Positions 1 to 64,000 of a stretch of 64,000 bases of DNA are shown here, piece after piece. The notes beneath the pieces were generated by a model that ran no database searches, was not told the DNA's origin, and saw only the letters and a program-made list of their open reading frames with translations. The position numbers and the translations under genes were made by a program. The stretch lies in the sequence record MT446416.1. The stretch is one strand, 5' to 3'. How positions within the stretch are numbered: the first letter of the stretch is position 1; each line of letters starts with the position of its first letter. Origin of the DNA: Escherichia virus TH47.

Positions 1-224
1 TCGATTTCAGCATTTAGACCTGCGTCGGGTTGAACATCAAAATCTTCGTCAAGTTTTTCTTCGTCTTTGACTTCACATTCTTCTTCGTCCATGCTTTCTT
101 CTAGTTCTTTATTGATTTCTTGAGCTTGCTCAACAAAGTACTTACGCATTTTTTTATCAGCAACATCTTGTTCGCCGTTTGCAAACGCTTCAATTGCTTC
201 TTGTAGTAGTTTTAAATTCGCCAT
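1..224 (-). CDS. Partial (N-terminal part only; continues beyond window start) acidic prohead core/scaffold-like protein
   Basis: ATG at 224..222 preceded by GGAGGA RBS; translation MANLKLLQEAIEAFANGEQDV...EESMDEEECEVKDEEKLDEDFD is helical then strongly acidic, recalled as resembling T4 gp67/gp68-type prohead core proteins; lies downstream of portal gene as in T4 head cluster. Not in ORF track because no stop in window. Confidence 0.4.
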   Translation of the reverse strand, partial: MANLKLLQEAIEAFANGEQDVADKKMRKYFVEQAQEINKELEESMDEEECEVKDEEKLDEDFDVQPDAGLNAEI

Positions 225-324
225 TATATCCTCCATAGATATATTACATTCATATAAAGTATGATATTATTTAGTACTGAAAAATTTCGCCATTTTTAAA
301 AGCTTTAAAAAGTGCGATTTTTGT

Positions 325-555
325 TTACATTAATCCTGAACCATCACCGGATGGTGCTGCTGCTGCATAAACAACAGCGACAACATTTTTGCGTCGTTGT
401 TCTTCATTAGCTTTAAATTCACGGTACTTTCTTAAATTATTAAGTACTTGTAATGTTAGTTTTGGTTTTCTGGAATCAGTAATTTTATATACGTTCTGAT
501 CATCTTCAGGGTCGTATAAAGAATCACTGCTAGATTCAAAGATGTCCTTTAACAT
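325..555 (-). CDS. Small hypothetical protein in head-assembly cluster
   Basis: 76-aa ORF between portal and prohead-core-like gene, same strand, compact spacing; no recognisable motif. Confidence 0.4.
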   Translation of the reverse strand: MLKDIFESSSDSLYDPEDDQNVYKITDSRKPKLTLQVLNNLRKYREFKANEEQRRKNVVAVVYAAAAPSGDGSGLM

Positions 556-628
556 TTCATCTCCTTTGAATATGCATTATAATGAGGGCAACTAATGTAC
601 CCTCATTCTTATACATTGTTATTTATGA

Positions 629-2365
629 TTAAAAAGAATCGCCTAAATTATTCGGGTTAAAACCTGCACTTCCTTGTTGTTCTTGGTATTCAGCATCGGC
701 ACTTTCTAAGTTACCGTCACCATCAATACCCAAATCCATACCAGGATCGTTAGGAGCATCTATACCAACAGATTGCAACCCAGCAGCATCTTCTTCACCA
801 CTTGACGGAGCGGAACCATCTTGTGGATTTTCTTGGAGCCACATTTGCTCATTCTTAACAATATCAGCTTTAGAGAAGCCCATTTTTTCAAGAATAGTTT
901 GTTTTGCCATATATGGCAGATCGTTAAGTGGGAGATAGGTGTTAATTAGTTTAGCATCTAGTTCCGCTTTACGATAAGAAGCCAAGTTAATAGGTGGATT
1001 CATAATTACTTCAAAAGATGAAGTACTAATGTTATATCCATTTTTAACCATAAAACGTTTAAATTCTGCATCAAATAGTTTTGCAACCAAACGTTGATAA
1101 CGCATACATTGGTTATTAAAACGTAATTCACTTGCCATTGCTTGTGTTGCACCATCACCAAATAGTGATACACCACCATCATCTGGACCTTGCGGTAGAT
1201 ATGAAGCTGGGATTTGCAATCCACGAATCAATTTATTGTTGAAGTAACGCAAGTCATCAATCTGACCTAAGTTATCACCACCAGGAAGTGTTTGTACATC
1301 TGAACCACGACCTTCAGAAGTTTGTGGGAAGAAGTAATCTTCTAGAATACTTAATGGATTATATGCTGCATCCATTAGAGAAGTACTGCCACCTTTATTT
1401 GAAGGAATACGTCTTTGGTGAATTTCATTTTTGAATCGTTCTACGTATGCCATTGCTTGGTGAGTTTGCATATCACCAACGTCAATTTTAAATACACGAC
1501 GCTCTGGAGCACGTTGAACACGATAGATAATAATACTATCTTCAAGTAATTCTTTTTGTTTATAGACTTTGAAAACATCTTCAAGTATACTAGTACCGAA
1601 AGGCCAAACTCCATCTTGTCCTGTATTTAGGGTTAGATGAATTACGTGTTCTGCACCAACTGGAATAACATCAAGACGACCGTTAGTACTGAATGGGTCA
1701 GCAGAGTTTCCTTGGTTAGTAAAGCCAGATGCACCACCTGCTGCCACTGAACCACCGCCACCTAATGTGGTAGGGATTGCACCAGGGTATGCAGTTTTAT
1801 CAAATCCAACTTGTAAGTTACTAAACACTTTATCTTTAAGATTCAAAGATACGTCACGAATATAATAAATTACAGGGGTTTTTCCGGTTGCTTCGTTAAC
1901 GAATACTTGTTCAACGTTTTTTGGGCTTACCCAGTACCAGTCAAATGTTTCTGGGTCACGAATGAAGAATTGGTCACCGTATTTTAATAGGCCACGTACA
2001 ATTTCATACATTCGGGTTTTAAAATCATTTTGTTCAGTCCATGCATCCAAACGGTCTTCAATAGTAGAAACTTCGGTATCACCAATATCATCTTTGTATT
2101 TGATTTTATATGGAAGACCGAAATCTTCAGTACTTTGTGTACAGAAGTCAGCAATGATATTAAGTGCTGTTCTAATTTCAGGGTCTTGGTCCATCTGGTC
2201 ATACTGACTATAACGTTCAGTACGGTTAGCTAAACCATTGTATACTACTGGAAGATAGGAAGCGAAATTTGATTTCGTTCCTATTGATTTGTTGCTATTA
2301 CTGGACTGATTTGGGACGACCGATAATTTCGATCTCCCCATTGTCATATGTCGTTTCCAACTCAT
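629..2365 (-). CDS. Portal vertex protein (T4 gp20-like)
   Basis: 578-aa ORF; segment SIIIYRVQRAPERRVFKIDVGDM...TLPGGDNLGQIDDLRYF matches the remembered T4 gp20 core ([22 protein letters not shown]...TLPGADNTGNMEDIRWF); AAGGA RBS upstream of ATG at 2365. Confidence 0.85.
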   Translation of the reverse strand: MSWKRHMTMGRSKLSVVPNQSSNSNKSIGTKSNFASYLPVVYNGLANRTERYSQYDQMDQDPEIRTALNIIADFCTQSTEDFGLPYKIKYKDDIGDTEVSTIEDRLDAWTEQNDFKTRMYEIVRGLLKYGDQFFIRDPETFDWYWVSPKNVEQVFVNEATGKTPVIYYIRDVSLNLKDKVFSNLQVGFDKTAYPGAIPTTLGGGGSVAAGGASGFTNQGNSADPFSTNGRLDVIPVGAEHVIHLTLNTGQDGVWPFGTSILEDVFKVYKQKELLEDSIIIYRVQRAPERRVFKIDVGDMQTHQAMAYVERFKNEIHQRRIPSNKGGSTSLMDAAYNPLSILEDYFFPQTSEGRGSDVQTLPGGDNLGQIDDLRYFNNKLIRGLQIPASYLPQGPDDGGVSLFGDGATQAMASELRFNNQCMRYQRLVAKLFDAEFKRFMVKNGYNISTSSFEVIMNPPINLASYRKAELDAKLINTYLPLNDLPYMAKQTILEKMGFSKADIVKNEQMWLQENPQDGSAPSSGEEDAAGLQSVGIDAPNDPGMDLGIDGDGNLESADAEYQEQQGSAGFNPNNLGDSF

Positions 2366-2377
2366 TATTGTTCGTCC

Positions 2378-4579
2378 TTAACTGTTTCTCTCACCTTGGG
2401 TGTTTTCAGAGATAGTTCTTAGATAATTATTTGTCTGTTGTACAGCAGATAGTGATTGTTCATTAACATCGGCAAGCTTTTTGAGTATTTCTTTCATTTC
2501 ATCAGAAATCGGTGCTGGTGGACCAGTTCTCGATGTCACTGCACTACCATTATTTATCATCTTCTTAATTGCCTCTGTATCGTCAGGTTTTGGTGGAACT
2601 GGTGGTTCACCTGGTGCCCATGCAGTTTTATCAAAATCTTTACGAGATACAGTTATTTCTGGAGCAACGTTATTTGTTTTTTCAATAACAGGGCGAATGC
2701 GTTCTACACCTGGACGGTTGAATAAACTGTCAGCATAGTCAGATGGTAGTGGTGCTGGTTCTTTGTAGTTACGTGCGGTGTTCCATTTATTGAACTTATC
2801 CCACATTCCTGCAAAATAATCACTAACACTATTTACTCCATTGTCAATGATGCTGTTTACGCTTTCTGCTGGGGTTTCAGTACTGTTATTGAGTTTTATC
2901 TCATTATCAGAACCACCACCGAACCAACTTTTAACAGAATTCCATAGGTTACCAGGTAAATCCATTAAGTTATTCATAAAGGTATCAAATGCTTCTGACA
3001 CTTTAGTGTAACCTGAACCGAATATATCTGCACCCAATCCATCCAACCAAGCTGTAAATTCAGCACCAATACGATCAAGGTAAGCAATTGCATCTTTAGC
3101 AATAGGTACTAACCCAAATCCATCAAGAGCCAATTCCCCAATAAACTCCCATGCACCATCAGTTCTGTCTGCAATGTCAGAAAGATAATCCACAATTGAA
3201 TTTTGTGTATTAGCATACATTATATTAAATGGTTCAGTGAATTCTTTACTAATCCACATATTGAAGCGGTTGGTAAATTGAGTTAATTTATCAGCCGGAT
3301 TATTTTGTGCAGCATTGAATCTGGATTCTGCGGCTAGAAGTTCTTTAATTGCAGCAGCAGAAGCAGCCCCTTCAGAACCACGTTGTTGTTGATAATACAA
3401 CTCCATTTCCAATTCACTTTTATTCTTCTTGGTATATTCCATTATTTTGCGTTGTAAATCAACGGAACTGGTCCCAGATCTAACAAGTTCAGAAACGTAA
3501 TTACTAAGATCGAACAATTCAGGAGCTAATATATCATCAGGAAGTGCTCCAGTTGTGATTTTGGAGTTTACTATGCTTAGAAGTTTTGGTCCAAAGTCAC
3601 CCATTGCTGCGGAAGCTTCAACTATATTCTTTGCCGCAGTTGCTGCTGCATCAGAAGTTAGTCCACCTACATGTTCAAGTGATATTGCAATTGATTTTGC
3701 GTCAAGTGAATCATCAAGAGAACTAGTTTTATTCAACAGTGAATCTACCGACTCACCCATTGCTTTACTGAAAGTGGTTATTGTTTTTATAAATTGTTCA
3801 GTACTGCGTTCTTGGTTAGAACGCTGTAGTAATTCTTTACCACCCAATATTTTTTGAACTTTAATATTCCTAGCAGTGAGATCAATTAGTGTTTTTTGAG
3901 ATATGCCATATAAACCAAGTTCTTTCTGTGCAAGTTGGACATTACCAACTAAGTTTGCGAATGCCATTGTTCCATCGCCATACAACGCACCCAACTGGTT
4001 TACTGCTTGGGCATGAACTGACACTGCCTCAGAAAACTGATCAACACTCATCATCGCTGCACCAGCACCTTTCAGTACTGAACCATAACCTTCAGCCAAT
4101 GCAACACCAGCACTGTTAATTCTGGTGTATACTTCCAATTGTGCATTAAGGGCATTGTATACAGCAAGACCAGCACCAGTAACGAGTTTAAATGCTGCTG
4201 CCGCTGCACCAATTGGACCTGGCATCATTGCTAATGAACCAGCAAATGAGGATGCACTAACGCCTAATGAGTTTACTACAGTACTTACGTTGTTACTGGA
4301 GTTCATCATTGTTTTGCTTACATTAGAAACTTCAGAAGATAGTGATTTGAACAATTTACCAAATGCTTTCCCGTCATCGGCTTGTGCACTTCCACGAGTT
4401 CCACGATTACTGGAAGAACTGGAACTGGAACCATTCTTTTTACTATTTGAACCTGATTTTTTCTTATCATTCTTTATATTTTCAGCTAATAACTCACGGA
4501 TAGCAGTCAAACTATCATTGTTATCTTTAGTTTGATTAACCAACTGCTGTAGTAGGTAATCACTTGTATTGACAGCCAT
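2378..4579 (-). CDS. Large Ala/Gly/Ser-rich virion protein, tape-measure-like (function uncertain)
   Basis: ORF track start (4777) trimmed to ATG at 4579 with AAGGGA RBS; 733 aa, poly-Ser tract, long Ala/Gly-rich helical low-complexity segments typical of tape-measure/ejection proteins; immediately upstream of portal. Confidence 0.4.
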   Translation of the reverse strand: MAVNTSDYLLQQLVNQTKDNNDSLTAIRELLAENIKNDKKKSGSNSKKNGSSSSSSSNRGTRGSAQADDGKAFGKLFKSLSSEVSNVSKTMMNSSNNVSTVVNSLGVSASSFAGSLAMMPGPIGAAAAAFKLVTGAGLAVYNALNAQLEVYTRINSAGVALAEGYGSVLKGAGAAMMSVDQFSEAVSVHAQAVNQLGALYGDGTMAFANLVGNVQLAQKELGLYGISQKTLIDLTARNIKVQKILGGKELLQRSNQERSTEQFIKTITTFSKAMGESVDSLLNKTSSLDDSLDAKSIAISLEHVGGLTSDAAATAAKNIVEASAAMGDFGPKLLSIVNSKITTGALPDDILAPELFDLSNYVSELVRSGTSSVDLQRKIMEYTKKNKSELEMELYYQQQRGSEGAASAAAIKELLAAESRFNAAQNNPADKLTQFTNRFNMWISKEFTEPFNIMYANTQNSIVDYLSDIADRTDGAWEFIGELALDGFGLVPIAKDAIAYLDRIGAEFTAWLDGLGADIFGSGYTKVSEAFDTFMNNLMDLPGNLWNSVKSWFGGGSDNEIKLNNSTETPAESVNSIIDNGVNSVSDYFAGMWDKFNKWNTARNYKEPAPLPSDYADSLFNRPGVERIRPVIEKTNNVAPEITVSRKDFDKTAWAPGEPPVPPKPDDTEAIKKMINNGSAVTSRTGPPAPISDEMKEILKKLADVNEQSLSAVQQTNNYLRTISENTQGERNS

Positions 4580-4611
4580 AACATTCCCTTTTAATAGATG
4601 TATTATAGAAA

Positions 4612-4619
4612 TATTTATG
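4612..4619 (-). promoter_or_regulatory. Candidate late-promoter -10 box (cATAAATA) for gene 2378..4579
   Basis: Minus-strand CATAAATA about 33 nt upstream of ATG 4579; same ATAAATA core recurs upstream of many structural genes; phage encodes gp55-like sigma. Confidence 0.35.
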
Positions 4620-4672
4620 AATCTATAACGAATAAAAAAGACCCATCTATAACATTTGTCCCATTTTTTGGT

Positions 4673-4680
4673 AATAAATA
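4673..4680 (+). promoter_or_regulatory. Candidate late-promoter -10 box (AATAAATA) for gene 4716..5552
   Basis: AATAAATA 36 nt upstream of ATG 4716 in divergent intergenic region. Confidence 0.3.
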
Positions 4681-4715
4681 CTACAGAGACATTTATTACA
4701 TGGAGATTTAATAAA

Positions 4716-5552
4716 ATGGCAATGAACCCACTAGCTAAGTATACTAAAATTGAAGAACTTGGTACAAAATTGGTCACAAATGGCGTGATTCCTTATAAAG
4801 AAGGAGTTCTTGGCTCTAAAGGTATCAAATGTGGCATTTGTGCTCGTAGTGCACGTGATGAAATGACACTCAATACACCAGATATGCTTCTAAATGGTGA
4901 TGCAATTGCTCGTGTTATTGAAAACTGCGTACCTAACGTACTTGATGCAGATGAACTTTATGTAAATGACGTAGAGCTACTACTTATCGCTATTAAAGTA
5001 GCTTCTAAAGAAGAATCATATGATATTAATGTGACATGCCCTGAATGTAACAAAGAAGGCCGTTTTGAGCGTAGCTTATCATATCTACTAGAAACAGCAC
5101 AAACTTTCAGTGAAGTTCCTACTGTGCAATTGGATAATGGACTAAGTTTAGAGTTTAGACCACTTACTTGGAAGGAATATTCTAACTTCGCAGAAAGAAT
5201 GTTTACAGAACAACAAAAAACTAAATTCCTTGAAACTGCCGAAATGGAGCAGGAAGAAAAAGTTAAAGTGTTTGGTGAAGTATTTGAAAGTATGGCACAA
5301 CTCAACTTTGATATGATCGCAGGAGTTATTGCTAAGGTAATTACACCTGAAGGTGATGAAGTAACTGAAAACGAATTCATTTCTGAATGGCTAGGTCAGC
5401 AGTCCAAAGGAACACTTAAAATAATTCGTGAAAAAATGGATGAAGTACTTGAAATTGGTGTTTCCCATACTATGGAAGTTGAATGCAGTGACTGTAATCA
5501 TCAATGGGAAATTAATGGACTGAAATATGACCCAAGTCATTTTTTCGCATAA
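4716..5552 (+). CDS. Hypothetical protein with three CxxC pairs (possible zinc-ribbon protein)
   Basis: ORF-track start 4656 is TTG; first ATG 4716 has GGAGA RBS; contains CGIC, CPEC, CSDC motifs. Confidence 0.45.
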   Translation: MAMNPLAKYTKIEELGTKLVTNGVIPYKEGVLGSKGIKCGICARSARDEMTLNTPDMLLNGDAIARVIENCVPNVLDADELYVNDVELLLIAIKVASKEESYDINVTCPECNKEGRFERSLSYLLETAQTFSEVPTVQLDNGLSLEFRPLTWKEYSNFAERMFTEQQKTKFLETAEMEQEEKVKVFGEVFESMAQLNFDMIAGVIAKVITPEGDEVTENEFISEWLGQQSKGTLKIIREKMDEVLEIGVSHTMEVECSDCNHQWEINGLKYDPSHFFA

Positions 5553-5761
5553 TGCTTCTCCACTCATCTCCTGAAGAAATACAAGAAGTACTTAAGGAAT
5601 TTGAGTTGAATAAGTCAGATATTAAAACTGCATTAATGGAGTGTTCTGTTTATATGGAAAGTGTTGATTACGGAACACTACTTAATATGCCACTAATTGA
5701 TAGAGACTTATTAGTTAAGTCTTTTAATAAGAAAATTAAAAAACAAAACGAGAAGCACTAA
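5552..5761 (+). CDS. Small hypothetical protein
   Basis: 69-aa ORF; ATG overlaps stop of upstream gene (translational coupling). Confidence 0.4.
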   Translation: MLLHSSPEEIQEVLKEFELNKSDIKTALMECSVYMESVDYGTLLNMPLIDRDLLVKSFNKKIKKQNEKH

Positions 5762-5772
5762 CTCACAAGGAG

Positions 5773-5800
5773 CCAGCACATTGTTGCTGGTTTTTTTTTT
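5773..5800 (+). terminator. Rho-independent terminator
   Basis: Hairpin CCAGCA-cattgt-TGCTGG followed by T10 run directly after stop at 5761. Confidence 0.65.
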
Positions 5801-6562
5801 GGTTTTAAACTACAGAATTGATTGAATTGAATTTTGAAAGGAATTAATTATTTTATAGTGAACTCATCTAACTCATTTCATTCGTTAGCTGAAGAATATT
5901 CGTTACTACGTAACTCATATTCATTTCTTATAATTAATTATAAAGAACTTTAAAAGATTTAATACTTGACGGGATTTGTTGAAGACATTTTCATCCCCCC
6001 GCAGGGGAATGAAGACAATAAAAAAGAGACAATTAAGTCTCTTAATTCTTGACGCTGATGGTTTCAGCATTTATTGTATTGCGAATTTCTTAAAATTCAT
6101 TAAGAACGAAAGCGGGTTGCTCTGTTTCTCTCTATCGCAGTCATGTGCAACGGTCGTCAGTCTTAATCATCCTGACACTCACCTGAAAGTCTATACAATC
6201 AAACTTCAGGCTGTTTATTAAATCACTTAATAAACTCCCTTAGCAAATCTGGTAAGGTGCGATCCTTATACATCTATCGAGGAACTCTCTGTATGCTTAT
6301 CGGAGTTCTTTATTGAGCCGTGTCGCCGTGAGGGGTTCAAACTATGCCCACATCTAACGGGTTTCTTCTGCTCATCGCACTGTTGAACTGCTCATCTGCC
6401 ATCTACATTTTCGATAGGATCAGGTTCTAATTTATATGCATTTCTGCATTCAACAGGATTGTCATCACTACAATTAACATTATAGCACCAAATTCAAAAG
6501 TGTCTCACTATTATGGTAAAAAATTTATAAAAAGTACATAATTCTTGTTATCTGAAGTAACG

Positions 6563-6570
6563 CATAAATA
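6563..6570 (+). promoter_or_regulatory. Candidate late-type promoter -10 box (cATAAATA) for gene 6601
   Basis: CATAAATA 30 nt upstream of ATG 6601. Confidence 0.3.
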
Positions 6571-6600
6571 TTTTGATAAGAATTAGTTTAGTGGGGATTT

Positions 6601-7095
6601 ATGAAGAAAAGATTAAAAGATAGTAAAGAAGCTGCAAACTATCGAAATGAATTACTAAAGAAGCAAAAAGGAATTGATCCTATAATTAAGGAACCAATAA
6701 CTAAGCCAGTACTTGATCACTATCACTTCGAGAATCAACACTGTCGCGGGGTACTCCAGAATGAGATAAACGCCTTTGAGGGTAAGGTTTCCAACGCATG
6801 GAACCGATATGGAAAGCATTTAACTGATATGCCATTACATGAAGTACTAAGAAATCTGGCAGATTATCTTGAAAAGAACAATAACATTCCACCTGAAGAG
6901 CAAGTCATACATCACACTGCACTAACTGTGGATGTTAATAAGTTTAAAAGGCTTCCAGCAACACAGCAAAACGCGATTCTGGAAGGGTTAGGAGTTGTCC
7001 CTGGTAGTAACGTCAAGGAGAGAACTAAGCAAGCCAGAAGGCTCATTAAGGACGGTAAATTAAATATGGTAGATGTAAAAAGAGATACAAAATGA
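6601..7095 (+). CDS. Endonuclease VII-like nuclease (gp49-like His-Me finger; Zn-ligand cysteines absent)
   Basis: LDHYHFENQHCRGVLQNEINAFEG aligns by eye to remembered T4 EndoVII HLDHDHELNGPKAGKVRGLLCNLCNAAEG (D/H/H and N/E catalytic positions kept; the four Cys absent). Confidence 0.5.
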   Translation: MKKRLKDSKEAANYRNELLKKQKGIDPIIKEPITKPVLDHYHFENQHCRGVLQNEINAFEGKVSNAWNRYGKHLTDMPLHEVLRNLADYLEKNNNIPPEEQVIHHTALTVDVNKFKRLPATQQNAILEGLGVVPGSNVKERTKQARRLIKDGKLNMVDVKRDTK

Positions 7096-8114
7096 AAATA
7101 TCATTACCAAACGAAATAAACTTAAAACACATAAATTACAATACAAAAATGCCACAAGAATATTTTGATGATTTAAGTAAGAGATTATCAAAATATGACA
7201 TTATTTTTAATGGATTTATAATTGAAGATGAATGGAAAGGTAATAACACGTTAACTTCTATAGAATGTGAAGGAAACCTCTACAACAACTATCGAATTAA
7301 TAAATTATACAGATATATTAAACGTATGGATACAAAAGGATATCAGAAACCTAAAGGTTTTAACTTAACCCCTGAACTATTGGTACAAAACGTCAACGAT
7401 GAATGTATAAAACGTGGTGGTAAGATTGAATTTATTGGTTATAAACAATTTAATGGTGCAAAAACATATTTGGAATTGAAATGTAATGATTTGGAATCAC
7501 ATGATGAACCATATGAGTGGTGTTCAACGATTTATGATAGTTTTGTCGGAAACAATAGACATTTGAATGGTTGTCATAAATGTTCAGGTAGATATCATTA
7601 CACTATAGAAGAACTTAACAATAATATAAATTATTTTTGTGAAACACGTGGATTCGTAAACCCAGTATTGATAACTAATGAAACTATGAATGGTGTTAAT
7701 AGTATTGTTTCATTCACCTGTCATTGTGGTGAGAAAGCAACGATGACATATGATAGTTTATCACGTGCTCGTTTTTGTATATTATGCAGCGAAGGTAGTT
7801 ATAAACAATATATTCCTGGTTCATTGTATGTATTAGAAGTATATAAAAATGATAAACATGTGGCATATAAATTTGGTATATCAAACTATGTCCCAAAACG
7901 CCTCATGGAATATGGAAAATCTCCATGTAATGTTAAGATTATTCATCAATATGATTTTGAAGATGGTTCTATTCCATATAAAATTGAAAATAAAATAAAA
8001 AACTCATTACCAATCAGATATCTTACCAAAAATGAGTTCGGTGTAGGATATACAGAAACGATAGATACAACTTTATACGAAGATTTAATTAATATTATAA
8101 AAAAGGGAGCATAA
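7092..8114 (+). CDS. AT-rich Cys-rich protein with C-terminal GIY-YIG/T5orf172-like motif (putative homing-endonuclease-like gene)
   Basis: ATGA overlap with upstream gene; markedly lower GC than neighbours; several CxxC/HxC pairs in N-terminal half; C-terminal LYVLEVYKNDKHVAYKFGIS...PKRLMEYG resembles GIY-(10)-YIG plus conserved Arg. Confidence 0.4.
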   Translation: MKISLPNEINLKHINYNTKMPQEYFDDLSKRLSKYDIIFNGFIIEDEWKGNNTLTSIECEGNLYNNYRINKLYRYIKRMDTKGYQKPKGFNLTPELLVQNVNDECIKRGGKIEFIGYKQFNGAKTYLELKCNDLESHDEPYEWCSTIYDSFVGNNRHLNGCHKCSGRYHYTIEELNNNINYFCETRGFVNPVLITNETMNGVNSIVSFTCHCGEKATMTYDSLSRARFCILCSEGSYKQYIPGSLYVLEVYKNDKHVAYKFGISNYVPKRLMEYGKSPCNVKIIHQYDFEDGSIPYKIENKIKNSLPIRYLTKNEFGVGYTETIDTTLYEDLINIIKKGA

Positions 8115-8126
8115 GCTCCCTTTTCT
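8105..8126. terminator. Bidirectional rho-independent terminator between convergent genes
   Basis: GGGAGC-ataa-GCTCCC hairpin flanked by A-run upstream and T-run downstream; stop codon of 7092..8114 lies in loop. Confidence 0.6.
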
Positions 8127-8130
8127 GTTA

Positions 8131-10278
8131 TTAATAGATATCATCAATTGTACAGTAACTTATAGTACTAAAACCATCTTCTTTAGTTACTTTAAGTATA
8201 TGTTCAGTCTTAGAAACTAGTTCTTCTCTATGAGAGATGATATATACATTTTTATTTCTGATAGCAGCCATGTCATTGAAGATTGACCACACTTTAACAA
8301 CACCACTTGAATCAAGACCAACATCACAAGCTTCATCTAGTGCTATTAGATTGATACTTTGGTATAATGACTCATATGTATCACGGAAAGCACATGATAA
8401 AGCAATGTTTACCCTTGTACGCTCACCACGACTAAGCTGTTTATAGTCAAAGTACTGACCACTTTTCTCAATTTCTACACTCAAATCATTCAAGAACACA
8501 ACATTATGTTCAGAACCACACATATCAATGTAATATTGAAGACGTGTATTCAGATACGAAATGTTTTGTTCAATAATACGCTTACGGACATAAGAATCCT
8601 TGTTTAACAACAATTTAACCAAGAAATCTTGGTGATTTGCCATCTTATCAAGGTTATTATAGTCACTATAGTCGATTGGTACTAATGAATCGGTAGTAAG
8701 TGTATTAATTTGTCCAATAAATGTGTTAGTAGTTTTCAATTCACGATCTAATTGCTGTGATAATGAAGTTACTGTCATTTCTAACTCTTTTACTTCAGAT
8801 TTATTCAATGTATCTGGTACTTCTTGAAGAACATGTGCGTTCAGTTCTTCATATGATGACATAAGTTCATTAGCATAGATGTTAATTTGCTCTTCTTCAC
8901 TCTTTTTAATAAGTTCTTGAAGCTTATGCTCATGCATTTGTGCTTCAGTTAGTGTAGAATAGAATGTCACAGGCTTAGGTGGCATATCAAAAATCTCAAT
9001 ACTATCAATTTCCTGAAGTATTGTTTCAATTTCAGAAGTGGAACTATCAATTTTCGATTGAAGTTCATTAATAGTATTTTGAATTTTATCTTTAATAGAC
9101 GAAGTATGTTCATTATGTTCTAATTCGGACATACAAAGTGGACATTTACTACTCTCCACTGTTGCTAATTTGTCCACCTCAGCACGTAACGAACTCTCAT
9201 GACCATTTAAAGCCACCTTTAATGCGTTAAGTTTTTGTTCTTTGAAACGTTTTTGGTTATTATTCTCTTTTAGAATACCCTCCAATTGTTTCCATATCTC
9301 CAACTCATTGTGATTTTCTAATTCAGTACTGATATCAATAGTTTTTAGCTTATCAATACTTACATTTAATGCTAATTTTGCTGTTGCTAGTTCACGGTCA
9401 TATGCATCATACTTCAAAGCTAACTCTTGCACACGTCTTTCTATTTGATCACGAGCAGCATTATGAATAAGAGCTTTCTCTTTCACTTCTGCCAAATCAT
9501 AGAGATCGTTGAAGTCTAAAGTTTTGTAGATATTCAATTCTTCAGTCAACTTAGATACTCTATTATTTTTATCAATCTCAAATTGGTTAGCTTGTTCTTG
9601 TAATGATTCAATACTTTTTTGAATACGTTCATTACTTGCAGCCACAGTTTCAATTTTGAACTTTTCTTGTTCAGCTAAACGTTTAGAATCTTTATACATA
9701 TCCTTTAATAGTTCAGCTTTCTCTGTTAATTGTGTGATGCCCAGAAGTTCCTCAATCATATCACGTTGTTTCTGTGATGATAATGCAAGAAACGGCTCTA
9801 CGTTAGCATTAAGTACTACAATATGTTCAAATAGTAGTTGAGAAATCCCAAGAATCTCGTTTAGATCTTCTTGTGTATCTTTCTTCTCCCCTCTTGACTC
9901 ATCTTCGACCTTATTATCTTTACCTAATGTAATAAAGTTGAAATACGTGGGACTTCTCCCACGCTCGACGAGATATTGTACACCATCTTTCTCGAACTCA
10001 ACAGATACTTCACAGTTTTTAGCATTAGTTTTATTAACTAAGTTTGGAATTTTGATATCGTTACCAATACTTTTTCCAAACAAACCAAAAACTAAACCTT
10101 GAATGATGGCACTTTTACCAACACCATTACGGCGACCGGAACTATCACCACCTTCAATAACTGCATCATTGTTTTGACCAAGAACTAACGATATATCAGC
10201 ACCAGACAAATCAATTACTTGTGGTGCATTGCCAAATGAAAAGAAGTTCCTCATTGATATACGTGTAATGTTTAGCAC
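8131..10278 (-). CDS. SbcC/Rad50-like recombination ATPase (T4 gp46-like)
   Basis: 715 aa; N-terminal P-loop GRRNGVGKS, long coiled-coil middle, CPLC zinc-hook motif, C-terminal LIALDEACDVGLD Walker B/D-loop; GTG start with AAGGGA RBS; follows SbcD-like gene. Confidence 0.85.
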   Translation of the reverse strand: MLNITRISMRNFFSFGNAPQVIDLSGADISLVLGQNNDAVIEGGDSSGRRNGVGKSAIIQGLVFGLFGKSIGNDIKIPNLVNKTNAKNCEVSVEFEKDGVQYLVERGRSPTYFNFITLGKDNKVEDESRGEKKDTQEDLNEILGISQLLFEHIVVLNANVEPFLALSSQKQRDMIEELLGITQLTEKAELLKDMYKDSKRLAEQEKFKIETVAASNERIQKSIESLQEQANQFEIDKNNRVSKLTEELNIYKTLDFNDLYDLAEVKEKALIHNAARDQIERRVQELALKYDAYDRELATAKLALNVSIDKLKTIDISTELENHNELEIWKQLEGILKENNNQKRFKEQKLNALKVALNGHESSLRAEVDKLATVESSKCPLCMSELEHNEHTSSIKDKIQNTINELQSKIDSSTSEIETILQEIDSIEIFDMPPKPVTFYSTLTEAQMHEHKLQELIKKSEEEQINIYANELMSSYEELNAHVLQEVPDTLNKSEVKELEMTVTSLSQQLDRELKTTNTFIGQINTLTTDSLVPIDYSDYNNLDKMANHQDFLVKLLLNKDSYVRKRIIEQNISYLNTRLQYYIDMCGSEHNVVFLNDLSVEIEKSGQYFDYKQLSRGERTRVNIALSCAFRDTYESLYQSINLIALDEACDVGLDSSGVVKVWSIFNDMAAIRNKNVYIISHREELVSKTEHILKVTKEDGFSTISYCTIDDIY

Positions 10279-10290
10279 AATAAATTTCCC

Positions 10291-11322
10291 TTATAGTGAT
10301 CTGTAAATTTGGATTAGAAGATTTTTATCGAACATAGGTGAATCAATTTCCATGATTTGTTGTAACACAATCTCATCAACTGACTCAGTACTTTCAAAGC
10401 TTTCACCATCTTCAATAAGTTCTTTGATACTTTGCTTGCTAGTAACAACGTTAAACTCACGAATGTTATAAAGTTTAGTAAAAGTATCACGAATAAAACT
10501 AATCTCATCAGTAGTGATAGCAATATCAACTTGAACCTTTGAAATAGTATTGTCTTGAAGATAGTAACTTGGATCTGTTAATAGTTCTGAAAGTGTAAAT
10601 GTTCTATATTTTGGTGCTTCTGACCAAGAATGGAAAGTTGGTTCTTTACCATGTTCTAAAATCATCACACCTCTTGCATCATCCCATGTATCAGAAAAGT
10701 TATGTGGGAAACAGTTACCTGTGTAAATTACACGAGTTCCTTTAGATGTTGTTTTTGCTTGTCTCTTGTGGAAATGTCCACTAAAAACATACTCACAACC
10801 ACCAAAAGAACCTTCAGTCTCTTTACCATGATCTGGCATCTCAACCATTTTATTGAGCAAGTATCCAGGTAACTCTAAGTGACCAAAAACATACTTACTT
10901 TTAAGTTGAGGTAGAACTTTGTATTCATCTTCAATCATAAATGGAATGAAAGTACAATCATCAAATGTTGTGATTTCATTAATGAACTCGATGTTCTCAT
11001 AAACTTGTGCCATATTAATACTAGTAATGTCACGTTTATTTTTATGATACATGTCATGGTTCCCAACTAAGAAGTAAACCTTATCGAAGTTGTCATTTAG
11101 TAATTGTAGAATTTGTAAACCATAGTTTAATGTTTGAATGTTAATATTACTGCGGTTATGGAAGTAATCTCCCATAAACACGCATACAGTAATACCATTT
11201 TTCTTAGCAAGTTCAATCATAAACTTGATGAAGTTCAAACAATCTTCGTTGTGCTGCTTGCTGTTATTCTTTAATCCTAAATGAATATCAGTAAATGTAA
11301 TTGCTTTATCAAATAGAGCCAT
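10291..11322 (-). CDS. SbcD/Mre11-like nuclease (T4 gp47-like)
   Basis: Calcineurin-like phosphoesterase motifs FTDIHLG, FMGDYFHNR, LVGNHD, SGHFH; ORF-track start 11340 is TTG, ATG at 11322 (MALFDK...) used. Confidence 0.8.
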   Translation of the reverse strand: MALFDKAITFTDIHLGLKNNSKQHNEDCLNFIKFMIELAKKNGITVCVFMGDYFHNRSNINIQTLNYGLQILQLLNDNFDKVYFLVGNHDMYHKNKRDITSINMAQVYENIEFINEITTFDDCTFIPFMIEDEYKVLPQLKSKYVFGHLELPGYLLNKMVEMPDHGKETEGSFGGCEYVFSGHFHKRQAKTTSKGTRVIYTGNCFPHNFSDTWDDARGVMILEHGKEPTFHSWSEAPKYRTFTLSELLTDPSYYLQDNTISKVQVDIAITTDEISFIRDTFTKLYNIREFNVVTSKQSIKELIEDGESFESTESVDEIVLQQIMEIDSPMFDKNLLIQIYRSL

Positions 11323-12148
11323 CTTCGTTTTTCCTTTCAATCATGTTCATTTCAATTTCGATTTGACGAGTGTGTGATGGTGTAAAACCATGCATCTCAA
11401 GTAAATCGTCTCGGATGTTACGAACATTTTTCTCACTATTAAGAATCGAACGGAAACTATTGTTAACGAACGAAGTATAGTAAGAGAAAGGATTCAACTG
11501 TACTGCTGGTTTATCTTTTTTGTAAAGAATACTCTCTTTAAAGAGAAGTGCGTTTTTAACTAATTGTATTCTGGCATCACCCATCATTTCATCCAAATAT
11601 GTATAGTTTCTATAGTTGGATTTGTGTGAGATTTCCTCTGCCAGTTTAATGAACATTTTACCTAGTTCATTAGTGATTTTACCATGAACAGTACTGAATT
11701 CTCCGTCTTCAAGATCACCTTTCCAGTGAGAACGAACAACTTCGTACAGAATACCTTCTTCATCTACAATGTAATGTTTGAATGGTTCAAAATTAACTCT
11801 TGTATCTGCTGGGATATGATCATCGGTAATTACACGAATAACCACCTCATCGATAGGTACATCAGTCAGTACTAAATTGTGCTCATCTGCGTATTCCTTC
11901 GCTTTCTTCGCACTCATACCTTCTTTTTCACGAATTGCATCAAGCATTTCATTGTTGAGACGTTTAATACGTGCTGCTTTAGCTTTATCTAAAAGTTCTG
12001 CTGTAATTTCGGATTCATCAAAAACTATATAATCATACATACTGTAGCACTTATCAAGTAACCAGCAATATGAGATTTTACTTTTTTGTATCTCACGAAG
12101 TAAATCAGCATTGTTAAGATACTTTTTACGCTTCGGCCTATTTGTCAT
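11309..12148 (-). CDS. Late-transcription sigma factor, gp55-like, with an inserted/extended N-terminal region
   Basis: ORF-track start 12250 is TTG; ATG 12148 (MTNRPKRKKYLNNADLL) has GGAGAG RBS and resembles T4 gp55 N-terminus; C-terminal ELGKMFIKLAEEISHK...NPFSYYTSFVNNSFRSIL resembles gp55 GLAIMLIAEGLSKR...NPHAYITQACFNAFVQRI (from memory). Confidence 0.6.
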   Translation of the reverse strand: MTNRPKRKKYLNNADLLREIQKSKISYCWLLDKCYSMYDYIVFDESEITAELLDKAKAARIKRLNNEMLDAIREKEGMSAKKAKEYADEHNLVLTDVPIDEVVIRVITDDHIPADTRVNFEPFKHYIVDEEGILYEVVRSHWKGDLEDGEFSTVHGKITNELGKMFIKLAEEISHKSNYRNYTYLDEMMGDARIQLVKNALLFKESILYKKDKPAVQLNPFSYYTSFVNNSFRSILNSEKNVRNIRDDLLEMHGFTPSHTRQIEIEMNMIERKNEDGSI

Positions 12149-12236
12149 TATTTCAACTCTCCATGTTTTAAATCCAATAGGTACATTCCTTGTACCATCA
12201 ATGTTATTATAGCACCAAAAACGTCTTTGTCCCACG

Positions 12237-12244
12237 TATAAATA
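12237..12244 (+). promoter_or_regulatory. Candidate T4-type late promoter (TATAAATA)
   Basis: Exact TATAAATA 36 nt upstream of ATG 12280, first gene of the plus-strand baseplate block. Confidence 0.45.
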
Positions 12245-12279
12245 CATCAAATGTTCCCTTCTTATGGAGAATCAAAAAG

Positions 12280-13011
12280 ATGATTGATCGTAGAATCCGA
12301 TTAAGACCTAAAACCGCAGGTGCTAACTATGTGTATGGTGATTTTGGCAACAGTTCAGAACCAACATTGCTATCGTTTCTGCGTCCAACAAATGGTTTGG
12401 TTTGGACTGTAACCCCAACTGTAACTGAACAAAGGTCTGTTCAATATGAAACACAGTCCCCTATACATACTAACAGTAACTATAACAACTACAAGAATAC
12501 AACAAACACTGTTTTCACTATCCAAGGTGAGTTTTATGCGAACACTGCTGCTGAAGCAATGTATGCATTGGCTTGTGTTCATTTTATTCGTTCCGTGTCC
12601 TTAATGGACTTTGGTCGTCAAGCAGCATCTGCTAATAATCCCGAACTAGCAATTGCAGGTGCACCACCACCAATTTTACTATTAAGTGGGTATGGTCGTT
12701 ATACATATAATGATATTCCTGTTATTTTGAAAGCATATAATTTTACATATCCAAATGATGTGTCTTACATTCAGGTTCCATTGGATAGTAGTGATAGTAC
12801 TTTTAATTTATCTGATATGGATAGTCGTAAATTCTTCGAACAGCTTAGAAGTACTGGATATATGAATCCACAAGATGAGGTATGGGTTCCACAGAAAATA
12901 TCGGTAACGCTTCAACTTGAAGAACAACCAACATCTGATTACATGACTAAAAAGTTCAACCTAAATGCATTTAAGCGTGGTGAACTATTACGTAATGGAG
13001 GATTTATCTAA
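12280..13011 (+). CDS. Baseplate/tail structural protein (hypothetical)
   Basis: ORF-track start 12190 is TTG; first ATG 12280 with GGAGA RBS; first gene of baseplate operon; no firm family assignment. Confidence 0.4.
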   Translation: MIDRRIRLRPKTAGANYVYGDFGNSSEPTLLSFLRPTNGLVWTVTPTVTEQRSVQYETQSPIHTNSNYNNYKNTTNTVFTIQGEFYANTAAEAMYALACVHFIRSVSLMDFGRQAASANNPELAIAGAPPPILLLSGYGRYTYNDIPVILKAYNFTYPNDVSYIQVPLDSSDSTFNLSDMDSRKFFEQLRSTGYMNPQDEVWVPQKISVTLQLEEQPTSDYMTKKFNLNAFKRGELLRNGGFI

Positions 13012-13325
13012 TGTCCAATTATAGTCAATACTCTCCTTATGCAAAGGTTAAACAAACGTGGTATCTTGGTTACAATTTACCACGTGATATGGTTCCTGCT
13101 GATACTGACGACTTCTATGTAATTCCATTGAAGTATGAGCATCAACCTTGGCGTTTAGCATACGAAATGTATGGTAATGAACGTCTGTATTATGTATTTG
13201 CCCTATTGAATCCTGATATATTAGGAGAAGACCCAATATACAATTTTAATAGTGGTATCACAATTCGTGTTCCCTCAAATCAACGAGTGCAAAACTATTT
13301 GAACGGTACTCGTAACATAGGTTAA
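13011..13325 (+). CDS. Small baseplate protein, possibly LysM-like fold (gp53/protein-X-like?)
   Basis: 104 aa; GGAGG RBS; stop/start overlap with upstream gene; position before hub genes; motif DDFYVIPLKYEHQPWRLAYEMYGNERLYYVFALLNP loosely LysM-like. Confidence 0.3.
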   Translation: MSNYSQYSPYAKVKQTWYLGYNLPRDMVPADTDDFYVIPLKYEHQPWRLAYEMYGNERLYYVFALLNPDILGEDPIYNFNSGITIRVPSNQRVQNYLNGTRNIG

Positions 13326-13336
13326 TGGAGTAAAGT

Positions 13337-15592
13337 ATGGCAGATTTACAAAGTTCTGTTGATAATTTTAAAAATGATATTTCAAACATCACAAGTTCTG
13401 CAAAGGCAGCAAAAGAAACTGCAACAAGTACTATTGAAAGCTTAAAAGCCACTGCTAATACTTTGCAAAATGATCTTGAAAAAGTAAAAAACAATTTTAA
13501 AGCTAAGGTTAGTAACGTACAGTCTTTACCAAAGCAAAGTGCAAGCGTTGACCAAGTGTATGAAGACTTGGATCTAAGTGAGTTTGTTATTCCTTATGAC
13601 AATAAATTGTTAAAGTATGACAATCCAACTTGGCACTTTTCCCTTTTCGCATTAGACAAGGATGATTTCAAAAACTTCTGGCTTTACCCAGATGCTGAAG
13701 TTCAACGTCATGTCATCTCTGAAAGTGGTGTAACTGGAAAGTATAATATCACAAGTGTTCAGATGACGCAAGCTGGTCCTTCAACTCCAGGGATGACAAC
13801 CAACTATTGCTTCAACACAGCAGTACTGAACCTTTCAGAAAACAATAGTATGAGTTTATATGATGAACTAATTTCTTTAAGTAATAAACTAAGGTATCAT
13901 AAGTTCATGGACTTACCTTTAATATTAGAATTGAAATTTATTGGATTCAATACTAATGGTGTACCTGAAACTATACCAGAAACAACTCGTAAATGGTCCG
14001 TGAAGATTAACAGTGTTACCGCTAGTGCATCACAAAGTGGTAGTACTATGATGTATTCTATGAGTCTTGTTCATAACCGTACTGCTCTAGTGGATAACGT
14101 TGAATGGACTCTTAAAGAACCATTTAACTGCACAGCAGAAAACTTTGGTGATTTTTGTTTTGATTTGGAAGATAAATTGAATCAAATGGCAGACCAACAA
14201 TATGGTTATTTGCGTTATAAATTTGGTGAGTTAGCAGAAGGGAAGTTCTTTGAATTTAAAGTTGCACCAGATTTACAGGATTTGTTTATAAACTATGATT
14301 CTAAACAGATGGCAGAAGCTGGAGCTACAAAAAGTGGTGCACAGGGTTCTAAAAACTTTTCATGGAATCCAAGTACTCCAATTTCTCGAATTATCGATGA
14401 CGTAATAGATACCTGTACTGTACAGGCTGATGATAGTACTAGTGTTCGTCAATTTGTTAATATAATCCCACTTAAACAGTATGTTGGATTTGATAATTAC
14501 CGAAACACGTCAGTTTATAAAGTTGTTTTCTATATAGTTCGTTTTAAAATTGGTGATATTGTTCATGAATCCGATTTACAGCCAGAAAACTTTACATTTG
14601 AGTATTTCTTTGAAAATGCCGAGAAATATGTAGACCCAAATGACCAAAAACCAAAGATTAACATGAAAACTTACAATTATCAGTTTAGTGGACTCAATAG
14701 TGAGATTCTAGACCTTGATTTGAAGTTTGACCAGCAATTCTTTGTGGCTACAACTCGTAACCCTGGGCCAATACAGGATGTTGCTAACCACGCTGGTACT
14801 CATACCTCCCAAGAATTGAATATACAAGGGGTTCAGTACAACAGTATACCAGATGCATGGGCAAAAACAAGTGATTTACGCGTTACACGTGATCTTGGTG
14901 GTATGTTAACACAGGCTCAGGAACAACTACTCAATCAAGTTGAAACTTTAGCAAAAGAACAAATGCAAGTTGGTAATGCTGAAGAACAGGATCGTTATAA
15001 TAACTATCAAGTAAACGTTCTACCACAGTATATTGAAGATTATCTAACCACATATGAAGAAAATGACGGTGGAACCGATGGAATTGGTCATCGATATGGT
15101 GAAGTATTCACAATGCCAACTGAAGCAACCAATAATGAAACAACATTATCTGCATCATTGAACGATAACAGTAGTACATATGAAATGGACCGCCGTAAAA
15201 TTCGTGACAACTATTACAATCGTCCATTCTTGTGTAAATTGGATATGCGTGTAGTTGGTGACCCATATTGGTTAGGTTGGAGTGATTATCCATATATCCA
15301 ATATCTTGAACAGGTAATTAATGGAGAAGATATGGAAATTAATCCAGAAGATTACCATGTAGCAAACTACATTACATCTGAAGCATATCTTTTATTGAAA
15401 TTACAACCTGTAGTTTCTATAAATGATAACACTGGTGTTCTTGATATTAATACCCCAACTACATTTAACCAAACTGTTTATCGTGTAAACAAAATTGTTC
15501 ATGATTTTGGTGCAGGTGGTTCATTTACACAACAAATTCAGGCTGCAATTGTAATTCGTGCACTCAAACGTCACGATAGTATAATTGAATAA
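13337..15592 (+). CDS. Large baseplate hub-associated structural protein (gp27-like position)
   Basis: 751 aa; GGAG RBS; directly upstream of gp5-like spike gene; N-terminal coiled-coil low-complexity region. Confidence 0.4.
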   Translation: MADLQSSVDNFKNDISNITSSAKAAKETATSTIESLKATANTLQNDLEKVKNNFKAKVSNVQSLPKQSASVDQVYEDLDLSEFVIPYDNKLLKYDNPTWHFSLFALDKDDFKNFWLYPDAEVQRHVISESGVTGKYNITSVQMTQAGPSTPGMTTNYCFNTAVLNLSENNSMSLYDELISLSNKLRYHKFMDLPLILELKFIGFNTNGVPETIPETTRKWSVKINSVTASASQSGSTMMYSMSLVHNRTALVDNVEWTLKEPFNCTAENFGDFCFDLEDKLNQMADQQYGYLRYKFGELAEGKFFEFKVAPDLQDLFINYDSKQMAEAGATKSGAQGSKNFSWNPSTPISRIIDDVIDTCTVQADDSTSVRQFVNIIPLKQYVGFDNYRNTSVYKVVFYIVRFKIGDIVHESDLQPENFTFEYFFENAEKYVDPNDQKPKINMKTYNYQFSGLNSEILDLDLKFDQQFFVATTRNPGPIQDVANHAGTHTSQELNIQGVQYNSIPDAWAKTSDLRVTRDLGGMLTQAQEQLLNQVETLAKEQMQVGNAEEQDRYNNYQVNVLPQYIEDYLTTYEENDGGTDGIGHRYGEVFTMPTEATNNETTLSASLNDNSSTYEMDRRKIRDNYYNRPFLCKLDMRVVGDPYWLGWSDYPYIQYLEQVINGEDMEINPEDYHVANYITSEAYLLLKLQPVVSINDNTGVLDINTPTTFNQTVYRVNKIVHDFGAGGSFTQQIQAAIVIRALKRHDSIIE

Positions 15593-15605
15593 GGAATAAT
15601 TTAAG

Positions 15606-18272
15606 ATGGCAGATACAAGTAAGAAATATGCCCAACAACAGTTGGGTCGTTTTGACCCTTCGTATCCACAACTAGCAACCGTGATGGATAACCGTGACCC
15701 AACTAAATCCGGTAAGCTAAAAGTGTGGATTCAAGGTTCACAAAGTGATAAAAATTCAAAAGAGTCATGGATTGAAGCATCATACATGTCTCCATTCGCT
15801 GGTAAAACTCCAGGGATACCAAGTGCTGATGCTTATGGTCAATATCCAAAGGGATATGGTTTTTGGGCGGTTCCACCTGATGTCGGATGTACTGTTGTTG
15901 TTATATTTGCACAAGCAAGAACATTCCAAGCGTATTGGATTGGTTGTGTTTATGACCAACGTATGAATACGATGGTTCCTGGAATGGCTACTGAAATAAG
16001 CAACTATGCTGGTACTGATATGCCATTACCCGTAACTGATTATGACCGTAATACAATTTCTACCAGTACACAAGACAAATATGCAAACGTTCCAATTATT
16101 GCAGGTCTGAAAAAACAAAACTTACTTTATGATGAGGAAGCGGGTGTTGCTAACCGTAGCAGTACTCGCCAAACTACCAGTACGGTTTATGGTCTTTCAT
16201 CACCTCGTGGTAACAGTTTTATTATTGATGATGGTTACACAGAAGAAGAATTAACAGCACCTACATGGGATCAAGATCCAGATGGTTATCAGGATACACA
16301 ATTCAATAACCCAGTAAACGATACTCGCGTTGGTTCTCGTAAAAATGAAGGCGTTGTAATTAAAACACGTAGTGGTGCACAGTTGTTGTTATCTGAAGCC
16401 TCTGGTGATGTTCTTTTAATTAACCGTGATGGTACTGCACGTATTAAATTCACTGGTGAAGGTGACATTGAAATGCACTGTGATAAGAATATTAACATTC
16501 GTGCAGGACAAGATATTAACATGGTTGCTGGTCGCTCATATAATATTGAAAGTGGAGCAGACTTCAATGCTCGTGTTGGTGCAAACACTAAACTAGATTT
16601 GGTTGGTGCATTGGATGCTAAAGTTGGTGGTCAGGTTGTTATTAACGCTGGGGCAGATTTACGTTTAGTAACAGCAGCTTCATTACGTATGCAAAGTGGT
16701 AGCAGTACTGATATAACTGCTGGTTCTAATGCGTCAATCTCTGCTGCTACCAGTGCTAATCTTATTGGTTCTTCATCAGCTATTATTAGTGGTGGTGGTC
16801 AAACTCTTACTGTTAACAGTGGTGGTAATAGTGGTACTGCTGAATTTAATGCACCAAACTTCCGCACCCCATCTGCTGGCTTGAATGAACATATACATGA
16901 TATATCGGCTTGGGTTGATGCAGAGAATCACGGCAGTACTGTTGAACCTCCACGTCAAGGTGGTGGTAGTGGGAATAGTGAATCCCCAGTTCAACCTGAA
17001 CCTGCTAATGATGTAGCTCCAACTTTAGCTCCAGTACAGGACACTGAAGCAATTCAATATGTAAATTATACAACAGAAACAGAACAAGTTCAAACACAAG
17101 ATTTAATGACTTCTGATCCTGGCATGGCTGGTTATAGCATTACGTATGAAGGTCTTCATATGTTCATGCCGTGTAGTGGAACCATTCGCCAATACGGTTA
17201 TTGGGGGAAAGGTGTCCCGACTAGTGGTGGTGGTAAAGCTGATAGAAGTGGCTGGGAAATACAGTGCAAGGGTGATGTTGTAGCTCCAGATGGTGGTGTA
17301 GTTGTTATCACGAATGGTGCTTTATTGGTTCAACATAAGTCTGGATATAAATCTGTATTTTATAATATTCAATCAGATTTGCTCAATAAAGACGTTGTTC
17401 AAAAAGGACAAGTACTGGGGAAAGCTAATGGTGTTATTCAATTTGAAATAAGAGTTACCTCTGCCAACGTACTGGGATTTAGTGGTTCAGTTGACCCTGG
17501 ATTATTCTATGCATCGCAGACTGGTACAGGTTCTGAAGCGGGAAATAAAACATTAATTGCAGGACAAGCAACGAACCAAGCAGCACCGAAAGCTGTTGTT
17601 CAACCTTCTGTTGATAGTGATGAATTAGTTGTCTCCACTAAAATTAAAACCATCGGTACTGGATATTCACAACGTGGTTCTAGGCATGTCCCTCGTCGTA
17701 GAAGAACACAACGTTCAGGTGGTAGTACCGCAGCACCAACTGCACAAGAATCATACAATGTTGGTAATGTTGACAAGACGGCAATTGACTGGAAAGTTGT
17801 TCCTGGTGATTCACAATTTATTTCCGAATTGAAAGAATATGAAGGGACAATGGCGTATCAACAAGCTAAAGGATATTACCGAAATGGTAAATTCTGGAGA
17901 TATTTAGACAGTCGTGGGTTCCCAACCATTGGTTACGGACACTTGATTGTTGGTGGAGAAAACTTCTCTGGTGGTATTACCGAACAGGAAGCCAATGATA
18001 TGTTAGTTCGTGATAGTAGTAAAGCTATATATGATGCCAAATCAATCTACGCTTCTTATAAGATGAAAACACCTTACATGGCACAACAAGTCCTATGTCA
18101 AATGGTCTTCCAGATGGGTAAAGGTGGAGTAATGAAATTCAAGTCAATGCTATCTGAAATGGCGAAAGGAAACTATAAGCAAGCTGCTGCTCAAATCCGA
18201 AATTCTGCTTGGTATCGCCAAACAACTCGTCGTGCTGAATTAATGGCACGAAGATTAGAGGCATGTCAATAA
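15606..18272 (+). CDS. Baseplate central spike protein, gp5-like, with C-terminal T4-lysozyme-type (GH24) domain
   Basis: 888 aa; middle Gly/Ser/Ala-rich beta-repeat region; C-terminal EYEGTMAYQ...TIGYGH...MVFQMGKGG matches T4 lysozyme catalytic region (E, D, T positions present). Confidence 0.8.
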   Translation: MADTSKKYAQQQLGRFDPSYPQLATVMDNRDPTKSGKLKVWIQGSQSDKNSKESWIEASYMSPFAGKTPGIPSADAYGQYPKGYGFWAVPPDVGCTVVVIFAQARTFQAYWIGCVYDQRMNTMVPGMATEISNYAGTDMPLPVTDYDRNTISTSTQDKYANVPIIAGLKKQNLLYDEEAGVANRSSTRQTTSTVYGLSSPRGNSFIIDDGYTEEELTAPTWDQDPDGYQDTQFNNPVNDTRVGSRKNEGVVIKTRSGAQLLLSEASGDVLLINRDGTARIKFTGEGDIEMHCDKNINIRAGQDINMVAGRSYNIESGADFNARVGANTKLDLVGALDAKVGGQVVINAGADLRLVTAASLRMQSGSSTDITAGSNASISAATSANLIGSSSAIISGGGQTLTVNSGGNSGTAEFNAPNFRTPSAGLNEHIHDISAWVDAENHGSTVEPPRQGGGSGNSESPVQPEPANDVAPTLAPVQDTEAIQYVNYTTETEQVQTQDLMTSDPGMAGYSITYEGLHMFMPCSGTIRQYGYWGKGVPTSGGGKADRSGWEIQCKGDVVAPDGGVVVITNGALLVQHKSGYKSVFYNIQSDLLNKDVVQKGQVLGKANGVIQFEIRVTSANVLGFSGSVDPGLFYASQTGTGSEAGNKTLIAGQATNQAAPKAVVQPSVDSDELVVSTKIKTIGTGYSQRGSRHVPRRRRTQRSGGSTAAPTAQESYNVGNVDKTAIDWKVVPGDSQFISELKEYEGTMAYQQAKGYYRNGKFWRYLDSRGFPTIGYGHLIVGGENFSGGITEQEANDMLVRDSSKAIYDAKSIYASYKMKTPYMAQQVLCQMVFQMGKGGVMKFKSMLSEMAKGNYKQAAAQIRNSAWYRQTTRRAELMARRLEACQ

Positions 18273-18284
18273 ATATTTCAGTAC

Positions 18285-18292
18285 TATAAATA
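18285..18292 (+). promoter_or_regulatory. Candidate T4-type late promoter (TATAAATA) for lysozyme gene
   Basis: Exact TATAAATA 18 nt upstream of ATG 18310; second AATAAATA at 18268..18275. Confidence 0.4.
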
Positions 18293-18309
18293 ATAATGAG
18301 GAAATCTTT

Positions 18310-18798
18310 ATGAGTAAATGGGAAATCAAAAATACCGACGAACAATTTTTTAAAGAAATTAAAGAATTTGAAGGTACTATTGCGTATCAGAAAAAACTTG
18401 GTTATTTTAAAAATGATAAGTTTTGGGTATATAAAGACAGTCTAGGTCTTGATACCATTGGTTACGGTCACCTTGTACTTAAGGGTGAAAGTTTCAAAAA
18501 TGGACTCACTGAAGCAGAAGCTGATGCTCTCCTTATAAAAGATGCTCAGACCGCTTACAATGACGCAAAATCAATCTATGATCAATTTGGAATGACTGCT
18601 CCAGTACAGGTTCAGCGTGTATTGTGGTTTATGGTGTTCCAAATGGGTAAATCAAAAGTTTTAAATTTCAAAAAAGCGATGGCTGCTCTTGGTCGTGGTG
18701 ATTATAAAACTGCTGGTAAAGAAATGCGTGATAGTACGTGGTACAAACAAACCACATCCAGAGCGGAGAAGATGGCTCGAATCGTCGAATCCGTATAA
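18310..18798 (+). CDS. e: T4-type lysozyme (endolysin, GH24)
   Basis: 162 aa; EFEGTIAYQ...DTIGYGH...MVFQMGKS match T4 lysozyme hallmark motifs (TIGIGH, MVFQMG) with catalytic Glu/Asp/Thr positions conserved. Confidence 0.9.
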   Translation: MSKWEIKNTDEQFFKEIKEFEGTIAYQKKLGYFKNDKFWVYKDSLGLDTIGYGHLVLKGESFKNGLTEAEADALLIKDAQTAYNDAKSIYDQFGMTAPVQVQRVLWFMVFQMGKSKVLNFKKAMAALGRGDYKTAGKEMRDSTWYKQTTSRAEKMARIVESV

Positions 18799-18813
18799 TA
18801 AAGGAAACACATA

Positions 18814-19209
18814 ATGGCAATTGTTTTTAAAGGTTTTTCAACTCCAGTAGTTGGAAGAACTGAAACATTGTATGACAGTGAATTGGTTCGTCAGGATTTA
18901 ATGAATCATTTCAATACAAAAAAAGGTGAACGTGCATTTGATGCTGATTATGGGTTCATTGCGTGGGATTTGCTATTTGAATTGGATGGTTATAATACAA
19001 TCAACCTTTTGGAAGCAGATGCCCGTAGAATTATTAGCTTGGACCCACGTTTAAGCTTAAAGAAACTTCAAATATCAAGAATTGAGTACGGTTATCAGAT
19101 GGATATAGTACTTGAATATGTTGTTCTCAATACTCTTGAAGAATTAACTATAGTTTTTGATGCAAGAAGTAACAACAGAATGGCTACCTATTCTGTATCA
19201 TCTTTGTAA
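18814..19209 (+). CDS. Baseplate wedge protein gp25-like (GPW/gp25 family)
   Basis: 131 aa; KGERAFDADYGFIAWDLLFE aligns with T4 gp25 KGSRPFDPEFGCDLSDQLFE; size matches. Confidence 0.8.
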   Translation: MAIVFKGFSTPVVGRTETLYDSELVRQDLMNHFNTKKGERAFDADYGFIAWDLLFELDGYNTINLLEADARRIISLDPRLSLKKLQISRIEYGYQMDIVLEYVVLNTLEELTIVFDARSNNRMATYSVSSL

Positions 19210-19216
19210 ATTATAA

Positions 19217-19246
19217 AAGCACTCTTCGGGGTGCTTTTCTTTTTGG
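19217..19246 (+). terminator. Rho-independent terminator (likely partial, within operon)
   Basis: GC hairpin (AGCAC-tcttcgg-GGTGCT) followed by TTTTCTTTTT. Confidence 0.45.
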
Positions 19247-19279
19247 ATAAATATTTCTATATAATTCATGGAGTGATGT

Positions 19280-19987
19280 ATGAAAAGTTATTATGGTTTC
19301 ATTTATCAATGGGAAGATAGCACCAATGGTATAAAATACATAGGTTCTCATTATGGAGCAACAGATGACAATTATGTGTCATCTAATGTTATAGTTAATA
19401 GAATTTATAAGGGAAGACCACAGGATTTATCAAGAACAGTTTTAGAATATATTATAGTTGATGATAAGAAATTTTTATTGGAGAGAGAACAAAAATACTT
19501 AGATTTGATATTACCCTCTGAATTGTACACGAGTTTAAACAGAAAAAATAAAACCGTGAAATATTACAACATGAAAAGGAATGCATGTGGTGGTAACGGT
19601 GGTGTAGGAAGTAATGGTATGTTGAAAAATAAAATAAAATATTTTAACAAACATACATTTGAACAAAAATTCTTTAGTAGTACTGACATTATACCAGATG
19701 ATTGGGTTAAAGGTGTACCATCCTCAAAGGTTAGCTGTACTGGAAGCACTTGGTATCTGAATATCAAAACTGGGGAAAATAAAAGATTTAAGAATAATCC
19801 AGGTATTGAATGGATTGAAGGTAAACGTAATATTTCAACAACACCAAAAAAAGTAAACACTCCGTATGGAATTTTTGAAAGTGCATCTGAATGTGGTAGA
19901 CAGACTGGGATAAAACAAGCAACTGTAACGTTTAGGTGTCGTTCAAAATCATCTAATATGGCAAATTGGTTTTATATAGAGGAATAA
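19280..19987 (+). CDS. GIY-YIG homing endonuclease (Seg-like)
   Basis: N-terminal YGFIYQWEDSTNGIKYIGS is a canonical GIY-X10-YIG motif with downstream conserved Arg and Glu; low GC; inserted between conserved baseplate genes. Confidence 0.8.
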   Translation: MKSYYGFIYQWEDSTNGIKYIGSHYGATDDNYVSSNVIVNRIYKGRPQDLSRTVLEYIIVDDKKFLLEREQKYLDLILPSELYTSLNRKNKTVKYYNMKRNACGGNGGVGSNGMLKNKIKYFNKHTFEQKFFSSTDIIPDDWVKGVPSSKVSCTGSTWYLNIKTGENKRFKNNPGIEWIEGKRNISTTPKKVNTPYGIFESASECGRQTGIKQATVTFRCRSKSSNMANWFYIEE

Positions 19988-19990
19988 ATT

Positions 19991-22900
19991 ATGTCACAAC
20001 AAAAAAGACAATCCAATTTATACGCGGGGGAAGATTGGACCCAGGTATATGAAAGCTTTTACAAAATCAATCTCACGGCATTTGATTACGATACCATTCG
20101 TCAAAGTATGATAGACTATCTCCGAACTACATATCCAGATTCGTTTAACGACTGGATTGAGAACGACCAGTTTATTTTTATTCTAGATACAATATCTATG
20201 CTGGGGCAGAACTTAGCGTTTCGTATGGATCTTAATACACGCGAAAACTTTTTAGATACTGCAACTCGTCGTGCATCCGTACTGAAACTCGCAAAAATGA
20301 TTTCTTACTTTCCACGCCGTTCATATCCAGGTCGTGCAGTTGCTAAATTAACAGAAATAAAAACCAACCAAGACGTTCGTAATAGTTTTAACGAATCACT
20401 TAAGGATAAAATCATTCGTTGGAATGACCCAATGGACACAAACTGGTATGAGAACTTCATTCTAGTTATGAACAGTTCATTTGTCAGTACTAACCAATTT
20501 GGTAATCCGGTTAAACGTATCGATATCAATGGTGTTTCTCGTCATCTATATCGCATGAATACAATTCCAATGTCAGCCCCAAGTCTCCCATTCACTGCTA
20601 CAGTTAATGGTGAATCGATGACATTTGAAGTTGTCAACCCTGATATTACGGCAGTTGGTGTTGAAGAGCGTCACCCCGAACCACAAGAGCAAAAATATAT
20701 AGTTTATCAGAATGATGGTAATGGATTTAGTTCACCAAATACTGGTTTCTTTGTTTATTTTGTTCAAGGGACATTGACATACCAAGATTTCCAATATAAT
20801 ATTCGAGAAGAAAACCGAATTCAAGATATCAATGTTGATAATATCAACGAAACTGATGTTTGGGTTCAGGAAATCAACGAAGATGGTATTGTTCGTACTA
20901 AATGGACCAAAGTTCCATCTATGGAAAGTATCGCATACAATACTGTTAACCGTCAACTAAAAACAATCTTTGCTGTCACAACTCGTGATAAAGACCAGAT
21001 TACTATTAAGTATCCTGATTCTCGTAGTGGTGTTGTTCCTCGTGGGACGTATCGTGTATGGTATCGTGTTAGTAATGGTGAAACATACAACATTAAAACC
21101 TCTGAAATCCAGAACAAAAGTGTAAAATACACCTATAGAACCAAAACACAATCAAGCTACGAATCCAGTACTTTGGATATTCGTTTCACATTGCAATATG
21201 AGTCAGATCGTGCACAAAGTGCAGAAACAATTGAACAAATTAAGGCTCGTGCTCCACAAATGTATTATACTCAAAACCGTTTTGTTAACGGAGAAGACTA
21301 TAACATTGCTCCGTTGAGTTTGGGTAACACAGTTCTTAAATCTAAAGCAATTAACCGTTTATATAGTGGTCAGTCACGATTTATTGATATTAATGACCCA
21401 ACTGGTAAGTATCAAAACACTGATGTGTTTAGTGATGATGGTTCAATGTATCAAGAAAAAACACAATTTAATAAATCATTACAATTACCAACTACCAAAA
21501 CAAATGCTAGTATTGCAATTGATAATATTCAGCCATTGATTGGTGAGAATGCTGTAATACAACGTTATCAAGCATATCCACCGAATACAATTGGTATTGA
21601 AATTCAACAAAAATGGACACCTGAATACAATTCTAATTACGCAACTAATACGTATGGTCGTATTATGGGGGCAACAGGTAACGTATTCGTAAATTATCAA
21701 GTTGGTACGTTGATTAAGTTTTCAAATGCTGGAACTACTGTGTGGGCTAGTATTGTTAGTGTTCTTGATAATGGATATTACGTTCTAAGTACTTCAGTTT
21801 CATCAAATATGCAAGCACAAGAGTACATTTTACAATACAGAACACGTTTTAATAGTGTCGAAGTACAAGCAATCTCTGCAATGCTTGATAAAAAGACAGA
21901 TTTTGTTATTATTCATGATAAAGAAACAACTTCTTGGCTTCCATTAGAAATCAGTACTGATGAAGATACTATTTCTTATAATGGAAATGAAGTTCTTGTT
22001 ATGATTAACATCAAATATACTGCTGAAACATGGGAATTTTATGCGAATGGCGTTGAATATGTGTTCGTTGGTGGTGATAAAGTTCGTTTTTACTTCGTTT
22101 CTTCTAAAAAGATAACTGATATTAGTACTGGTAGTGTTCAGAGTGACAAAATTGAAATTTTATCATCAAATACCACAAGTAATAGTAATGCTGGGTTGAC
22201 AAGTAACATAGATTTCCAAATTTATGACACAATTCAACAAGAAAACGGGTATCTTGATGGTTCTCGTGTGGTTATCACCTCTGAAAACGTTGATAGTAAT
22301 GGAATCCCACTAGAACCTAATCAATTCAGAGAAATTGTACCAAATTGGACTGGTGAAGATTCAGTTAAATATGGTGGTATATTGGTTTTCCAAGAAAATG
22401 ATGATTTCACTATATCAGTACTGTCATTACCGAACGATACTTTCACTATTCTTGATTCTTCATGGGCTTATACAATGGAACAGGCACTTGCAGAAACTAA
22501 TGCGTATAAGAGAAGTGAATTTGTTCGCAACAATGCTATTCGCTCAACAACATTGAGTGGTATCTATAGTAAAGGTTCAGGCTTTATGGTTGGCTTTAAA
22601 TACGATGGTAAATATTACTTTATAGAACAAACTGTTGGTAATAATAATGATCGTTTAAACCAATTAATTGAGAACTTGACCTATTCTGATGACACAACTG
22701 CTGCAACTCCTGAACTTGCGTTTTATCGTGCTATTGTTAATATCGGAACTAATGCTGATGCTAACCAAAAGTTAGATTATTATGGTTATAAAGATGTAAC
22801 TTCACAATATACAGTAAAAACGAATGCAAGAACTGGTATTGATTTCCACTGGAAACATTATGCACCAGATGATAATCGCATTGACCCAAGTAGAACAAAC

Positions 22901-23452
22901 TTGATTGACATGTATGTATTAACCAATTCATACAAAACTGAAGTTGATGTATGGTTGAAGAATGGAACACAAGGTAATATGCCTAAGCCTCCAACATCTG
23001 TTGAATTGAAAGACATTTTTAAAGAAGTTGAACAAAAAATAGTCATCAGTGACAGTATTATTTGGCATAGTGCAGAATATCTACCATTATTTGGTGCGAG
23101 TGCTGATGAAGATTATAAAGCAGATTTCAAAGTCGTCAAATTGCCTAACAGTACAATGAGTGATGATGAAATTCGTCAAAATGTCGTAGCACTAACTAAC
23201 GAGTATTTTAATGTTGACAACTGGGATTTTGGTGAAAGTTTCTATTACACAGACTTGTGTACATACATTCACTCCCAATTAGGACGACATATTAGTACTA
23301 TTGTTATCGTAGCTCAAAACCCTAACTCTAAATTTGGCTCACTATTTGAAATCCCTTCACGTTCTGACCAGATTTTCTTAAGTACTGCATCAGTTGATAA
23401 CGTACAGATAGTCAATTCCTTGGCTAAGAGTAACATTAACATTGGTTCATAA
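19991..23452 (+). CDS. Baseplate wedge protein, gp6-like (baseplate J family), enlarged
   Basis: 1153 aa; N-terminal region (FDYDTIRQSMIDYL...LDTISMLGQNLAFRMDLNTRENFLDTATRRASVLKLAKMISYFP) follows gp6/baseplate-J N-terminal pattern; GAGGA RBS located inside the upstream endonuclease gene. Confidence 0.6.
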   Translation: MSQQKRQSNLYAGEDWTQVYESFYKINLTAFDYDTIRQSMIDYLRTTYPDSFNDWIENDQFIFILDTISMLGQNLAFRMDLNTRENFLDTATRRASVLKLAKMISYFPRRSYPGRAVAKLTEIKTNQDVRNSFNESLKDKIIRWNDPMDTNWYENFILVMNSSFVSTNQFGNPVKRIDINGVSRHLYRMNTIPMSAPSLPFTATVNGESMTFEVVNPDITAVGVEERHPEPQEQKYIVYQNDGNGFSSPNTGFFVYFVQGTLTYQDFQYNIREENRIQDINVDNINETDVWVQEINEDGIVRTKWTKVPSMESIAYNTVNRQLKTIFAVTTRDKDQITIKYPDSRSGVVPRGTYRVWYRVSNGETYNIKTSEIQNKSVKYTYRTKTQSSYESSTLDIRFTLQYESDRAQSAETIEQIKARAPQMYYTQNRFVNGEDYNIAPLSLGNTVLKSKAINRLYSGQSRFIDINDPTGKYQNTDVFSDDGSMYQEKTQFNKSLQLPTTKTNASIAIDNIQPLIGENAVIQRYQAYPPNTIGIEIQQKWTPEYNSNYATNTYGRIMGATGNVFVNYQVGTLIKFSNAGTTVWASIVSVLDNGYYVLSTSVSSNMQAQEYILQYRTRFNSVEVQAISAMLDKKTDFVIIHDKETTSWLPLEISTDEDTISYNGNEVLVMINIKYTAETWEFYANGVEYVFVGGDKVRFYFVSSKKITDISTGSVQSDKIEILSSNTTSNSNAGLTSNIDFQIYDTIQQENGYLDGSRVVITSENVDSNGIPLEPNQFREIVPNWTGEDSVKYGGILVFQENDDFTISVLSLPNDTFTILDSSWAYTMEQALAETNAYKRSEFVRNNAIRSTTLSGIYSKGSGFMVGFKYDGKYYFIEQTVGNNNDRLNQLIENLTYSDDTTAATPELAFYRAIVNIGTNADANQKLDYYGYKDVTSQYTVKTNARTGIDFHWKHYAPDDNRIDPSRTNLIDMYVLTNSYKTEVDVWLKNGTQGNMPKPPTSVELKDIFKEVEQKIVISDSIIWHSAEYLPLFGASADEDYKADFKVVKLPNSTMSDDEIRQNVVALTNEYFNVDNWDFGESFYYTDLCTYIHSQLGRHISTIVIVAQNPNSKFGSLFEIPSRSDQIFLSTASVDNVQIVNSLAKSNINIGS

Positions 23453-23460
23453 CACATTAA

Positions 23461-23486
23461 GGCGTTCTTCGGAACGTCTTTTTTAT
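23461..23486 (+). terminator. Rho-independent terminator
   Basis: Short GC hairpin (CGTTC-ttcg-GAACG) followed by TCTTTTTT after stop at 23452. Confidence 0.45.
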
Positions 23487-23488
23487 AT

Positions 23489-23496
23489 CATAAATA
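23489..23496 (+). promoter_or_regulatory. Candidate late promoter -10 box (cATAAATA) for giant gene
   Basis: CATAAATA 37 nt upstream of ATG 23533. Confidence 0.35.
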
Positions 23497-23532
23497 AATC
23501 AAATGAATGAACGAATTATATGGAGTCCAAAA

Positions 23533-26500
23533 ATGACTAATAATTTTAAGTTTCAACCTACACAGATGGCTGAAGCAGTACAGAAGAAGCTTTTCATAAA
23601 AAGATTGCCTGAGTGGATGCAAGGCTTAGAAGATATTCAGAAAGTCAGTGATGATGTTATCCAACAATGGTTTAATCCGGCTGAAAACGAATTAGTTGAC
23701 GGCTACATTGGTGACATGGGTTCTCCGGCAGCAGCAGGGAACATCTTCTTACACGAGTCAACAGTCGCACGTCAACTATATCAGTTGTCCACTGCGTATG
23801 TCTCAAGAAATAATGACTCCAGCATTCGTTCAATTCAATTTTATGATGATCTAGTTGGCTATATGAATCATTACGGTGCACTAACCGAAAATGAAAGCCG
23901 TTTGTTTAATGGTAAGTTCTATTCATGGACCCCACCAATTAACCCAAATAAAATGAACAACTACAGTTCATACCTATGGGATTCCAAGAATAGCTATAAT
24001 ATCACAACTCCAGATTATATTGTTATGGAACGTGGTGCAGAAAATGGTAACACTTGGTCACTACAAAACTTCTGGTACACATTAGGTGAAACTTTAGAAG
24101 ATGGTACTATCCTAACTGAAGAACTAATGCAAGATTCCCGTTTTGTTCGTGCTCGTGCACCAATTATCGAATACAATAAAAATATCGAACTAATGAACTA
24201 CGGTACTAAATTCCGTGGAACAGTTGATTTGTTCTCTGATATTATTAAACCAGAAGATATCGTACAAAAAGATATTAACAGCGGTATACGTATCGATGGT
24301 ATTATTCCACAAGATGGTATGCGTATACTTTTCACCAGTATTGGTAACAATGGTGAAAACAACAGAATTTATAAAGTATATGTTAAACGTATGCAAGATG
24401 GAACACGTGTGTATGGTCTAGCATTAGATCCAGACGAAGAATCTGAAAGCCGTCCGAGTGGTGAACCACAAGATGGTGACGTAGTTCTTATTATCAAAGG
24501 TAATGAATTTGGTAACAGTTCCATGTATTGGAACGGTTCTCATTGGATTCAAGCACAGTCTAAAACTTCTGTGAACGTATTTCCACAATTCCAATTGTAT
24601 GACCGTAATGGTGTTAAACTAAACAACACTACTACCTATCCATCAAGTACTTTTACTGGTTCTTCACTATTTGGTTTTAAAATTAACTATAATTATGCAA
24701 CTGATAGCGTTTATGGTTATAACATTGAACTAGGTGATTACAATTATTACACATATGAGAATTTCCTACAATCAACTCGTTATACTTACGAGCATTTGGG
24801 TGTGGAAGTTGAAATTGATGGACTATATTACTATAACGTAATTGGTGAAGGTAATACAATGAACCTAGAAACTGATTGGGTTCGTAGTACTGAATACTCC
24901 AAACAATATGTTAAACAAACTCCACAGGTTGAACGTACAGTAATGTTTCGCGTGTTCAGTACTGTTTATGACATGGAAAGTTTCAAAGATCCAGTTGAAG
25001 GAATGTATGCTTATGTAATTGAAGTTGATAGAACATATCAATATTACAAAGCAGAACGTGAAACATATCTTGATTGGCATGTTATCGTTGGTGATGGTGT
25101 ACAAAGCGTTAAGTACAATCACACATTTGAATTGGCACAAAAAGTACTAGATAATTCTGATGATATTATTGAACTAGTTGTTGATGGTGTGGAAATAAAA
25201 GAATACACCAAAACTGTAGTTAATAATCAAGTACAAAGTATTACAATTGATAGCTCTGTTGATTTGGATGAAGATTCTGTTGTACAAATCAGAACTTATA
25301 GTAGCACTATCACTCCAAATAAAGAATTGGGTGCATATGAAGTTCCAATTAACCTACAAAATAACCCATATAATTCAAACATTGAATACATCAACCAAGG
25401 TGATTACACCCAGCACTTCCAAGATATTATTCAAAAGAATATTACATCTGGTTCTGCTGATGACTTTAACAATTACGAAGAACGTTTGGCTTCTGGTTTG
25501 GTTAATAATGGTGTAGGCACTAAAATTATTCAAAACGAAGCGTCCATGTTACCACTAATGGCACATACCGCTAATGAAGATATTGATTTGTTTGAATCAA
25601 TCATGTTTATGCAAGCAGAATACTTCCGCTTCATTAACAAGTTCAACACTCAAATGCTTCGTTTGTATGAAGAAGATCCAAGTGCTTTTCTTGGTAATAG
25701 TGCATCAAACATCGTAGATGCGATTCTAACAGCTATTAATATGGGACGTGATAGTACATTCCCATTCTACTATGACAACGTTGCAAGCACTGCTGGGTTT
25801 ATTCGTGCATTTGTCCCACCAACTCCACAGTTCTTGGGTATTTTGCAAGCTTATACACCACAAAAAGCAACATTCTTAACTGCTGGTAGTAAATCTAGCT
25901 GGTATAATATCAGTCATACTGGTATTATTTCAAAAGCATACCGTGTTATCAATGGTGTTGATAAAATGGATGACGTTGTTTTCGAATTGGAGAATCGTAT
26001 CTTTAATAGTATCGATCTTACTTTCAAGGATATTGATTATAAACCAGTACTAAACAGTGAAGATCTATTCCCAACTCCATATTTCACTGGTACTGATTAT
26101 AGTGCAGAAGAAAAGAAAACTCTATTGCTACGTGGTTACATTAACTTCACAGCAACCAATGGTATTAGTAACAGTACTCATGATTATGATGCAAATAACT
26201 GGAGAACTTGGAACTATACTGGTAGTTATTATGTTGTTGATGGTCAACGTACTGAAATTCCTGCTCGTGGTTCATGGCGTGCAATCTATACTGACCAATA
26301 CGGCACATATCGTCCAGCAACCCATCCGTGGGAAATGATGGGCTTCTCTCAACGTCCTACTTGGTGGAACCAAGAATACGAACCAACCGCAGTTCAAGTT
26401 GGTGAACGTGAAGGTGATGTTGTTTATGTGTATGAAGCACTAGTAATGAATGAAAGTGGTGATTTGGTCCCAAGTGGTTTGTGGGATATTGATGGTACTA

Positions 26501-29500
26501 TCGGTGACAGCAGTACTGGTACTATTTTGTCAGGTGAACGCCGTGGTCAATATGACAAATACAAGCGTTTCGGTGTACAGCCATTTAAAATCACTAAGAC
26601 TGGCGAGAAAACCAGCACTGGTATTGATATTTGTGAAGTTGAGTATATTGCACCTGAAGTTTTAGGTCTTGTTAGTGGTAATTTGGATCATCGTGCAGAA
26701 CCGTGGGCTTATGGTGACATGGGTGACATGGAATTCACTTACATGAACACTGCGATGTTTGCTTATGACCAAATGCTTCTTCTATACAAAGCAAAACCAG
26801 CACAGTTTGCAAACTATTACTGGGATACCCGTAATGATAACCTTAAACCAGTTTATACTGATGGTTCACAGTTCCTTTATGGTGAAACCCGTAAGCGTCT
26901 AAACTTTGACAGTACTACATTAGTACATGGTGAGAAAAATACCCGTACTATCGGTTATCAAATGTTTGTTAGTGACTATTTGATGTATCAGAACAAGAAC
27001 ATTACCACCAAATACGGTGACGTTGTTCGTTCTTCTTATGTCAATGTCGCTCACAAAATTGGTGGCTTTACTAAAGCAGACCAATTGACATTCACTGCTA
27101 AATCTTTCGGTTTGATTTCACAAGAAAACCAAACTATCGGTCTAGTTCGTTCCAATAACATTCTCGATGAGCAAATGAGTGCAGTAAAAATTACTTGGAA
27201 TGGTAGTGCATATCAAATTGATGGTTATGATTTAGTTGGTGCTAAATTTAAATATAAAATTCCAGTTAAAAATGGAAGAAAAGTAACTCTTAAATTGGAA
27301 GACAGAACTGTTGTTCATTACAATGAATGGAAATCTGAAGGTACATTAGAATATGGTAAAATATTCAATACATACCAAGAAGTTTATACTTTCATTTGTG
27401 GATATGGTGAATATCTAAAAGAACATGGCTGGATTTTTGAAGATGTAAATGATAGTGGTGCTCAACAAGACTGGACAACTATTGCTAAAGACTTTGTTAT
27501 TTGGAGTCAGAATAGTTTAAGTACTGGCGAGTTCATCTCCTGTACTCCAAGTGCAGCTAATGCTAAATTTGGTGCAGATTTTGGTTCAGTTCAATCTGTT
27601 ACACAGAACAGTGGTGGTGTTTGGTCATTACTTGATGATGAAAACCAAGGTATCCGTCAATATGAAATCGAAACTTCGCGTATCGGTAACGTATTCACAG
27701 TGAGAACTACATCCGAATCACAAAAACGTATGGCGTTGATTCGTTTGAGCCTAAGTTCATATGAACACGCAGTTGTTTTTGATGATAAAACTATCTTTGG
27801 TGATTTCATTTACCAACCAACTTATGGTGCTATTCAAGAATTGATTAAAATGTATGGTTACATTACTGGGTCATGGACTGGTCGCCTACAAGCACCTGGT
27901 TTCATTATCCTAGAAGCAGGAACTTTACCATCATTTGAAAAATTAGTAACTGATTTTGATTTATATTATAATAGTGAAACTCCTGTGAGTGATGTTCAGC
28001 TTCAAGAGTTATCAAATCACTTGATTGGCTATCAAACTCGTGATTATCTACAACGTATGATTAGTAGTGATGTTAGTCGTGTTGATTTCTATAAAGGATT
28101 CATTCATGACAAAGGTACTAACCAAGTAATGGAAAAAGTACTACGTGTTTCTAAATCTTACGACACTGATGAATATAAAGCACTTCAGGAATGGGCATTT
28201 AAGATTGGTACTTATGGTAATATCAATGGTAAGAAAAATCTACAATTTAAACTAATCAATGACCAATTTAAACAACAACCACAGATGGTTTCGTTTGATG
28301 TTAATGCTACATCAAATGGTACTGGTAATGGTATTGTTTATTACGGTGAACAAGGGGTTGACCCACGCTGGATTACTCGCCCAAATGGTAAGTTTTCATT
28401 CCCAATGCGTAGTGGAAGAAGTGAGAACATTCAACTTCCAGACATTGGCCCTGTAACACTAGATGAAATTTCATATGTTACTAAAGATTTCAGTACTGCA
28501 TATAATGATCGTATCAATTATATGAATAACAGTGGTGAAATCCCAGATTCTGTATGGATGTTTAAAGATGGTAATGATTTGTGGAATATTTTCGAACTAG
28601 TAGACACTGAAGTTGAGATGCTCTCTATCGTTCCAATTGAAAATACCGATGTATATGCAGAACAATTCTGTAAAGTAACTCTAAGTGATGATATCCCACT
28701 AAATGATGGTGATTATTATTACTTTGTTGATGAAACTAACTTTATGCCAGATACATTGACTATAGAAAGTCAATATTATACTGCGGGTAATGACCCTAGA
28801 GTTATGGTAGTTCCGTTTGACACTTCAATCACTATTGACTTCACTGATCCTGATACTCGCCCACGCTTGTATCGTTATGTTTCACGATTCAGTACTGAAG
28901 AGATGCGTCAGGAATACATTGACAGAAAATATAGTTTTAAAGCTCCACAAAGTACTTTGTTTGACCGCCCAACCACATATGATGAGCGTACTAACATTAC
29001 TGCGTTGTACCTAAACGTGTTTGACCCAATCAACGGTGTTATTCCTGGTGCAGCGATGCAGAACGTTACCTACACATCTCCAGTTGACCCAGCACAATAC
29101 AACAGCAATGGTGAATTGATTCAAGCATGGGGTGCTGATAAAGTTGGTCAGGTTTGGTGGAACACCAGCACTGCTTTCTACTTAGATTACACTCGTGCAA
29201 TCTATGATGCTGATGGTAATGTGGATGTTGATGCAACAAATGAATATAAACGTTATAACTGGGGCAGATTGCTACCGCACAGTACTGTTGATGTTCTTGA
29301 ATGGGTATGTTCGCCAGTTGAACCATATAACTGGGACAAATACTGCAAAGACGTTGCTAACAAAAATAAAAACAACACTATGTACCTACCAAGCGGAACC
29401 GCATTGGAAGATAATTATAGTACGTTCTTAGAATATGATAGCACAACTGATACTTATGTTACAAAATACTATTTCTGGGTGCGTGATACAATCTATGTGC

Positions 29501-32500
29501 CACCATTGCATTCCAGAACTAAATCTTGTACTGATATTGCTCGTATTATTAAAGAACCAGCACAGCTTAACATTCCTTGGTTTGCACCAATCAATGAAAG
29601 CTCGTTCATTCTAAGTAATATGCAATTTGAAGTCAACGATGACACAAGTATTTTAACTGTTTCTTATTACATGGATAATACTGAAGTTATTAAACATGAC
29701 CAGTATCAATTATGTAAAGAAGGTGATAGCTATAACTTCAATCCATCAATCTGGACTTCTATGTGGAATTCTATGATTGGTCAAGAAACTACTGAATCAG
29801 GAACTGTTATTGATTTACTATATCCTTTAGTACCAAACGGTTTAGGTTCTAATAAGACTTGGTTCCAAGATGTAATTGAAGCTCGTAGAAACTTTGTAGA
29901 AAGTGCAAATAACTATTATCGCTCACAGAATATAACAACTAACACTGTTCTAATGGACGAAGTGTTTAATGTTAAAACTACTGAAGTTAACCCGAATGAA
30001 GTATCATATCGTGTACTAACTTACAATAGTGAATTAGTCATTGCACCTGAAAGTGACAAGTTCAAAGAAAACGACGCAGTACTAGTAAGTACTAGTGGTG
30101 TATTACCTAACCCACTATCAACTAGCTCTGTATATTTTGTGCATATTGATGCTAATGGTTATATTCATCTAATGAATAGCCCATCAAGTGCTGGTAGTGT
30201 GGTTACCATTACATTGGAAAACCGTGGTGAAGGTCAACAGAAAATGATTAAACAATCAGACTATGTTGAAGCACTAGGAACTTCATTGGACATGACCCAG
30301 TACTGGTCACTAGCAGATTGGTATGATATTGGCTACGATAAAAATACTGCATATACACAAGAATCCAGCCTAGAAGATGCAAACACTAAGAACTATCAAG
30401 TTGGTGACATTATCAGAATTACAGATGTTGATGGCATCTGGACATTGTACATTAAAGCACAATCACGTGATTCAGTTTACTGGAAAGCAATTGGTCGTGA
30501 AAATAGTACAGTTGAATTGAATGATATGTTATACGCTGACTATACAGTTCGTGATGCTAATGGTTCGTTGAGTAATCGTGAGATTAACGTTCGTAAAGCA
30601 CTAGCTTTATTGAAGAACTCATTCGATTTACATCAGAGTGAAATTGTGTTTGATATGGTTAAGTATGTTCACGTAGAACAAAGCGTTGTTGATTGGGTAT
30701 TCAAAACATCTTACATTTATATTGTAGGTTTAGAACAATCATTAGTACAGAACTATTCCAACGACAACTTGATTAATCAAATCGTTGAGTACTTTGAAGA
30801 AGTTAAACCATATAGAACTAAGATTCGTTCCCAGATTGAACAGAAAACTTCAGATGATGATTTAATTAAAGGTTTGTGTAATGATTTAGATCCTAATGGC
30901 TATATATTTGCAGATGGGACTTGGGTTAAAACGGAAAAAGACATTTGGGATTATGAATATGCTCAATTCAATGAGGTAACTCAACGTTGGGAGCAAGTTG
31001 GTGAATTGCCAAGTGATTTCGTAACACCTAATCGCCGTTTCCAAGAAATTGATGTTATCATGCACTACGACAACACTCAATGTAAACCAAATGATAATTT
31101 GGCAAGTGTTGATGTATTGGAAGAAGTGAATAAAAAATATCAATCTAATGCACAAGATGTTGTTAGTGATTTTGAATTACAACGTTACAAATATACATTC
31201 CCAGAATACAGTGATGAAGATTTCGACCTATTGGTTGCTTATCAGATGCAATTGTATTACCCAGAATTGAACGTAACTCTAGGGATTGCTTATGGTGTTA
31301 ACCAATGGTATGCAGAACATGCAGATGATTTGGTAGCAACCGCAGAATTCACAGAAACGTTGAATCGTGTATATAAAGAATCAACACAGAATGAAATGTT
31401 TAATGACGTAAATCATTATGTTCAGTATAACACACTCTCTAACCGTTTGAAATTGTACACAGGTGCAGATGATGAAGTAATTCATGATGAGGTTGGATGT
31501 GGATTTAGTGGGTTAACTTACGATGATAATCCAAGCACCAGACTACCGTTTGGTTACGCATCCAGTACTGATTATAACTTTGGTTACTTTGAAGTTAGTA
31601 GTGAGTTGTATAATAAGTATGTTTCTTTAATTAAAGAAAACAATACTACTGCAACTGATGATGAAGTTAGAATTATACTTGAAGTTGAATATGGTGTTTA
31701 TTCATATCGCCATGTAGATGAAGATGGAAATCAACGATTCTACAATGACGCAATTCATGTATTGTCCGGTATGCGTGGTTTGTATGACAAAGATGCTACC
31801 GACCATTATGAAAAGGCTGAAGAAATACTAAGTAGAATGCCTATTGATATTCATGCATTTACTATGATGCCACGAAAATATGTTTATGTTAATGTTAATG
31901 GTGTATACGAGAGTATCCCAGATGACCAAAGCATTGATGATTTCATGGAAGACAAATTCATAACTGACGGTCAACTAGTTCAATTGGCAGAAATAAATCT
32001 TGATGACTTACCTCTTGATAGAAATAACCCAATGTACAGTGATTATCAGCACATCCTAGATAGCATCACCAATGCTAAGTACTACGATGATATGAATGCA
32101 TTTGATAACCTAGCACTTGAATCACAAACTTCCGAGTTAAAATGGGAAGTTGAAGGTGACGAAGTAGATCCGTACATAATCGACATTTCTGATATTAACC
32201 CATCAGGAAGAAAGATTGGTCAGATTCGCTTCACAGTTGATGGTTATGGATTCAATAGTGTTTCACGAGTTCAATTGAGAGACAATAGTAGATATAAAAC
32301 TGAAGGTATGGTTATTATCAACCCTTATAAAACAACAGAAGCAATTGTTAGTATTCCTTCTTACGCTAAGATTGAAAATGATATTAGTAAATCATACAGT
32401 AAGTATGATGAAAAATACTTCTATAAAATTAAATCAATTGTTAGTGATACAGAAGCTGAAGTAATTGACAATACCCTATCTGATGGTGATAAGGTTATGA

Positions 32501-33501
32501 TATTCACAACTGATGGTGAAGATTATGTGAGATACCAAAACAATGCATGGGAAACCATCTTGAGTGTATCAAAAATCAAAACTGACACCACACCAACCTT
32601 GTACACAGTAAGAAACACTGCGAACGGAACTGTAGAACTACTAGATAGTACTGGAGTTGTACTTCGTTATGATAACATCACTAAACAACAGAATGAACCA
32701 GCAATACCTCTAGCATTGAACATCGTTCGTATTAGAACCTTTGCTGATCCAGAATTCTTGGTTGATGGTGTTAAGTTGTATGAAACAAATAGAAATTATG
32801 CTATCGACGCAATGAACTATGAAGTATTCTACGACACAACACTATACGGTGGTTCTTATAATGATGGAATTACACCAGATGACGTTGATGTTTGGGTAGT
32901 GTCTAACGAGATATTTGAAGTTGATGGTGTTACCATTGATAACGGATATAACTTACCAATTACTGGTGCAGGTGTTCTTAGTGAGTTAGTGAGAACAAAA
33001 ATGACTGATAGTGTGGAAATTAACGTGTTCGAGTATGATGTTGGTATTATTCAACCTGTACTGAATGCTGAAGGGGTATGGGAATATGCATATCCACTAG
33101 TTAGTGATACATATATTGGTGTAGTTGGTGGAACAGTAACTAACATTACTGCTATCAGTGAAGAAAATGCTACTTATGTTTCACAACCAGATTCAGTTAG
33201 TCCATATAGTGTTACTAATAATGTTCTATCTGGTGCTGGTGCAAGTATGAATGATATTATTTCTCTTGGTTTTGAAAAAGTTGAAGTACGATTTGCAAAT
33301 AACTTACTCCGTGGGGTAATGTATAGTGCAGAACACGACTTTAAAGAGAATGTGACATATTCATTTAATGGATTGAACTTAGGTAAAGTTAATTTACTAA
33401 AACGTTATAGTGTTAACAGTTATCCAATCGAACTATCGGTTTACTCCGATAGTTTGCAAATAAGTGGTAATGACATTAAAAATCTATTAGAAGTTAAATA
33501 A
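23533..33501 (+). CDS. Giant (3322-aa) virion structural protein in baseplate position (gp7-like position; function unknown)
   Basis: Uninterrupted ORF of about 10 kb; start placed at ATG 23533 (GGAG RBS) rather than 23503; follows gp6-like gene; typical phage structural-protein composition. Confidence 0.5.
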   Translation: MTNNFKFQPTQMAEAVQKKLFIKRLPEWMQGLEDIQKVSDDVIQQWFNPAENELVDGYIGDMGSPAAAGNIFLHESTVARQLYQLSTAYVSRNNDSSIRSIQFYDDLVGYMNHYGALTENESRLFNGKFYSWTPPINPNKMNNYSSYLWDSKNSYNITTPDYIVMERGAENGNTWSLQNFWYTLGETLEDGTILTEELMQDSRFVRARAPIIEYNKNIELMNYGTKFRGTVDLFSDIIKPEDIVQKDINSGIRIDGIIPQDGMRILFTSIGNNGENNRIYKVYVKRMQDGTRVYGLALDPDEESESRPSGEPQDGDVVLIIKGNEFGNSSMYWNGSHWIQAQSKTSVNVFPQFQLYDRNGVKLNNTTTYPSSTFTGSSLFGFKINYNYATDSVYGYNIELGDYNYYTYENFLQSTRYTYEHLGVEVEIDGLYYYNVIGEGNTMNLETDWVRSTEYSKQYVKQTPQVERTVMFRVFSTVYDMESFKDPVEGMYAYVIEVDRTYQYYKAERETYLDWHVIVGDGVQSVKYNHTFELAQKVLDNSDDIIELVVDGVEIKEYTKTVVNNQVQSITIDSSVDLDEDSVVQIRTYSSTITPNKELGAYEVPINLQNNPYNSNIEYINQGDYTQHFQDIIQKNITSGSADDFNNYEERLASGLVNNGVGTKIIQNEASMLPLMAHTANEDIDLFESIMFMQAEYFRFINKFNTQMLRLYEEDPSAFLGNSASNIVDAILTAINMGRDSTFPFYYDNVASTAGFIRAFVPPTPQFLGILQAYTPQKATFLTAGSKSSWYNISHTGIISKAYRVINGVDKMDDVVFELENRIFNSIDLTFKDIDYKPVLNSEDLFPTPYFTGTDYSAEEKKTLLLRGYINFTATNGISNSTHDYDANNWRTWNYTGSYYVVDGQRTEIPARGSWRAIYTDQYGTYRPATHPWEMMGFSQRPTWWNQEYEPTAVQVGEREGDVVYVYEALVMNESGDLVPSGLWDIDGTIGDSSTGTILSGERRGQYDKYKRFGVQPFKITKTGEKTSTGIDICEVEYIAPEVLGLVSGNLDHRAEPWAYGDMGDMEFTYMNTAMFAYDQMLLLYKAKPAQFANYYWDTRNDNLKPVYTDGSQFLYGETRKRLNFDSTTLVHGEKNTRTIGYQMFVSDYLMYQNKNITTKYGDVVRSSYVNVAHKIGGFTKADQLTFTAKSFGLISQENQTIGLVRSNNILDEQMSAVKITWNGSAYQIDGYDLVGAKFKYKIPVKNGRKVTLKLEDRTVVHYNEWKSEGTLEYGKIFNTYQEVYTFICGYGEYLKEHGWIFEDVNDSGAQQDWTTIAKDFVIWSQNSLSTGEFISCTPSAANAKFGADFGSVQSVTQNSGGVWSLLDDENQGIRQYEIETSRIGNVFTVRTTSESQKRMALIRLSLSSYEHAVVFDDKTIFGDFIYQPTYGAIQELIKMYGYITGSWTGRLQAPGFIILEAGTLPSFEKLVTDFDLYYNSETPVSDVQLQELSNHLIGYQTRDYLQRMISSDVSRVDFYKGFIHDKGTNQVMEKVLRVSKSYDTDEYKALQEWAFKIGTYGNINGKKNLQFKLINDQFKQQPQMVSFDVNATSNGTGNGIVYYGEQGVDPRWITRPNGKFSFPMRSGRSENIQLPDIGPVTLDEISYVTKDFSTAYNDRINYMNNSGEIPDSVWMFKDGNDLWNIFELVDTEVEMLSIVPIENTDVYAEQFCKVTLSDDIPLNDGDYYYFVDETNFMPDTLTIESQYYTAGNDPRVMVVPFDTSITIDFTDPDTRPRLYRYVSRFSTEEMRQEYIDRKYSFKAPQSTLFDRPTTYDERTNITALYLNVFDPINGVIPGAAMQNVTYTSPVDPAQYNSNGELIQAWGADKVGQVWWNTSTAFYLDYTRAIYDADGNVDVDATNEYKRYNWGRLLPHSTVDVLEWVCSPVEPYNWDKYCKDVANKNKNNTMYLPSGTALEDNYSTFLEYDSTTDTYVTKYYFWVRDTIYVPPLHSRTKSCTDIARIIKEPAQLNIPWFAPINESSFILSNMQFEVNDDTSILTVSYYMDNTEVIKHDQYQLCKEGDSYNFNPSIWTSMWNSMIGQETTESGTVIDLLYPLVPNGLGSNKTWFQDVIEARRNFVESANNYYRSQNITTNTVLMDEVFNVKTTEVNPNEVSYRVLTYNSELVIAPESDKFKENDAVLVSTSGVLPNPLSTSSVYFVHIDANGYIHLMNSPSSAGSVVTITLENRGEGQQKMIKQSDYVEALGTSLDMTQYWSLADWYDIGYDKNTAYTQESSLEDANTKNYQVGDIIRITDVDGIWTLYIKAQSRDSVYWKAIGRENSTVELNDMLYADYTVRDANGSLSNREINVRKALALLKNSFDLHQSEIVFDMVKYVHVEQSVVDWVFKTSYIYIVGLEQSLVQNYSNDNLINQIVEYFEEVKPYRTKIRSQIEQKTSDDDLIKGLCNDLDPNGYIFADGTWVKTEKDIWDYEYAQFNEVTQRWEQVGELPSDFVTPNRRFQEIDVIMHYDNTQCKPNDNLASVDVLEEVNKKYQSNAQDVVSDFELQRYKYTFPEYSDEDFDLLVAYQMQLYYPELNVTLGIAYGVNQWYAEHADDLVATAEFTETLNRVYKESTQNEMFNDVNHYVQYNTLSNRLKLYTGADDEVIHDEVGCGFSGLTYDDNPSTRLPFGYASSTDYNFGYFEVSSELYNKYVSLIKENNTTATDDEVRIILEVEYGVYSYRHVDEDGNQRFYNDAIHVLSGMRGLYDKDATDHYEKAEEILSRMPIDIHAFTMMPRKYVYVNVNGVYESIPDDQSIDDFMEDKFITDGQLVQLAEINLDDLPLDRNNPMYSDYQHILDSITNAKYYDDMNAFDNLALESQTSELKWEVEGDEVDPYIIDISDINPSGRKIGQIRFTVDGYGFNSVSRVQLRDNSRYKTEGMVIINPYKTTEAIVSIPSYAKIENDISKSYSKYDEKYFYKIKSIVSDTEAEVIDNTLSDGDKVMIFTTDGEDYVRYQNNAWETILSVSKIKTDTTPTLYTVRNTANGTVELLDSTGVVLRYDNITKQQNEPAIPLALNIVRIRTFADPEFLVDGVKLYETNRNYAIDAMNYEVFYDTTLYGGSYNDGITPDDVDVWVVSNEIFEVDGVTIDNGYNLPITGAGVLSELVRTKMTDSVEINVFEYDVGIIQPVLNAEGVWEYAYPLVSDTYIGVVGGTVTNITAISEENATYVSQPDSVSPYSVTNNVLSGAGASMNDIISLGFEKVEVRFANNLLRGVMYSAEHDFKENVTYSFNGLNLGKVNLLKRYSVNSYPIELSVYSDSLQISGNDIKNLLEVK

Positions 33502-33507
33502 CAAAAA

Positions 33508-33536
33508 GGAGAGCAAATGCTCTCCTTTTCTTTTTT
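33508..33536. terminator. Bidirectional rho-independent terminator between convergent genes
   Basis: GGAGAGC-aaat-GCTCTCC hairpin with A-run upstream and T-run downstream. Confidence 0.65.
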
Positions 33537-35823
33537 ACGCAATAACTTTTTCTACTGCTTTAGTTCGTTTAGGTTTGATTGCCAATTTACCATCAATCAC
33601 ATCAAACGTTACGTTACCACCATTAACCAGAGAACCACACAACATCTCTTTAGCTAGTGGGACACGGATGTTTTGCTCAATAGTGCGTTTCATTGGACGT
33701 GCACCCATTCCAACTTTAACACCATTTGTTGCCAACCACTCACGAGCCGCTTTGGTCAGTGAAACTTTAACTTTGCGGTCTTTGATTTGTTCATTCAAAC
33801 TTCCCATGAACTTATCAATGATGCTGTCAATCGCTTCGCTGCTTAGGTCTTTGAATGTCACAATACTATCGATACGGTTGATGAATTCAGGTGGCAAGAA
33901 TGCTTTAATCGCTTTATCTTGTGCTGTATCACTACCGCTCATCCCAATACTACGCTTGGTTGAATCTGCTGCACCAAGGTTAGTCGTCATAATAACAGTT
34001 ACGTTATTGAAGTAAACAGTTTTACCTTGTGAACCAGTCAAACGTCCTTCGTCCAGAACCTGTAGGAAGGTTAGTAGTACTTTACGATCAGCTTTTTCGA
34101 TTTCATCGAGCAACAGTACTGCATTCGGGAACTGCTCAATCTTGTCGAGTAGCAGACCGTTACCAGAATCGTGACCAACATAGCCTGGAGGTGAACCAAT
34201 CAGTTTAGCAACAGTATGTTCCTGTGAAAACTCGGACATATCGAAACGAATCAGTTCAGAACCAGTTGCATCAGCCAGTGCTTTGGTAATTTCAGTTTTA
34301 CCAGTACCAGATGGCCCAACAAACATGAATGCACCTTGAACACTTGATTTATCACGCAGACCAGCACGAGCTACCATCACGTTATCAACCAGTTTCTGTA
34401 CTGCTTCTTCTTGACCGTATACACGAGAACGGAGTGCATCTGGTAGATTACGCATACGTTCACTTTCAGTGCAAGCAACCACGTTAATATCTAGGTTTGC
34501 GATACCTGCAACAACTTCTTGAATCAGTGCAACAGTGATGATGTTATCATCAGTTTCACGAGAACGTACTTTCGCTGCCGCCGCATCCATTAGGTCGATT
34601 GCTTTGTCAGGGAAGTGTTTGTTCTTCAGGAACTTATCACTTAGTGTAATAACTGCATCCATTGCTTCAGTACTGAACTCTACGTTATGGAAAGTTTCAT
34701 AAGTAGATTTCAAACCATTCACAATCGCACGGGTTTCATCAATTGATGGCTCAACTACATCAATTTTCATGAAACGACGAGTTAGTGCACTATCTTTTTC
34801 GATGTTTTTACGATATTCATCGTAAGTTGTTGCACCGATTACACGAATCTCACCACGAGATAGTGCAGGTTTGAGCATGTTGCTCATATCCATAGAACCG
34901 TTGCTTGCTGAACCAGCACCAACCATAATATGGATTTCATCGATGAACACAATAGTGTTTTCACGTTTCTTCAGTTCTTTTAGTAGGTTATCGATACGTT
35001 CTTCGAACTCACCACGGTACTTAGTACCAGCAGTCAGTGCACCTACGTTCAGAGACAGAATTTCAACATCTTTAAGATGCTCTGGTACTTCACCATCAGC
35101 GATTGCCTGTGCTAGACCATCAATGATTTGAGTTTTACCAACACCAGCTTCACCAGTCAGGATGGCATTCTTCTTAGTCTTACGGGCCAGAGTTTCAATC
35201 AGTGCAGAAAGCTCTTTCTGGCGACCAATCATTGGGTCAAGTTTACCTTCTTTTGCAAGTGCTGTTAGGTTAGTGGTGTAATCTTCTAAACCTTTTTGTT
35301 TGGACGATGGTTGCTGTTGTGCCACTTTTTTCTCCCCAGTTGGCTCATCACTAATGCTTTGAAGGTTGATTCCGTTGTCGATTGCTTCTACGTGCTTCTG
35401 TAGAGTTCGTGCTGCTTCAGTACAAGTGATACCCTCTTCACGCAATGCTGCTTCTAGTGCAGTATTTGGGAAGGACAAACACTCAAACAGTACAAAATAA
35501 GCATCAATTGAGAAATCATCACGTTTAAGTTGCTCAATTACTGATTTCTTAGAAAGTTCCTGAACTACACGGTTCACGAGAAGTGATGTGCGGTTCGCTT
35601 CATCACCATCAGCACTTTTAGGTGCATGTGGGAATGTTGTATTCTTCAGATATGCAATCAAACGACCGTGTAGGTTGTCTGCATCGATGTTCATATCTTC
35701 AAATACTGCTTTGATGCTATCGATTGTCAGTACTGTAGCACTTAGATGGTCAATAGTCAAGAAGGTATGACCCAGAGAAGTTGCCAGTTCGTCGCTTTTT
35801 TTGAATAATTGGGTAAGATTCAT
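33535..35823 (-). CDS. ClpA-like double-AAA+ unfoldase (Clp ATPase family)
   Basis: 762 aa from ATG 35823 (AGGAGA RBS; ORF-track start is GTG); N-domain begins like ClpA; two Walker A motifs GEAGVGKT and GPSGTGKT, Walker B FIDEIH and LLDEIEKA, GARPMKR sensor; no long ClpB M-domain; KRSIGM at the position of the ClpA IGL ClpP-docking loop. Confidence 0.85.
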   Translation of the reverse strand: MNLTQLFKKSDELATSLGHTFLTIDHLSATVLTIDSIKAVFEDMNIDADNLHGRLIAYLKNTTFPHAPKSADGDEANRTSLLVNRVVQELSKKSVIEQLKRDDFSIDAYFVLFECLSFPNTALEAALREEGITCTEAARTLQKHVEAIDNGINLQSISDEPTGEKKVAQQQPSSKQKGLEDYTTNLTALAKEGKLDPMIGRQKELSALIETLARKTKKNAILTGEAGVGKTQIIDGLAQAIADGEVPEHLKDVEILSLNVGALTAGTKYRGEFEERIDNLLKELKKRENTIVFIDEIHIMVGAGSASNGSMDMSNMLKPALSRGEIRVIGATTYDEYRKNIEKDSALTRRFMKIDVVEPSIDETRAIVNGLKSTYETFHNVEFSTEAMDAVITLSDKFLKNKHFPDKAIDLMDAAAAKVRSRETDDNIITVALIQEVVAGIANLDINVVACTESERMRNLPDALRSRVYGQEEAVQKLVDNVMVARAGLRDKSSVQGAFMFVGPSGTGKTEITKALADATGSELIRFDMSEFSQEHTVAKLIGSPPGYVGHDSGNGLLLDKIEQFPNAVLLLDEIEKADRKVLLTFLQVLDEGRLTGSQGKTVYFNNVTVIMTTNLGAADSTKRSIGMSGSDTAQDKAIKAFLPPEFINRIDSIVTFKDLSSEAIDSIIDKFMGSLNEQIKDRKVKVSLTKAAREWLATNGVKVGMGARPMKRTIEQNIRVPLAKEMLCGSLVNGGNVTFDVIDGKLAIKPKRTKAVEKVIA

Positions 35824-35861
35824 GTATTCTCCTAAATGAGTAGTCACTCTAATTAATAAAC

Positions 35862-35889
35862 ATTATATCACATTCTTTGCGTTTGTCAA
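35862..35889 (-). promoter_or_regulatory. Near-consensus sigma70-type promoter (TTGACA-N16-TGaTATAAT) for ClpA-like gene
   Basis: Minus strand reads gTTGACAaacgcaaagaatgtgaTATAATg; about 30 nt upstream of ATG 35823; same motif recurs twice at 59336-59457. Confidence 0.5.
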
Positions 35890-35931
35890 CAAGGTAAATA
35901 AAGATATACCCGATTTATTTTGGAGACAAAC

Positions 35932-37428
35932 ATGACATACAGAATGTGGAAAAAAGGTAGAACCAATGATTACAAGTTCATTGACTCTGCCATAGCAGAA
36001 CAATACAACATCGGTGGTGTTGACATGTGGCTTTATGCCTATGTCGGACCAAAACAAGTCGCTGATAACACTGATTTATCATATGGCGGTGATTATTATG
36101 GTTCAGATAGTACCGTTGTGTCAAGCATTGGTGATTTAATTTTTGGTGACACTCCAAGTCGTAACTATAATCTCGAAGCTATCACCTTAAGTTGCGTCTA
36201 CCAAGTCCAAGAAGCAACTCCTGACTTGAAAATCCCAGGATTGTTCTTCAACTTTAACACTATGGACATCACAATTCATTATAACACAATGATTCAGCGT
36301 TTGGGAAGAAAAATTATGCCAGGTGACGTAATCGAACTCCCTAACTTACGTGATTTTGATGTACTTGGTAAAGATTCTGGTTTAAATCGCTTCTATGTAG
36401 TACAAGATGGGTTTAGAACATCAGAAGGTTACTCAGTTACATGGCAACATCACATTTACAAACTCCGTGTTAAACCTCTTACTGATTCACCAGAGTATTC
36501 AGACCTTCTAGGTAACAATAACTACCCTGATGACCCAGATGAACCAAACAACGGCAATGGTAATACTGATGATGGCTCTTCAGAGAACAGCAGCTATGGT
36601 AATGAAATGGACATTATGAACCGTATCATTATGCAAGCTGATGATGAAGTACCATACATTCATTTTACTAACGAACACTTGTTCGATGACAGACCAGATA
36701 CCGTTGATTTGTCTAAGTATATGCTAAATGGATACGAATTACCAGAGGAACCAGCAAATAAAATGTATTTCCTCAAGAAAACTTACCCAGTACTGAAAGA
36801 ACTATCTAATGATACATGGATTTCTGTAGAAGTCAAGCGTGGAACAATCTTTCCTCGCAAACCGATGGATGGTGACTTCTTCTTTAAAGAAAACGAGGCT
36901 GATGTCACTGGCTTCTCATTGTATCAATACGATAAATCTGCCAAAAAGTGGCTAAATTGTGATGTTGAGTATACTACAGAAAGCACACCACCACAAGGGG
37001 TTGATGATTTTTATATTGAATACAAAGAACCACACATTTATCAGTACTTAAATGGTAAATGGGGAGAACCAGAAGTAACTTACGTTAATGACCCATTCAC
37101 TTCTAATAGTGTTTATGGAAATATCGATTCACAACAAGATTATCGTCCTAAGATTCCTCCAGCACGAGGTACAGTTCCTGAAGGTAATATGTTCCCAAGT
37201 GATGCAGTTGATGGTGATTACTACTATCGTACCGATTATACACCAGTAACCCTATGGGAATACAGTGCATCCAAGAATTCTTGGGTGATTTTCGATTACG
37301 GTGGTAGAAAACCGTGGGAAGGTGCAGATCTTGCTCTAACAGAATTTGTTAATAGCCCGAACCGTGTACCATTACATGATGCAGTTAAACCTAATACAGC
37401 GTATCGTATACATAAGGATTCAGAATGA
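35932..37428 (+). CDS. Putative neck/virion protein (gp13/gp14-like position)
   Basis: ORF-track start 35920 is TTG; ATG 35932 with GGAGA RBS; directly upstream of and overlapping gp15-like gene. Confidence 0.35.
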   Translation: MTYRMWKKGRTNDYKFIDSAIAEQYNIGGVDMWLYAYVGPKQVADNTDLSYGGDYYGSDSTVVSSIGDLIFGDTPSRNYNLEAITLSCVYQVQEATPDLKIPGLFFNFNTMDITIHYNTMIQRLGRKIMPGDVIELPNLRDFDVLGKDSGLNRFYVVQDGFRTSEGYSVTWQHHIYKLRVKPLTDSPEYSDLLGNNNYPDDPDEPNNGNGNTDDGSSENSSYGNEMDIMNRIIMQADDEVPYIHFTNEHLFDDRPDTVDLSKYMLNGYELPEEPANKMYFLKKTYPVLKELSNDTWISVEVKRGTIFPRKPMDGDFFFKENEADVTGFSLYQYDKSAKKWLNCDVEYTTESTPPQGVDDFYIEYKEPHIYQYLNGKWGEPEVTYVNDPFTSNSVYGNIDSQQDYRPKIPPARGTVPEGNMFPSDAVDGDYYYRTDYTPVTLWEYSASKNSWVIFDYGGRKPWEGADLALTEFVNSPNRVPLHDAVKPNTAYRIHKDSE

Positions 37429-38768
37429 AAATAGATTATTATTATGATGGTCAATTTCGTCGAGTACTGAAACATCTTATCAGAGTGTTTGGTGAATTTC
37501 AAGTACAAAATGGTGTTGATGCTGACGGAAAACCAAAATATAAGAAAGTTCCTTGCCGCTATGCAGATATTTCACGTATGGCAGCAGCAATTATTAATGG
37601 TAACAGTGAGAACGTGCTTCCAACAGCACCAATCATGACCATTAGTGTAAACCAACTTAAACTAGATCGCAAGTCAGTTCGTTCAAACGCAAATGAAACA
37701 TTAGTTATGGGGACTAACAAGTCCCCTGGAATTAACGAATATACTAAAGACTTAGATAAACAGTATAAAGTAACTCGTCATAACCCAGTACCTTGGACAT
37801 TTACGTTTGATGTTAATATTTGGGTTACACAAACACAAACTAAAATGGAACTATTTGAGCAAATTTCAACATTGTTTGCTCCTAGTATTCAATTACAACT
37901 CTCCGAGAACCCACTGGATTGGACATCATTGAGTGATGTGGAGTTGATTGACTGTCAATTTACTACTCGTGGTTTCCCACAAGGAACCGATAGTGATTTG
38001 GATATAATGGTATTGACATTTGAAACCACAATTTGGTTCTCTTTGCCAGCTATTGTTGAGAAACCAAAACTTATCCAACAAATCACCACCAATATTAAAG
38101 GTGCTCGTGATGAACTTGATTTTGAAATTGGTAATTACTCGGATATCATTACTGATGTATTCACACCAAAGAACTTATGTATTAAAGTTGATGAAATAAC
38201 AAACTCTGAACTTAATATCCCAGATACTTACCAACTCACTCTTGTTAGTCAATCACTATCAGAAACATCACCAAATGGTGGGATTTATTCATGGGAAAAA
38301 TACCTTAAGTACTTGGACCCAGAATATGAAGACAAGACTGTAGGTATTAAATTCCAACAAGCTATAGAAGAGGATAACCCACTAAAAGGACATATCTCTT
38401 CATTTGGGGAAGGGGCTGATTCTAACAAGATTGTAGTTCAGCTTGATAATAGTAATTATACTGTTGATTATACAATACATGGATTCATTAGTAAAGACTC
38501 TTTGTTATATAACGCACTACCTGAACAATATTATGTAAATAATAGCATACATAACATCATTTACAAAGAGACTGAAATCCCAGCGAACTATTTGTTTAAA
38601 ATTACCAATGATGGAGCAGAACTTATTGAGCCATCGCGAGTACACCACTATGTTTATAATATGGAAGATAGTGGATATTATAGATATAATGACAAATTCA
38701 AATGGCATAAGAGTATTATGTCAGTATATCGTCAGGGATATTGGAAAATAACTTTCACTGACAAATAA
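37425..38768 (+). CDS. Tail sheath stabiliser/tail terminator, gp15-like, with long C-terminal extension
   Basis: N-terminus MKIDYYYDGQFRRVLKHL resembles T4 gp15 MFGYFYNSSFRRYATLMG; PWTFTFDVNIWV resembles gp15 EWSLTFEVNGWM; 447 aa versus about 270 in T4. Confidence 0.65.
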   Translation: MKIDYYYDGQFRRVLKHLIRVFGEFQVQNGVDADGKPKYKKVPCRYADISRMAAAIINGNSENVLPTAPIMTISVNQLKLDRKSVRSNANETLVMGTNKSPGINEYTKDLDKQYKVTRHNPVPWTFTFDVNIWVTQTQTKMELFEQISTLFAPSIQLQLSENPLDWTSLSDVELIDCQFTTRGFPQGTDSDLDIMVLTFETTIWFSLPAIVEKPKLIQQITTNIKGARDELDFEIGNYSDIITDVFTPKNLCIKVDEITNSELNIPDTYQLTLVSQSLSETSPNGGIYSWEKYLKYLDPEYEDKTVGIKFQQAIEEDNPLKGHISSFGEGADSNKIVVQLDNSNYTVDYTIHGFISKDSLLYNALPEQYYVNNSIHNIIYKETEIPANYLFKITNDGAELIEPSRVHHYVYNMEDSGYYRYNDKFKWHKSIMSVYRQGYWKITFTDK

Positions 38769-38780
38769 GGAGGTGTTGTT

Positions 38781-39245
38781 ATGAATGAAGCAGTAGGTGC
38801 TATATTTTTATCTAAAAGTACTGGACACATGATGTTAAACTTGAGATCAGAAAGAAGTACGTATTCTAACAACTGGGCATTTGTTGGTGGGAAGCTTGAG
38901 TATAATGAAACTCCGTTACAGGGTCTTATGCGTGAGATTAAAGAAGAGCTAGGTGATTCTATTCCAACGATAATAGATATTATACCATTTGATGTATTTT
39001 GTACGAAGAATGGTAAATTTAAATATTATTCATTTGTCATTGTAGTTGAAAATGAATTCGTACCTACTTTAAATCATGAGAGTTCTGGTTATGCATGGGT
39101 TAAGATTGGCTCATGGCCCAAACCATTACATCCTGGTGCAAAAAACACATTACTTAACACAAATTTAATGAAGGATTTCTATTCATTGTGGGAAAGTATA
39201 CGACAAGGTACACAGTTTGTCAACAGCTTACCATATCGATATTAA
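38781..39245 (+). CDS. NUDIX hydrolase
   Basis: Canonical Nudix box GGKLEYNETPLQGLMREIKEELG (G-x5-E-x7-REUxEExGU). Confidence 0.85.
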   Translation: MNEAVGAIFLSKSTGHMMLNLRSERSTYSNNWAFVGGKLEYNETPLQGLMREIKEELGDSIPTIIDIIPFDVFCTKNGKFKYYSFVIVVENEFVPTLNHESSGYAWVKIGSWPKPLHPGAKNTLLNTNLMKDFYSLWESIRQGTQFVNSLPYRY

Positions 39246-39253
39246 TAAAAAAA

Positions 39254-39280
39254 GGAGCCAATGGCTCCTTTTTTCTTTTT
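39254..39280. terminator. Bidirectional rho-independent terminator between convergent genes
   Basis: GGAGCC-a-a-TGGCTCC palindrome flanked by A8 and T-rich runs. Confidence 0.6.
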
Positions 39281-40379
39281 ATACCCCAATTAGTGGGATA
39301 CCTGTTATATTAAGTAGAACAGATACTTGAAGCTTAACTGACTCACCTGCCGAAAGGTTGTTTACTATACCATCTACGCGGAACCCTAAGTTTTTATTAG
39401 AGTTAAGAGAGTTAATCACCCAGTTTTCGTAATCCGCTTTTGTAATACCATTCGGATTTGGGAGAGTTGGGTCAACACCATTAATTACCATAGATACATC
39501 CCAATTAGGGCGACTACTTGTAATTACATCCTTGATTGATTCTAGTTGTGTAATGCGACGTGGGTCTGGAATCTGACTTGCACCAATTGAACCAGGAACA
39601 AATTTACCTTGGTTATCAACATAGAACTGACCTTTAATGAAAAATGTTTTTGAATTATACGGAAGAGAAACAATTTCACCTGATGAATCACTAACTTCAC
39701 GAATCATAATTTTCAATTCATAAAAATAGTTACTACCAAATTCAAACACACCAGTACCATTTGTGAATGTTGTCCAGTTATTTGAATCAACCTGTGAAGT
39801 ACCACCCATATTGAAGTAAGCTAATGGCTTAGTACTGTTACTTTGTGTAAATTCAATATATTTCTTACCTGTATCATAGTTGATATCAAGTAGTGTGGAG
39901 TACTCTTTATTTTCTGGACGAGATGTTTGAATTTCACGCCATTCTTTATTTTTCATTAGGACACGAAGGGAATCACCATTACTGGTAAGAACCATACGAC
40001 CCATAATACTATTTTCACCATCTGGTACGGTGTTGAAAATTGAAATCATTGGGATAGATGCCCAGTCAGCTTCAGATGCAGTATCTACTGGCTGACGAGC
40101 ATTATCAACTAATGCAAGAAGTAGTTCGCCAGTGTTGCCAGTATTTCTGTACCAAATCTGACCATTAACGTTACCACGAGGTGCAGTTGCTCCACTGAAG
40201 TTCTCAACCAAGTGGAGGAAGTTTTCGTTCCATGCTTGACCGTAACCAACTTTATTTCGACCTGCAAAGTTTAACGGTACTGGGTTACTACCAGGTTGGT
40301 TTGGTCCTAATATTACGTTATTTGGAATGGTAGCATAAACGCTACCATTACTTCTATAAATTGTATAACTTACACTCAT
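39279..40379 (-). CDS. Hypothetical virion (baseplate/fibre-associated?) protein
   Basis: 366-aa ORF in minus-strand three-gene operon divergent from tail-fibre locus. Confidence 0.4.
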   Translation of the reverse strand: MSVSYTIYRSNGSVYATIPNNVILGPNQPGSNPVPLNFAGRNKVGYGQAWNENFLHLVENFSGATAPRGNVNGQIWYRNTGNTGELLLALVDNARQPVDTASEADWASIPMISIFNTVPDGENSIMGRMVLTSNGDSLRVLMKNKEWREIQTSRPENKEYSTLLDINYDTGKKYIEFTQSNSTKPLAYFNMGGTSQVDSNNWTTFTNGTGVFEFGSNYFYELKIMIREVSDSSGEIVSLPYNSKTFFIKGQFYVDNQGKFVPGSIGASQIPDPRRITQLESIKDVITSSRPNWDVSMVINGVDPTLPNPNGITKADYENWVINSLNSNKNLGFRVDGIVNNLSAGESVKLQVSVLLNITGIPLIGV

Positions 40380-40391
40380 ATCATCACCTTA

Positions 40392-41000
40392 TTATTGTAG
40401 TTGGACACGAACTGTGTATTTGATTTGCAAAACACGGTTAGCACTTTTCTCAACTGGGTGAAAAATAATATGGGTAAGTGGAATACCGCTATCACCATTT
40501 GTATATAAACCCAATTCGTCAAATACATATGTCCCATCCATGCTAGTACCAGAGCTAACACCTTGGTCAGATGGCTCACCTAAACCTAATGTACAAATAC
40601 AGACGATATCAGTGTAAGCTTGGCCTGGAATGTGAACAGTTGTAATGTTGTTATATTGTGAATCAATACCAGCAGAGATACGTGGGTTGATTTTTTTCAG
40701 ATAAGTCTGAGAATATAGACCACCGAAAGAAGTAACGCGTGGTTTCTTGTATGTGATACGACCAGTACTCAAAACTACTGTTCCACCATTACCAAAACGC
40801 ATCTCACTAATAGATCCAATAGGAATACCAGTACTATCTTGATTATAAGCCAACGCATTAGCAATAGCAGTACTCATATTTTCAGGGTGAATTGCGTTTG
40901 ATTTATCCAAAACGATTTTTTGGTTAGATGGATCAGTAACGTCAGTAATTAGTACATGACCCTTAACAAATAGTTTTGGTTGTTCTGTTTCTAATTTCAT
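40392..41000 (-). CDS. Hypothetical structural protein
   Basis: 202-aa ORF, tight spacing with neighbours. Confidence 0.4.
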   Translation of the reverse strand: MKLETEQPKLFVKGHVLITDVTDPSNQKIVLDKSNAIHPENMSTAIANALAYNQDSTGIPIGSISEMRFGNGGTVVLSTGRITYKKPRVTSFGGLYSQTYLKKINPRISAGIDSQYNNITTVHIPGQAYTDIVCICTLGLGEPSDQGVSSGTSMDGTYVFDELGLYTNGDSGIPLTHIIFHPVEKSANRVLQIKYTVRVQLQ

Positions 41001-41009
41001 TTCTAATCC

Positions 41010-41507
41010 TTAGTAGTTAATTAAAATTTGTTCTAACTTACCAGCTAAACTTTTTTGTACATCAGATGGATACTTGCTAATGTAATCACGGTCAATACCA
41101 ACTTTCAGATAGGTAAAGTTTCCGGTTAAGGTTTCAGCGAATGTACCAGTTGTACCTTGTTCTCTAATAAGGTCACCACCATTTGGGTTAAGAATGACAT
41201 TATCAGTAAATTCAAGATAGAAGTTGCAGCTTTCGGTAAATTTAATTGGGAACCAATCATCGTCCGATGGATTACTTGCCAGTGTAGCGAGTACGTAAAT
41301 TCTACCAATGAAGTTACGTAGGGTAAAGGATATTGTATGTAATCCTGTAGTACTACCATAATAGCCGCCACTAGCTAATGATAATGTTTGTTCGTTCCAA
41401 TGATAATCTAAGTTAGCAGGATACCAGCTATCTGATTCAGGAAATTCTTGCCATGAACCATCTTTAGTTTTTCTTTTGAAGAGGAAGTCTTTTGATCTTA
41501 ATGCCAT
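41010..41507 (-). CDS. Hypothetical structural protein
   Basis: 165-aa ORF, first gene of minus-strand operon. Confidence 0.4.
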   Translation of the reverse strand: MALRSKDFLFKRKTKDGSWQEFPESDSWYPANLDYHWNEQTLSLASGGYYGSTTGLHTISFTLRNFIGRIYVLATLASNPSDDDWFPIKFTESCNFYLEFTDNVILNPNGGDLIREQGTTGTFAETLTGNFTYLKVGIDRDYISKYPSDVQKSLAGKLEQILINY

Positions 41508-41573
41508 TGTTAAGCCCTTTTAGTAGTGAACTTTCATTTATTTATTAATGGCAACGAAATGTATTTTGTACTG

Positions 41574-41580
41574 ATAAATA
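41574..41580 (+). promoter_or_regulatory. Candidate late promoter -10 box (gATAAATA) for tail-fibre locus
   Basis: ATAAATA 37 nt upstream of ATG 41617. Confidence 0.35.
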
Positions 41581-41616
41581 TTGGTATATGACATTAACTC
41601 ATACAAGGGAAATATT

Positions 41617-42744
41617 ATGACAATTTCATTCAACAATGGGTCAGGTGGTTCATGTAATAATTCTGGCATCAAAAGTTTAGTTATTAACGCTGCTGGACAT
41701 TTAATTGTAACCTATTCCGACAATACAATCCAAGACCTAGGTCTAGTGGTTGGACAAAATGGTGCTAACGGTAGAAACTTTTATCCAAATGAGATAGGTT
41801 TTGAAGTTCCTAATGAACTCTTCCGTGTTGGTGAAGAACTAGGGTGGTGTTATCTTAGTCTTGCAAATGGCACTAGTACTTTATATTTTAAATCAAACGA
41901 TGCACAAGAAGAAATTAGTACTTGGAACCGTGTAGAGTTTGGTAAAGGTGATACTGGCGAAACTGGTAAACCATTCCACATTGACAGTTCTGGTACGGTG
42001 TTTCCAACAACTGGTCTTTTCAATAATTACACATTCTATAATACTGAAGATGGTAAATTATATTTCTATCAAAGCGTAACTGCAACATGGAGTGATGGTA
42101 TTCCTTTCCGTGGTGAACAAGGTCTACGTGGTCGTTTCCATATTGATAGTACTGGTAGTCAATTCCCAAGTATTGATAATCTACCACAAGATTATTGCTT
42201 CTATAACACTACTGATGGTAATTTGTATTATGTTGATATCGTAACTACATCATCAACCCCAACTAAAGAGTGGAGTGCTGGAATCTTATTCCGTGGTAAA
42301 GACGGTGAAGAAGGTAAGCAAGGTGAGCAAGGTGTTCAGGGTGAACCTGGTAAAGACACAGTTGTTATCATCAACACTATTGATCATTCATGGACTAACG
42401 CATTGTTAGTTATTGGTACATGCCCTGCTGGATACCTAGTAACTAATATCGAAGTTGACATTAATCAAGCATATGATGAACCAGTAAATGAAATGTTTGT
42501 ACGTTTCGGTGGTGAAGCACAAGAAGATATTGGTGGTACTGTAATTGCACCTGTTGATTATTTCGATATCAACCGCAAAATGCGTTACATTGTTAACGAA
42601 ACCAACCACGAAGTATCAAGTAAAGATGAAATCATTTCTTGTGTATTCAATGATTCCGTAAACAACAGTTCATTTGGTGAAATGAAGATCGTTTGTACTT
42701 TATCATGGCAAGCACCTATTCAGCCTATTCAAGATAACATTTAA
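41617..42744 (+). CDS. Tail-fibre-like protein with collagen-like G-X-Y stretch and internal module duplication
   Basis: ORF-track start 41581 is TTG; ATG 41617 with AAGGGA RBS; GKDGEEGKQGEQGVQGEPGKD collagen-like run; two homologous modules (FHIDSSGTVFP...FYNTEDGKLYFY and FHIDSTGSQFP...FYNTTDGNLYYV). Confidence 0.5.
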   Translation: MTISFNNGSGGSCNNSGIKSLVINAAGHLIVTYSDNTIQDLGLVVGQNGANGRNFYPNEIGFEVPNELFRVGEELGWCYLSLANGTSTLYFKSNDAQEEISTWNRVEFGKGDTGETGKPFHIDSSGTVFPTTGLFNNYTFYNTEDGKLYFYQSVTATWSDGIPFRGEQGLRGRFHIDSTGSQFPSIDNLPQDYCFYNTTDGNLYYVDIVTTSSTPTKEWSAGILFRGKDGEEGKQGEQGVQGEPGKDTVVIINTIDHSWTNALLVIGTCPAGYLVTNIEVDINQAYDEPVNEMFVRFGGEAQEDIGGTVIAPVDYFDINRKMRYIVNETNHEVSSKDEIISCVFNDSVNNSSFGEMKIVCTLSWQAPIQPIQDNI

Positions 42745-42758
42745 AAGAGGGTTGATAC

Positions 42759-44900
42759 ATGGCAGTTTTTTCCAATTTAGAAGGGACCATGATGCCAACA
42801 TTCAAGTTGGGTAAACGTGGTGCTTCTATTAATTTTGTAAACGATTCTGTCGCAATCAAAGACTTTTTAGGTGAAACGTTCCTACCTGTTAAGGTGGGAA
42901 CTCCTAATGACGATGATTCCGCAGTAAACGTTATGTATCTTGAAGATAACCCAAATGCTTTATTTGGCGTACTTCCACCAACAAATGACATTGGTAAAAA
43001 TAACAACACTTATTTTCAAGTTGATTCTGAGGGTATTGTTGATATCTTTGCAAAAACAAATGATGTTTGGGTAAAATCATTATACATTAATAAAAATGTC
43101 CTTTCCAGTGTTAACGGTGCTGATTATATCGGACTTATTACTGGAGGAACACTCCAACAGGCACAGTTTTACATAACTCCAGAAGAGTTTGGTGCAAAAG
43201 GTGATGGCATCACTGATGACACGGCAGCGGTTAACGCATGTGCAGTTTATGCAAAAGAACACCAAATCCAAATTCAAGCTGGTGGTAATTATCGTATCAG
43301 AACTGCTGTTTATTTGAATGATATTCAATGGTTTGGTGGAACAATCACTGGCAACGGTGGCACAATGGTATCAGTACTGAATAGTACAATCCAACAAGCA
43401 ACATTAACAGGATGTTATTTAAAATTCTTTGGTGGTGATGGTAAATTTTATTTTAATAAATTTATTAATATTACAAGTACTGCTACATTTCTAATGCAAG
43501 GTATGACTGAATCAGGTACTATCGACTTTTGCTTTAATGAAATGACACAATGTAAGTACGGTGTTCTTCAGCAAGGCACTGGTGAGAAAATGACAGTTGG
43601 GCGTTATTCATACAACCACATCCATGATATATATGGTGATGCAATTGAATTGAACGTAGTCAACTCACATTACCCAGACGGTTTTGTAATAGAAGGTAAC
43701 TTGATTGAAAACGTAGATGGTACAGATGCACCAATTCCTCTTTCAAACTGGGGTATTGGTATCGGCGTTGCTGGTTCTGGTCCTTATGATGTGAATGCTG
43801 ATGATTCACAATATGTAAAAAAATTCGTTATAAAAAATAACCGCTTGTACAATGTCCGTCAATGTATTCACGTTGAGTTGGGTAAAGACTTTAAAATTCT
43901 CAATAATGAAGTTTATCCATCAACGTTGGTATCAATTGGTACTGGTTTGACAACCGCTGGTGTAATTACTTATGGTTCTGTTGATTTTATTATTGATGGC
44001 CTATCTGGGCATCTATTAAATGATCCATCAGTAACTAACCGTATGGTTTCTATTAACTGGGGTGTAACATCTGGTAAATTTGCTGGTCCTCCACGTAACT
44101 TTAAATTATGTAATCTCCACATTCCTGAGTCGTCTATTATTGTGTATACTTCAGGCTCTGATAATTGGCTAAATACTACTGAACTTTCTAATATTACATG
44201 TAGTAGAATTCAATGGCGTGGATTGCCGTCATCTTCCAAGTTTAATAATATCAGTACTAAAGAACTTGATGTTATTGGACAACACCTTGCAACTGAAGGT
44301 GAAGGAGGGGGCTTATATACTCGCTCTAAATATACATATACCAACTGGACTAATTGTGTTGTTCAAGATGATTGTAACATATCAAAATATAGTTTCTCAA
44401 GAATGTATGTTGACCGTATTGACCAATCATCTAATAACTTTAAAGTAACCACTGCAATTGATGGAACTGGACATCGTGGACCTGTAGTAATACCTGTAGT
44501 TGAACAGTATTACGTGCCTTATGATGTTTTTCCTGGTGGGAGATATTTCCCAGAAGGAACAATTATCCATAAACAATCAGGTGGAAAATTTATTGTTACA
44601 GTAGGTGGTTCTTTCTTTGGTCGATATGACACAATTAGACAAACAGTTGCAGGACAAACTTATATCGAAGCATTGGGTGTATCATGGGGTGATAATCAAT
44701 ATGCTAAAGCTGCTGGAACCGAAATCCTAATCACAGGAGCAGGGGAAAACGGCGAAGATTTAAAAACATATATCACTAGAGCAGTTTATGTTGTTAATAA
44801 TGCGTATCGTATCGATATTGCCGATCCGATTGTTACTGCTACCGCAGCAGGGGCATTATTGAAAGCTGCTCAACCAATAACATATATCACCCTATCTTAA
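42759..44900 (+). CDS. Tailspike/depolymerase-like protein with pectate-lyase-type beta-helix domain
   Basis: 713 aa; EEFGAKGDGITDDTAAVNA hallmark of right-handed beta-helix polysaccharide lyase/hydrolase tailspikes; N-terminal MAVFSNLEGTM module shared with next gene. Confidence 0.65.
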   Translation: MAVFSNLEGTMMPTFKLGKRGASINFVNDSVAIKDFLGETFLPVKVGTPNDDDSAVNVMYLEDNPNALFGVLPPTNDIGKNNNTYFQVDSEGIVDIFAKTNDVWVKSLYINKNVLSSVNGADYIGLITGGTLQQAQFYITPEEFGAKGDGITDDTAAVNACAVYAKEHQIQIQAGGNYRIRTAVYLNDIQWFGGTITGNGGTMVSVLNSTIQQATLTGCYLKFFGGDGKFYFNKFINITSTATFLMQGMTESGTIDFCFNEMTQCKYGVLQQGTGEKMTVGRYSYNHIHDIYGDAIELNVVNSHYPDGFVIEGNLIENVDGTDAPIPLSNWGIGIGVAGSGPYDVNADDSQYVKKFVIKNNRLYNVRQCIHVELGKDFKILNNEVYPSTLVSIGTGLTTAGVITYGSVDFIIDGLSGHLLNDPSVTNRMVSINWGVTSGKFAGPPRNFKLCNLHIPESSIIVYTSGSDNWLNTTELSNITCSRIQWRGLPSSSKFNNISTKELDVIGQHLATEGEGGGLYTRSKYTYTNWTNCVVQDDCNISKYSFSRMYVDRIDQSSNNFKVTTAIDGTGHRGPVVIPVVEQYYVPYDVFPGGRYFPEGTIIHKQSGGKFIVTVGGSFFGRYDTIRQTVAGQTYIEALGVSWGDNQYAKAAGTEILITGAGENGEDLKTYITRAVYVVNNAYRIDIADPIVTATAAGALLKAAQPITYITLS

Positions 44901-44914
44901 AGGAGATTATAAAA

Positions 44915-45814
44915 ATGGCAGTTTTTTCTAATTTAGAAGGAACCATGAAGAAGACCTTCATACTTGGTAAAAATGGTGCACAAATTGCCACTAATGGTAA
45001 TGTTGTTCAAATCCAGAACTACACGGGTACACAACTTCTTCCTGTTTCAGCAGGTGACCCAACCGCAAATACACACTTGGTTACATTGGGTTATTTGAAT
45101 ACACATAGCGGTGGTGGTGGCGGTTCCGGTATTTTACGTGGAACTATTGCACCATCTGAATCAATTGGTGTAGATGGTGACGCTTACTTCTTAGTTGACA
45201 GTACTAATATTATTCAGATCTATATTAAAGACCTTGGTGTTTGGAAACCTCTCCAAAGCACAACTCCAGGTACTGATAGTTCTTACGTTACTACTGAAAT
45301 CGTTCCTGTATCGGCATTTACATTAGTTCCTGGAACAACAGATCAATATACTTATTCTTTACCTGAATCAGTACATGGTCGTGGTCCAGATATTATGGTT
45401 CAGCTACAGGGTGACCCTGGTAACATCCCACTTGACACTGTATTCCAAACTAACGTCACTGTGAGTGGTATTGGTGACATTACGATTGATGTTATTGGTC
45501 AAATCACTGATTATACAAGTGTCAAAGTCAACATCATAGGAGCAACAACAATGACAGTACCTTATAGTAAATTAATTAACCAAGCGGATTGGGTAGTATC
45601 TAGTGATGAATACACCATTACTATCCCAGCGTCTGAACATAACCAAACACCTGATAATTTGTATATTTCAATTTATTCAAATAAAACTCCAGGTAGCACA
45701 GCAGCATCACCATTTGAACTGGTAATAACCGAAACTCAAATTGATGCAAGTGGTAATGTTACATTCACTTCTGACGAAGCGTTTAGTGGTAAAATAGTAA
45801 TTTCTGGTAAATAA
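44915..45814 (+). CDS. Tail fibre/spike protein paralog sharing N-terminal anchor domain
   Basis: Same N-terminal MAVFSNLEGTM...LGK.GA...LPV motif (first 33 nt nearly identical to 42759) with unrelated C-terminal region; AAGGAG RBS. Confidence 0.55.
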   Translation: MAVFSNLEGTMKKTFILGKNGAQIATNGNVVQIQNYTGTQLLPVSAGDPTANTHLVTLGYLNTHSGGGGGSGILRGTIAPSESIGVDGDAYFLVDSTNIIQIYIKDLGVWKPLQSTTPGTDSSYVTTEIVPVSAFTLVPGTTDQYTYSLPESVHGRGPDIMVQLQGDPGNIPLDTVFQTNVTVSGIGDITIDVIGQITDYTSVKVNIIGATTMTVPYSKLINQADWVVSSDEYTITIPASEHNQTPDNLYISIYSNKTPGSTAASPFELVITETQIDASGNVTFTSDEAFSGKIVISGK

Positions 45815-45822
45815 AAAAAATA

Positions 45823-45857
45823 GTCCAGACTACGATTCATCGAGTCTGGATTTTTTA
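45823..45857 (+). terminator. Rho-independent terminator
   Basis: TCCAGACT-acgattcatcg-AGTCTGGA hairpin followed by T6. Confidence 0.6.
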
Positions 45858-45932
45858 TATCAATAACTAAATATATGTATATTAACAAGGTCAAATGTAT
45901 TTTATGCTTTTTGCCTATTTGGAGGGAACTAA

Positions 45933-48900
45933 ATGTACTCGATTAAAACAGATCTCGATATAACTGGTGGTGCAACGGTTGGTAAAGATCTTCTTGTGAA
46001 AGGCGATGCAGTATTCAATAAAAATCTAACAGTTAATGGAACCGTAACTTTTGCTGACGCTGTATTCACTGCGATTGAAGCAGGAACTGTAGACATTTCA
46101 TCTACACTAGATGTTGCTGGTAAAGCATCATTGAATGGTGGGATTGAAGTTCATGGTAATTCCGTAATTGGTAATTTACCAGTTGGCTCTGATACTGCAA
46201 CGATTAATTCTAATGCACAATTCCAAAGCCCAGTATCAATGGCAGGTAACCTAACACAAACGGCTGGCACTGCTGTACTAAAAGATACCCAAGTGGCATC
46301 AATGGATGTTCTTGGAACTTCTTCATTTAAAGGTAATATTACTGCTGAAACTGGCACTACCGCAGCATTTGACAAAATAACTGCAACTGATGCAACATTC
46401 ACAAACACTGCAACTACTGATATCACATCAACTGGAACTGCAAACTTTAAAGATGTGAATATTTCCGGTACACTAGGTGGAACATTTAGTCTATCTGATG
46501 TTAATGCAACAACTCTAACTGTTTCTGGTTTAACCAGTCTACAAGGTGGTGTTACATTAGGTTCCAACATTACTGGTGTGAATAGTAGTGCAAACTTCCG
46601 TGATATTAAAATTGGTTCCAATGCTGCAAACACTAACTACCGTTTGAGCTTTAACTATTCTGCTCCAAGTCTTCGTCCAACTGTAATTCTACAGAACGAA
46701 ATCCAATCAGAATTGATGTCTCCAGCTACCCTAAGTGTATTGAAAACTGCATCTTTTGGTGATTCGTCATTATCCACTTTTGGTATTACTGGTAATGGTC
46801 TAAACAAACTAGATTACCTAACAGTATCTGGTAACTCTGTTCAAGATCCAACAACTCCACTATTACAAGTAACTTCAGGTAAAACTAAAGTTCATGATTT
46901 CGAAGTAACAGGAACTGCAACTATTCCTAACATTGAAAGTACTGGAACTGCTAATTTTAATAACATCAACGTATCTGGTACACTCGGCGGTACTTTCAGT
47001 CTTGATGATATTGAAGCAAACACTCTAACTGTTTCTGGATTAACTAGCCTTGTTGGTGGTGTAACTTTGGGTGCTGATATTTCCGGTGCTAATAGTACTG
47101 CTAATTTTAAAGCAGTAAGTTTAGGACAAAACGCAGCCGATGCTAACGTTAAGTATGGTTTTGCTTATTCTGCCCCTGGTGCACGTCCAACTGTAATTCT
47201 ACAAAATGAAATTCAGTCTGAACTAGTATCTCCAGCAGTACTAAATGTACAAAAAACTGCTACCTTCGGTGATGCATCTCTTGCAACCTATGGTATCACA
47301 GGTAACGGTCTAAACAAACTAGATTATCTATCTATTACTGGTAATGGTACACAAAGTCCAGCAACGCCACAACTACAAGTAGCTGGTAAATCAGTACTAA
47401 ATGATGTTGAATTCACTGGTACTGTAACTGGCCTAACAGTTGATGTAAGTGGTCAAGACCTAACTCCTAAATCTGTTGTTGCTGCTGAAGCAATCAAAGG
47501 ACAAACCCTTGAATCTGTTGGTCAAACCACCGTAGGAACTAACCTACAAGTTGGTGGAACAGCTAATGTTGTTGGTGCACTAACTGGTACTGCTGCAACC
47601 TTTACTGGTGACGTAAGTGCTGCTAAAGGTACTTTCAGTGGTGATGTTAGCGTTACTGGGCAAACTGTAACTGTACGTGATTTAGTAGTAACTGGCACAA
47701 CTACTGGTGTAACTGCCCAAGCTGACGTTGATGGTCTTGATATCGCCCCAAATAAAGTTGATGTTACAACAACACTATCTGTTGCTGGGGACACTACTTT
47801 AGCTGGTCTAACTGCTAGTTCAGTAACAAGTACTGGTGATGTTACTGGTGCGTCTGTATCTGGTAATACAGTAACTGCGGCTGGTGCACTATCTGGTGGT
47901 TCTCTTGCAGTAACTGGTGCTGGTTCTATGGCTTCACTAACTGTTCCAAGTATTACTGGGGACACTACTTTTGCTAATAACGTAACTATTACTGGAACAC
48001 TAACTCCGAGTAGTATAGATTTAAGCACTACTGATGTAAGTGCTGCTTCTTTAACAACTACTGGTAACGTAACTGTTGGTGGTTCTCTTGCAGTAACTGG
48101 TGCTATTGATTTGTCTGCTGCTGATGTAGTAACAAAATCAGTTAGTGCAACTAACCCAAGTACATTTGGTGTAATTAATGCATCTTCTGTTGCCGCAACT
48201 GGTGACGTTTCAGGTGGCACTCTAACTACTACTGGTGCAGCGAAAGTAGGAACACTAACTAGTACTGGTGTAGTATCTGGTTCGCGTTTGTCTTCTGGTA
48301 CTGCAACAATCTCAACTTCTGTAACAGTTCCAACTTTACAAGCTGAAGCTGCTGGTGCTGGTACACTAAATCTAGCAAGTAATGTTGTCGCGGCAAAAGA
48401 TCTAACTGTCACTGGTGTATTCAAACCTGAAGGTGGTCTTGACCTAACAACTGTTGATATTACTGCAAACTCACTAACTACTACTGCTGATGTTAATGTT
48501 GGTGGAAACTTAGTAGTTGATGGTACTTTTGACCTAAGTGCTGCTGATGTATCAGTTAAATCTCTTGTAAGTGCAGAGGCAATTACTAGTGGTGGTGTGA
48601 TTACCGTTACCGATTCAACCAATACTAGTTCGTTCCCTAAAATTACTTCAACTGATGCAACACTCTTTACAGTAAATGCAGGTACTATTAATGCAACTGG
48701 CAACAGTGTACTACAAAGTGTATCAGCTACTCAAGTAACTGCTACTAGTGCTGAATTTTCTGGTAGTGGCCTTGGTCTTCAAGTTGATAATGATGCAAAC
48801 GTTGGTGGTGCATTATCTGTTGGTGGCATTGCAACTGTTGGTTCTTTAACAACAACTGCTGCTTCTCTTAATATTGCAAAAAATACTGCAATCAATGGTG

Positions 48901-50891
48901 ATTTAGCTGTATCTGGTACACTAACTGCTGGTTCAATCGACCTAAGCAATACTGATGTAACCGTTAAATCTCTTGATTCACTAGGTAACGCACACATTGC
49001 TGGTAACCTAACTGTTGATGGTGCATTCGACTTAAGTGCAACTAACCTTGTAGCTGCAAGTCTAGCAAGTACTGGTTCTACTACTGTTGGAACTGATCTA
49101 GTACTAACAACTGGTGTTGTGACTGGTAGCCCAGCTATCTCTGGTAATACAACAATCGGTGGAACTCTTGGTGTAACTGGTGCTGTTAACCTAACTGATA
49201 TTGTTAATATCGGTAAGAAAGTAACAGTGAGTACTGGTGGTATTCAGGTAGTTGATGGTGGTATCAATACTAACACAATTAACGTTTCTGGTGCTACTAC
49301 TCTAGCAGGAACTTCCATTACTGGAACTTTAGGTGTAACTGGTGCTTCTACTCTAGCAGGTGTATCTGCAACATCACTAACAGTTTCTGGTGACAGTACT
49401 GTTCAGAAACTAACTGTCCAAGGTGAATTGATCCCACAAGGTGGTCTTGACCTAAGCGGTGCAGACATTACTGCTAATAGTCTAACTACTGCAACAACTA
49501 TCAATGCAACTGGCCTAAGTACTCTAAGTGGTGGTGTTAGTACTTCTACTGTGACTGCATCTGGTCTAGCAACTGTTGGAAGTTTAACTTCTACTGCAAA
49601 CGCATCAGTTGGTGGTAATTTGGGTGTAACTGGAACTCTAGGTGTTACTGGTGCAACTACTGTATCTTCACTAACAGCTACTGGTGCAGTGAAAACTGGT
49701 ACAACCCTAACTGTTGGTACTCCAGTTGGTGAACAACCTGAAACTGTACAGATCATTCCAGATACTTATATTGCTGGTAAATTGCGTGTAATCGGCGGTA
49801 TTAACGCTGATATTGATGTTAGTGGTCAAACACTAGAACCATATGCAATTGAAGCTGCTGCAACACTATCTGCTGTTGGTAACATTACTTCTGGTGCAAC
49901 CATCGTTTCTAAAGCTGCAACAATTGGTGATGTTGGTTCACAAAACAACAACCTAACTGTTAATGGTAACGTAGTAACTAATGGTGACTTCACAGTTACT
50001 GGGGTACTAAATGCACAATTGAACCAAGCAGATTCCGATGTAGCTGTTAAATCTTTAACTGCAACTAATAACGTTGCGGCTGGTACTTCAATCACTGCTG
50101 GTACTTCCATCACTGCAACTGGATTACTTAAAGGTAATACTTTAGAAGTTACTACTACTGGTTCATTTGGTGGTGCAGTAACTATGTCAAGTGGTGCAAA
50201 CATCACTGGTACAGTGGGTATTACTGCTGGTGACCTAACAGTAGGTGGTAATATCTCTGCAACTGGCACTGCTGGATTCGGTGCAACAACCGTTTCTACA
50301 ATTACAACATCAGGTTTGGCTACACTTGCAAGTACATCCGTTACTGGTAACGCAACAGTAGGTGGAACACTAGCAGTAACAGGAGCACTAACTGCGAATG
50401 GTAACGTAACATTAGGTGACGCAGCGGCTGACGTTCTAACCGTTAATGCAACTTCATCATTTAAAGAAAATGCTGTGTTTGATAAGGCAGTAACAGTAAC
50501 TGGTGAACTAACCACTACTAATGCTAACTTAACTACTACAACAGTAACTACCAAAAAGTATGATGTAATCCCAACTCAAGTTACATCATCAGTAATTGCT
50601 CCAACCGGAACATGGACTCCAGATGGTACAAGTAACGTGTACTTCATCACTCTAGACCAAGATACCACGTTGGCTCCAATTACTGGCCTAATTGGTGGCG
50701 GTAAAGCTGCATCAGTATACATCTATGTTAAACAAGATACAACTGGTAACAGAAACTTTACAACTGATGGTACTTATGCTGTTGTTGATGGTGAACTAAA
50801 CAAAACTGCTGGTAGCGTGACCATTTACCAAGTAATTTATGATGGTGTAAGTCCAGTTACTGATTTGTTCATTGCACAACGTACTGCTTAA
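45933..50891 (+). CDS. Giant repetitive fibrous protein (1652 aa), long tail fibre or whisker-like
   Basis: GGAGGG RBS; extremely Thr/Gly/Ala/Val/Ser/Asn-rich beta-type low complexity with repeated about 35-aa modules and a 170-aa tandem duplication; followed by chaperone-like gene. Confidence 0.6.
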   Translation: MYSIKTDLDITGGATVGKDLLVKGDAVFNKNLTVNGTVTFADAVFTAIEAGTVDISSTLDVAGKASLNGGIEVHGNSVIGNLPVGSDTATINSNAQFQSPVSMAGNLTQTAGTAVLKDTQVASMDVLGTSSFKGNITAETGTTAAFDKITATDATFTNTATTDITSTGTANFKDVNISGTLGGTFSLSDVNATTLTVSGLTSLQGGVTLGSNITGVNSSANFRDIKIGSNAANTNYRLSFNYSAPSLRPTVILQNEIQSELMSPATLSVLKTASFGDSSLSTFGITGNGLNKLDYLTVSGNSVQDPTTPLLQVTSGKTKVHDFEVTGTATIPNIESTGTANFNNINVSGTLGGTFSLDDIEANTLTVSGLTSLVGGVTLGADISGANSTANFKAVSLGQNAADANVKYGFAYSAPGARPTVILQNEIQSELVSPAVLNVQKTATFGDASLATYGITGNGLNKLDYLSITGNGTQSPATPQLQVAGKSVLNDVEFTGTVTGLTVDVSGQDLTPKSVVAAEAIKGQTLESVGQTTVGTNLQVGGTANVVGALTGTAATFTGDVSAAKGTFSGDVSVTGQTVTVRDLVVTGTTTGVTAQADVDGLDIAPNKVDVTTTLSVAGDTTLAGLTASSVTSTGDVTGASVSGNTVTAAGALSGGSLAVTGAGSMASLTVPSITGDTTFANNVTITGTLTPSSIDLSTTDVSAASLTTTGNVTVGGSLAVTGAIDLSAADVVTKSVSATNPSTFGVINASSVAATGDVSGGTLTTTGAAKVGTLTSTGVVSGSRLSSGTATISTSVTVPTLQAEAAGAGTLNLASNVVAAKDLTVTGVFKPEGGLDLTTVDITANSLTTTADVNVGGNLVVDGTFDLSAADVSVKSLVSAEAITSGGVITVTDSTNTSSFPKITSTDATLFTVNAGTINATGNSVLQSVSATQVTATSAEFSGSGLGLQVDNDANVGGALSVGGIATVGSLTTTAASLNIAKNTAINGDLAVSGTLTAGSIDLSNTDVTVKSLDSLGNAHIAGNLTVDGAFDLSATNLVAASLASTGSTTVGTDLVLTTGVVTGSPAISGNTTIGGTLGVTGAVNLTDIVNIGKKVTVSTGGIQVVDGGINTNTINVSGATTLAGTSITGTLGVTGASTLAGVSATSLTVSGDSTVQKLTVQGELIPQGGLDLSGADITANSLTTATTINATGLSTLSGGVSTSTVTASGLATVGSLTSTANASVGGNLGVTGTLGVTGATTVSSLTATGAVKTGTTLTVGTPVGEQPETVQIIPDTYIAGKLRVIGGINADIDVSGQTLEPYAIEAAATLSAVGNITSGATIVSKAATIGDVGSQNNNLTVNGNVVTNGDFTVTGVLNAQLNQADSDVAVKSLTATNNVAAGTSITAGTSITATGLLKGNTLEVTTTGSFGGAVTMSSGANITGTVGITAGDLTVGGNISATGTAGFGATTVSTITTSGLATLASTSVTGNATVGGTLAVTGALTANGNVTLGDAAADVLTVNATSSFKENAVFDKAVTVTGELTTTNANLTTTTVTTKKYDVIPTQVTSSVIAPTGTWTPDGTSNVYFITLDQDTTLAPITGLIGGGKAASVYIYVKQDTTGNRNFTTDGTYAVVDGELNKTAGSVTIYQVIYDGVSPVTDLFIAQRTA
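46431..47450 (+). repeat. Tandem direct duplication (2 x about 510 bp) inside fibre gene
   Basis: Units begin at 46431 and 46941 with the same ACTGGAACTGC...TTTAA...ACACT.GG.GG.AC.TT.AGTCT...GAAGCAAACACTCTAACTGTTTCTGG pattern; protein repeats TGTANFKDVNISGTLGGTFSL... / TGTANFNNINVSGTLGGTFSL... Confidence 0.6.
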
Positions 50892-50911
50892 TAATTATAA
50901 TAAAAAAAACG

Positions 50912-50935
50912 GTGTCATCAATTATGGTGACACCA
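50912..50935 (+). terminator. Possible terminator hairpin (weak U tract)
   Basis: GGTGTCA-tcaattatgg-TGACACC stem-loop after stop at 50891; T-run weak. Confidence 0.3.
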
Positions 50936-50957
50936 TCTTAACAAGTGAGGTAGTTAT

Positions 50958-51737
50958 ATGTTTACATATGTAAAAGGTAGTTCTAAAGAAAATTATGAAT
51001 TGGGTAACATCATCTCCAACCCAGTTGGTGTTAAGGGTTTAAAAGAACGCCCTGGGGCAACTCCAGATGATGAACAAACATATCGTTATTTGTACAGTGA
51101 TATTCGTGCACTTTATGGTATTTCAAGTAAAGATGGTTCTGAAATTGAACCTAATAACGCTGTTCGCAAAGAAGAGGGTTTCTGGTGGTTGGAATATAAG
51201 AATGTTGGTAATGTGAACGCAATTAATGAGAATTTGGAATATATTAAACTACAAGATAGTAATCAACCAGTCATCACATTCTTAGAAGAAGCAGAAGGTG
51301 AATATAAAGAGTTAACAGTACTGAAAACTTATAATTATGTTGATATGGACATTGCAGCAGTTAAATCTGATCTGAAAGCACGCACAGTATCATCTCGTAG
51401 TGATCGTATTAATGCTGGTTATATGTTTAACGGTCATCGTTATAGTACTGATCTAGCTGGTCGTCAAATGCTTCTTAATTATTATACACAAGTAACTTCC
51501 GGTTCTGATAGCGTTTCGATTTTCCTTGATGACGCAATTGTAAAACTATCTGCTGCTGAAATGACTCAACTATACACTGAAGCATTTGCTATGGTTGAAT
51601 CCCTATTTGCAGAGTGTAATAAGCAATGTGCTGACATTGATGCAGTTCCTGATGCTGATGAAGATGCAATTTATAAAGCACAACAGGCGGCTGTATGGGT
51701 ATATGAAGGTATTGATATTCCTGAGCGTACTCGTTAA
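50958..51737 (+). CDS. Putative tail-fibre assembly/chaperone-like protein
   Basis: 259 aa immediately downstream of giant fibre gene; C-terminal region reminiscent of tail-fibre-assembly-like proteins; weak assignment. Confidence 0.35.
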   Translation: MFTYVKGSSKENYELGNIISNPVGVKGLKERPGATPDDEQTYRYLYSDIRALYGISSKDGSEIEPNNAVRKEEGFWWLEYKNVGNVNAINENLEYIKLQDSNQPVITFLEEAEGEYKELTVLKTYNYVDMDIAAVKSDLKARTVSSRSDRINAGYMFNGHRYSTDLAGRQMLLNYYTQVTSGSDSVSIFLDDAIVKLSAAEMTQLYTEAFAMVESLFAECNKQCADIDAVPDADEDAIYKAQQAAVWVYEGIDIPERTR

Positions 51738-51753
51738 TTTATATTTTTTTTAA

Positions 51754-51781
51754 AGGTCAACTATGGTTGGCCTTTTCTTTT
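51754..51781 (+). terminator. Rho-independent terminator
   Basis: AGGTCAAC-tatg-GTTGGCCT hairpin (one G-U pair) followed by TTTTCTTTT. Confidence 0.5.
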
Positions 51782-51788
51782 ATCTAAA

Positions 51789-51795
51789 ATAAATA
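51789..51795 (+). promoter_or_regulatory. Candidate late promoter -10 box (aATAAATA)
   Basis: ATAAATA 35 nt upstream of ATG 51830. Confidence 0.3.
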
Positions 51796-51829
51796 CTTAA
51801 TATATAATCTATTCTGAGGAAATATTTAA

Positions 51830-53794
51830 ATGAGTATAAATCGAATTAGAGGTGATGGTGGTGTAATTATAGATAGTCAGGCATTTCTAGAATTACCTAA
51901 AGCACCGACTAAAGAAACCGCTGATGTGGTTAGATCAGGGATGATTAGATACAATAAAGGATGGAAAGCATTTGAAGGTGTACTAGACTTTGAAGATGGT
52001 TCAATGGCATATCGACGTTTTGCAAACCTAGATGCGAACGGTAAACTTCTTACTTCCCAATTACCAGATTCAGTAACTAGTGGTTTACAATTTGTTGGTA
52101 CATATAATCCCATCCCAGATGATATCGATCCACCTTTAGCACAAACTCCACTACCAGCACCATCACCATCGCTTAATGGTGATTATTATGTCGTTCGTGG
52201 TATAATGGATGCCGCACAAGCACATTATGAAGCAAATAATCCACAAACAAGTCCTGTTACATTTACACCTACAAATCCAACTGGACAAGGTAATTGGATT
52301 GAAATTTTATATTATGTTGACTCTAATCCAAATATATCTGGTGCTAAACTAGTAACATACGCTTTTGCTAGAATTATTACTGCATCTATTCCCAGTACTG
52401 GACATGATGGCCTTGAAAATTTAGCAACAGATACTGACTTGACCAAACCATTTGCATCTGGTGTTCCAATGAACCAAACTGCACTTTCAGATGGCGATTG
52501 GATTATTATAACTGAAGATAAGAATATACGTCTTCGTCAGTCAAGAACAAGCATTTCCGCTGCTTCAGTATTATATGACAATACTGTAATGATTGCAAAT
52601 CATCGTCAATTTAGAACAAACGCAGGGACCGTTCAAACATCCATAGATAACGTTGTGATTGAGTGTTTACGTAGAACTGGCGATTCCATGTATAATGATG
52701 GAACAGACGGCTCTGGGCGTTTTGGGGTGGTGTATGGCAGTGCAGCAGCACCAGCATTGACATTTAATAATAATCCGTTTGACCCAACGAATAACCCAGG
52801 TAATGACCCAACTAAGTGGTCCGATGCTAATACTGGTATATTTCATCCATCCGATGACGCAATTGGGTTCAGCACTGCTGGCACAGAACGTGTTCGAATT
52901 AATAATGGAACACTAACATTATTCCAAACTACCGCTACACCAGCAGCTACGCCAGTAATACGTTTTGATAATGCATCAAACACAAACGTAGGGATAAGTG
53001 CAAGTAGTAATATTATTTCTTTAAGTTCAATGAATAAAGTTCAAGTTGAATTTAAAAATGGTGAATCACATTTTCATGGAAATATTATTGTAGATGGTTC
53101 AACATCACTAACTGGTGATTTAGACGCAGGTAACATCAATGCCAGCGGGAATTTAGTTGTTAAAGGTAATACAACACTAGGTGACACTACTGGTGACACT
53201 ATTACAGTTAATGGTGTTAGTACTTATAATGCAAATACTAATTTCAATGGAACTAATAACAAATTCAAAAACATAAACTTACTAGAGAATGGTGTATTCA
53301 CATTAGAAAGTACTACAAACCAAAGTGATATAAAACTACTTGGTGCAGACTTACGTTTCACTATGGGAAGTTATGCTGATGTAAGTATATATGATAACGG
53401 TGTTATTCGTACTCGTTTCAACCGATATGGTATTCAATTACCAGTACTGGCTACAATTGATAACTCGGTTGGTGTTGATGGTATGATTGCATACTCAAAT
53501 ACCGAACGTACATCGATGCAGAAGGTTCAAGGACAATGGGTTCCAATTGGTTCTGGTTCTGTTCGTACTGACCCGTTTGTTGCGTCAGCGTGGGTTTTAA
53601 ACGGCTCATATTACACATTAACAGTAACTGCTAGTAACATAGTAACTGCTGAAATTCAAGAACTCGTAAGTACTGGTGTTTACACTCGTGTTGAAGTTGA
53701 TAGTGTTACATTCAATGGAACAAGCGTAGTGTTCAGTATCCCTGCAACTCCTGATGTGAGATTTGCCGGACGTACACTGGTTACATTAAGATAA
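51830..53794 (+). CDS. Tail fibre protein
   Basis: 654 aa; N-terminal LELPKAPTKETADVVRSGMIRYNKGWKAFEG resembles conserved phage tail-fibre N-terminal motif; Gly/Asn/Thr-rich C-terminal region; GAGGA RBS. Confidence 0.5.
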   Translation: MSINRIRGDGGVIIDSQAFLELPKAPTKETADVVRSGMIRYNKGWKAFEGVLDFEDGSMAYRRFANLDANGKLLTSQLPDSVTSGLQFVGTYNPIPDDIDPPLAQTPLPAPSPSLNGDYYVVRGIMDAAQAHYEANNPQTSPVTFTPTNPTGQGNWIEILYYVDSNPNISGAKLVTYAFARIITASIPSTGHDGLENLATDTDLTKPFASGVPMNQTALSDGDWIIITEDKNIRLRQSRTSISAASVLYDNTVMIANHRQFRTNAGTVQTSIDNVVIECLRRTGDSMYNDGTDGSGRFGVVYGSAAAPALTFNNNPFDPTNNPGNDPTKWSDANTGIFHPSDDAIGFSTAGTERVRINNGTLTLFQTTATPAATPVIRFDNASNTNVGISASSNIISLSSMNKVQVEFKNGESHFHGNIIVDGSTSLTGDLDAGNINASGNLVVKGNTTLGDTTGDTITVNGVSTYNANTNFNGTNNKFKNINLLENGVFTLESTTNQSDIKLLGADLRFTMGSYADVSIYDNGVIRTRFNRYGIQLPVLATIDNSVGVDGMIAYSNTERTSMQKVQGQWVPIGSGSVRTDPFVASAWVLNGSYYTLTVTASNIVTAEIQELVSTGVYTRVEVDSVTFNGTSVVFSIPATPDVRFAGRTLVTLR

Positions 53795-53801
53795 TAAAAA
53801 A

Positions 53802-53826
53802 GGGAGACATAAGTCTCCCTTTTCTT
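53802..53826. terminator. Bidirectional rho-independent terminator between convergent genes
   Basis: GGGAGAC-ataa-GTCTCCC hairpin flanked by A-run and T-run. Confidence 0.65.
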
Positions 53827-54756
53827 TTATACAGCCATTGGTGCTTTGATTGTTGGCATTGGATCGTAATTAACTAATTTGAAAGAATCCATAGTGAAAT
53901 CTTCAATATCAGTAATAGTAGGATCTAACCATAATTCTGGTAATGTACGTGGTTCACGTTGGAGTTGCTCTTTTACTTGTTCAATATGGTTTTGATAGAT
54001 ATGGCAGTCGCCACCATTCCAAATAAATTCACCAACATCTAACCCAGTAATTTGTGCAATCATATGAGTTAGTAGTGAGTAACTACTAATGTTAAATGGT
54101 ACACCAAGGAATAAATCAGCACTGCGTTGATGAAGAATACAACTTAGTTTACCCTGTACAACACAAAACTGCACAAAGCTATGACAGGGTGGCAAAGTCA
54201 TAGCATCAAGCTCACCAACGTTCCATGCACTTAGAATGTGACGACGACCGTATGGATCAGTATTGATACCTTCAATAACTTGTTTTAGCTGGTCAGTTAC
54301 ACGACGCATAATAACACCATGTGAACCAGTATAATCAATAACTTTATACCCTTTATCTTTTAGTTCTTGAATTTCTTCAGTACTGGAACTGAATTTATAA
54401 TCTTCCCATTCACGCCATTGTTTACCATAAACTGGGCCAAGCTCACCATCAGAATACCCAAGGCTTACACCTTGATTAAGGTAGTTGTCTGTCCAAATTG
54501 TTTTCTTTTCTACATCACGTGTCCCGTGTAAAATTTCACACAGACGACGCTCATCGTGAGAACCTTCAATAAACCATAACAATTCTGAAGTCATTGCTTT
54601 CCAAGCCAAACGTTTAGTAGTTACTGCTGGGAAACCTTCTTTTAGGTCAAAACGCATTTGTTGTCCGATTAGCTTGATAGTGCCAACACCAGTACGATCA
54701 ACGCTTTCGACACCTTGATCCAGAATTCTTTGATATAGTTCTTGTAGTTGTTTCAT
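53827..54756 (-). CDS. thyA: Thymidylate synthase (ThyA/Td family)
   Basis: Near-collinear similarity to E. coli ThyA: DRTGVGT, GPVYGKQWR, RRHILSAWNVGELDAMTLPPCH (catalytic Cys), QFCVVQGKLSC, HQRSADLFLGVPFNISSYSLLTHMIA, KAPMAV C-terminus; one about 25-aa insertion. Confidence 0.9.
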   Translation of the reverse strand: MKQLQELYQRILDQGVESVDRTGVGTIKLIGQQMRFDLKEGFPAVTTKRLAWKAMTSELLWFIEGSHDERRLCEILHGTRDVEKKTIWTDNYLNQGVSLGYSDGELGPVYGKQWREWEDYKFSSSTEEIQELKDKGYKVIDYTGSHGVIMRRVTDQLKQVIEGINTDPYGRRHILSAWNVGELDAMTLPPCHSFVQFCVVQGKLSCILHQRSADLFLGVPFNISSYSLLTHMIAQITGLDVGEFIWNGGDCHIYQNHIEQVKEQLQREPRTLPELWLDPTITDIEDFTMDSFKLVNYDPMPTIKAPMAV

Positions 54757-55349
54757 TTTACGTCCTTGAAAAATGTAATAAAGTGTTCCATGTGTTTTTG
54801 TGTAGCATTACGTGAACCAATCCCAGTCCAGTTACCGTGTGGTGCTGGTATTGAGAATGTTTCAGTAAACTCTTTCAGTACTGTATCATAATAAAATACA
54901 GAGCGAGTGTTCATATCATAACAATATATTTCTGGATTATCAACTGAATCCATATACATCTGTACTGCCCATGCAGTTCCACCTGAAACTTGCGTAGGTG
55001 ATGTAATATTTGCAATACAATATACTCTTTTAGTATTAAGTATCTGATAACTATTTCTTGCAAGTAATTTATATACATACGAACCGGGCTTCGGAACTGT
55101 TCGGCGTAAAGAGTAACATGCAATGTTTAATTGTTTTAATATTGAACTATCACAAAGGATATTGGATGGAATTTCTAATATAGTATTTTCATCTACGCTG
55201 CTTTGGTGACCCTTGAATGAAAAATTTATTACTTCAAATCCATTGTCTTTTGCATAGATAGAAAAAAGGCGGTCAGCACCTGCTGCCCCGCCACTGAAAC
55301 ATACATTAGATAAACCATTGATTGCTTCATCTAATTCTATTTTATTCAT
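54753..55349 (-). CDS. Hypothetical Rossmann-like protein (GGAAGAD motif; SLOG/DprA-like?) co-transcribed with thyA
   Basis: 198 aa; ATGA overlap with thyA start; N-terminal VCFSGGAAGADRLF nucleotide-binding-like motif; no DHFR similarity. Confidence 0.35.
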   Translation of the reverse strand: MNKIELDEAINGLSNVCFSGGAAGADRLFSIYAKDNGFEVINFSFKGHQSSVDENTILEIPSNILCDSSILKQLNIACYSLRRTVPKPGSYVYKLLARNSYQILNTKRVYCIANITSPTQVSGGTAWAVQMYMDSVDNPEIYCYDMNTRSVFYYDTVLKEFTETFSIPAPHGNWTGIGSRNATQKHMEHFITFFKDVK

Positions 55350-55354
55350 TTATA

Positions 55355-56008
55355 TTATTTTGCTTTACGTTCTGCAAATGCCTGTTTAACTTTCTCAATT
55401 GCTTTGGTTTGTGAAATTCCTTCTGGGATTTCAATATAGAAAGTTTTGCTATCAGGTGCTACAGGTGTTGCTTGAACTTGTGGACGTAGAGATGGTTCTA
55501 AGTTGTAAGCACGTTCAAAGTGCTCTTTAGCCAACTGCTCATAACGTTGTGCATCTTTAAGTAGTTGCTCAACAATGGTAGCTTCTTCAACAGAAGTATC
55601 AACTTCTTGTGGCTTGAATGGGTTGTATTCTTTAACTTTACCATCTTCATGTTTTTTAGTATCATTATCATTGATTGCGTTGTTTAGAACATCAAGAGAA
55701 ATCTTACTGTTTCCGCCAACATGCATATCAATATCACAAGTACGTGCACGACGCAAATGTTGTAGATTATGAAGAACATCTAGCATTTTGCGACCGTCTA
55801 GATGACCAATCTTATGCATAACTTCCCACAAATCTACATTCGATTGACCTTGATTCATTACTAAATCTGCAACAGATTGAGCATATGCTTCAGGAAGTGA
55901 GTCGCGATAAACAATGAGACAATGTTCTGGATCATCAGGGAGTGAACGCCATACCACAAATACTCGTGAACCCGTATTACGTACTACACCAACGTGACGA
56001 ATAGCCAT
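55355..56008 (-). CDS. Hypothetical protein
   Basis: 217-aa ORF with strong AAGGAG RBS; no recognisable motif. Confidence 0.4.
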   Translation of the reverse strand: MAIRHVGVVRNTGSRVFVVWRSLPDDPEHCLIVYRDSLPEAYAQSVADLVMNQGQSNVDLWEVMHKIGHLDGRKMLDVLHNLQHLRRARTCDIDMHVGGNSKISLDVLNNAINDNDTKKHEDGKVKEYNPFKPQEVDTSVEEATIVEQLLKDAQRYEQLAKEHFERAYNLEPSLRPQVQATPVAPDSKTFYIEIPEGISQTKAIEKVKQAFAERKAK

Positions 56009-56010
56009 TA

Positions 56011-56241
56011 TTATTCTCCTTTATTTTGTTCAGCAGCAGCTTGTGCAGCATCAGCTTCTTCTTGTGCTTTGATATCTTCGAGTGCAGAGTTAGCAAACTC
56101 AACAAACTTAGATACGACTGGAGCAACATCAACAAGTTCTTCGACTTTAAATGAATTACGAGCAACAGCAGCTTCCATGATTTTAGCAGCGTTGATTAGG
56201 TCGATTAGGGTTAGTTGAATTTTTTCTGGTTCTTGTTCCAT
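56011..56241 (-). CDS. Small acidic hypothetical protein
   Basis: ATG 56241 with GGAGAG RBS (ORF-track N-terminal extension rejected); 76 aa, acidic C-terminus (EDIKAQEEADAAQAAAEQ). Confidence 0.4.
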   Translation of the reverse strand: MEQEPEKIQLTLIDLINAAKIMEAAVARNSFKVEELVDVAPVVSKFVEFANSALEDIKAQEEADAAQAAAEQNKGE

Positions 56242-56273
56242 TTTAATACTCTCCATGTATGTTGTTACAAATA

Positions 56274-56302
56274 TAATTATATCACCTTTTTCCAAGCTGT
56301 CC
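56274..56302 (-). promoter_or_regulatory. Candidate promoter (GGGACA-N16-TGaTATAAT) for small acidic gene
   Basis: Minus strand reads GGGACAgcttggaaaaaggtgaTATAAT about 30 nt upstream of ATG 56241; a similar GGGACA-spacer-TGcTATAAT arrangement is upstream of the sigma-factor gene (about 12190-12220). Confidence 0.3.
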
Positions 56303-56304
56303 CG

Positions 56305-56338
56305 CTGAAAAAAGTAGAGAACGGAATTTTCCGTTCTC
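56305..56338 (-). terminator. Rho-independent terminator after vWA gene
   Basis: GAGAACGG-aatttt-CCGTTCTC hairpin followed on the minus strand by TACTTTTTT. Confidence 0.6.
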
Positions 56339-56350
56339 ATTATTTAGTAC

Positions 56351-57760
56351 TTAGCTACGTTGACGCTTTTTGTCAGCTTCATATTCGTAGTGTACAGTTT
56401 CGCCAAATGGTGCTTGTTTGTTAGGATTACTGTGGATAACAAACAGTGTCTTACAGTAATCAGGATCACCCCATGACTGCCACGGCTCACCATCGGTAAA
56501 CATAATAAGCTGTTTAGGCTTATAGTTGTCATGCTTCATATGAACCCATACTGCTTCAAAGTCAGTACCACCACCACCTTTCACTGGATATTCGAGAATC
56601 TTACTCTCTTCACCAGTTTTGTAATCTTTAACAGTATAAACTTCAGTATCGAACGTCATGATACGGATTTTAAATTGTTTAAACTGCTTAGTGATACCCA
56701 GTACTTCACTGATGAAATCACGGAGCATATCTTCAGAGATAGAACCGGATGCATCTAGTGCAATTGCAATATCAATATCATCATCTGGTTTCATGCCTGG
56801 GAAGATTGGATTCCCGTAGAATGAACCAGTACTACCAAAACCAGCACCCCATGAACGACGATTAGGACTTTGATAAGTTGCGTCAGACTTCAACCAGCTA
56901 CGCAGTGTGCGGTGAAGTTTGGAACGCCAGTCAATCTTAGGTTCTTTGAAGTTGTTAATCATACGTGCGATTTCAGCAGGAGTACCACCTGCACGAGCAG
57001 CATTCATCATTGCTGTTTTGAAATCATCCATATAATCACGTTTTTGTTTATCACTTGAACCACCTTCTTGACCTTCTTGTGGAACGTCATGCTGGTCGAT
57101 TGTTGTACCTTTGCCTTTACCATCTTTGATATCACCAAAAGTACCGCGTGATTTACCTTCACCCTCACCACTACCAGCCTGTGGATTTCCTTCACCTTCC
57201 CCGTCTTGATCCTGTTTATCTTCTTCTTCGAGAATGTTATAAATCTCTTCAGCAGTCATACCATCGTACTTTTTATCGTACAGCCATTGGCTTTGGATTT
57301 TACCAATTTTATCACGAACAAGAATCTGGTTAATTGCATAGTCAGCAGCACGGTTATAACGCTGCGGGTCACGCATACCACGACGCAAGAAGTGGTCATA
57401 TGCACAGTGAAGAATCTCATGACAGATAACTGCAATCAGGTTTTCATCAGTCAAACCTTCTGTCATTTCTTTAAGTTGTTCTTCAGTTACTTCAGGATGT
57501 TTCTCACGAATTGCTTCTTCGTATGCGGACTTTTTGGATTGGTCCTGAATACCCATGATGAATTCTACGTTGTAGAATAAATGCTTACCATCTACTGCCA
57601 AAGTACGACACCATGTATTGTTTGCAACTGGACGCAGACGAGAAGCCAGTACACCAAAGAATGGGAATGTTAGCATTAAAGATGTGCGAGCTAAGATCAG
57701 ACGATCTTGACATTCTTTCTGGAGAGCCGGAGTAACATCACTGAAACGTTTATCTGACAT
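56351..57760 (-). CDS. HExxH metallopeptidase-like / von Willebrand factor A (vWA) domain protein, partner of MoxR-like ATPase
   Basis: 469 aa; N-terminal AVICHEILHCAYDH (HExxH); C-terminal vWA with MIDAS DASGS and MFTDGEP; immediately downstream of AAA+ ATPase on same strand. Confidence 0.8.
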   Translation of the reverse strand: MSDKRFSDVTPALQKECQDRLILARTSLMLTFPFFGVLASRLRPVANNTWCRTLAVDGKHLFYNVEFIMGIQDQSKKSAYEEAIREKHPEVTEEQLKEMTEGLTDENLIAVICHEILHCAYDHFLRRGMRDPQRYNRAADYAINQILVRDKIGKIQSQWLYDKKYDGMTAEEIYNILEEEDKQDQDGEGEGNPQAGSGEGEGKSRGTFGDIKDGKGKGTTIDQHDVPQEGQEGGSSDKQKRDYMDDFKTAMMNAARAGGTPAEIARMINNFKEPKIDWRSKLHRTLRSWLKSDATYQSPNRRSWGAGFGSTGSFYGNPIFPGMKPDDDIDIAIALDASGSISEDMLRDFISEVLGITKQFKQFKIRIMTFDTEVYTVKDYKTGEESKILEYPVKGGGGTDFEAVWVHMKHDNYKPKQLIMFTDGEPWQSWGDPDYCKTLFVIHSNPNKQAPFGETVHYEYEADKKRQRS

Positions 57761-57792
57761 TTGTATTTCCTCGTTTAGTTAAGATAAAAGAA

Positions 57793-57810
57793 GGATACCA
57801 TGTGGTATCC
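57793..57810 (-). other. Intercistronic stem-loop between ATPase and vWA genes
   Basis: GGATACCA-tg-TGGTATCC palindrome in the 75-nt gap, followed on minus strand by a T-rich stretch; possible attenuator or processing site. Confidence 0.4.
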
Positions 57811-57835
57811 TCCTTGTCAACACTCTTTTTAATTA

Positions 57836-59164
57836 TTAACCAAGAGAGCGTGCTTTACGTACTAGGTCAGAGTACTTCATAACGAAGTCTTTAAACGCTG
57901 GTACATCTTTAATCGTAATCGCTACTTTATGAAGCGTGATGGTACGAATCGCCAGTACTGCCAGTTCTGCTTGAGTTGCAGAGAAGTTATGGTCTAGGAA
58001 GGTGATGAAGTTGTTGCACAGCTTACCCCAATCTTCCACTGGTAGACGTTGTTCTTGCTTCTCATTGTAGAGGTCGATAATTTTGTAAACCAGATTCAGA
58101 GTGATGAAGTAGTTCGCGGAAATATCAAGCGAAGCATCAATCTCTTTAATCTCACCCTGTAGGATGGACATGGTATCTGGTAGTTTAGCTACGTTATCAA
58201 CATACTCGATGTATTCAGTTGCTACGCCTTCACCAACACGACCTGCAATCATCGCACGGAACACTTCTTTATCAATGTTCTTAACTTTCTTCAGATCTTC
58301 GTAGCGTGCTACTGCTTCCCATGAACGTGGAGAAGTACCACCACAGTGAGAAGGATCTTGTGGGCTAAGGGTGTTGAAGTGTTTAGCACCAGTGTTGTTG
58401 ATGAACGCAACAGTTGCTGGGTTCAAACGCTTGCCAATCGCATAATCGTTAATCCAATCTTGATGATAAGGAATCATTTCGATGTGGGTCATACGGTCAC
58501 GCAGTGGTGTAGCTAGAGAGAACGTTACACCGCCATCAGTTTCACGGTTACCTGCTGCGAGAATCAGTGCAGTCTTAGGTAGCTTCATCTCACCAACACA
58601 ACGGTCGAGGATTAGCTGGTAAGACGCTGCCTGTACAATCGGCATTGCAGAGTTGATTTCGTCAAACAGGATAACACCTTTCCAATCATCGGGCAATTTC
58701 AGTACTTTTGGTGCTGCCCACACAACTGCTGTTTCAGCGATGTAATCTTGTGCACTAGCCAGTTCAGATTCAATCAGTTGCTTACCATCCATATCAAGGA
58801 ACACTTTCTCTGGAACTGGAATACCACGAAGGTCACTTGGTTCAATCTGAGACAAACGGAAATCGATAAAGTTAGTGTCTTGGTCGATTAGTTTGGCTTC
58901 AAACGCTGCCAGTTCACGGCGAAGTTGATCGGCATTTTCAGTATCAGCTTCGATTTGTTGTTTCATGAACTCAATTTTTGCCACGTTATCTTTACGCAGT
59001 GGGTAGTTCTCATCAGCGTATTGACGTGCGATAGCAGATTTACCGATACCAGGGCTACCCCAAATCATCAGGCTATCTTGAATCATGTCAGCCAGTGCCA
59101 TTGCTTCTTTAGCTTTCTTAGGAGTCAGTTTTACGTTCAGGATATCGTTGTTTTGAGTAGACAT
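57836..59164 (-). CDS. MoxR-like AAA+ ATPase
   Basis: 442 aa; Walker A GSPGIGKS, Walker B ILFDEIN, AAGNRE sensor, RDR motif; IDFRLSQIEPSDLRG resembles the MoxR post-Walker-A signature; about 45-aa coiled-coil insertion. Confidence 0.85.
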   Translation of the reverse strand: MSTQNNDILNVKLTPKKAKEAMALADMIQDSLMIWGSPGIGKSAIARQYADENYPLRKDNVAKIEFMKQQIEADTENADQLRRELAAFEAKLIDQDTNFIDFRLSQIEPSDLRGIPVPEKVFLDMDGKQLIESELASAQDYIAETAVVWAAPKVLKLPDDWKGVILFDEINSAMPIVQAASYQLILDRCVGEMKLPKTALILAAGNRETDGGVTFSLATPLRDRMTHIEMIPYHQDWINDYAIGKRLNPATVAFINNTGAKHFNTLSPQDPSHCGGTSPRSWEAVARYEDLKKVKNIDKEVFRAMIAGRVGEGVATEYIEYVDNVAKLPDTMSILQGEIKEIDASLDISANYFITLNLVYKIIDLYNEKQEQRLPVEDWGKLCNNFITFLDHNFSATQAELAVLAIRTITLHKVAITIKDVPAFKDFVMKYSDLVRKARSLG

Positions 59165-59335
59165 GTATATTTTCCTTTTGTTGGATAAAATCGTTTAGGT
59201 TTCTATTATAGCCAATCCGTGGGCAAAAGTAAAGGAACTGTGTTAAAAGAATTTTTAACTTATCAGTTCCTTTGTTACTTCATGAATCATCCGTGTATTT
59301 AAAAAGGCATTTCTCTTTGCCGTCTTGATGTGGTC

Positions 59336-59363
59336 ATTATATCACATCGTTCAGGCTTGTCAA
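59336..59363 (-). promoter_or_regulatory. Near-consensus sigma70-type promoter, copy 1 (TTGACA-N16-TGaTATAAT with upstream A-tract)
   Basis: Minus strand reads aaaaaaaagttgTTGACAagcctgaacgatgtgaTATAATgacc; directs transcription toward MoxR gene (start 59164). Confidence 0.5.
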
Positions 59364-59429
59364 CAACTTTTTTTTATTTCTTTTTCAATCTCACATCTTG
59401 TGATTTTGAAAACTTGCTTCGTGGTGGTC

Positions 59430-59457
59430 ATTATATCACATCATTCGGCGTTGTCAA
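59430..59457 (-). promoter_or_regulatory. Near-consensus sigma70-type promoter, copy 2 (tandem duplicate)
   Basis: Minus strand reads aaaaaaaaagatgTTGACAacgccgaatgatgtgaTATAATgacc; about 94 bp upstream of copy 1. Confidence 0.5.
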
Positions 59458-59484
59458 CATCTTTTTTTTTCTTTATTTTCGAAG

Positions 59485-59862
59485 CTACATGTGCATCGAA
59501 ATTAACATTCTAAAATCATCACCACACAATGTTAACTCTGTAACTATCATTGCGTCAGAGAGGTATATGTACTGCCCTTCAACATAGTAGGGTGAAGTAC
59601 ATATCCTATCAAGCGATGTAAAGATTATAGAACTTTTGAACTCTCTTTGCAAGGGGATTTTTGTAAATTCGTAAAGAATGTTTTCTTTACAAATTGTATA
59701 TCCAAACTTGCTAAGTCTTAAACCACCGCCAGTTCTGAAATTTTCAAAAATTGACATCAGAAGCATACGGTCTGTTAATTCAGCGTCTGATCCATGTACT
59801 TCTCTAACTTTTAAAAGTACATCGTTTTGAAATTCAGTACTGTTGTGTGGTTCAGGGATCAT
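59485..59862 (-). CDS. Hypothetical protein
   Basis: 125-aa ORF ending just upstream of the tandem promoters; no motif recognised. Confidence 0.4.
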   Translation of the reverse strand: MIPEPHNSTEFQNDVLLKVREVHGSDAELTDRMLLMSIFENFRTGGGLRLSKFGYTICKENILYEFTKIPLQREFKSSIIFTSLDRICTSPYYVEGQYIYLSDAMIVTELTLCGDDFRMLISMHM

Positions 59863-59865
59863 ATA

Positions 59866-60258
59866 TTACATCCCCACAAAACCCTGTCTTGCTGCATATG
59901 AAGGAGCATCTTTAACTTTATAGTCTTGGACACCATCTTTACCAATTTTCGGACCCATATCTTTGGTTCCGAAGCAGCAATCAGTGGATTCATCAACTTC
60001 TTCAGTACTTTCATCATTATATCGAACATCCGATAAAATGTCACACGCTTTTTGAAGCTTTTCTACGATTTCTTTTTGATCTTCACCTGATTTAACCTTA
60101 TCCACAATGTGGATAAGGCATTCGGTGATATCTTTAAGTAAATCGGTGGCTACAGCATCAGAAGGAGTCTCAACTGCAAAACTTTCTTCTTCAGTAGATT
60201 CTTCACTAGAAGTGATTTCATCTAATGCTTCAACCAATTCACGATAATTATATCCCAT
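59866..60258 (-). CDS. Acidic hypothetical protein
   Basis: 130 aa, Glu/Asp-rich (SSEESTEEESF..., DESTEEVDESTD); GGGGA RBS. Confidence 0.4.
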   Translation of the reverse strand: MGYNYRELVEALDEITSSEESTEEESFAVETPSDAVATDLLKDITECLIHIVDKVKSGEDQKEIVEKLQKACDILSDVRYNDESTEEVDESTDCCFGTKDMGPKIGKDGVQDYKVKDAPSYAARQGFVGM

Positions 60259-60259
60259 C

Positions 60260-61249
60260 TTATTTGTCCCCTAGAAATTGTTGATATTTCTTCTGGAGAC
60301 TTTCGAAAATGTCTTCGACTTCTTCATCGCTTTCATCTTCTAGTTCTTCGTTACCTTCCACGGACTCATCACTCTCATTAACATTGAGTGGGTTGTCACC
60401 TAGAGCAGTACCTGGAAACTTAGGTTCAAATTTGTGAACACGGTTCTCGTTACCGTCATTGTCATAGTACTCTGGTTCAGGACGATTGTCAACATCTTCA
60501 TCAACGACACGTCTCCAGTAGAACTTGTTACCCTTGGTAATAACAACAAAGTGGTCACCTTCTACACCATTAGTTTTAGCTTGACCGTCACGAACGGCAT
60601 CAGCTTCAGTGTTGTAAGGTCCAAAATCAGTACTGTCACCTTGTTCTTCATCTTCAGAGATGGTTAGGTCTGGTAGGAAAGTGTTTTCTTCAACTTTAAC
60701 TTCAGTATCTGGGTTACCTTCTACTGAATATTCATCTTCTGGTTCGTCTTGAAGACCAGCTAGAGATAGCATACGACTGAAATCGAATTCTTCTTCGATG
60801 ATTTCTTCTTCTTCCTCTTCTTCAACTGATTCTAGTTGAGGTTGACCGGAAAGATCTAAAGAAAACTCTTCTTCATCTGCAACCCCAGGCTCTTCGAACT
60901 CTGCATCCATACTTACTTCTTCAGAATCACCACCAAAATCACCAGCTTCAGCAGATAGTGAGTCAGCAGCTACTTCCAATGGGTCTTCAACTGGTGCATC
61001 AATCGCACCATCCATTGCACCACCAACTTCTTCTTCAGCACCAGCACCAATGGAATCCATGTCGAGTGGAGCGATTGGTGGTAGAGAAGGGGTCATAGAC
61101 CCCATAGAAGGAACTGGAGCAGCAACAGGAGAAGCTTGACGCTCTGCTTGACCAGCTAATGCAAGCATACGAGATAGTGTTTCTAGATCTTCAGATTCTA
61201 GACCTGCGATATCGATTTTAACTTGTGCTTCATTAATTTTTTTAGCCAT
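60260..61249 (-). CDS. Highly acidic hypothetical protein with duplicated SRML(A/S)LAG motif
   Basis: 329 aa, long poly-Glu/Asp tracts (EEEEEEEIIEEEFDF), repeated LSRMLALAGQAE / FSRMLSLAGLQDE motif. Confidence 0.45.
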   Translation of the reverse strand: MAKKINEAQVKIDIAGLESEDLETLSRMLALAGQAERQASPVAAPVPSMGSMTPSLPPIAPLDMDSIGAGAEEEVGGAMDGAIDAPVEDPLEVAADSLSAEAGDFGGDSEEVSMDAEFEEPGVADEEEFSLDLSGQPQLESVEEEEEEEIIEEEFDFSRMLSLAGLQDEPEDEYSVEGNPDTEVKVEENTFLPDLTISEDEEQGDSTDFGPYNTEADAVRDGQAKTNGVEGDHFVVITKGNKFYWRRVVDEDVDNRPEPEYYDNDGNENRVHKFEPKFPGTALGDNPLNVNESDESVEGNEELEDESDEEVEDIFESLQKKYQQFLGDK

Positions 61250-61271
61250 TTTAAATAAATCCTTTTAGTTA

Positions 61272-62774
61272 TCAATCATTCTTATTTAATGATTTTAAAA
61301 TTTGCACTGTTTCATCCTTTTTACCAGATAGTAAAATGTCAGCAGCAATTAGAGAAACCTCATCACCACGCGTTAATAGTACTGTAATTTTCTTAGCGTA
61401 AGGTGATTCTTTAATTCGTGAAGCTAATGATTGAACTTCATCCCCAGCAGCAGGAACTTCAGGTTCTGGCTCTGCAACAGGTTCTGGTTCTTTAGTAGGC
61501 TCAGCTTTTGGCTCAACTACATCAGTACTTGATACTTCAGCATCTACTTTCTCTTCAGGTTCTTCTTCTTTCTTATCAGCACGTTCTGCATCATAACGAG
61601 CAAGAATGTTATCAGCAGTTGATTTTGGAATCAATTTACCATCAGCACTAATAAAGCGGTTACCACCGATATAAGAATACTCTGTGCCTTTCTTAGATTT
61701 TACTTTAGTTCCGATTTTCATTGCACCAGAACTGTTATGGCGAATTATATCACGTTGTGCAGCACGTTCAACACTTTTTGCAGCACTAACATTTAGTTGT
61801 TTTTTAGTTTCTACATCAAACCATGCATCTTTTTGTTTAATGTATGTTTTACCTTTATTTGAAGTAATGCGGTAACCATTTGGAACCACAACAGATTCAG
61901 TTTCTTCAATCTCTTCATCTGCTTCATTAATGGATTCTTTTGTTGCGAATACTGGCTGTTTTACTGGTTGTTTAGGTTTTTCACCTGAACCAAAACGTTG
62001 TTCACCTGATTCATGATCACCAGTTAGTGAAGGGAAATCACCAGGGTTAGCCTTAACAAATTTCTGATATGCATTAAAGATTGCATGTGCATTTTGTTCT
62101 GGAATTACAACATTACCATCATTATCACAAAATTCTTTACCATTCCATTCGGAACGAGTATTACCTTGTACTAAAGTAGATTTAATTGGAATTAGTTTGT
62201 TTTTTGGTGCTAATTGGCGAGCAATACGCATACCTTCATCGGAAAGTTTACGAGTCATTGCTGGGTCAACTGGACGTCCAGATTTTGCATCAACAAAACG
62301 GTGATTTTTAGGGATGAATTTAAATCCACTAACTTCCATACCTGCTGGAATAGAAATATCATCAGCATATGGTGGAAGGATATAGAATTTTAGTGAGTTC
62401 CATTCTTTTTGTAGAGTTTCTTTTGAAACATTATATACACGGTGGTCATCTGCCATTAGTTCAGTGATAATTTCACTTTCAGTTAGTAGAATTCCATCTT
62501 TAGAATTGAAACGATTTTCACCAAGAAATGTACACTCTTTACCTTCAAGAATATATTTGTTACCAATTTTATATTCACTAGAAGATAGATTGTGCTCAAC
62601 AATCTGTTGTCGAGCACTTGCGTACATGGATGGGTATTTTTTAGGGTCTACCATTAACATATTATTGTCGTTAAACCAGAAACCTTCTAGAAATACATAT
62701 TTGCCACCAGTGTGAGAAGTATATACATATCCATTAGGTACTGTGGTAGTTTCAGTACTGAAAAAATTATCCAT
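61272..62774 (-). CDS. Hypothetical protein with internal duplicated modules
   Basis: ORF-track start 62816 is GTG; ATG 62774 with AAGGAG RBS; two copies each of VPNGY.(Y/R)TS..G..Y and KIG.K...(E/K)G.E.(T/S)..G.NRF.S.DG.L modules; Pro/Glu-rich linker near C-terminus. Confidence 0.45.
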   Translation of the reverse strand: MDNFFSTETTTVPNGYVYTSHTGGKYVFLEGFWFNDNNMLMVDPKKYPSMYASARQQIVEHNLSSSEYKIGNKYILEGKECTFLGENRFNSKDGILLTESEIITELMADDHRVYNVSKETLQKEWNSLKFYILPPYADDISIPAGMEVSGFKFIPKNHRFVDAKSGRPVDPAMTRKLSDEGMRIARQLAPKNKLIPIKSTLVQGNTRSEWNGKEFCDNDGNVVIPEQNAHAIFNAYQKFVKANPGDFPSLTGDHESGEQRFGSGEKPKQPVKQPVFATKESINEADEEIEETESVVVPNGYRITSNKGKTYIKQKDAWFDVETKKQLNVSAAKSVERAAQRDIIRHNSSGAMKIGTKVKSKKGTEYSYIGGNRFISADGKLIPKSTADNILARYDAERADKKEEEPEEKVDAEVSSTDVVEPKAEPTKEPEPVAEPEPEVPAAGDEVQSLASRIKESPYAKKITVLLTRGDEVSLIAADILLSGKKDETVQILKSLNKND

Positions 62775-62787
62775 GTGTTGATTCTCC

Positions 62788-63333
62788 TTAAGAAAGCATA
62801 CGCAAAAGTTGTTCACGCTGTTCTGGACTTAATTTTTGTAGAACATCAGGGATACTAGAACCTTGTGCTTTTGGCTGTTCCTGTGGTGCTGGTTGTGGAG
62901 CATTGTCAGGTTGAGCTTGTGGTGCAGGACGTTGTTGTTCTTCACCTTTATCATCTTCACGATAATCATTCATCAAGTCACGGGATGCTGCCAATAGAGC
63001 AGAACCAACATCTTTAGGAGTAAAAGTACGACGACTGTTATTACCCAAGTGTTTTATATCAAGGTTATTTCCTTTGAAGAATTGTGCAACATCAGCATAT
63101 GGTACTGATGGCTGTGCTTTACCGTATTTGCGGCCAACATAGCGTTTAAATTCAGCCCAAAGACGGTTTGCTTCTGCACCAACTTCTTGTGCACCTTGTT
63201 CTACTTGACCACTACCGAAAAAGCCTTTTACTTTTCCTTTTGCACTATCTACTGCACTTTGTGAACGACTATATGGACGAGCTTCATTTAGCTCTTCATC
63301 ATTATAGTCTAACATTTCATTAAGTATACTCAT
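62788..63333 (-). CDS. Hypothetical protein
   Basis: 181-aa ORF; Gln/Pro-rich low-complexity tail. Confidence 0.4.
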   Translation of the reverse strand: MSILNEMLDYNDEELNEARPYSRSQSAVDSAKGKVKGFFGSGQVEQGAQEVGAEANRLWAEFKRYVGRKYGKAQPSVPYADVAQFFKGNNLDIKHLGNNSRRTFTPKDVGSALLAASRDLMNDYREDDKGEEQQRPAPQAQPDNAPQPAPQEQPKAQGSSIPDVLQKLSPEQREQLLRMLS

Positions 63334-63336
63334 GTC

Positions 63337-63870
63337 TCAATCCTTTTTACCAAAACCAGCACTCATATATTGAGAGTATTTATTGTCACTTTTAACTGCT
63401 TCAATCGCATCTTTAACTGCGGTTACAGCACGTTCTTCACCAGCTAAATCATGGCTGTCTTCTGGTTTGCCAAAATCAACACCAATTACTGGTTCGTAAT
63501 CGTCAAAGTCAATATCATCTTCGAGTTCGGTCATTTCTTGTTGACGTGGTTCATCTTTACTACGTACACGGATTAGAGCTTCAGTCATACTTAGTAGGTT
63601 ACCAATTTCATACATTAGTACGTTTGATTGAACACCACGGTGGCATTTGAAATCAAACATCCAAATTTCACCACAATCTAATTCATAAAAATCTAGTGGT
63701 TTTTCCATGAAAATAGTTTTCTTGAGTGCCCCAATATCAAATGCATCATAACGATCCATTAGGCGTTGTGATACTTTACTAAGTTGTTCGTTAGTAGGTT
63801 CAACTGCAAACTTGACTCGGTATTCAAAAACTGGTTTTTTATCTGTTAGGATTTGTTGTAATCTATTCAT
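63337..63870 (-). CDS. Hypothetical protein
   Basis: 177-aa ORF with GGAG RBS. Confidence 0.4.
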   Translation of the reverse strand: MNRLQQILTDKKPVFEYRVKFAVEPTNEQLSKVSQRLMDRYDAFDIGALKKTIFMEKPLDFYELDCGEIWMFDFKCHRGVQSNVLMYEIGNLLSMTEALIRVRSKDEPRQQEMTELEDDIDFDDYEPVIGVDFGKPEDSHDLAGEERAVTAVKDAIEAVKSDNKYSQYMSAGFGKKD

Positions 63871-63897
63871 TTTAATAACTCCATAAGGTCGTTTAAG

Positions 63898-64000
63898 TTA
63901 TTTATTTCTGTTCATTGCTGCAAGCATTTCATTGCGGGTTTTATGTGCTACCGCCTGTCCTTCGATGGCTGTTGGGTCACCAACTGGTTCAACTTTCTTA
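63898..64000 (-). CDS. Partial CDS (C-terminal end; gene starts beyond window)
   Basis: Open minus-strand frame from window edge to TAA at 63900..63898 (...AIEGQAVAHKTRNEMLAAMNRNK*). Confidence 0.3.
   Translation of the reverse strand, partial: KKVEPVGDPTAIEGQAVAHKTRNEMLAAMNRNK

Follow-up and report, generated by a model that had tools for sequence, protein, structure and literature searches.

The gene pair and its surroundings

Two adjacent ORFs, both on the minus strand and 75 bp apart, were identified in the 64,000-nt stretch of DNA analysed here (the window), in agreement with a preliminary description of the same DNA, which had reported an adjacent, co-oriented MoxR-vWA gene pair:

57836..59164, minus strand: gene for a MoxR-class AAA+ ATPase (442 aa), orthologue of N4 gp24, PHROG 1297
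56351..57760, minus strand: gene for a zincin-vWA adaptor (469 aa), orthologue of N4 gp25, PF13203 and PF09967, PHROG 1314

Homologues of the pair reach E values of 1e-295 and 1e-288, which rules out chance, and the window shares 99% identity with Asteriusvirus-like jumbo coliphages of known sequence. Virion structural genes lie upstream of the pair on the same strand; downstream are two genes of no known function, a SLOG/DprA-like gene and a thymidylate synthase gene. The pair stands at the border between virion genes and nucleotide-metabolism genes rather than in a plain early region. Its earlier placement among early-type genes is corrected to that extent.

The MoxR-class ATPase

By its motifs and its modelled fold, the 442-aa protein is a MoxR-class AAA+ ATPase in which every catalytic motif is intact, its nearest structures being NorQ and CbbQ. 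The following features were located in its gene:

59036..59059, minus strand: Walker A, GSPGIGKS, residues 36-43 (sequence alignments)
58874..59005, minus strand: insertion 1, residues 54-97, helical hairpin (alignment and model)
58811..58858, minus strand: MoxR-type motif, RLSQIEPSDLRGIPVP, residues 103-118 (sequence alignments)
58721..58816, minus strand: insertion 2, residues 117-148, extended beta-hairpin adjoining the MoxR motif (16-sequence alignment and model)
58652..58675, minus strand: Walker B, VILFDEIN, residues 164-171 (D168 and E169 nearly invariant)
58319..58561, minus strand: stretch with sensor 1 (N206), the Arg finger (R224, in PLRDRM) and sensor 2 (P279-R280, in SPRSW) (121-sequence alignment)

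K42 of Walker A is invariant in an alignment of 16 sequences, and G39, G41, K42 and S43 are nearly so among 121; N206, R224 and P279-R280 are invariant or nearly so in the larger alignment, while D101, L104, D111 and G114 around the MoxR-type motif are invariant in 16/16 sequences. The protein matches PHROG 1297 with an E value of 6e-105. When its AF2 model (pLDDT 84.9) was compared by Foldseek, ranks 1-14 were taken by NorQ, NorQD (NorQ-NorD complexes) and CbbQ2 (E 3e-7 to 7e-6), with NorQ and the NorQ-NorD complexes as the top PDB matches (E 3e-7) and NtrC1, Lon, McrB and RuvB ranking below. In the Pfam profile search, the sole cut-off reached, and barely, was that of PF00004 (21.3 against 21.2 bits); AAA_3 stayed below its cut-off (16.8 against 27 bits) and AAA_5 was unlisted. 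Since direct Pfam profiles are weak for this protein and PF07728 is present in remoter relatives of the family, its MoxR membership is assigned by structure and transitive homology. The aligned motifs and the leading matches, NorQ and CbbQ, both of which have vWA partners, agree with the earlier assignment to the MoxR class based on Walker A/B and a MoxR signature.

An insertion previously described as a coiled coil was confirmed and is specific to its lineage. The model gives residues 54-97 the shape of a helical hairpin (pLDDT 84-93, helices 61-73 and 78-91), which is confined to RaK2/121Q-like phages and some relatives from metagenomes. The second insertion is modelled with strands at 115-124 and 141-150. 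Both are missing from N4, PA5oct and AAA_5-type relatives.

The zincin-like/vWA adaptor

The second protein, a putative peptidase, consists of a zincin-like domain with the HExxH motif, followed by flexible linkers and a vWA domain whose MIDAS is complete:

57392..57421, minus strand: putative zinc-binding/catalytic motif HEILHCAYDH (H114, E115, H118, H123) (alignment; model helix 105-120)
57329..57355, minus strand: second zincin motif NRAADYAIN (N136, A138, D140, N144), candidate third-ligand helix (invariant in the 14-sequence alignment; helix 132-149)
57053..57208, minus strand: acidic Gly-rich flexible linker, residues 185-236 (pLDDT <50)
56786..56884, minus strand: conserved unstructured segment before the vWA domain, residues 293-325 (low pLDDT with conserved residues)
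56354..56785, minus strand: vWA domain with complete MIDAS (DASGS 56741-56755, GGGGTD 56561-56578, FTDGE 56486-56500)

PF13203 (125.3 bits, cut-off 23.2) and PF09967 (77.8 bits, cut-off 26.4) follow each other from the N- to the C-terminus. H114-E115-x-x-H118 is invariant in alignments of both 14 and 121 adaptor sequences. H123 and D140 are invariant in the former, which reaches down to 29% identity, and in the latter D140 is again invariant and H123 nearly so. Inteins interrupt the same motifs in three relatives, lying exactly between HExxH and the next Cys in P0282 and P0360 and within the second zincin motif (NxxA|D) in P0275; these positions suggest that both motifs belong to the functional core of the family. 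The N-terminal fold gave no match to a solved zincin, and we infer peptidase activity for this domain from its motifs.

In the linker, D222 and H224 of D222-x-H224 are invariant among the 121 sequences. Further on, P299, R301, W304, G307, P321 and G322 of segment 293-325 are invariant or nearly so in the adaptor alignments; by analogy with the finger of NorD (PMC13036017), this segment is a candidate ring-docking element. The MIDAS residues D336-x-S338-G-S340, T399 and D423 do not vary among the 14 aligned sequences, and DxSxS, T and D follow one another in this order on a Rossmann-like vWA fold. The profile scores and the invariant residues thus confirm the HExxH zinc-peptidase-like N-terminus and the vWA domain with intact MIDAS that had been proposed for this protein. 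Its orthologue in phAPEC6 is annotated as 'N4 gp25-like protein'.

Predicted promoters and terminators

Candidate control elements were found upstream of, between and downstream of the two genes:

59430..59457, minus strand: promoter P1, A-tract and TTGACA-16-TATAAT with extended -10 TG (12/12 consensus)
59336..59363, minus strand: promoter P2, near-identical to P1 and 94 bp downstream of it (12/12 consensus)
59224..59273, minus strand: leader hairpin with U-run, terminator or attenuator, between the promoters and the ATPase start (-15.4 kcal/mol, z -5.1)
57788..57815, minus strand: hairpin with U-run between the ATPase and adaptor genes, likely partial terminator (-17.5 kcal/mol, z -5.6)
56317..56338, minus strand: terminator-like palindrome directly 3' of the adaptor gene (a terminator is annotated at the corresponding position of the Munch record)

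Sigma70 sites matching the consensus at 12/12 positions occur three times in the 64 kb against 0.16 expected, the third preceding another non-virion AAA+ gene. The P1 hexamers are kept in 121Q and RCIP0023, where the spacers differ, and the extended -10 of P2 is kept in Munch and Serratia BF. The ATAAATA-type motif that precedes several structural genes was not found upstream of the pair. The leader hairpin is kept in all four of these phages, with a compensatory A-U to C-G change. As read from the sequence, the pair would be controlled by tandem consensus sigma70 promoters followed by a conserved leader terminator; such promoters fall short of proving early timing.

At the intergenic position of the second hairpin, Munch and Serratia BF have a hairpin of other sequence, and the Munch record annotates a terminator there. 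This conserved intergenic terminator would be expected to yield more ATPase than adaptor, which would fit a complex of the 6:1 stoichiometry described for CbbQ6O1, where the MIDAS binds an acidic client residue (PMC4660213).

Distribution and genomic neighbourhoods

Among 50,697 phage records, the adaptor is present in 730 and the ATPase in 810, with near-identical genus counts; at E <= 1e-10 the adaptor family matches 8,158 clusters (50% identity). In bacterial loci with enough flanking sequence, an ATPase homologue lies upstream on the same strand in 10/10 cases. The two genes are found together and in linkage on phage genomes, plasmids and chromosomal islands, and their spread includes N4-like phages, Vequintavirinae, PA5oct-like phages and Atu_ph07. 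The pair ranks among the most widespread phage gene pairs of untested function. A search of the accessible literature found no biochemical, genetic or transcript data for any member of the family.

In 121Q, Munch, Serratia BF and RCIP0023, as in the window, the pair follows the virion structural block on the same strand. In six other phage lineages it is located in non-structural regions, mostly of DNA or nucleotide metabolism. Its neighbours are RNAPII, dCTP deaminase, ThyA and rIIAB in N4; DNA polymerase, QueE and RNase H in PA5oct; DNA polymerase I, glutaredoxin, RnlA and nudix in Atu_ph07; and 5'-3' exonuclease and GTP cyclohydrolase I on the metagenomic contig L026. In Mydovirus and Certrevirus it stands amid arrays of small ORFs together with an HD phosphohydrolase. 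Homologous cassettes are also carried by chromosomal islands, one of which has a DnaN paralogue.

Relation to described MoxR-vWA systems

The pair is the already described N4 gp24/gp25-type module. In N4 (Schitoviridae), orthologous genes have the same order, orientation and domain architecture, and tblastn against the N4-species phage 3HA13 gave E values of 2e-24 for the ATPase and 3e-29 for the adaptor, with about 94% of the latter covered. Published tables list pfam13203 proteins as gp25 and the adjoining ATPase as gp24; gp24 (AAA ATPase) and gp25 (vWFA / PF13203) are conserved across N4-like phages, with function listed as unknown (PMC2784036, PMC6992544). The window proteins differ from those of N4 in the two insertions (54-97 and 117-148) and longer helical C-terminus of the ATPase, and, on the side of the adaptor, in an additional helical insert at about residues 70-100 and a linker that is long and acidic. 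In N4, moreover, a 59-aa ORF separates the two genes, and the pair is grouped with genes for RNAPII, dCTP deaminase and ThyA.

The window pair also corresponds by description to the MoxR AAA+ ATPase and vWA protein with N-terminal metallopeptidase reported by Iyer et al. (2021, Viruses 13:63) as a 'chaperone-cochaperone' pair of group 2.2 jumbo phages, including Salmonella phage Munch (PMC7824862). That pair was called 'previously unrecognized' and limited to group 2.2, and virion assembly with proteolytic processing was proposed (PMC7824862), whereas the spread seen here is far wider and the neighbourhoods are mostly non-structural. Since both descriptions were already in print, the novelty implied by the preliminary description was overstated: the window pair, 99% identical to deposited phages and of published architecture, adds no new kind of system.

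Of the bacterial MoxR-vWA remodelling machines, NorQ-NorD and CbbQ-CbbO resemble the window pair in the layout of the partner, where a linker connects a first domain to a vWA domain with full MIDAS. For NorQD, it has been described that a finger of the vWA domain reaches into the pore of the ring and that the linker of NorD is remodelled by the ATPase (PMC13036017). The window ATPase, however, has only 12-14% sequence identity to NorQ and CbbQ and is about 180 residues longer; NorD and CbbO are devoid of a zincin domain; and the clients of these systems, respiratory or carbon-fixing metalloenzymes, are absent here.

[quoted passage not shown] Virion mass spectrometry (MS) of phAPEC6 and PA5oct gives a parallel pattern, the ATPase being detected (in phAPEC6 with 6 peptides, 19% coverage) and the adaptor not. 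ATV differs in that it is an archaeal virus whose vWA protein has no peptidase domain, and the role of its pair in extracellular tail growth has no tailed-phage counterpart.

Burkholderiales conjugative plasmids and alphaproteobacterial islands carry a three-gene cassette encoding an ATP-binding protein, a hypothetical protein X and a 'VWA-like domain-containing protein'. Its ATPase (E ~1e-15) and PF13203+PF09967 protein (E 4e-51, 9e-22) are homologous to those of the window and have the same order, while protein X, a third conserved protein of about 300 aa, distinguishes the cassette; Pfam and PHROG gave no match for protein X, and the phage loci lack a homologue of it. On the plasmids, the cassette lies between the PRTRC system and T4SS genes. 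Synechocystis Sll7029/Sll7028 belong with these systems, and phage homologues bear the source names 'Sll7028/Sll7029 protein'.

Two other candidate families were rejected. The cobalto- and magnesium chelatases (CobS-CobT, BchI-BchD) are disfavoured by a Mg_chelatase score of 16.2 against a cut-off of 20.3 bits and by the lack of a CobN/BchH-like third subunit. The vWA-MoxR ternary conflict systems of the VMAP type (Kaur et al. 2020) have a third partner, which was found neither in the window nor in the phage loci, and the PADLOC search gave no match. With NCBIfam likewise returning no match for the pair, the proviso that it might fall into a family of known function found no support.

Possible role of the pair

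On balance, we lean towards the interpretation that the two proteins form an ATP-driven, two-component MoxR-vWA protein-remodelling protease, orthologous to N4 gp24/gp25, that acts before assembly on a client common to invading DNA elements. NorQ-NorD, CbbQ-CbbO and midasin served as models for the steps of ring formation, docking, capture, remodelling and cutting. The ATPase would assemble into a six-subunit ring to which a single adaptor docks by its vWA domain and by the conserved unstructured stretch preceding that domain; an Asp or Glu side chain of the client may be captured by the MIDAS metal; ATP hydrolysis would pull or twist the adaptor linker and so remodel the client; and the tethered zincin site would cut the client, or itself become unmasked. 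The biological role is the least certain part: the sigma70 promoters and the neighbours in other lineages suggest that the pair acts before assembly, while phage DNA is replicated. The occurrence of homologous cassettes in virion-less conjugative plasmids and chromosomal islands argues against a strictly virion-specific client, and the expected one would be, for instance, a protein of the host or one associated with DNA, and not a virion protein peculiar to one lineage. Its identification would show the use of an ATP-driven, MIDAS-targeted protease to invading DNA, and would correct a pervasive mis-annotation of these proteins as 'HNH endonuclease', 'T4 gp25-like' or 'Zn-dependent hydrolase'. 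That N4-like phages infecting very different hosts all conserve the pair would be unusual if it had an accessory function directed at the host, and was counted against the role.

The published proposal of a virion-morphogenesis chaperone and protease that folds, assembles and processes structural proteins of large virions, comparable to ATV p618/p892, appears rather unlikely, although several observations speak for it. It was put forward for group 2.2 jumbo phages (PMC7824862), and the pair follows virion structural genes in the window and in the four phages with the same arrangement. The virion MS pattern, with the ATPase and not its vWA partner, is like that of ATV, and the plasmid cassettes lie directly upstream of T4SS/pilus genes, likewise builders of a large machine. 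However, thymidylate synthase, SSB and RNase H also appear in the MS lists, which must therefore include non-structural carry-over, and a prohead protease of T4 type is already encoded by phAPEC6. Dedicated assembly chaperones normally track their clients, whereas the pair is common to podoviruses and myoviruses of unrelated virion architecture. The promoters upstream of it, of sigma70 type as opposed to the ATAAATA type before structural genes, and its non-structural neighbourhoods in N4, PA5oct, Atu_ph07, Mydovirus, Certrevirus and contig L026 further weaken the proposal.

A more far-reaching possibility, which we regard as improbable, is an 'establishment' protease common to virulent phages and conjugative elements. 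Expressed from host-type promoters shortly after the DNA has entered, it would, by capture at the MIDAS and pulling by the AAA+ ring, extract and cleave a conserved host protein. This could be a protein located on or near DNA, the pair then being a prokaryotic-virus analogue of SPRTN/Wss1 with p97/Cdc48, or a host defence factor.

Very improbable in our estimation is metal-cofactor insertion or enzyme activation, as by NorQD, CbbQO, CoxDE or the chelatases, in which the HExxH motif would hold or deliver a metal and the client would be a phage enzyme of nucleotide metabolism or replication. It accords with the solved structures nearest to that of the ATPase, which are NorQ (Fe insertion into NOR) and CbbQ (Rubisco activase), and with the recurrent neighbours ThyA, dCTP deaminase, QueE, GTP cyclohydrolase I and glutaredoxin, but no metalloenzyme neighbour recurs consistently across lineages and the chelatase-like features are lacking, as noted above. 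The Glu of HExxH is the catalytic base in zincin peptidases; it is invariant here, though mere metal binding has no need of it, and Pfam classes the domain as a putative metallopeptidase.

Hardly credible, finally, is a phage-borne defence or superinfection-exclusion module directed at competing phages or plasmids: NTP-dependent conflict systems do include MoxR-vWA cores, in some cases combined with peptidase effectors (PMC7159879), and homologues are found on conjugative plasmids near the PRTRC system, but PADLOC recognized nothing, the window has no VMAP-like third component or effector array, metallopeptidase effectors are rare in those systems (PMC7159879), and the pair is conserved throughout N4-like phages whereas defence cargo is patchy.

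Gene Pair and Prior Record

The two adjacent co-oriented genes claimed in a preliminary description, made without database searches, correspond to two minus-strand ORFs separated by 75 bp:

57836..59164, minus strand: ATPase gene, ORF of 442 aa
56351..57760, minus strand: adaptor gene, ORF of 469 aa

Overall, the observation made in that description is confirmed and its interpretation as a MoxR-vWA pair is supported. The window belongs to the genome of a 121Q/RaK2-type jumbo coliphage (Asteriusvirus and its relatives). Over 56351-59164, its identity is 99% with phages Ecwhy_1, Turkey3, and vB_Ec-M-J and 87% with 121Q. For the jumbo phages of group 2.2, Iyer et al. 2021 described a MoxR ATPase whose vWA co-chaperone carries a fused metallopeptidase at its N-terminus (PMC7824862). 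The pair, which is very widespread, is not new, its sequence and its architecture having both been published.

The deposited records label the two genes as "ATPase", "MoxR1", "Zn-dependent hydrolase", "VWA domain-containing protein", or "HNH endonuclease", and the phAPEC6 orthologues are annotated as "N4 gp25-like protein" and "MoxR ATPase". Annotation errors on the adaptor are spread through public records: the "HNH endonuclease" assignment in PHROG 1314 and many GenBank records is a mislabel, and so is the "T4-gp25-like" note in 121Q, a mix-up with N4 gp25. Searches of the pair against NCBIfam and PADLOC gave nothing useful at the level of function, and PDB sequence searches yielded nothing beyond P-loop or generic integrin matches, whether the query was a single sequence or a profile. 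No functional findings were found in the literature on the adaptor family (DUF2201, PF13203, COG3864, sll7028/9, and the N4-like vWA proteins), no phage carrying the pair was among those covered by the CRISPRi-ART screens, and the main texts of the PA5oct, RaK2, CBB, and Atu_ph07 papers hold no gene-level data.

Conserved Motifs and Predicted Structure

As a single sequence, the ATPase matches Pfam marginally (AAA, 21.3 bits; AAA_3 and Mg_chelatase under the cut-off), and it matches PHROG 1297 with an E-value of 6e-105. Conservation was scored in two alignments, of 16 and 121 homologues. In both, the Walker A and B motifs reported earlier (GSPGIGKS at 36-43 and DE at 168-169) are conserved, as are the sensor-1 residue N206, R224, the sensor-2 residues P279-R280, and the proposed MoxR-type signature RLSQxEPxDLRGIP (residues 103-116). 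The AlphaFold model of the ATPase is confident (pLDDT 84.9), and its best solved structural matches are NorQ, the NorQ-NorD complexes, and CbbQ2, with other AAA+ clades scoring lower; NorQ and CbbQ2 both belong to the MoxR ATPases and act together with a vWA protein. The "coiled-coil insertion" exists, residues 54-97 forming a helical hairpin in the model, and a second insertion (residues 117-148) is modeled as an extended beta-hairpin. Both are found only in the RaK2-like clade and some metagenomic relatives.

The adaptor matches PF13203 (putative metallopeptidase, 125 bits) and PF09967 (VWA-like, 78 bits), both far over threshold. In an alignment of 14 sequences with identity as low as 29%, the expected N-terminal HExxH motif (H114-E115-x-x-H118) is invariant, together with H123, R126, N136, D140, and N144, and the MIDAS motif is intact as claimed, all five of its positions (D336, S338, S340, T399, and D423) being invariant. 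Because vWA matches occupy both structural result lists, the N-terminal fold was not linked to any solved zincin.

Three long relatives of the adaptor were considered as ATPase-adaptor (Rosetta-stone) fusions and rejected; what they carry is inteins. Two of these are inserted exactly at HExxH/C (in P0282 and P0360) and one in NxxA/D (as NxxA/CD, in P0275), that is, at two independent sites in the two invariant motifs of the zincin domain; one of the inteins carries LAGLIDADG motifs. Inteins typically occupy conserved functional sites, and thus their positions independently support the two zincin motifs as the functional core of the adaptor. In the PA5oct-like phages, a homing endonuclease gene lies between the ATPase and adaptor genes.

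Distribution in Phages, Bacteria, and Plasmids

By tblastn, 730 phage records have an adaptor match and 810 an ATPase match, and the genus counts for the two are nearly identical; phages with the pair include N4-like podoviruses, Vequintavirinae, the PA5oct-like and RaK2-like jumbo phages, and Atu_ph07. For the adaptor family, 8,158 clusters at 50% identity were obtained in an exhaustive search (E <= 1e-10). In the rV5-like phages, the "anti-sigma factor" gene upstream of the adaptor was considered as the ATPase partner and rejected, as it is not an ATPase homologue; the true partner lies 3.6 kb from the adaptor on the opposite strand.

In bacterial genomes, the ATPase gene is upstream of the adaptor gene on the same strand at every locus with sufficient flank. 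The neighbouring genes are mostly ORFans without a Pfam or PHROG match, and therefore these loci are not assignable as prophages or defence islands. Of 73 matching records of Burkholderiales plasmids, 29 are of conjugative plasmids. The four plasmids sampled (L029-L032) carry a three-gene cassette of the ATPase, a conserved protein of about 300 aa (protein X), and the adaptor, located at 6930-10200 in L029. In L029 and L031, which have a MOBH relaxase, the T4SS genes (VirB11-like ATPase, TrbC/VirB2 to TraD) follow the cassette directly on its downstream side, and in L029 and L030 the PRTRC system is upstream of the cassette, in L029 thus on the side opposite to the T4SS. Protein X also accompanies the pair in alphaproteobacterial chromosomal islands (L009-L016). 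It has no Pfam or PHROG match, and no homologues of it were found in phages; it may be the client or a third subunit. In one metagenomic contig (L027, 2806-3706), the ATPase gene is broken up into a pair of short ORFs, which may represent a decaying or frameshifted partner, and the adaptor is identical to that of another contig, L026.

Transcription Signals

The 320-bp gap upstream of the ATPase gene (59165-59484, minus strand) contains two perfect sigma70 promoters that are near-identical to each other and 94 bp apart, both having an A-tract and an extended -10 element; their hexamers are kept in relatives and the spacers differ. The 64-kb window has three perfect sigma70 sites versus 0.16 expected. 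The third (35862-35889) drives a non-virion gene (33535-35889, minus strand) that stands alone on this strand within the baseplate and tail-fibre cluster and encodes a 770-aa double AAA+ protein labeled "ATP-dependent protease" (PHROG 4871), probably a second early proteostasis gene.

The leader of about 170 nt past the two promoters is about 98% identical to that of 121Q, versus 87% for coding DNA. It contains an 11-codon ORF (ATGATTCATGAAGTAACAAAGGAACTGATAAGTTAA) and ends in a terminator-like hairpin with a U-run, which is present in five of five relatives with a compensatory change. A second hairpin with a U-run, between the ATPase and adaptor genes, is also present in all five relatives with differing sequences, and the record of phage Munch has a terminator annotated between the two genes. 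The hairpins were folded as single sequences, being too divergent for alignment-based folding. The leader had no Rfam match; it may act as an attenuator or represent a small RNA of about 100-195 nt. From these sequence signals, we read a strong transcription that would depend on the host RNA polymerase, with the leader terminator as a gate and attenuation yielding more ATPase than adaptor.

The T4 late promoter motif TATAAATA was tried as a timing marker and rejected: it is depleted in the window (2 found versus 6.8 expected) and, not being enriched, is unusable for timing the genes there. The gene at 11309-12250 (minus strand) encodes a 313-aa gp55-like late sigma factor, and several structural genes are preceded by ATAAATA-like boxes, which together with the depletion of TATAAATA suggests a relaxed late-promoter consensus.

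Possible Role and Mechanism

Upstream of the pair, on the same strand, lie virion structural genes, several of them highly acidic; on the downstream side there are, besides two unknown genes, a SLOG/DprA-like gene and the gene for thymidylate synthase. This gene order is kept in phages RCIP0023, Munch, and Serratia BF and in one metagenomic contig. The structural genes agree with the role in virion assembly with proteolytic processing proposed by Iyer et al. 2021 (PMC7824862); however, in six other lineages the pair lies in non-structural regions, mostly near genes of DNA and nucleotide metabolism. Mass spectrometry of phAPEC6 and PA5oct virions detected the ATPase and not its partner, the same pattern as in ATV, but thymidylate synthase, SSB, and RNase H also appear in these lists. 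Moreover, phAPEC6 has a T4-type prohead protease, the cassette is also carried by plasmids, which have no virions, and the lineages with the pair have unrelated virions. We therefore regard virion assembly as rather unlikely, and favour, with moderate confidence, the view that the pair acts ahead of assembly, on a target that invading DNA elements have in common. Taken together, the neighbourhoods, promoters, plasmids, and inteins shift the likely role away from the sole published proposal.

In NorQD, the pore of the ring is occupied by a vWA finger, and the NorD linker is remodeled by the ATPase (PMC13036017); in CbbQ6O1, an acidic residue of the client is bound by the MIDAS (PMC4660213). By analogy, the phage ATPase would dock one adaptor as a hexameric ring, the adaptor MIDAS would capture the client, ATP hydrolysis would pull the flexible adaptor linkers, and the zincin site would cut the client. 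A candidate docking element is the adaptor segment 293-325, conserved though unstructured.

Several other genes of the window are also notable. The SLOG/DprA-like (YspA-related) protein of 198 aa (54753-55349, minus strand) is encoded immediately upstream of thymidylate synthase, an arrangement shared with Serratia phage BF. The run of structural proteins at 59866-63870 (minus strand) has long acidic low-complexity stretches; one protein has a weak match to a phiKZ internal head protein, and the PHROGs label "Hsp70" on one looks spurious. Finally, an ORF of 3,332 aa occupies 23503-33501 (plus strand), and its phAPEC6 counterpart, judged by size, appears to be gp245, a 382-kDa virion protein detected by mass spectrometry.

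Follow-up and report, generated by a model that had tools for sequence, protein, structure and literature searches.

Two AAA+ ATPase genes on the minus strand of a jumbo coliphage genome, one MoxR-like and one ClpA-like, are preceded by the same promoter core, which occurs in tandem before the first and singly before the second. Do these three sites form a shared, strong, host-type early control for the two genes, as an earlier note on this DNA had proposed, or do they belong to a promoter system of the phage's own? Gene regulation has hardly been studied in the Rak2-like jumbo phages, whose 350-kb genomes encode no polymerase. The related phage PA5oct has been reported to depend on host RNA polymerase (PMC7318152).

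The window (the whole 64-kb stretch of DNA that was analyzed) is Asteriusvirus-like (Rak2-like), and its relatives are myoviruses of 350 to 380 kb. Around the MoxR promoters, identity is 99% to Escherichia phages WPEC3, Ecwhy_1, and fEgEco12, ∼84% to two members of the genus Asteriusvirus, 121Q and PBECO4, and ∼66% to Klebsiella phage RaK2. One of the phage's own proteins, the homologue of WPEC3 CDS182, contains sigma-70 regions 2 and 3.

Three promoters upstream of two AAA+ genes

The genes and promoter elements under discussion are located as follows.

33503..33530, both strands: bidirectional terminator immediately 3′ of the ClpA-like gene
33535..35823, minus strand: ClpA/ClpB-like two-ring AAA+ gene, 762 aa (AAA_2, 3e-49; AAA; ClpB_D2-small; AAA_lid_9)
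35862..35889, minus strand: PclpA core promoter, TTGACA 35889-35884, TATAAT 35867-35862, spacer ending in AATGTGA, predicted start near 35855
56351..57760, minus strand: MoxR partner gene, 469 aa (DUF2201 VWA-like domain and putative metallopeptidase domain)
57836..59164, minus strand: MoxR-like AAA+ ATPase gene, 442 aa (AAA matches weak), ribosome site AAAGGAAAA
59336..59363, minus strand: P2 core promoter, TTGACA 59363-59358, TATAAT 59341-59336, predicted start near A59329
59368..59386, minus strand: UP-like A-tract of P2, gaaaaagaaataaaaaaaa
59382..59412, minus strand: hairpin between P1 and P2, an inverted repeat UUUUCAA..UCACA aga UGUGA..UUGAAAA (-8.0 kcal/mol, z -3.6)
59430..59457, minus strand: P1 core promoter, TTGACA 59457-59452, TATAAT 59435-59430, predicted start near 59423
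59461..59480, minus strand: UP-like A-tract of P1, gaaaataaagaaaaaaaaag, starting 5 nt past the end of the upstream ORF (59485-59862, stop codon included)

The ClpA-like gene forms a unit by itself, with structural genes of opposite orientation on both sides. The MoxR-like gene, whose ORF is named ATPase, MoxR1, or N4 gp24-like in database records, has structural genes directly upstream and opens a series of genes on the same strand, the last of which are the DprA-like and thymidylate synthase genes. A tRNA/tmRNA search of the 64-kb window returned none.

At 59457-59430, 59363-59336, and 35889-35862 the sequence is as the earlier note described it. Each site matches the consensus at 12/12 positions, with TTGACA, a 16-nt spacer that ends in ATGTGA, TGaTATAAT, and a G just after the -10 hexamer. 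The core said to be identical in all three is the 13-mer ATGTGATATAATG, which has 3 exact matches in the window against 0.00 expected. The pattern TTGACA-N13-TGNTATAAT has 3 matches in the window against 0.15 expected, a count that 0 of 100 shuffles reached, while looser sigma-70 patterns elsewhere in the window stayed at chance level. All three sites are intergenic, non-coding, and placed upstream of genes in the same orientation as those genes. They are very probably genuine strong promoters of the sigma-70 type in the right orientation, as their full consensus match together with TGn suggests, and P1 and P2 in particular would be compact, probably very strong E. coli promoters. The TGTGA of the spacer was inspected as a possible CRP site and rejected, with the second half-site not at the required N6 spacing.

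The likeness of the three sites ends with this core. The upstream A-tract that had been attributed to every copy is present at P1 and P2, but PclpA has T-rich DNA in its place (tatctttatttaccttg / tatctttatttacc). The proposal that all three are copies of one ∼45-bp element does not hold, as PclpA matches P1 and P2 only at background level outside the 28-bp core (7-10/35 positions upstream and 2-4/12 downstream), and its orthologues in other genera indicate that it evolved in place. The tandem pair before MoxR is a repeat in the full sense (57-nt direct repeat, 84% identical, 94-bp spacing). Inside the duplicated unit the 3′ end of the upstream ORF recurs in degenerate form (CACATGTAG versus CACAAGATGTGAG), which indicates that P1 and P2 arose from an old tandem duplication of ∼94 bp. 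By sequence comparison, the three sites are two paralogues (P1 and P2) and one convergent class member (PclpA).

The P1/P2 duplication is also found in the 121Q group, which like the window's clade has two MoxR promoter copies. A single good promoter precedes the terminator in Munch, CBB, Hallingskeid, and RaK2, the last of which retains a degenerate second copy at its MoxR locus. Phage SP27 has three, through an exact 94-bp × 2.0 duplication of the P2 unit, and the 100% identity of this duplication implies either a very recent origin or an assembly artefact. This variation between isolates (1, 2, or 3 copies) amounts to a small natural promoter-dosage experiment. P1 is less conserved than P2 (67-70% versus 82% identity to 121Q), and its orthologues carry TACAAT in 121Q and GTGT in WPEC3; the contribution of P1 may be small. 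The hairpin between P1 and P2 is conserved in 121Q. It was considered as a terminator and rejected, as a U-run is absent after it on both strands.

Members of a phage promoter class with a host-type upstream hexamer

The whole WPEC3 genome (∼360 kb) was scanned for promoter motifs. The early family is host-type and consists of an A-tract, TTGACA, N9, AGTACTG, and TATAAT; its 16 unique AGTACTGTATAAT sites are crowded before very small genes, both within the 22.5-kb terminal repeat and between 55 and 90 kb. The second family reads G-G/A-G-A-C-A, N12, GTGn, and TATAAT. For GTGnTAYAAT, 46 sites were found on the gene-sense strand versus 7 on the opposite strand, and 24 of the 46 sense sites lie 20-110 nt before a start codon, compared to 21.5% of random positions (p = 5e-6). 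Members of the GTGn-TATAAT class precede genes for a Dda-like helicase, a primase, a PIN-domain nuclease, an RNA ligase, and a gp55-like late sigma factor, and a third class member, located before the small gene that follows the VWA-like gene (window 56303-56276), has kept GGGACA. Another class-typical promoter lies at 12233-12206 of the window.

This class has been described in related phages. "Divergent RpoD-like" promoters ("Promoter 1") were found in phage CBB by MEME and were noted in GAP32 too (Buttimer et al. 2017, PMC5259590), with the class consensus TG[G/A]AAC[G/A]-N12-[A/G]TGnTATAAT (PMC5259590, Table S6). P1, P2, and PclpA all carry GTGATATAAT, in agreement with the [A/G]TGnTATAAT of the class. 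The spacing of the upstream hexamer (TGAAACG in CBB; G-G/A-G-A-C-A in WPEC3) matches at the three sites as well, but the hexamer itself is TTGACA. Their geometry and orthology mark P1, P2, and PclpA as members of the phage's own promoter class. They lack the AGTACTG spacer motif and combine the layout and -10 region of the second family with the -35 of the early family, and in the ∼360-kb genome a perfect TTGACA with N12-GTGn-TATAAT occurs at these three sites only. A TGAACG in the P2 spacer was considered as the TGAAACG box of CBB and discarded, given that the spacing in Table S6 puts that box at the -35 position.

The upstream hexamers of the orthologous promoters were compared across phages.

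Window: ClpA, TTGACA; MoxR, TTGACA (twice)
121Q: ClpA, TAGACA; MoxR, TTGACA (twice)
EJP2: ClpA, GAGACA; MoxR, GTGACA
Munch: ClpA, GGGACA; MoxR, GGGACA
CBB: ClpA, TGGAACG; MoxR, TGAAACG
RaK2: ClpA, TTGACA; MoxR, TTGACA
Hallingskeid: MoxR, GAGATG

PclpA is the positional orthologue of CBB Porf_235 (TGGAACGACCTAAAAAAATGTGCTATAAT, 145,858-145,886), which is listed in PMC5259590, and upstream of the CBB MoxR gene lies a class member, TGAAACG..GTGGTATAAT, that is absent from the published CBB list. The MoxR protein was used to retrieve 16 further IMG/VR loci (L023-L038), whose MoxR promoters have either GGGACA or TGAAACG as the hexamer. At the MoxR promoter, 18/18 IMG/VR loci carry GTGnTATAAT or a close variant of it, and ATGTGATATAAT is invariant at the MoxR locus of six genomes amid diverged intergenic DNA. 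The motif search that the earlier note had proposed, run on WPEC3 and extended to relatives, thus found a motif that recurs through the genome and is conserved at both the ClpA and MoxR loci in most genera examined; the ClpA promoter of RaK2 is without the GTG. The class-type hexamers of the other genera suggest that the ancestral regulation was phage-specific, probably that of a replication-phase class. Comparison across genera indicates that the ClpA and MoxR promoters are ancient class members, shifted to the host consensus at both loci in Asteriusvirus and in RaK2.

With the T4-like late promoters described for CBB (PMC5259590), the three promoters fit a testable three-tier scheme, in which AGTACTG promoters are early, GTGnTATAAT promoters stand before the replication and late sigma genes, and T4-like promoters are late. 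What was already known for the Rak2-like group includes sigma-70-like promoters with UP elements, the GTGnTATAAT class, and the orthologue of the ClpA promoter in the published table. The hybrid character of P1, P2, and PclpA, the tandem duplication, and the promoter-terminator-GGA-hairpin leader before MoxR go beyond the literature searched. That literature yielded no published analysis of the GTGn-TATAAT class for Asteriusvirus and no Asteriusvirus transcriptome, and promoter analysis is absent from the RaK2, phAPEC6, and fEgEco12 papers.

The leader between the promoters and MoxR

P1 and P2 do lie upstream of the MoxR gene and on its strand, in keeping with their earlier assignment as its promoters, but a conserved intrinsic terminator intervenes. 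The MoxR start codon is 171 nt past the P2 -10 hexamer and 265 nt past that of P1, and the DNA between holds the following elements.

59205..59233, minus strand: P3, a weaker sigma-70-like promoter, TTTACT-N17-TATAAT (10/12), overlapping the terminator tail
59211..59224, minus strand: GGA motif GCCCACGGAUUGGC, a GGA-loop hairpin in relatives, with a stem of only 3 bp here
59225..59273, minus strand: intrinsic terminator, stem AAAGGAACUG/CAGUUCCUUU plus an inner stem, then ACUUUU (hairpin 59273-59231)
59225..59329, minus strand: leader or putative short RNA from P2, ∼104 nt (∼198 nt from P1)

The terminator hairpin (-15.4 kcal/mol, z -5.1) is present in all relatives examined, which span several genera. 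In an alignment of 17 leader sequences its helix is paired in 96.7% of cells and 3 pairs have changed on both sides; none of 500 shuffles equaled the covariation score of the whole structure, and slid controls were 20-52% paired. RNAalifold applied to the same alignment predicted the terminator only. The G17 record likewise annotates this hairpin as a terminator, and the CBB paper lists it as Torf215 (-10.9 kcal/mol) and assigns it to the upstream gene (PMC5259590). It may mainly end the transcripts of the upstream structural genes. Its tail, UUUACUUUU, has an interrupted U-tract, which could make the terminator inefficient and the leader no more than a long 5′ UTR.

Conservation is concentrated around the terminator. 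Identity to 121Q reaches 95.4% over the terminator and the 3′ half of the leader and 96.7% from the terminator to the start codon, compared to 86-88% in flanking coding DNA, 82% in the P2 region, and 67-70% in the P1 region. The order of the module is the same in 18/18 IMG/VR loci and in Munch, Hallingskeid, and CBB: the upstream stop codon, a class promoter, 35-150 nt of RNA, and the hairpin. Downstream of the shared hairpin AAAG(C/G)ACUG..CAGU(G/C)CUUU with its U-run, these loci have an NGGAU motif and then, after ∼50 nt, the MoxR gene with its ribosome site. In EJP2 the promoter and terminator are retained, but the NGGAU motif is replaced by a separate promoter of the UP-TTGACA type that follows the terminator. 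That promoter is homologous to P2, because both carry ACATCAAGACG after the -10 hexamer, and its position suggests that the terminator stops upstream transcripts. UUAAGA recurs as a 5′ box in the leaders of different lineages, in most cases together with A(U/C)GGA, while the RNA body is poorly conserved between genera and shortened in EJP2.

No conserved ORF was found in the leader. A leader peptide was rejected because the small intergenic ORFs (MIHEVTKELIS, 11 codons; WPEC3 CDS412; plus-strand 59325-59513 and 59330-59587) are not conserved in RaK2, Munch, and CBB. Rfam gave no match to the leader in E-value mode, and with gathering scores no family matched anywhere in the whole window. Neither a competing antiterminator nor a ligand-binding fold was found in the MoxR leader. 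A long-range CGGAUG/UUAUCC pairing seen in the fold of the window sequence was rejected, as it is not conserved in Munch-type sequences; a candidate pairing of AAGAGA/AAGAAA in the 5′ box with UCUCUU/UUUCUU in the tail fits only ∼7/12 lineages.

A conserved terminator between P1/P2 and MoxR makes it probable that the bulk product of these promoters is a short non-coding RNA of ∼104 or ∼198 nt, and MoxR would then need read-through or P3. The -10 box of P3 has a counterpart in RaK2 and Hallingskeid and is poor in other genera; P3 is a possible direct promoter of MoxR. The MoxR-VWA pair is in any case preceded by a conserved candidate regulatory RNA.

The GGA-loop hairpin downstream of the terminator was specified by hand before the covariation test. 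In the 17-sequence alignment 81.5% of its cells are paired and 3 pairs have changed on both sides. It is clear in most relatives and weak in the window (z -0.4), and the upstream GGA is absent in one IMG/VR locus (L035) and in EJP2. A second GGA lies at the ribosome site of the window (AAAGGAAAA) and of the Munch group (GAGGAA); the ribosome sites of other relatives read GAAGA or AAGGU. In the window, AUACACGGAUGA agrees at 10/12 positions with RUACARGGAUGU, the SELEX consensus for CsrA (the term appears in PMC4347634 and PMC2896534). We treat this resemblance of the MoxR leader to CsrA-regulated leaders as a lead only.

Competing readings and comparison with known systems

We favor, with modest confidence, a composite account in which phage class promoters turned host-consensus, P1 and P2 transcribe into a terminator, and MoxR is reached by read-through or from P3. 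Of this account, the analysis establishes the features of the sequence, the membership in the class, the conservation, and the covariation; which form of polymerase acts, when it does so, and how efficiently transcription terminates are inferred. In the window's lineage the upstream hexamer of these three promoters has become the host TTGACA; the MoxR unit also has UP-like A-tracts and was duplicated in tandem at 94-bp spacing. The host-consensus -35, together with the A-tracts at MoxR, suggests that unmodified host RNA polymerase with sigma-70 could use P1, P2, and PclpA from the start of infection. A later reader of the GTGn-TATAAT class, possibly the phage sigma-70-like protein, would continue to use them through their class-type -10 region. 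PclpA would give a single-gene ClpA/B-like mRNA ending at the bidirectional terminator, whereas P1 and P2 would yield mostly a short RNA with its 3′ end at 59225-59228, and expression of MoxR and its VWA-like partner would come from partial read-through (attenuation), from the weaker P3, or from the two combined. The consensus -35 and the A-tracts may be irrelevant if the phage modifies the host polymerase early. Some shared regulation of MoxR and ClpA, part of the original proposal, is plausible, as the TTGACA combination is limited to the three sites and RaK2 has TTGACA at both loci, but the core is not private to the AAA+ genes.

The main alternatives differ over which polymerase reads the promoters and when. 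If these were plain immediate-early host-polymerase promoters that jointly and directly drive the MoxR-VWA and ClpA mRNAs, the leader structures would be irrelevant. The 12/12 consensus with TGn at all three sites, the A-tracts at P1 and P2, the TTGACA at both loci of RaK2, and a ClpA leader that is short and free of a terminator are all in accord with this. We nevertheless consider it unlikely, as a covarying, conserved terminator separates P1 and P2 from MoxR, the orthologous promoters of Munch, CBB, EJP2, and Hallingskeid are without TTGACA, and the typical early promoters are those of the AGTACTG family, clustered elsewhere, in the terminal repeat and at 55-90 kb. A reading that is possible, though we lean against it, takes all three as middle-class promoters read by a phage-directed form of the polymerase (for example, with the phage sigma-70-like protein), with TTGACA as incidental drift in a tolerant hexamer and expression together with the replication-gene class. 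It draws on the geometry and GTGnTATAAT shared with the helicase, primase, and late sigma promoters, on class-typical orthologues that include a CBB ClpA promoter on the published class list, and on the phage's own sigma-70-family gene. It fits less well with the confinement of TTGACA within the class to the ClpA and MoxR loci, where it recurs at both in two genera, and with A-tracts and a tandem duplication that look like selection for host-type strength.

Other readings concern the product of the MoxR promoters and the meaning of the core. The promoter-terminator module could be a stand-alone small regulatory RNA gene beside MoxR, with MoxR itself transcribed from P3 or other downstream starts. 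Such a gene would account for a module (promoter, 35-150 nt, terminator) that lacks a conserved ORF and yet occurs in 18/18 IMG/VR loci and in Munch, Hallingskeid, CBB, and EJP2, for the conserved UUAAGA box with, usually, the A(U/C)GGA motif, and for the separate post-terminator promoter of EJP2 and the 10/12 score of P3. We find it doubtful in view of an RNA body that is poorly conserved between genera and shortened in EJP2, of the failure to find an Rfam family for the leader, and of the poor P3-like -10 box in many genera. A more elaborate and improbable possibility is that promoter, short RNA, terminator, GGA hairpin, and GGA ribosome site make up a dedicated riboregulatory device of the Rak2-like jumbo phages, in which short RNA would be the main product of the promoters, a GGA-binding protein such as host CsrA would gate the read-through mRNA, and the duplicated host-consensus promoters would provide a boost in Asteriusvirus; if true, CsrA-type gating would link how strongly the MoxR-VWA chaperone pair is expressed to the physiology of the host. 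Very improbable, in our judgment, is the suggestion that both AAA+ genes are coupled by a dedicated regulator with ATGTGATATAATG as its operator. An identical 13-mer with three occurrences and a partial inverted repeat, GATGTG..CACATC, around the P2 -10 hexamer could be read that way. But the shared core is a class-wide extended -10 (the 46 sense sites of GTGnTAYAAT make an operator unnecessary) and is thus not private: TGTGATATAAT also stands before a tRNA-Ser gene, two protease genes, and several hypothetical genes. The inverted repeat is moreover missing at PclpA and imperfect at P1, and a downstream ACATC is common near the predicted starts of many promoters in this phage. With a leaky terminator and promoters that do no more than drive mRNA, on the other hand, the finding would amount to routine annotation.

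Set beside known systems, the composite account draws on several. P1, P2, and PclpA share TTGACA, TATAAT, and TGn with the E. coli sigma-70 promoters of the extended -10/UP type, such as rrnB P1 (Estrem et al. 1998, as cited in PMC5259590), and P1 and P2 also have A-rich DNA at about -40 to -60, whereas PclpA is without an A-tract. The optimal sigma-70 spacer is 17 nt, compared to 16 nt at all three sites. Strong tandem promoters are found in the early regions of T7 (A1-A2-A3) and T5 and in the rrn P1-P2 pairs, and P1 and P2, ∼94 bp apart (three promoters in SP27), are likewise strong host-type promoters in the same orientation. The T7 and T5 early promoters, however, drive long early operons from the genome end, whereas P1 and P2 lie inside the structural/replication part with a terminator downstream. 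In its order of promoter, untranslated RNA, and terminator before the ribosome site, the MoxR locus is like attenuator leaders and 5′ UTR-derived short RNAs. CsrA/RsmA leaders carry GGA in hairpin loops and at the ribosome site, and the MoxR leader resembles them in motifs only. The CBB/GAP32 class has the same layout and the same gene neighborhoods as P1, P2, and PclpA; its hexamer is TGAAACG or GGGACA where the window has the host consensus TTGACA, and the MoxR promoters go beyond it with added A-tracts and a tandem duplication.

Architecture of the MoxR promoter region

Two hairpins lie around P1 and P2, the tandem promoters preceding the MoxR-like gene.

59382-59412: conserved hairpin between P1 and P2, with an inner palindrome TCACA-aga-TGTGA (z -3.6)
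59301-59321, minus strand: mini hairpin GGCA-N8-UGCC followed by UUUUU, 8 nt into the P2 transcript

Downstream of the first hairpin, a U-run is absent on both strands. The mini hairpin has no counterpart in the related phage 121Q and, because it is missing there, is probably not functional. In phage SP27, the P2 unit is present as an exact tandem duplication (94 bp × 2.0, 100% identical; SP27 locus L005, positions 563-752), which places three promoters in series. The duplication arose either very recently or through faulty assembly.

The short RNA predicted to run from P1 or P2 to the conserved terminator upstream of MoxR carries a 5' box (AAGAGA or AAGAAA) that, in the leader alignment (e.g., locus L018, ~895-975), tends to match the terminator tail of the same genome (UCUCUU or UUUCUU). 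Approximately 7 of the 12 lineages fit this pattern, and the match is a hint that the released RNA may pair its 5' end with its 3' end.

Early promoters and a conserved site upstream of PclpA

The main early promoters of WPEC3, a relative ~99% identical to TH47, form a tight family composed of an A-tract, TTGACA, N9, AGTACTG, and TATAAT, with ACATC close to the predicted start. The sequence AGTACTGTATAAT is found at 16 unique sites, upstream of tiny genes, across two WPEC3 stretches that lie outside the window.

WPEC3 1-22,500 (L008): terminal repeat, early promoter family
WPEC3 55-90 kb of the genome (L009): early promoter family

The AGTACT palindrome in the spacer of these promoters could be an operator. 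AGTACT is also found in the stem of the CBB terminator Torf26.

A further conserved site is located ~400 bp upstream of PclpA, the promoter of the ClpA-like gene, within a divergent structural gene.

36278-36307, minus strand: CCCA(A/C)A-N12-GTGTTATAAT

Munch, CBB, and EJP2 carry this element at the corresponding position, and its conservation may be due solely to coding.

Class promoters at other loci

Promoters of the phage's own class (hexamer-N12-GTGn-TATAAT) also lie at the following loci.

6506-6479, minus strand: GAGACA-N12-GTGC-TATAAT, within 6222-6600
WPEC3 ~72,450-73,050 (L009 ~22,450-23,050): GGGACA-N12-GTGATACAAT, directly 3' of the phage sigma-70-like gene
12233-12206, minus strand: GGGACA-N12-GTGC-TATAAT, upstream of the gene for the gp55-like late sigma factor

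The first is directed into an ORF-free gap of ~380 bp flanked by two plus-strand genes. This gap (6222-6600) contains no ORF of at least 45 aa, has no match in Rfam, and folds no better than shuffled sequences (z -0.4); the promoter's product may be an antisense or noncoding transcript. A start-codon heuristic found no convincing ORF within 400 nt downstream of the WPEC3 promoter, where the annotation holds only tiny ORFs on mixed strands. The position of the third promoter fits a cascade from early through class to late promoters, and a class promoter before the late sigma factor gene has likewise been published for CBB, as Porf_244 (Buttimer et al. 2017, PMC5259590).

Follow-up and report, generated by a model that had tools for sequence, protein, structure and literature searches.

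The two strongly acidic proteins encoded side by side on the minus strand of Escherichia virus TH47, B329 (329 aa; 60260..61249) and A130 (130 aa; 59866..60258), are particle-associated and form part of the conserved core of RaK2/121Q-type jumbo myoviruses, and their families are already catalogued as virion proteins. The lead given by the original prediction, that they could be early DNA mimics or anti-restriction factors, is therefore dropped. The chance that they are late internal head or core proteins trimmed by a protease of the gp21 type of Escherichia phage T4 is judged to be about even; we infer that their location is inside the head.

Gene neighbourhood, promoters and acidity

The window (the whole 64-kb stretch of DNA analysed, sequence record MT446416.1) is that of an Asteriusvirus-like jumbo coliphage, with 98-99% identity to Escherichia phages BF17, WPEC3/5 and fEgEco12 and approximately 81% identity to phages 121Q, PBECO4 and phAPEC6. 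The copies of the two genes in the window are 99.7% identical to those of BF17 and WPEC3, and B329 is present in 72 phage records. B329 and A130 are the fourth and fifth genes of a tightly packed minus-strand block of six that runs from 63870 to 59485, with intergenic gaps all of 35 nt or less. Upstream of B329 in this operon are F177 (63337-63870), E181 (62788-63333; mislabelled in databases as 'Hsp70') and D514 (61272-62816; its true start is probably Met15 at 62774), all on the minus strand and all with orthologues found in virions by mass spectrometry. The last gene of the operon, G125 (59485..59862, minus strand), belongs to the family of 121Q gp562, for which no orthologue was reported in the published virion mass spectrometry of relatives.

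In all relatives this block is located directly behind the genes of the tail sheath, three tail-tube proteins and a gp4-like head-completion protein. The order of sheath, three tubes, gp4-like, small genes, B329, A130, G125, MoxR, DUF2201/vWA and, further on, ThyA is kept in 121Q, RaK2 and CBB, and the same order is also found among metagenomic relatives at just 29-31% identity. The gp4-like gene lies 2-5 genes upstream of B329 and A130 in almost all genomes and contigs examined; in one short contig the neighbour is a tail completion gene resembling that of T4 gp15, not a gp4-like gene, and in one distant contig a protein of the module is encoded between the gp4-like gene and the large terminase. 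It speaks against a head location that the tail-tube genes adjoin the region of B329 and A130 and that the portal-protease-scaffold-capsid module is located approximately 60 kb away.

Two tandem perfect sigma-70 promoters (TTGACA, 16 nt, TGTGATATAAT; exact match at 59430-59457 and 59336-59363, minus strand) were identified within the gap of approximately 320 nt downstream of the operon's end, ahead of the MoxR/vWA genes. Shuffled sequence would be expected to give 0.19 exact matches of this kind; the window has four. The genes behind these promoters, which encode a MoxR ATPase, a vWA/DUF2201 metallopeptidase and a 76-aa acidic ORF and continue to thymidylate synthase, appear from the promoter arrangement to be a separate, early-type unit. 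The T4-type late promoter (TATAAATA) has two matches in the 64 kb, against 6.8 expected, and none near the cluster. The assignment of B329 and A130 to an early-type region in the original prediction did not hold: the operon to which both belong has no large gaps and follows the tail-tube and gp4-like genes, and perfect sigma-70 promoters are found only past its end. Judged by this arrangement, the two genes are probably expressed late, from the structural operon.

The existence of two strongly acidic genes of 130 and 329 aa on the minus strand was borne out, with coordinates exactly as predicted, and their charge and pI were computed. B329 contains 28.3% Asp+Glu, with a net charge of -73 and a calculated pI of 3.52; A130 contains 24.6% Asp+Glu, with a net charge of -18 and a calculated pI of 3.96. 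They are the two most acidic of the window's 42 non-overlapping ORFs of 80 aa or more, with a net charge per residue of -0.222 for B329 (approximately 4 sd out) and -0.138 for A130 (approximately 2 sd), the ORF mean being -0.034 and the sd 0.046. Acidity is conserved in the B329 family (net charge -45 to -95) but not in the A130 family, in which a 97-aa relative has a net charge of +1. A third acidic ORF that had been grouped with these two (56011-56241) does exist (76 aa, net charge -9), but it is part of a different transcription unit and its charge per residue is only approximately 1.3 sd from the mean (using the 109-aa form of the ORF).

Conservation, predicted structure and detection in virions

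Orthologues of B329 and A130 were identified, respectively, as gp560 and gp561 of 121Q, gp050 and gp051 of RaK2, CBB_213 and CBB_214 of CBB, and gp267c and gp266c of phAPEC6, where gp266c is the counterpart of A130 paired with that of B329. They share 35-76% identity with the TH47 proteins (40-76% for full-length comparisons) and have the same length, gene order and motifs, with no essential difference. B329 matches PHROG 15988 across the full-length profile (E=8.8e-124, residues 1-329) and A130 matches PHROG 14971 (E=1.5e-44, residues 3-130), both annotated as 'virion structural protein'.

Evidence of association with the particle comes from published mass spectrometry of these orthologues in relatives, not of TH47 virions. 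RaK2 virions yielded one peptide of gp050 (5.3% coverage) and two of gp051 (18.7%), CBB virions five of CBB_213 (18.9%) and one of CBB_214 (15.4%), and phAPEC6 virions one of gp267c (4.9%); in the published analyses no A130 orthologue was found in phAPEC6 virions, and neither orthologue in those of GAP32. The coverages for B329 orthologues in RaK2 and phAPEC6 each correspond to one 16-residue peptide, and the sole fully tryptic peptide of that length spans residues 12-27. Trypsin leaves few usable peptides of B329 (one has a length of 122 aa), and low peptide counts are to be expected because tryptic sites are this scarce. As the virions of phAPEC6 also gave thymidylate synthase and the MoxR ATPase, detection alone is no proof of a structural role. 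The original prediction had held that detection as abundant virion proteins with scaffold-like behaviour would speak against DNA mimicry, and of this the presence in purified virions of relatives was found; its own alternative of internal head or scaffold proteins is the one favoured, with orthologues present in the particles of RaK2, CBB and phAPEC6.

The poly-Glu tract and the duplicated SRML(A/S)LAG motif predicted for B329 were both found. Residues 143-149 are a run of seven Glu, and the two motif copies, LSRMLALAG (residues 25-33; 61151..61177, minus strand) and FSRMLSLAG (residues 157-165; 60755..60781, minus strand), are identical at seven of nine positions. The first lies within a predicted helix (residues 19-38), with R27 to G33 invariant or nearly so; the second follows the poly-Glu run and overlaps a predicted helix (residues 157-163), with M160, L163, A164 and G165 nearly invariant. 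Both copies are nearly invariant among 68 homologues (40-96% identity), which is the evidence for the motif, although the acidic residues that separate them show little conservation. The possibility that RMLxLAG is a targeting signal common to several virion proteins was rejected, since a tblastn search for it hits a single place in each genome; within the window it is resembled only by the C-terminus of E181 (LLRMLS).

The AlphaFold2 model of B329 has a mean pLDDT of 59, with 137 of the 329 residues below 50 and the acidic segments without structure. It contains a small alpha/beta domain at approximately residues 205-250 (60500..60637, minus strand; pLDDT 88-96), with the pattern GPF..EA..D....TNG..G..F.V....G.FYW(K/R)R, which occurs in two to four tandem copies in some homologues (P0050, P0060), and a predicted C-terminal helix (residues 311-326). 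On this model, B329 would be a polyanion that is disordered for the most part; the LAG motifs would form two of its few short helices, and a single small domain would be folded. A likeness of this domain to YegP/DUF1508 was considered and rejected, a 30-copy profile giving no match to PDB sequences or Pfam; the best match of the domain profile (E=2.7) is trivial, a GDNF string in the regulatory subunits of protein kinase A.

For A130, AlphaFold2 predicts with low confidence a helix (residues 5-20), a helical hairpin (residues 34-56/61-83) and disordered acidic linkers. Its C-terminal tail at approximately residues 97-130 (59869..59970, minus strand), FGT..M.PK..S.G...Y..APSYAARQGFVGM, is the most widely conserved part of the family and is kept even in the non-acidic 97-aa relative. 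A Pfam scan (E up to 0.1) assigned no family to B329 and gave four matches for A130, all sub-threshold, one of which is PF12699 over the helical hairpin; neither protein matched Ocr or ArdA. Foldseek analysis against the PDB gave a best E of 2, with no DNA mimic among the matches, and against the viral models of BFVD nothing outside the family itself.

Candidate prohead protease sites and comparison with head proteins of T4

Head proteins of T4 that are located inside the head carry (L/I)-x-E↓(A/S/G) within their first ten or so residues (the arrow marks the cut) and are cut there by the gp21 protease. A candidate site of this type in B329, I-N-E↓A (residues 5-8; 61226..61237, minus strand), is kept in 67 of 68 homologues; in distant relatives P2 varies (N, T, Y), while P3, P1 and P1' are constant. 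A second candidate, I-F-E↓S (residues 314-317; 60299..60310, minus strand), is likewise kept in 67 of 68 and lies in the C-terminal helix. The candidate site of A130, L-V-E↓A (residues 8-11; 60226..60237, minus strand), is kept in all 13 close homologues, reading L-M-E↓A in RaK2 and L-M-E↓S in CBB, and is absent in the two most distant relatives, one of them non-acidic. As in T4, a protease of the gp21 family is encoded by 121Q (gp601; Peptidase_S77, E=1e-20, T4 gp21-type serine protease), and cleavage of the 121Q major capsid protein fits the same rule, a cut at L-T-E↓S after residue 43 leaving 37.2 kDa against a published mature mass of 37 kDa.

When the 121Q late region (67 genes) is surveyed, an N-proximal [LI]xE[ASG] is encoded by four of five genes in the head module and four of six in the B329/A130 cluster (Fisher p=4e-4 for the cluster), compared with two of the remaining 56, both non-structural, and no tail or baseplate gene. 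The cleavage motif is short, with approximately one chance match per 300 acidic residues. In addition, the stretch K-(L/I)-N-E-A-Q is conserved at interior positions of longer metagenomic proteins, so that its conservation may be structural and not for cleavage. The raw peptide table of CBB (fully tryptic search) contains no peptide across either candidate site in CBB_213; the two peptides next after its N-proximal site were each seen six times and the spanning peptide never. No neo-N-terminus was observed, because the published searches admitted fully tryptic peptides only. In indirect agreement with processing, the N-terminal and C-domain peptides of CBB_213 come apart among gel slices: the protein was represented by N-terminal peptides only in slices 02 and 05, by the C-domain only in slices 12 and 13 and by both in slices 09 and 11; slice 01 spans proteins from 22 to 89 kDa, and as the slices are not cleanly size-resolved their numbers were rejected as a size scale. 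On the strength of the conserved sites, both B329 and A130 may be cleaved by the gp21-type prohead protease.

The core and internal head proteins of T4 (gp67, gp68, gp22 and IPI-III) are small to medium late proteins, several of them strongly acidic. T4 packages such acidic core proteins, gp67 having 44% Asp+Glu and a pI of about 4, and its internal proteins possess a cleavable N-terminal capsid targeting sequence of approximately ten residues. Unlike the T4 core proteins, B329 and A130 are encoded outside the portal-protease-capsid module, the acidic protein of which is 121Q gp600, and B329 is much larger, with a folded domain and repeated helical motifs. Homology was sought by hhalign and rejected for the B329 family with gp67 (probability 0.7%) and with 121Q gp600 (0.2%), and for the A130 family with gp68 (0.1%). 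As internal head proteins, B329 and A130 would be loaded while the prohead assembles, forming acidic parts of its core or interior, where Peptidase_S77 would trim them at (L/I)-x-E↓(A/S), B329 after residue 7 and near residue 316 and A130 after residue 10. The two short amphipathic RMLxLAG helices, the folded domain and the C-terminal helix of B329 would be the likely contact points with other head components, and its long Asp/Glu linkers would repel DNA, a property suited to a core that fills space until incoming DNA displaces it or restricts it to the portal axis.

A position at the neck or tail is unlikely, though a real contender: B329 and A130 could be minor neck or tail proteins, or chaperones that help to join head and tail or to build the tail, with only traces left in particles. 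Their partners would be the tail-tube proteins or the gp4-like head-completion protein encoded next to them. The proximity of the gp4-like gene almost everywhere examined, the gp15-like neighbour in one contig and the low virion peptide counts would agree with this, as would the MoxR-vWA system encoded downstream. The MoxR-vWA-metallopeptidase pair has been proposed as a virion-assembly chaperone and processing system (Iyer et al. 2021), and B329 and A130 could be its clients. However, the MoxR/vWA genes are under their own early-type promoters, the low counts are accounted for by the scarcity of tryptic sites, and no tail-like fold or family was found in Pfam or by Foldseek against the PDB and BFVD. 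The N-proximal protease-type site, which the two proteins share with head proteins and which no tail or baseplate gene in the 121Q late region encodes, also argues against the tail.

Anti-restriction readings and the inner body

It is improbable that the two proteins travel inside the head and leave it together with the DNA to act as polyanionic decoys against restriction or other DNA-binding defences. Such a role would be a form of the original prediction in which the factors are made beforehand and delivered by the virion, similar in logic to T4 IPI* and P1 Dar, which are virion-delivered anti-restriction proteins. The presence of orthologues in virions and the extreme negative charge kept across the B329 family would suit such a role, and T4 sends internal proteins into the host by means of their N-terminal targeting sequence. 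However, the Pfam and Foldseek searches (PDB and BFVD) gave no similarity to a known DNA mimic or anti-defence protein, the charge of B329 resides in predicted disordered linkers and not on a DNA-shaped surface, and the acidity of A130 is not a family trait. The genes also form a strictly syntenic core family, unlike anti-defence genes, which are typically patchy in distribution and turn over fast.

Ocr (T7 gp0.3) and ArdA are products of early or leading-region genes and form rigid dimers whose carboxylates trace the DNA backbone. B329 and A130 are like them in their very low pI and high Asp+Glu but differ in the apparently late position of their genes, in the occurrence of orthologues in virions and in having their charge in predicted disordered segments; a compact fold with a DNA-like carboxylate array was not found in the AlphaFold2 model of B329. 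That they act in the cytoplasm as early mimics or anti-restriction factors of this type, as originally predicted, is very improbable, since only composition and net charge fit (25-28% Asp+Glu, pI below 4), against a gap-free operon shared with virion protein genes and upstream of the early sigma-70 promoters, orthologues in virions, no Ocr/ArdA family in Pfam, no solved structure matched by Foldseek and a B329 predicted to be mostly disordered.

If B329 and A130 are internal head proteins, the DNA-repelling property of such a core would make them candidates for the radiation-sensitive inner body of 121Q and phAPEC6. Inner-body proteins of phage phiKZ are reportedly processed by the head protease; the protease families of phiKZ and the 121Q-type phages differ. 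Bubblegram imaging of both 121Q and phAPEC6 has shown an inner body like that of phiKZ, 91 x 18 nm in size and lying along the portal axis, and the authors of the phAPEC6 study found no homologues of the phiKZ inner-body proteins in its genome. Membership of A130 in phiKZ_IP (PF12699) was rejected, its score being 18.6 bits against a cut-off of 27 bits, with five of 13 family members matching, all close relatives. It is rather doubtful, but conceivable, that B329, perhaps with A130 and the small neighbouring virion proteins, builds the inner body of the 121Q/phAPEC6 type. In that case DNA would be kept out along the portal axis by a polyanionic, largely disordered protein core, which the RMLxLAG helices would anchor and the gp21-type protease would trim, and which would have no sequence kinship to the inner-body proteins of phiKZ. 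The inner body of 121Q-type phages has been imaged twice without a protein being assigned to it, and B329 and A130 are testable candidates by virtue of their conserved, polyacidic and protease-site-bearing character, a narrow but concrete value. If B329 were moreover to leave the particle before the DNA does, it could have a second role in the host as a decoy resembling DNA.

Sequence features of the acidic gene pair

The region of the window is 98–99% identical to Escherichia phages BF17, WPEC3/5, Ecwhy_1 and fEgEco12 and approximately 81% identical to 121Q, PBECO4 and phAPEC6. These relatives are jumbo myoviruses (350–385 kb) of the RaK2-like group, with 121Q and its close relatives being classified as Asteriusvirus. 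The acidic proteins A130 (130 aa; 59866-60258, minus strand) and B329 (329 aa; 60260-61249, minus strand) are encoded by adjoining ORFs, with coordinates and lengths exactly as originally predicted. Their computed net charges are -18 and -73, with Asp+Glu contents of 24.6% and 28.3% and pI values of approximately 4.0 and 3.5, respectively. They form the most acidic pair among the 42 non-overlapping ORFs of the window, with charge densities of B329 and A130 lying about 4 and 2 standard deviations off the mean, respectively. Each matches a PHROG family named ‘virion structural protein’, and B329-like genes were identified in 72 phage records, all of the RaK2-like group and with one copy each. 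The two are already catalogued virion proteins of these phages, to which no function has been assigned.

The poly-Glu sequence and duplicated motif predicted for B329 were both confirmed, with one stretch of seven consecutive Glu and copies of (L/F)SRML(A/S)LAG at residues 25-33 and 157-165. Both copies are almost invariant among 68 homologues (40–96% identity), while the acidic sequence separating them is not conserved. Strong acidity is found throughout the B329 family (net -45 to -95). It is not universal in the A130 family (one 97-aa relative has a net charge of +1), the conserved portion of which is the C-terminal tail MAPK..S.G...Y..APSYAARQGFVG. The N-terminal module of B329 can be written as K-L/I-N-E-A-Q...LSxxLxLAGxAE, followed by an acidic linker and the second LAG motif. 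This module also occurs in the interior of metagenomic proteins of 380–620 aa (P0144-P0168; L014, L015) from unrelated metagenomes, and it behaves as portable since it lies there behind unrelated N-terminal domains.

An AlphaFold2 model of B329, built with the 68 homologues, averaged a pLDDT of 59, and 137 residues scored under 50. Helices predicted with confidence lie at residues 19-38 (first motif), 157-163 (short, second motif) and 311-326 (C-terminal), along with a small alpha/beta domain at approximately residues 205-250 (pLDDT ~90) that some homologues repeat in tandem (two to four copies). A130 is predicted to form an N-terminal helix and a helical hairpin, with disordered acidic linkers between. 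Foldseek searches found no match in the PDB (best E=2) and nothing among viral models beyond the acidic protein family itself. A Pfam search with B329 returned no family, nor did a profile of its small domain match the PDB or Pfam. A130 matched the phiKZ internal-head-protein family weakly, scoring 18.6 bits where the threshold is 27 and with hits in five close relatives only, which is a hint at most.

Gene order and promoters

In the direction of transcription, the order in 121Q, WPEC3, RaK2 and CBB is tail sheath, three tail-tube genes, a gp4-like head-completion gene and genes 556-562 (121Q numbering; 560 and 561 are the orthologues of B329 and A130). After gene 562 there is a gap, followed by a MoxR ATPase, a DUF2201 metallopeptidase-vWA protein, small genes, a DprA-like gene and thymidylate synthase. 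An identical order occurs in metagenomic relatives at only 29–31% identity, and on a more distant contig the gene of a protein with the B329 N-terminal module is flanked by the gp4-like gene on one side and that of the large terminase on the other. Several GenBank records name the DUF2201 protein an ‘HNH endonuclease’, for which Pfam matches give no support.

Of the genes upstream of B329 in the same operon, E181 (62788-63333, minus strand) is labelled ‘Hsp70 heat shock protein’ in PHROGs/RefSeq, despite which a Pfam search gave no match whatever; its conserved C-terminus, LSPEQREQLLRMLS, is similar to the RMLxLAG motif of B329. D514 (61272-62816, minus strand) is listed with a GTG start that is probably wrong, as judged from relatives, which begin at Met15 (62774). 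By eye, this protein contains two units of ~95 aa starting VPNGY(V/R)(Y/I)TS, joined by a linker that carries an I-N-E↓A site, and its C-terminal region is acidic and rich in Pro and Glu. A shorter form occurs in RaK2 and in some metagenomic relatives.

From 63870 down to 59485, intergenic gaps are all ≤35 nt. The gap of ~320 nt below this operon holds two tandem perfect extended -10 sigma-70 promoters (TTGACA, 16 nt, TGTGATATAAT; 59430-59457 and 59336-59363, minus strand), ahead of the gene of the MoxR-type AAA ATPase, which with that of the DUF2201 protein occupies 56351-57760 and 57836-59164 (both minus strand). A third promoter of the TGTGATATAAT type precedes a ClpA-like gene (35862-35889, minus strand) and a fourth exact consensus lies at 20774-20800 (plus strand). 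Four exact matches to TTGACA-N15-18-TATAAT therefore occur in the window against 0.19 expected, three with the extended -10. Such promoters appear to signal early-type units lying within the structural region. One such unit would begin directly downstream of the acidic genes, because the tandem promoters sit in the gap below their operon. Placement of the pair in an early-type region thus seems to have been wrong: judged by promoter position, A130 and B329 belong to a structural-gene operon, with the MoxR-to-ThyA block and a small acidic ORF inside the putative early-type unit.

This third acidic protein (56011-56241, minus strand) does exist as predicted (76 aa, net -9) but is a far weaker outlier, and it has not been reported in virions. 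A 109-aa form of the ORF (56011-56340) contains, in its N-terminal extension, a perfect 9-bp hairpin (56317-56338) scoring as a terminator on both strands, which supports the 76-aa gene starting at 56241 and matching 121Q gp565.

Detection of orthologues in virions

Four virion proteomes are available for the RaK2-like group (RaK2, CBB, phAPEC6 and GAP32). The B329 orthologue was detected in RaK2 (gp050; 1 peptide, 5.3% coverage), CBB (CBB_213; 5 peptides, 18.9%) and phAPEC6 (gp267c; 1 peptide, 4.9%; PMC7247149), and that of A130 in RaK2 (gp051; 2 peptides, 18.7%) and CBB (CBB_214; 1 peptide, 15.4%) but not in phAPEC6 (gp266c); neither was detected in GAP32. Low peptide counts are expected for B329 as it contains just 20 Lys+Arg and its tryptic digest includes one peptide of 122 residues. 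Coverage in RaK2 and phAPEC6 equals exactly one 16-residue peptide, and the sole fully tryptic peptide of that length in both orthologues is residues 12-27. In the raw CBB table, the commonest CBB_213 peptides are residues 12-27 and 28-38 (6 observations each), and three further peptides map to the folded domain towards the C-terminus (residues 207-239).

Abundant, scaffold-like virion proteins had been named in the original prediction as an outcome at odds with DNA mimicry; of this, presence in the virions of RaK2, CBB and phAPEC6 was found. Detection alone does not prove a structural role, since the MoxR ATPase (6 peptides) and thymidylate synthase (3 peptides; PMC7247149 Table 1) were likewise found in phAPEC6 particles. 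The same table lists a 217-aa protein family with 1 peptide (window locus for the ThyA/217-aa observation, 53827-54756, minus strand). In 121Q, an N-proximal (L/I)xE[AG] motif is found in ThyA as well as in the DprA-like protein, which may reflect chance or contamination.

Putative processing and role of the pair

A130 and B329 may be acidic proteins of the head core or interior that a gp21-type protease trims, a proposal we consider evenly balanced. They would be packaged in the head and cut by the prohead protease at (L/I)-x-E sites. Phages of the group have a prohead protease of the T4 gp21 family (121Q gp601; Peptidase_S77, E=1e-20), and the 121Q major capsid protein matures from 42.2 to ~37 kDa; cleavage after residue 43, at L-T-E↓S, is computed to leave 37.2 kDa and follows the T4 rule of (L/I)-x-E and then a small residue. 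In T4 head proteins the site lies close to the N-terminus, within ~10 residues (gp67 LIE↓A, gp22 IAE↓A, gp24 LRE↓S), and T4 internal proteins enter the prohead via a targeting sequence at the N-terminus (~10 residues), which the protease cuts off. Candidate sites in B329 are I-N-E↓A (residues 5-8) and I-F-E↓S (314-317), each in 67 of 68 homologues, the former varying only in its middle residue (N, T, Y) among distant relatives with flanking residues kept. L-V-E↓A of A130 (residues 8-11) is found in all 13 homologues (LME↓A in RaK2, LME↓S in CBB). In the 121Q late region (67 genes), such a site near the N-terminus is carried by 4/5 genes of the head module, 4/6 of the acidic-gene cluster and 2/56 elsewhere (both non-structural; no tail or baseplate genes); enrichment in the cluster gave a Fisher p of 4e-4 for gene groups defined after looking.

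Tryptic peptides spanning either of the two B329 sites were never seen in the CBB data, the search of which covered fully tryptic peptides only. N-terminal CBB_213 peptides alone were found in gel slices 02 and 05, C-domain peptides alone in 12 and 13 and both in 09 and 11, which is consistent with the protein existing as fragments, size resolution of the slices being poor. Against cleavage, the motif is short, and K-(L/I)-N-E-A-Q is also conserved in longer proteins that carry the module internally. Against a location in the head, the genes adjoin those of the tail tube, ~60 kb from the capsid module, and the proteins may instead sit in the neck or tail.

A real rival is that they act at head-tail joining, or as clients of the adjacent MoxR-vWA-peptidase pair, which has been proposed to be a virion-assembly chaperone and processing system (Iyer et al. 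2021). That they are packaged in the head and ejected with the DNA as polyanionic decoys in the host is improbable given their strict core-gene synteny, unlike typical anti-defence genes. Early DNA mimicry of the Ocr/ArdA type, as originally predicted, is very improbable, having only charge in its favour and, against it, the operon-inferred timing, the orthologues in virions, the predicted disorder and no sequence or fold similarity found.

One worthwhile lead concerns the radiation-sensitive inner body of 121Q and phAPEC6, which measures ~91 x 18 nm, lies along the portal axis and has no phiKZ homologues among its proteins; A130 and B329 are candidates for it in 121Q-type phages. A further point against the head-internal reading is that the pair showed no homology to T4 gp67, T4 gp68 or 121Q gp600. 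The last of these (282 aa; L-Q-E↓A, residues 7-10; pI ~4) makes a third strongly acidic protein in virions of the group, and its gene lies between those of the portal and prohead protease (L006 4880-5728, outside the window), the position of gp67/gp68 in T4.
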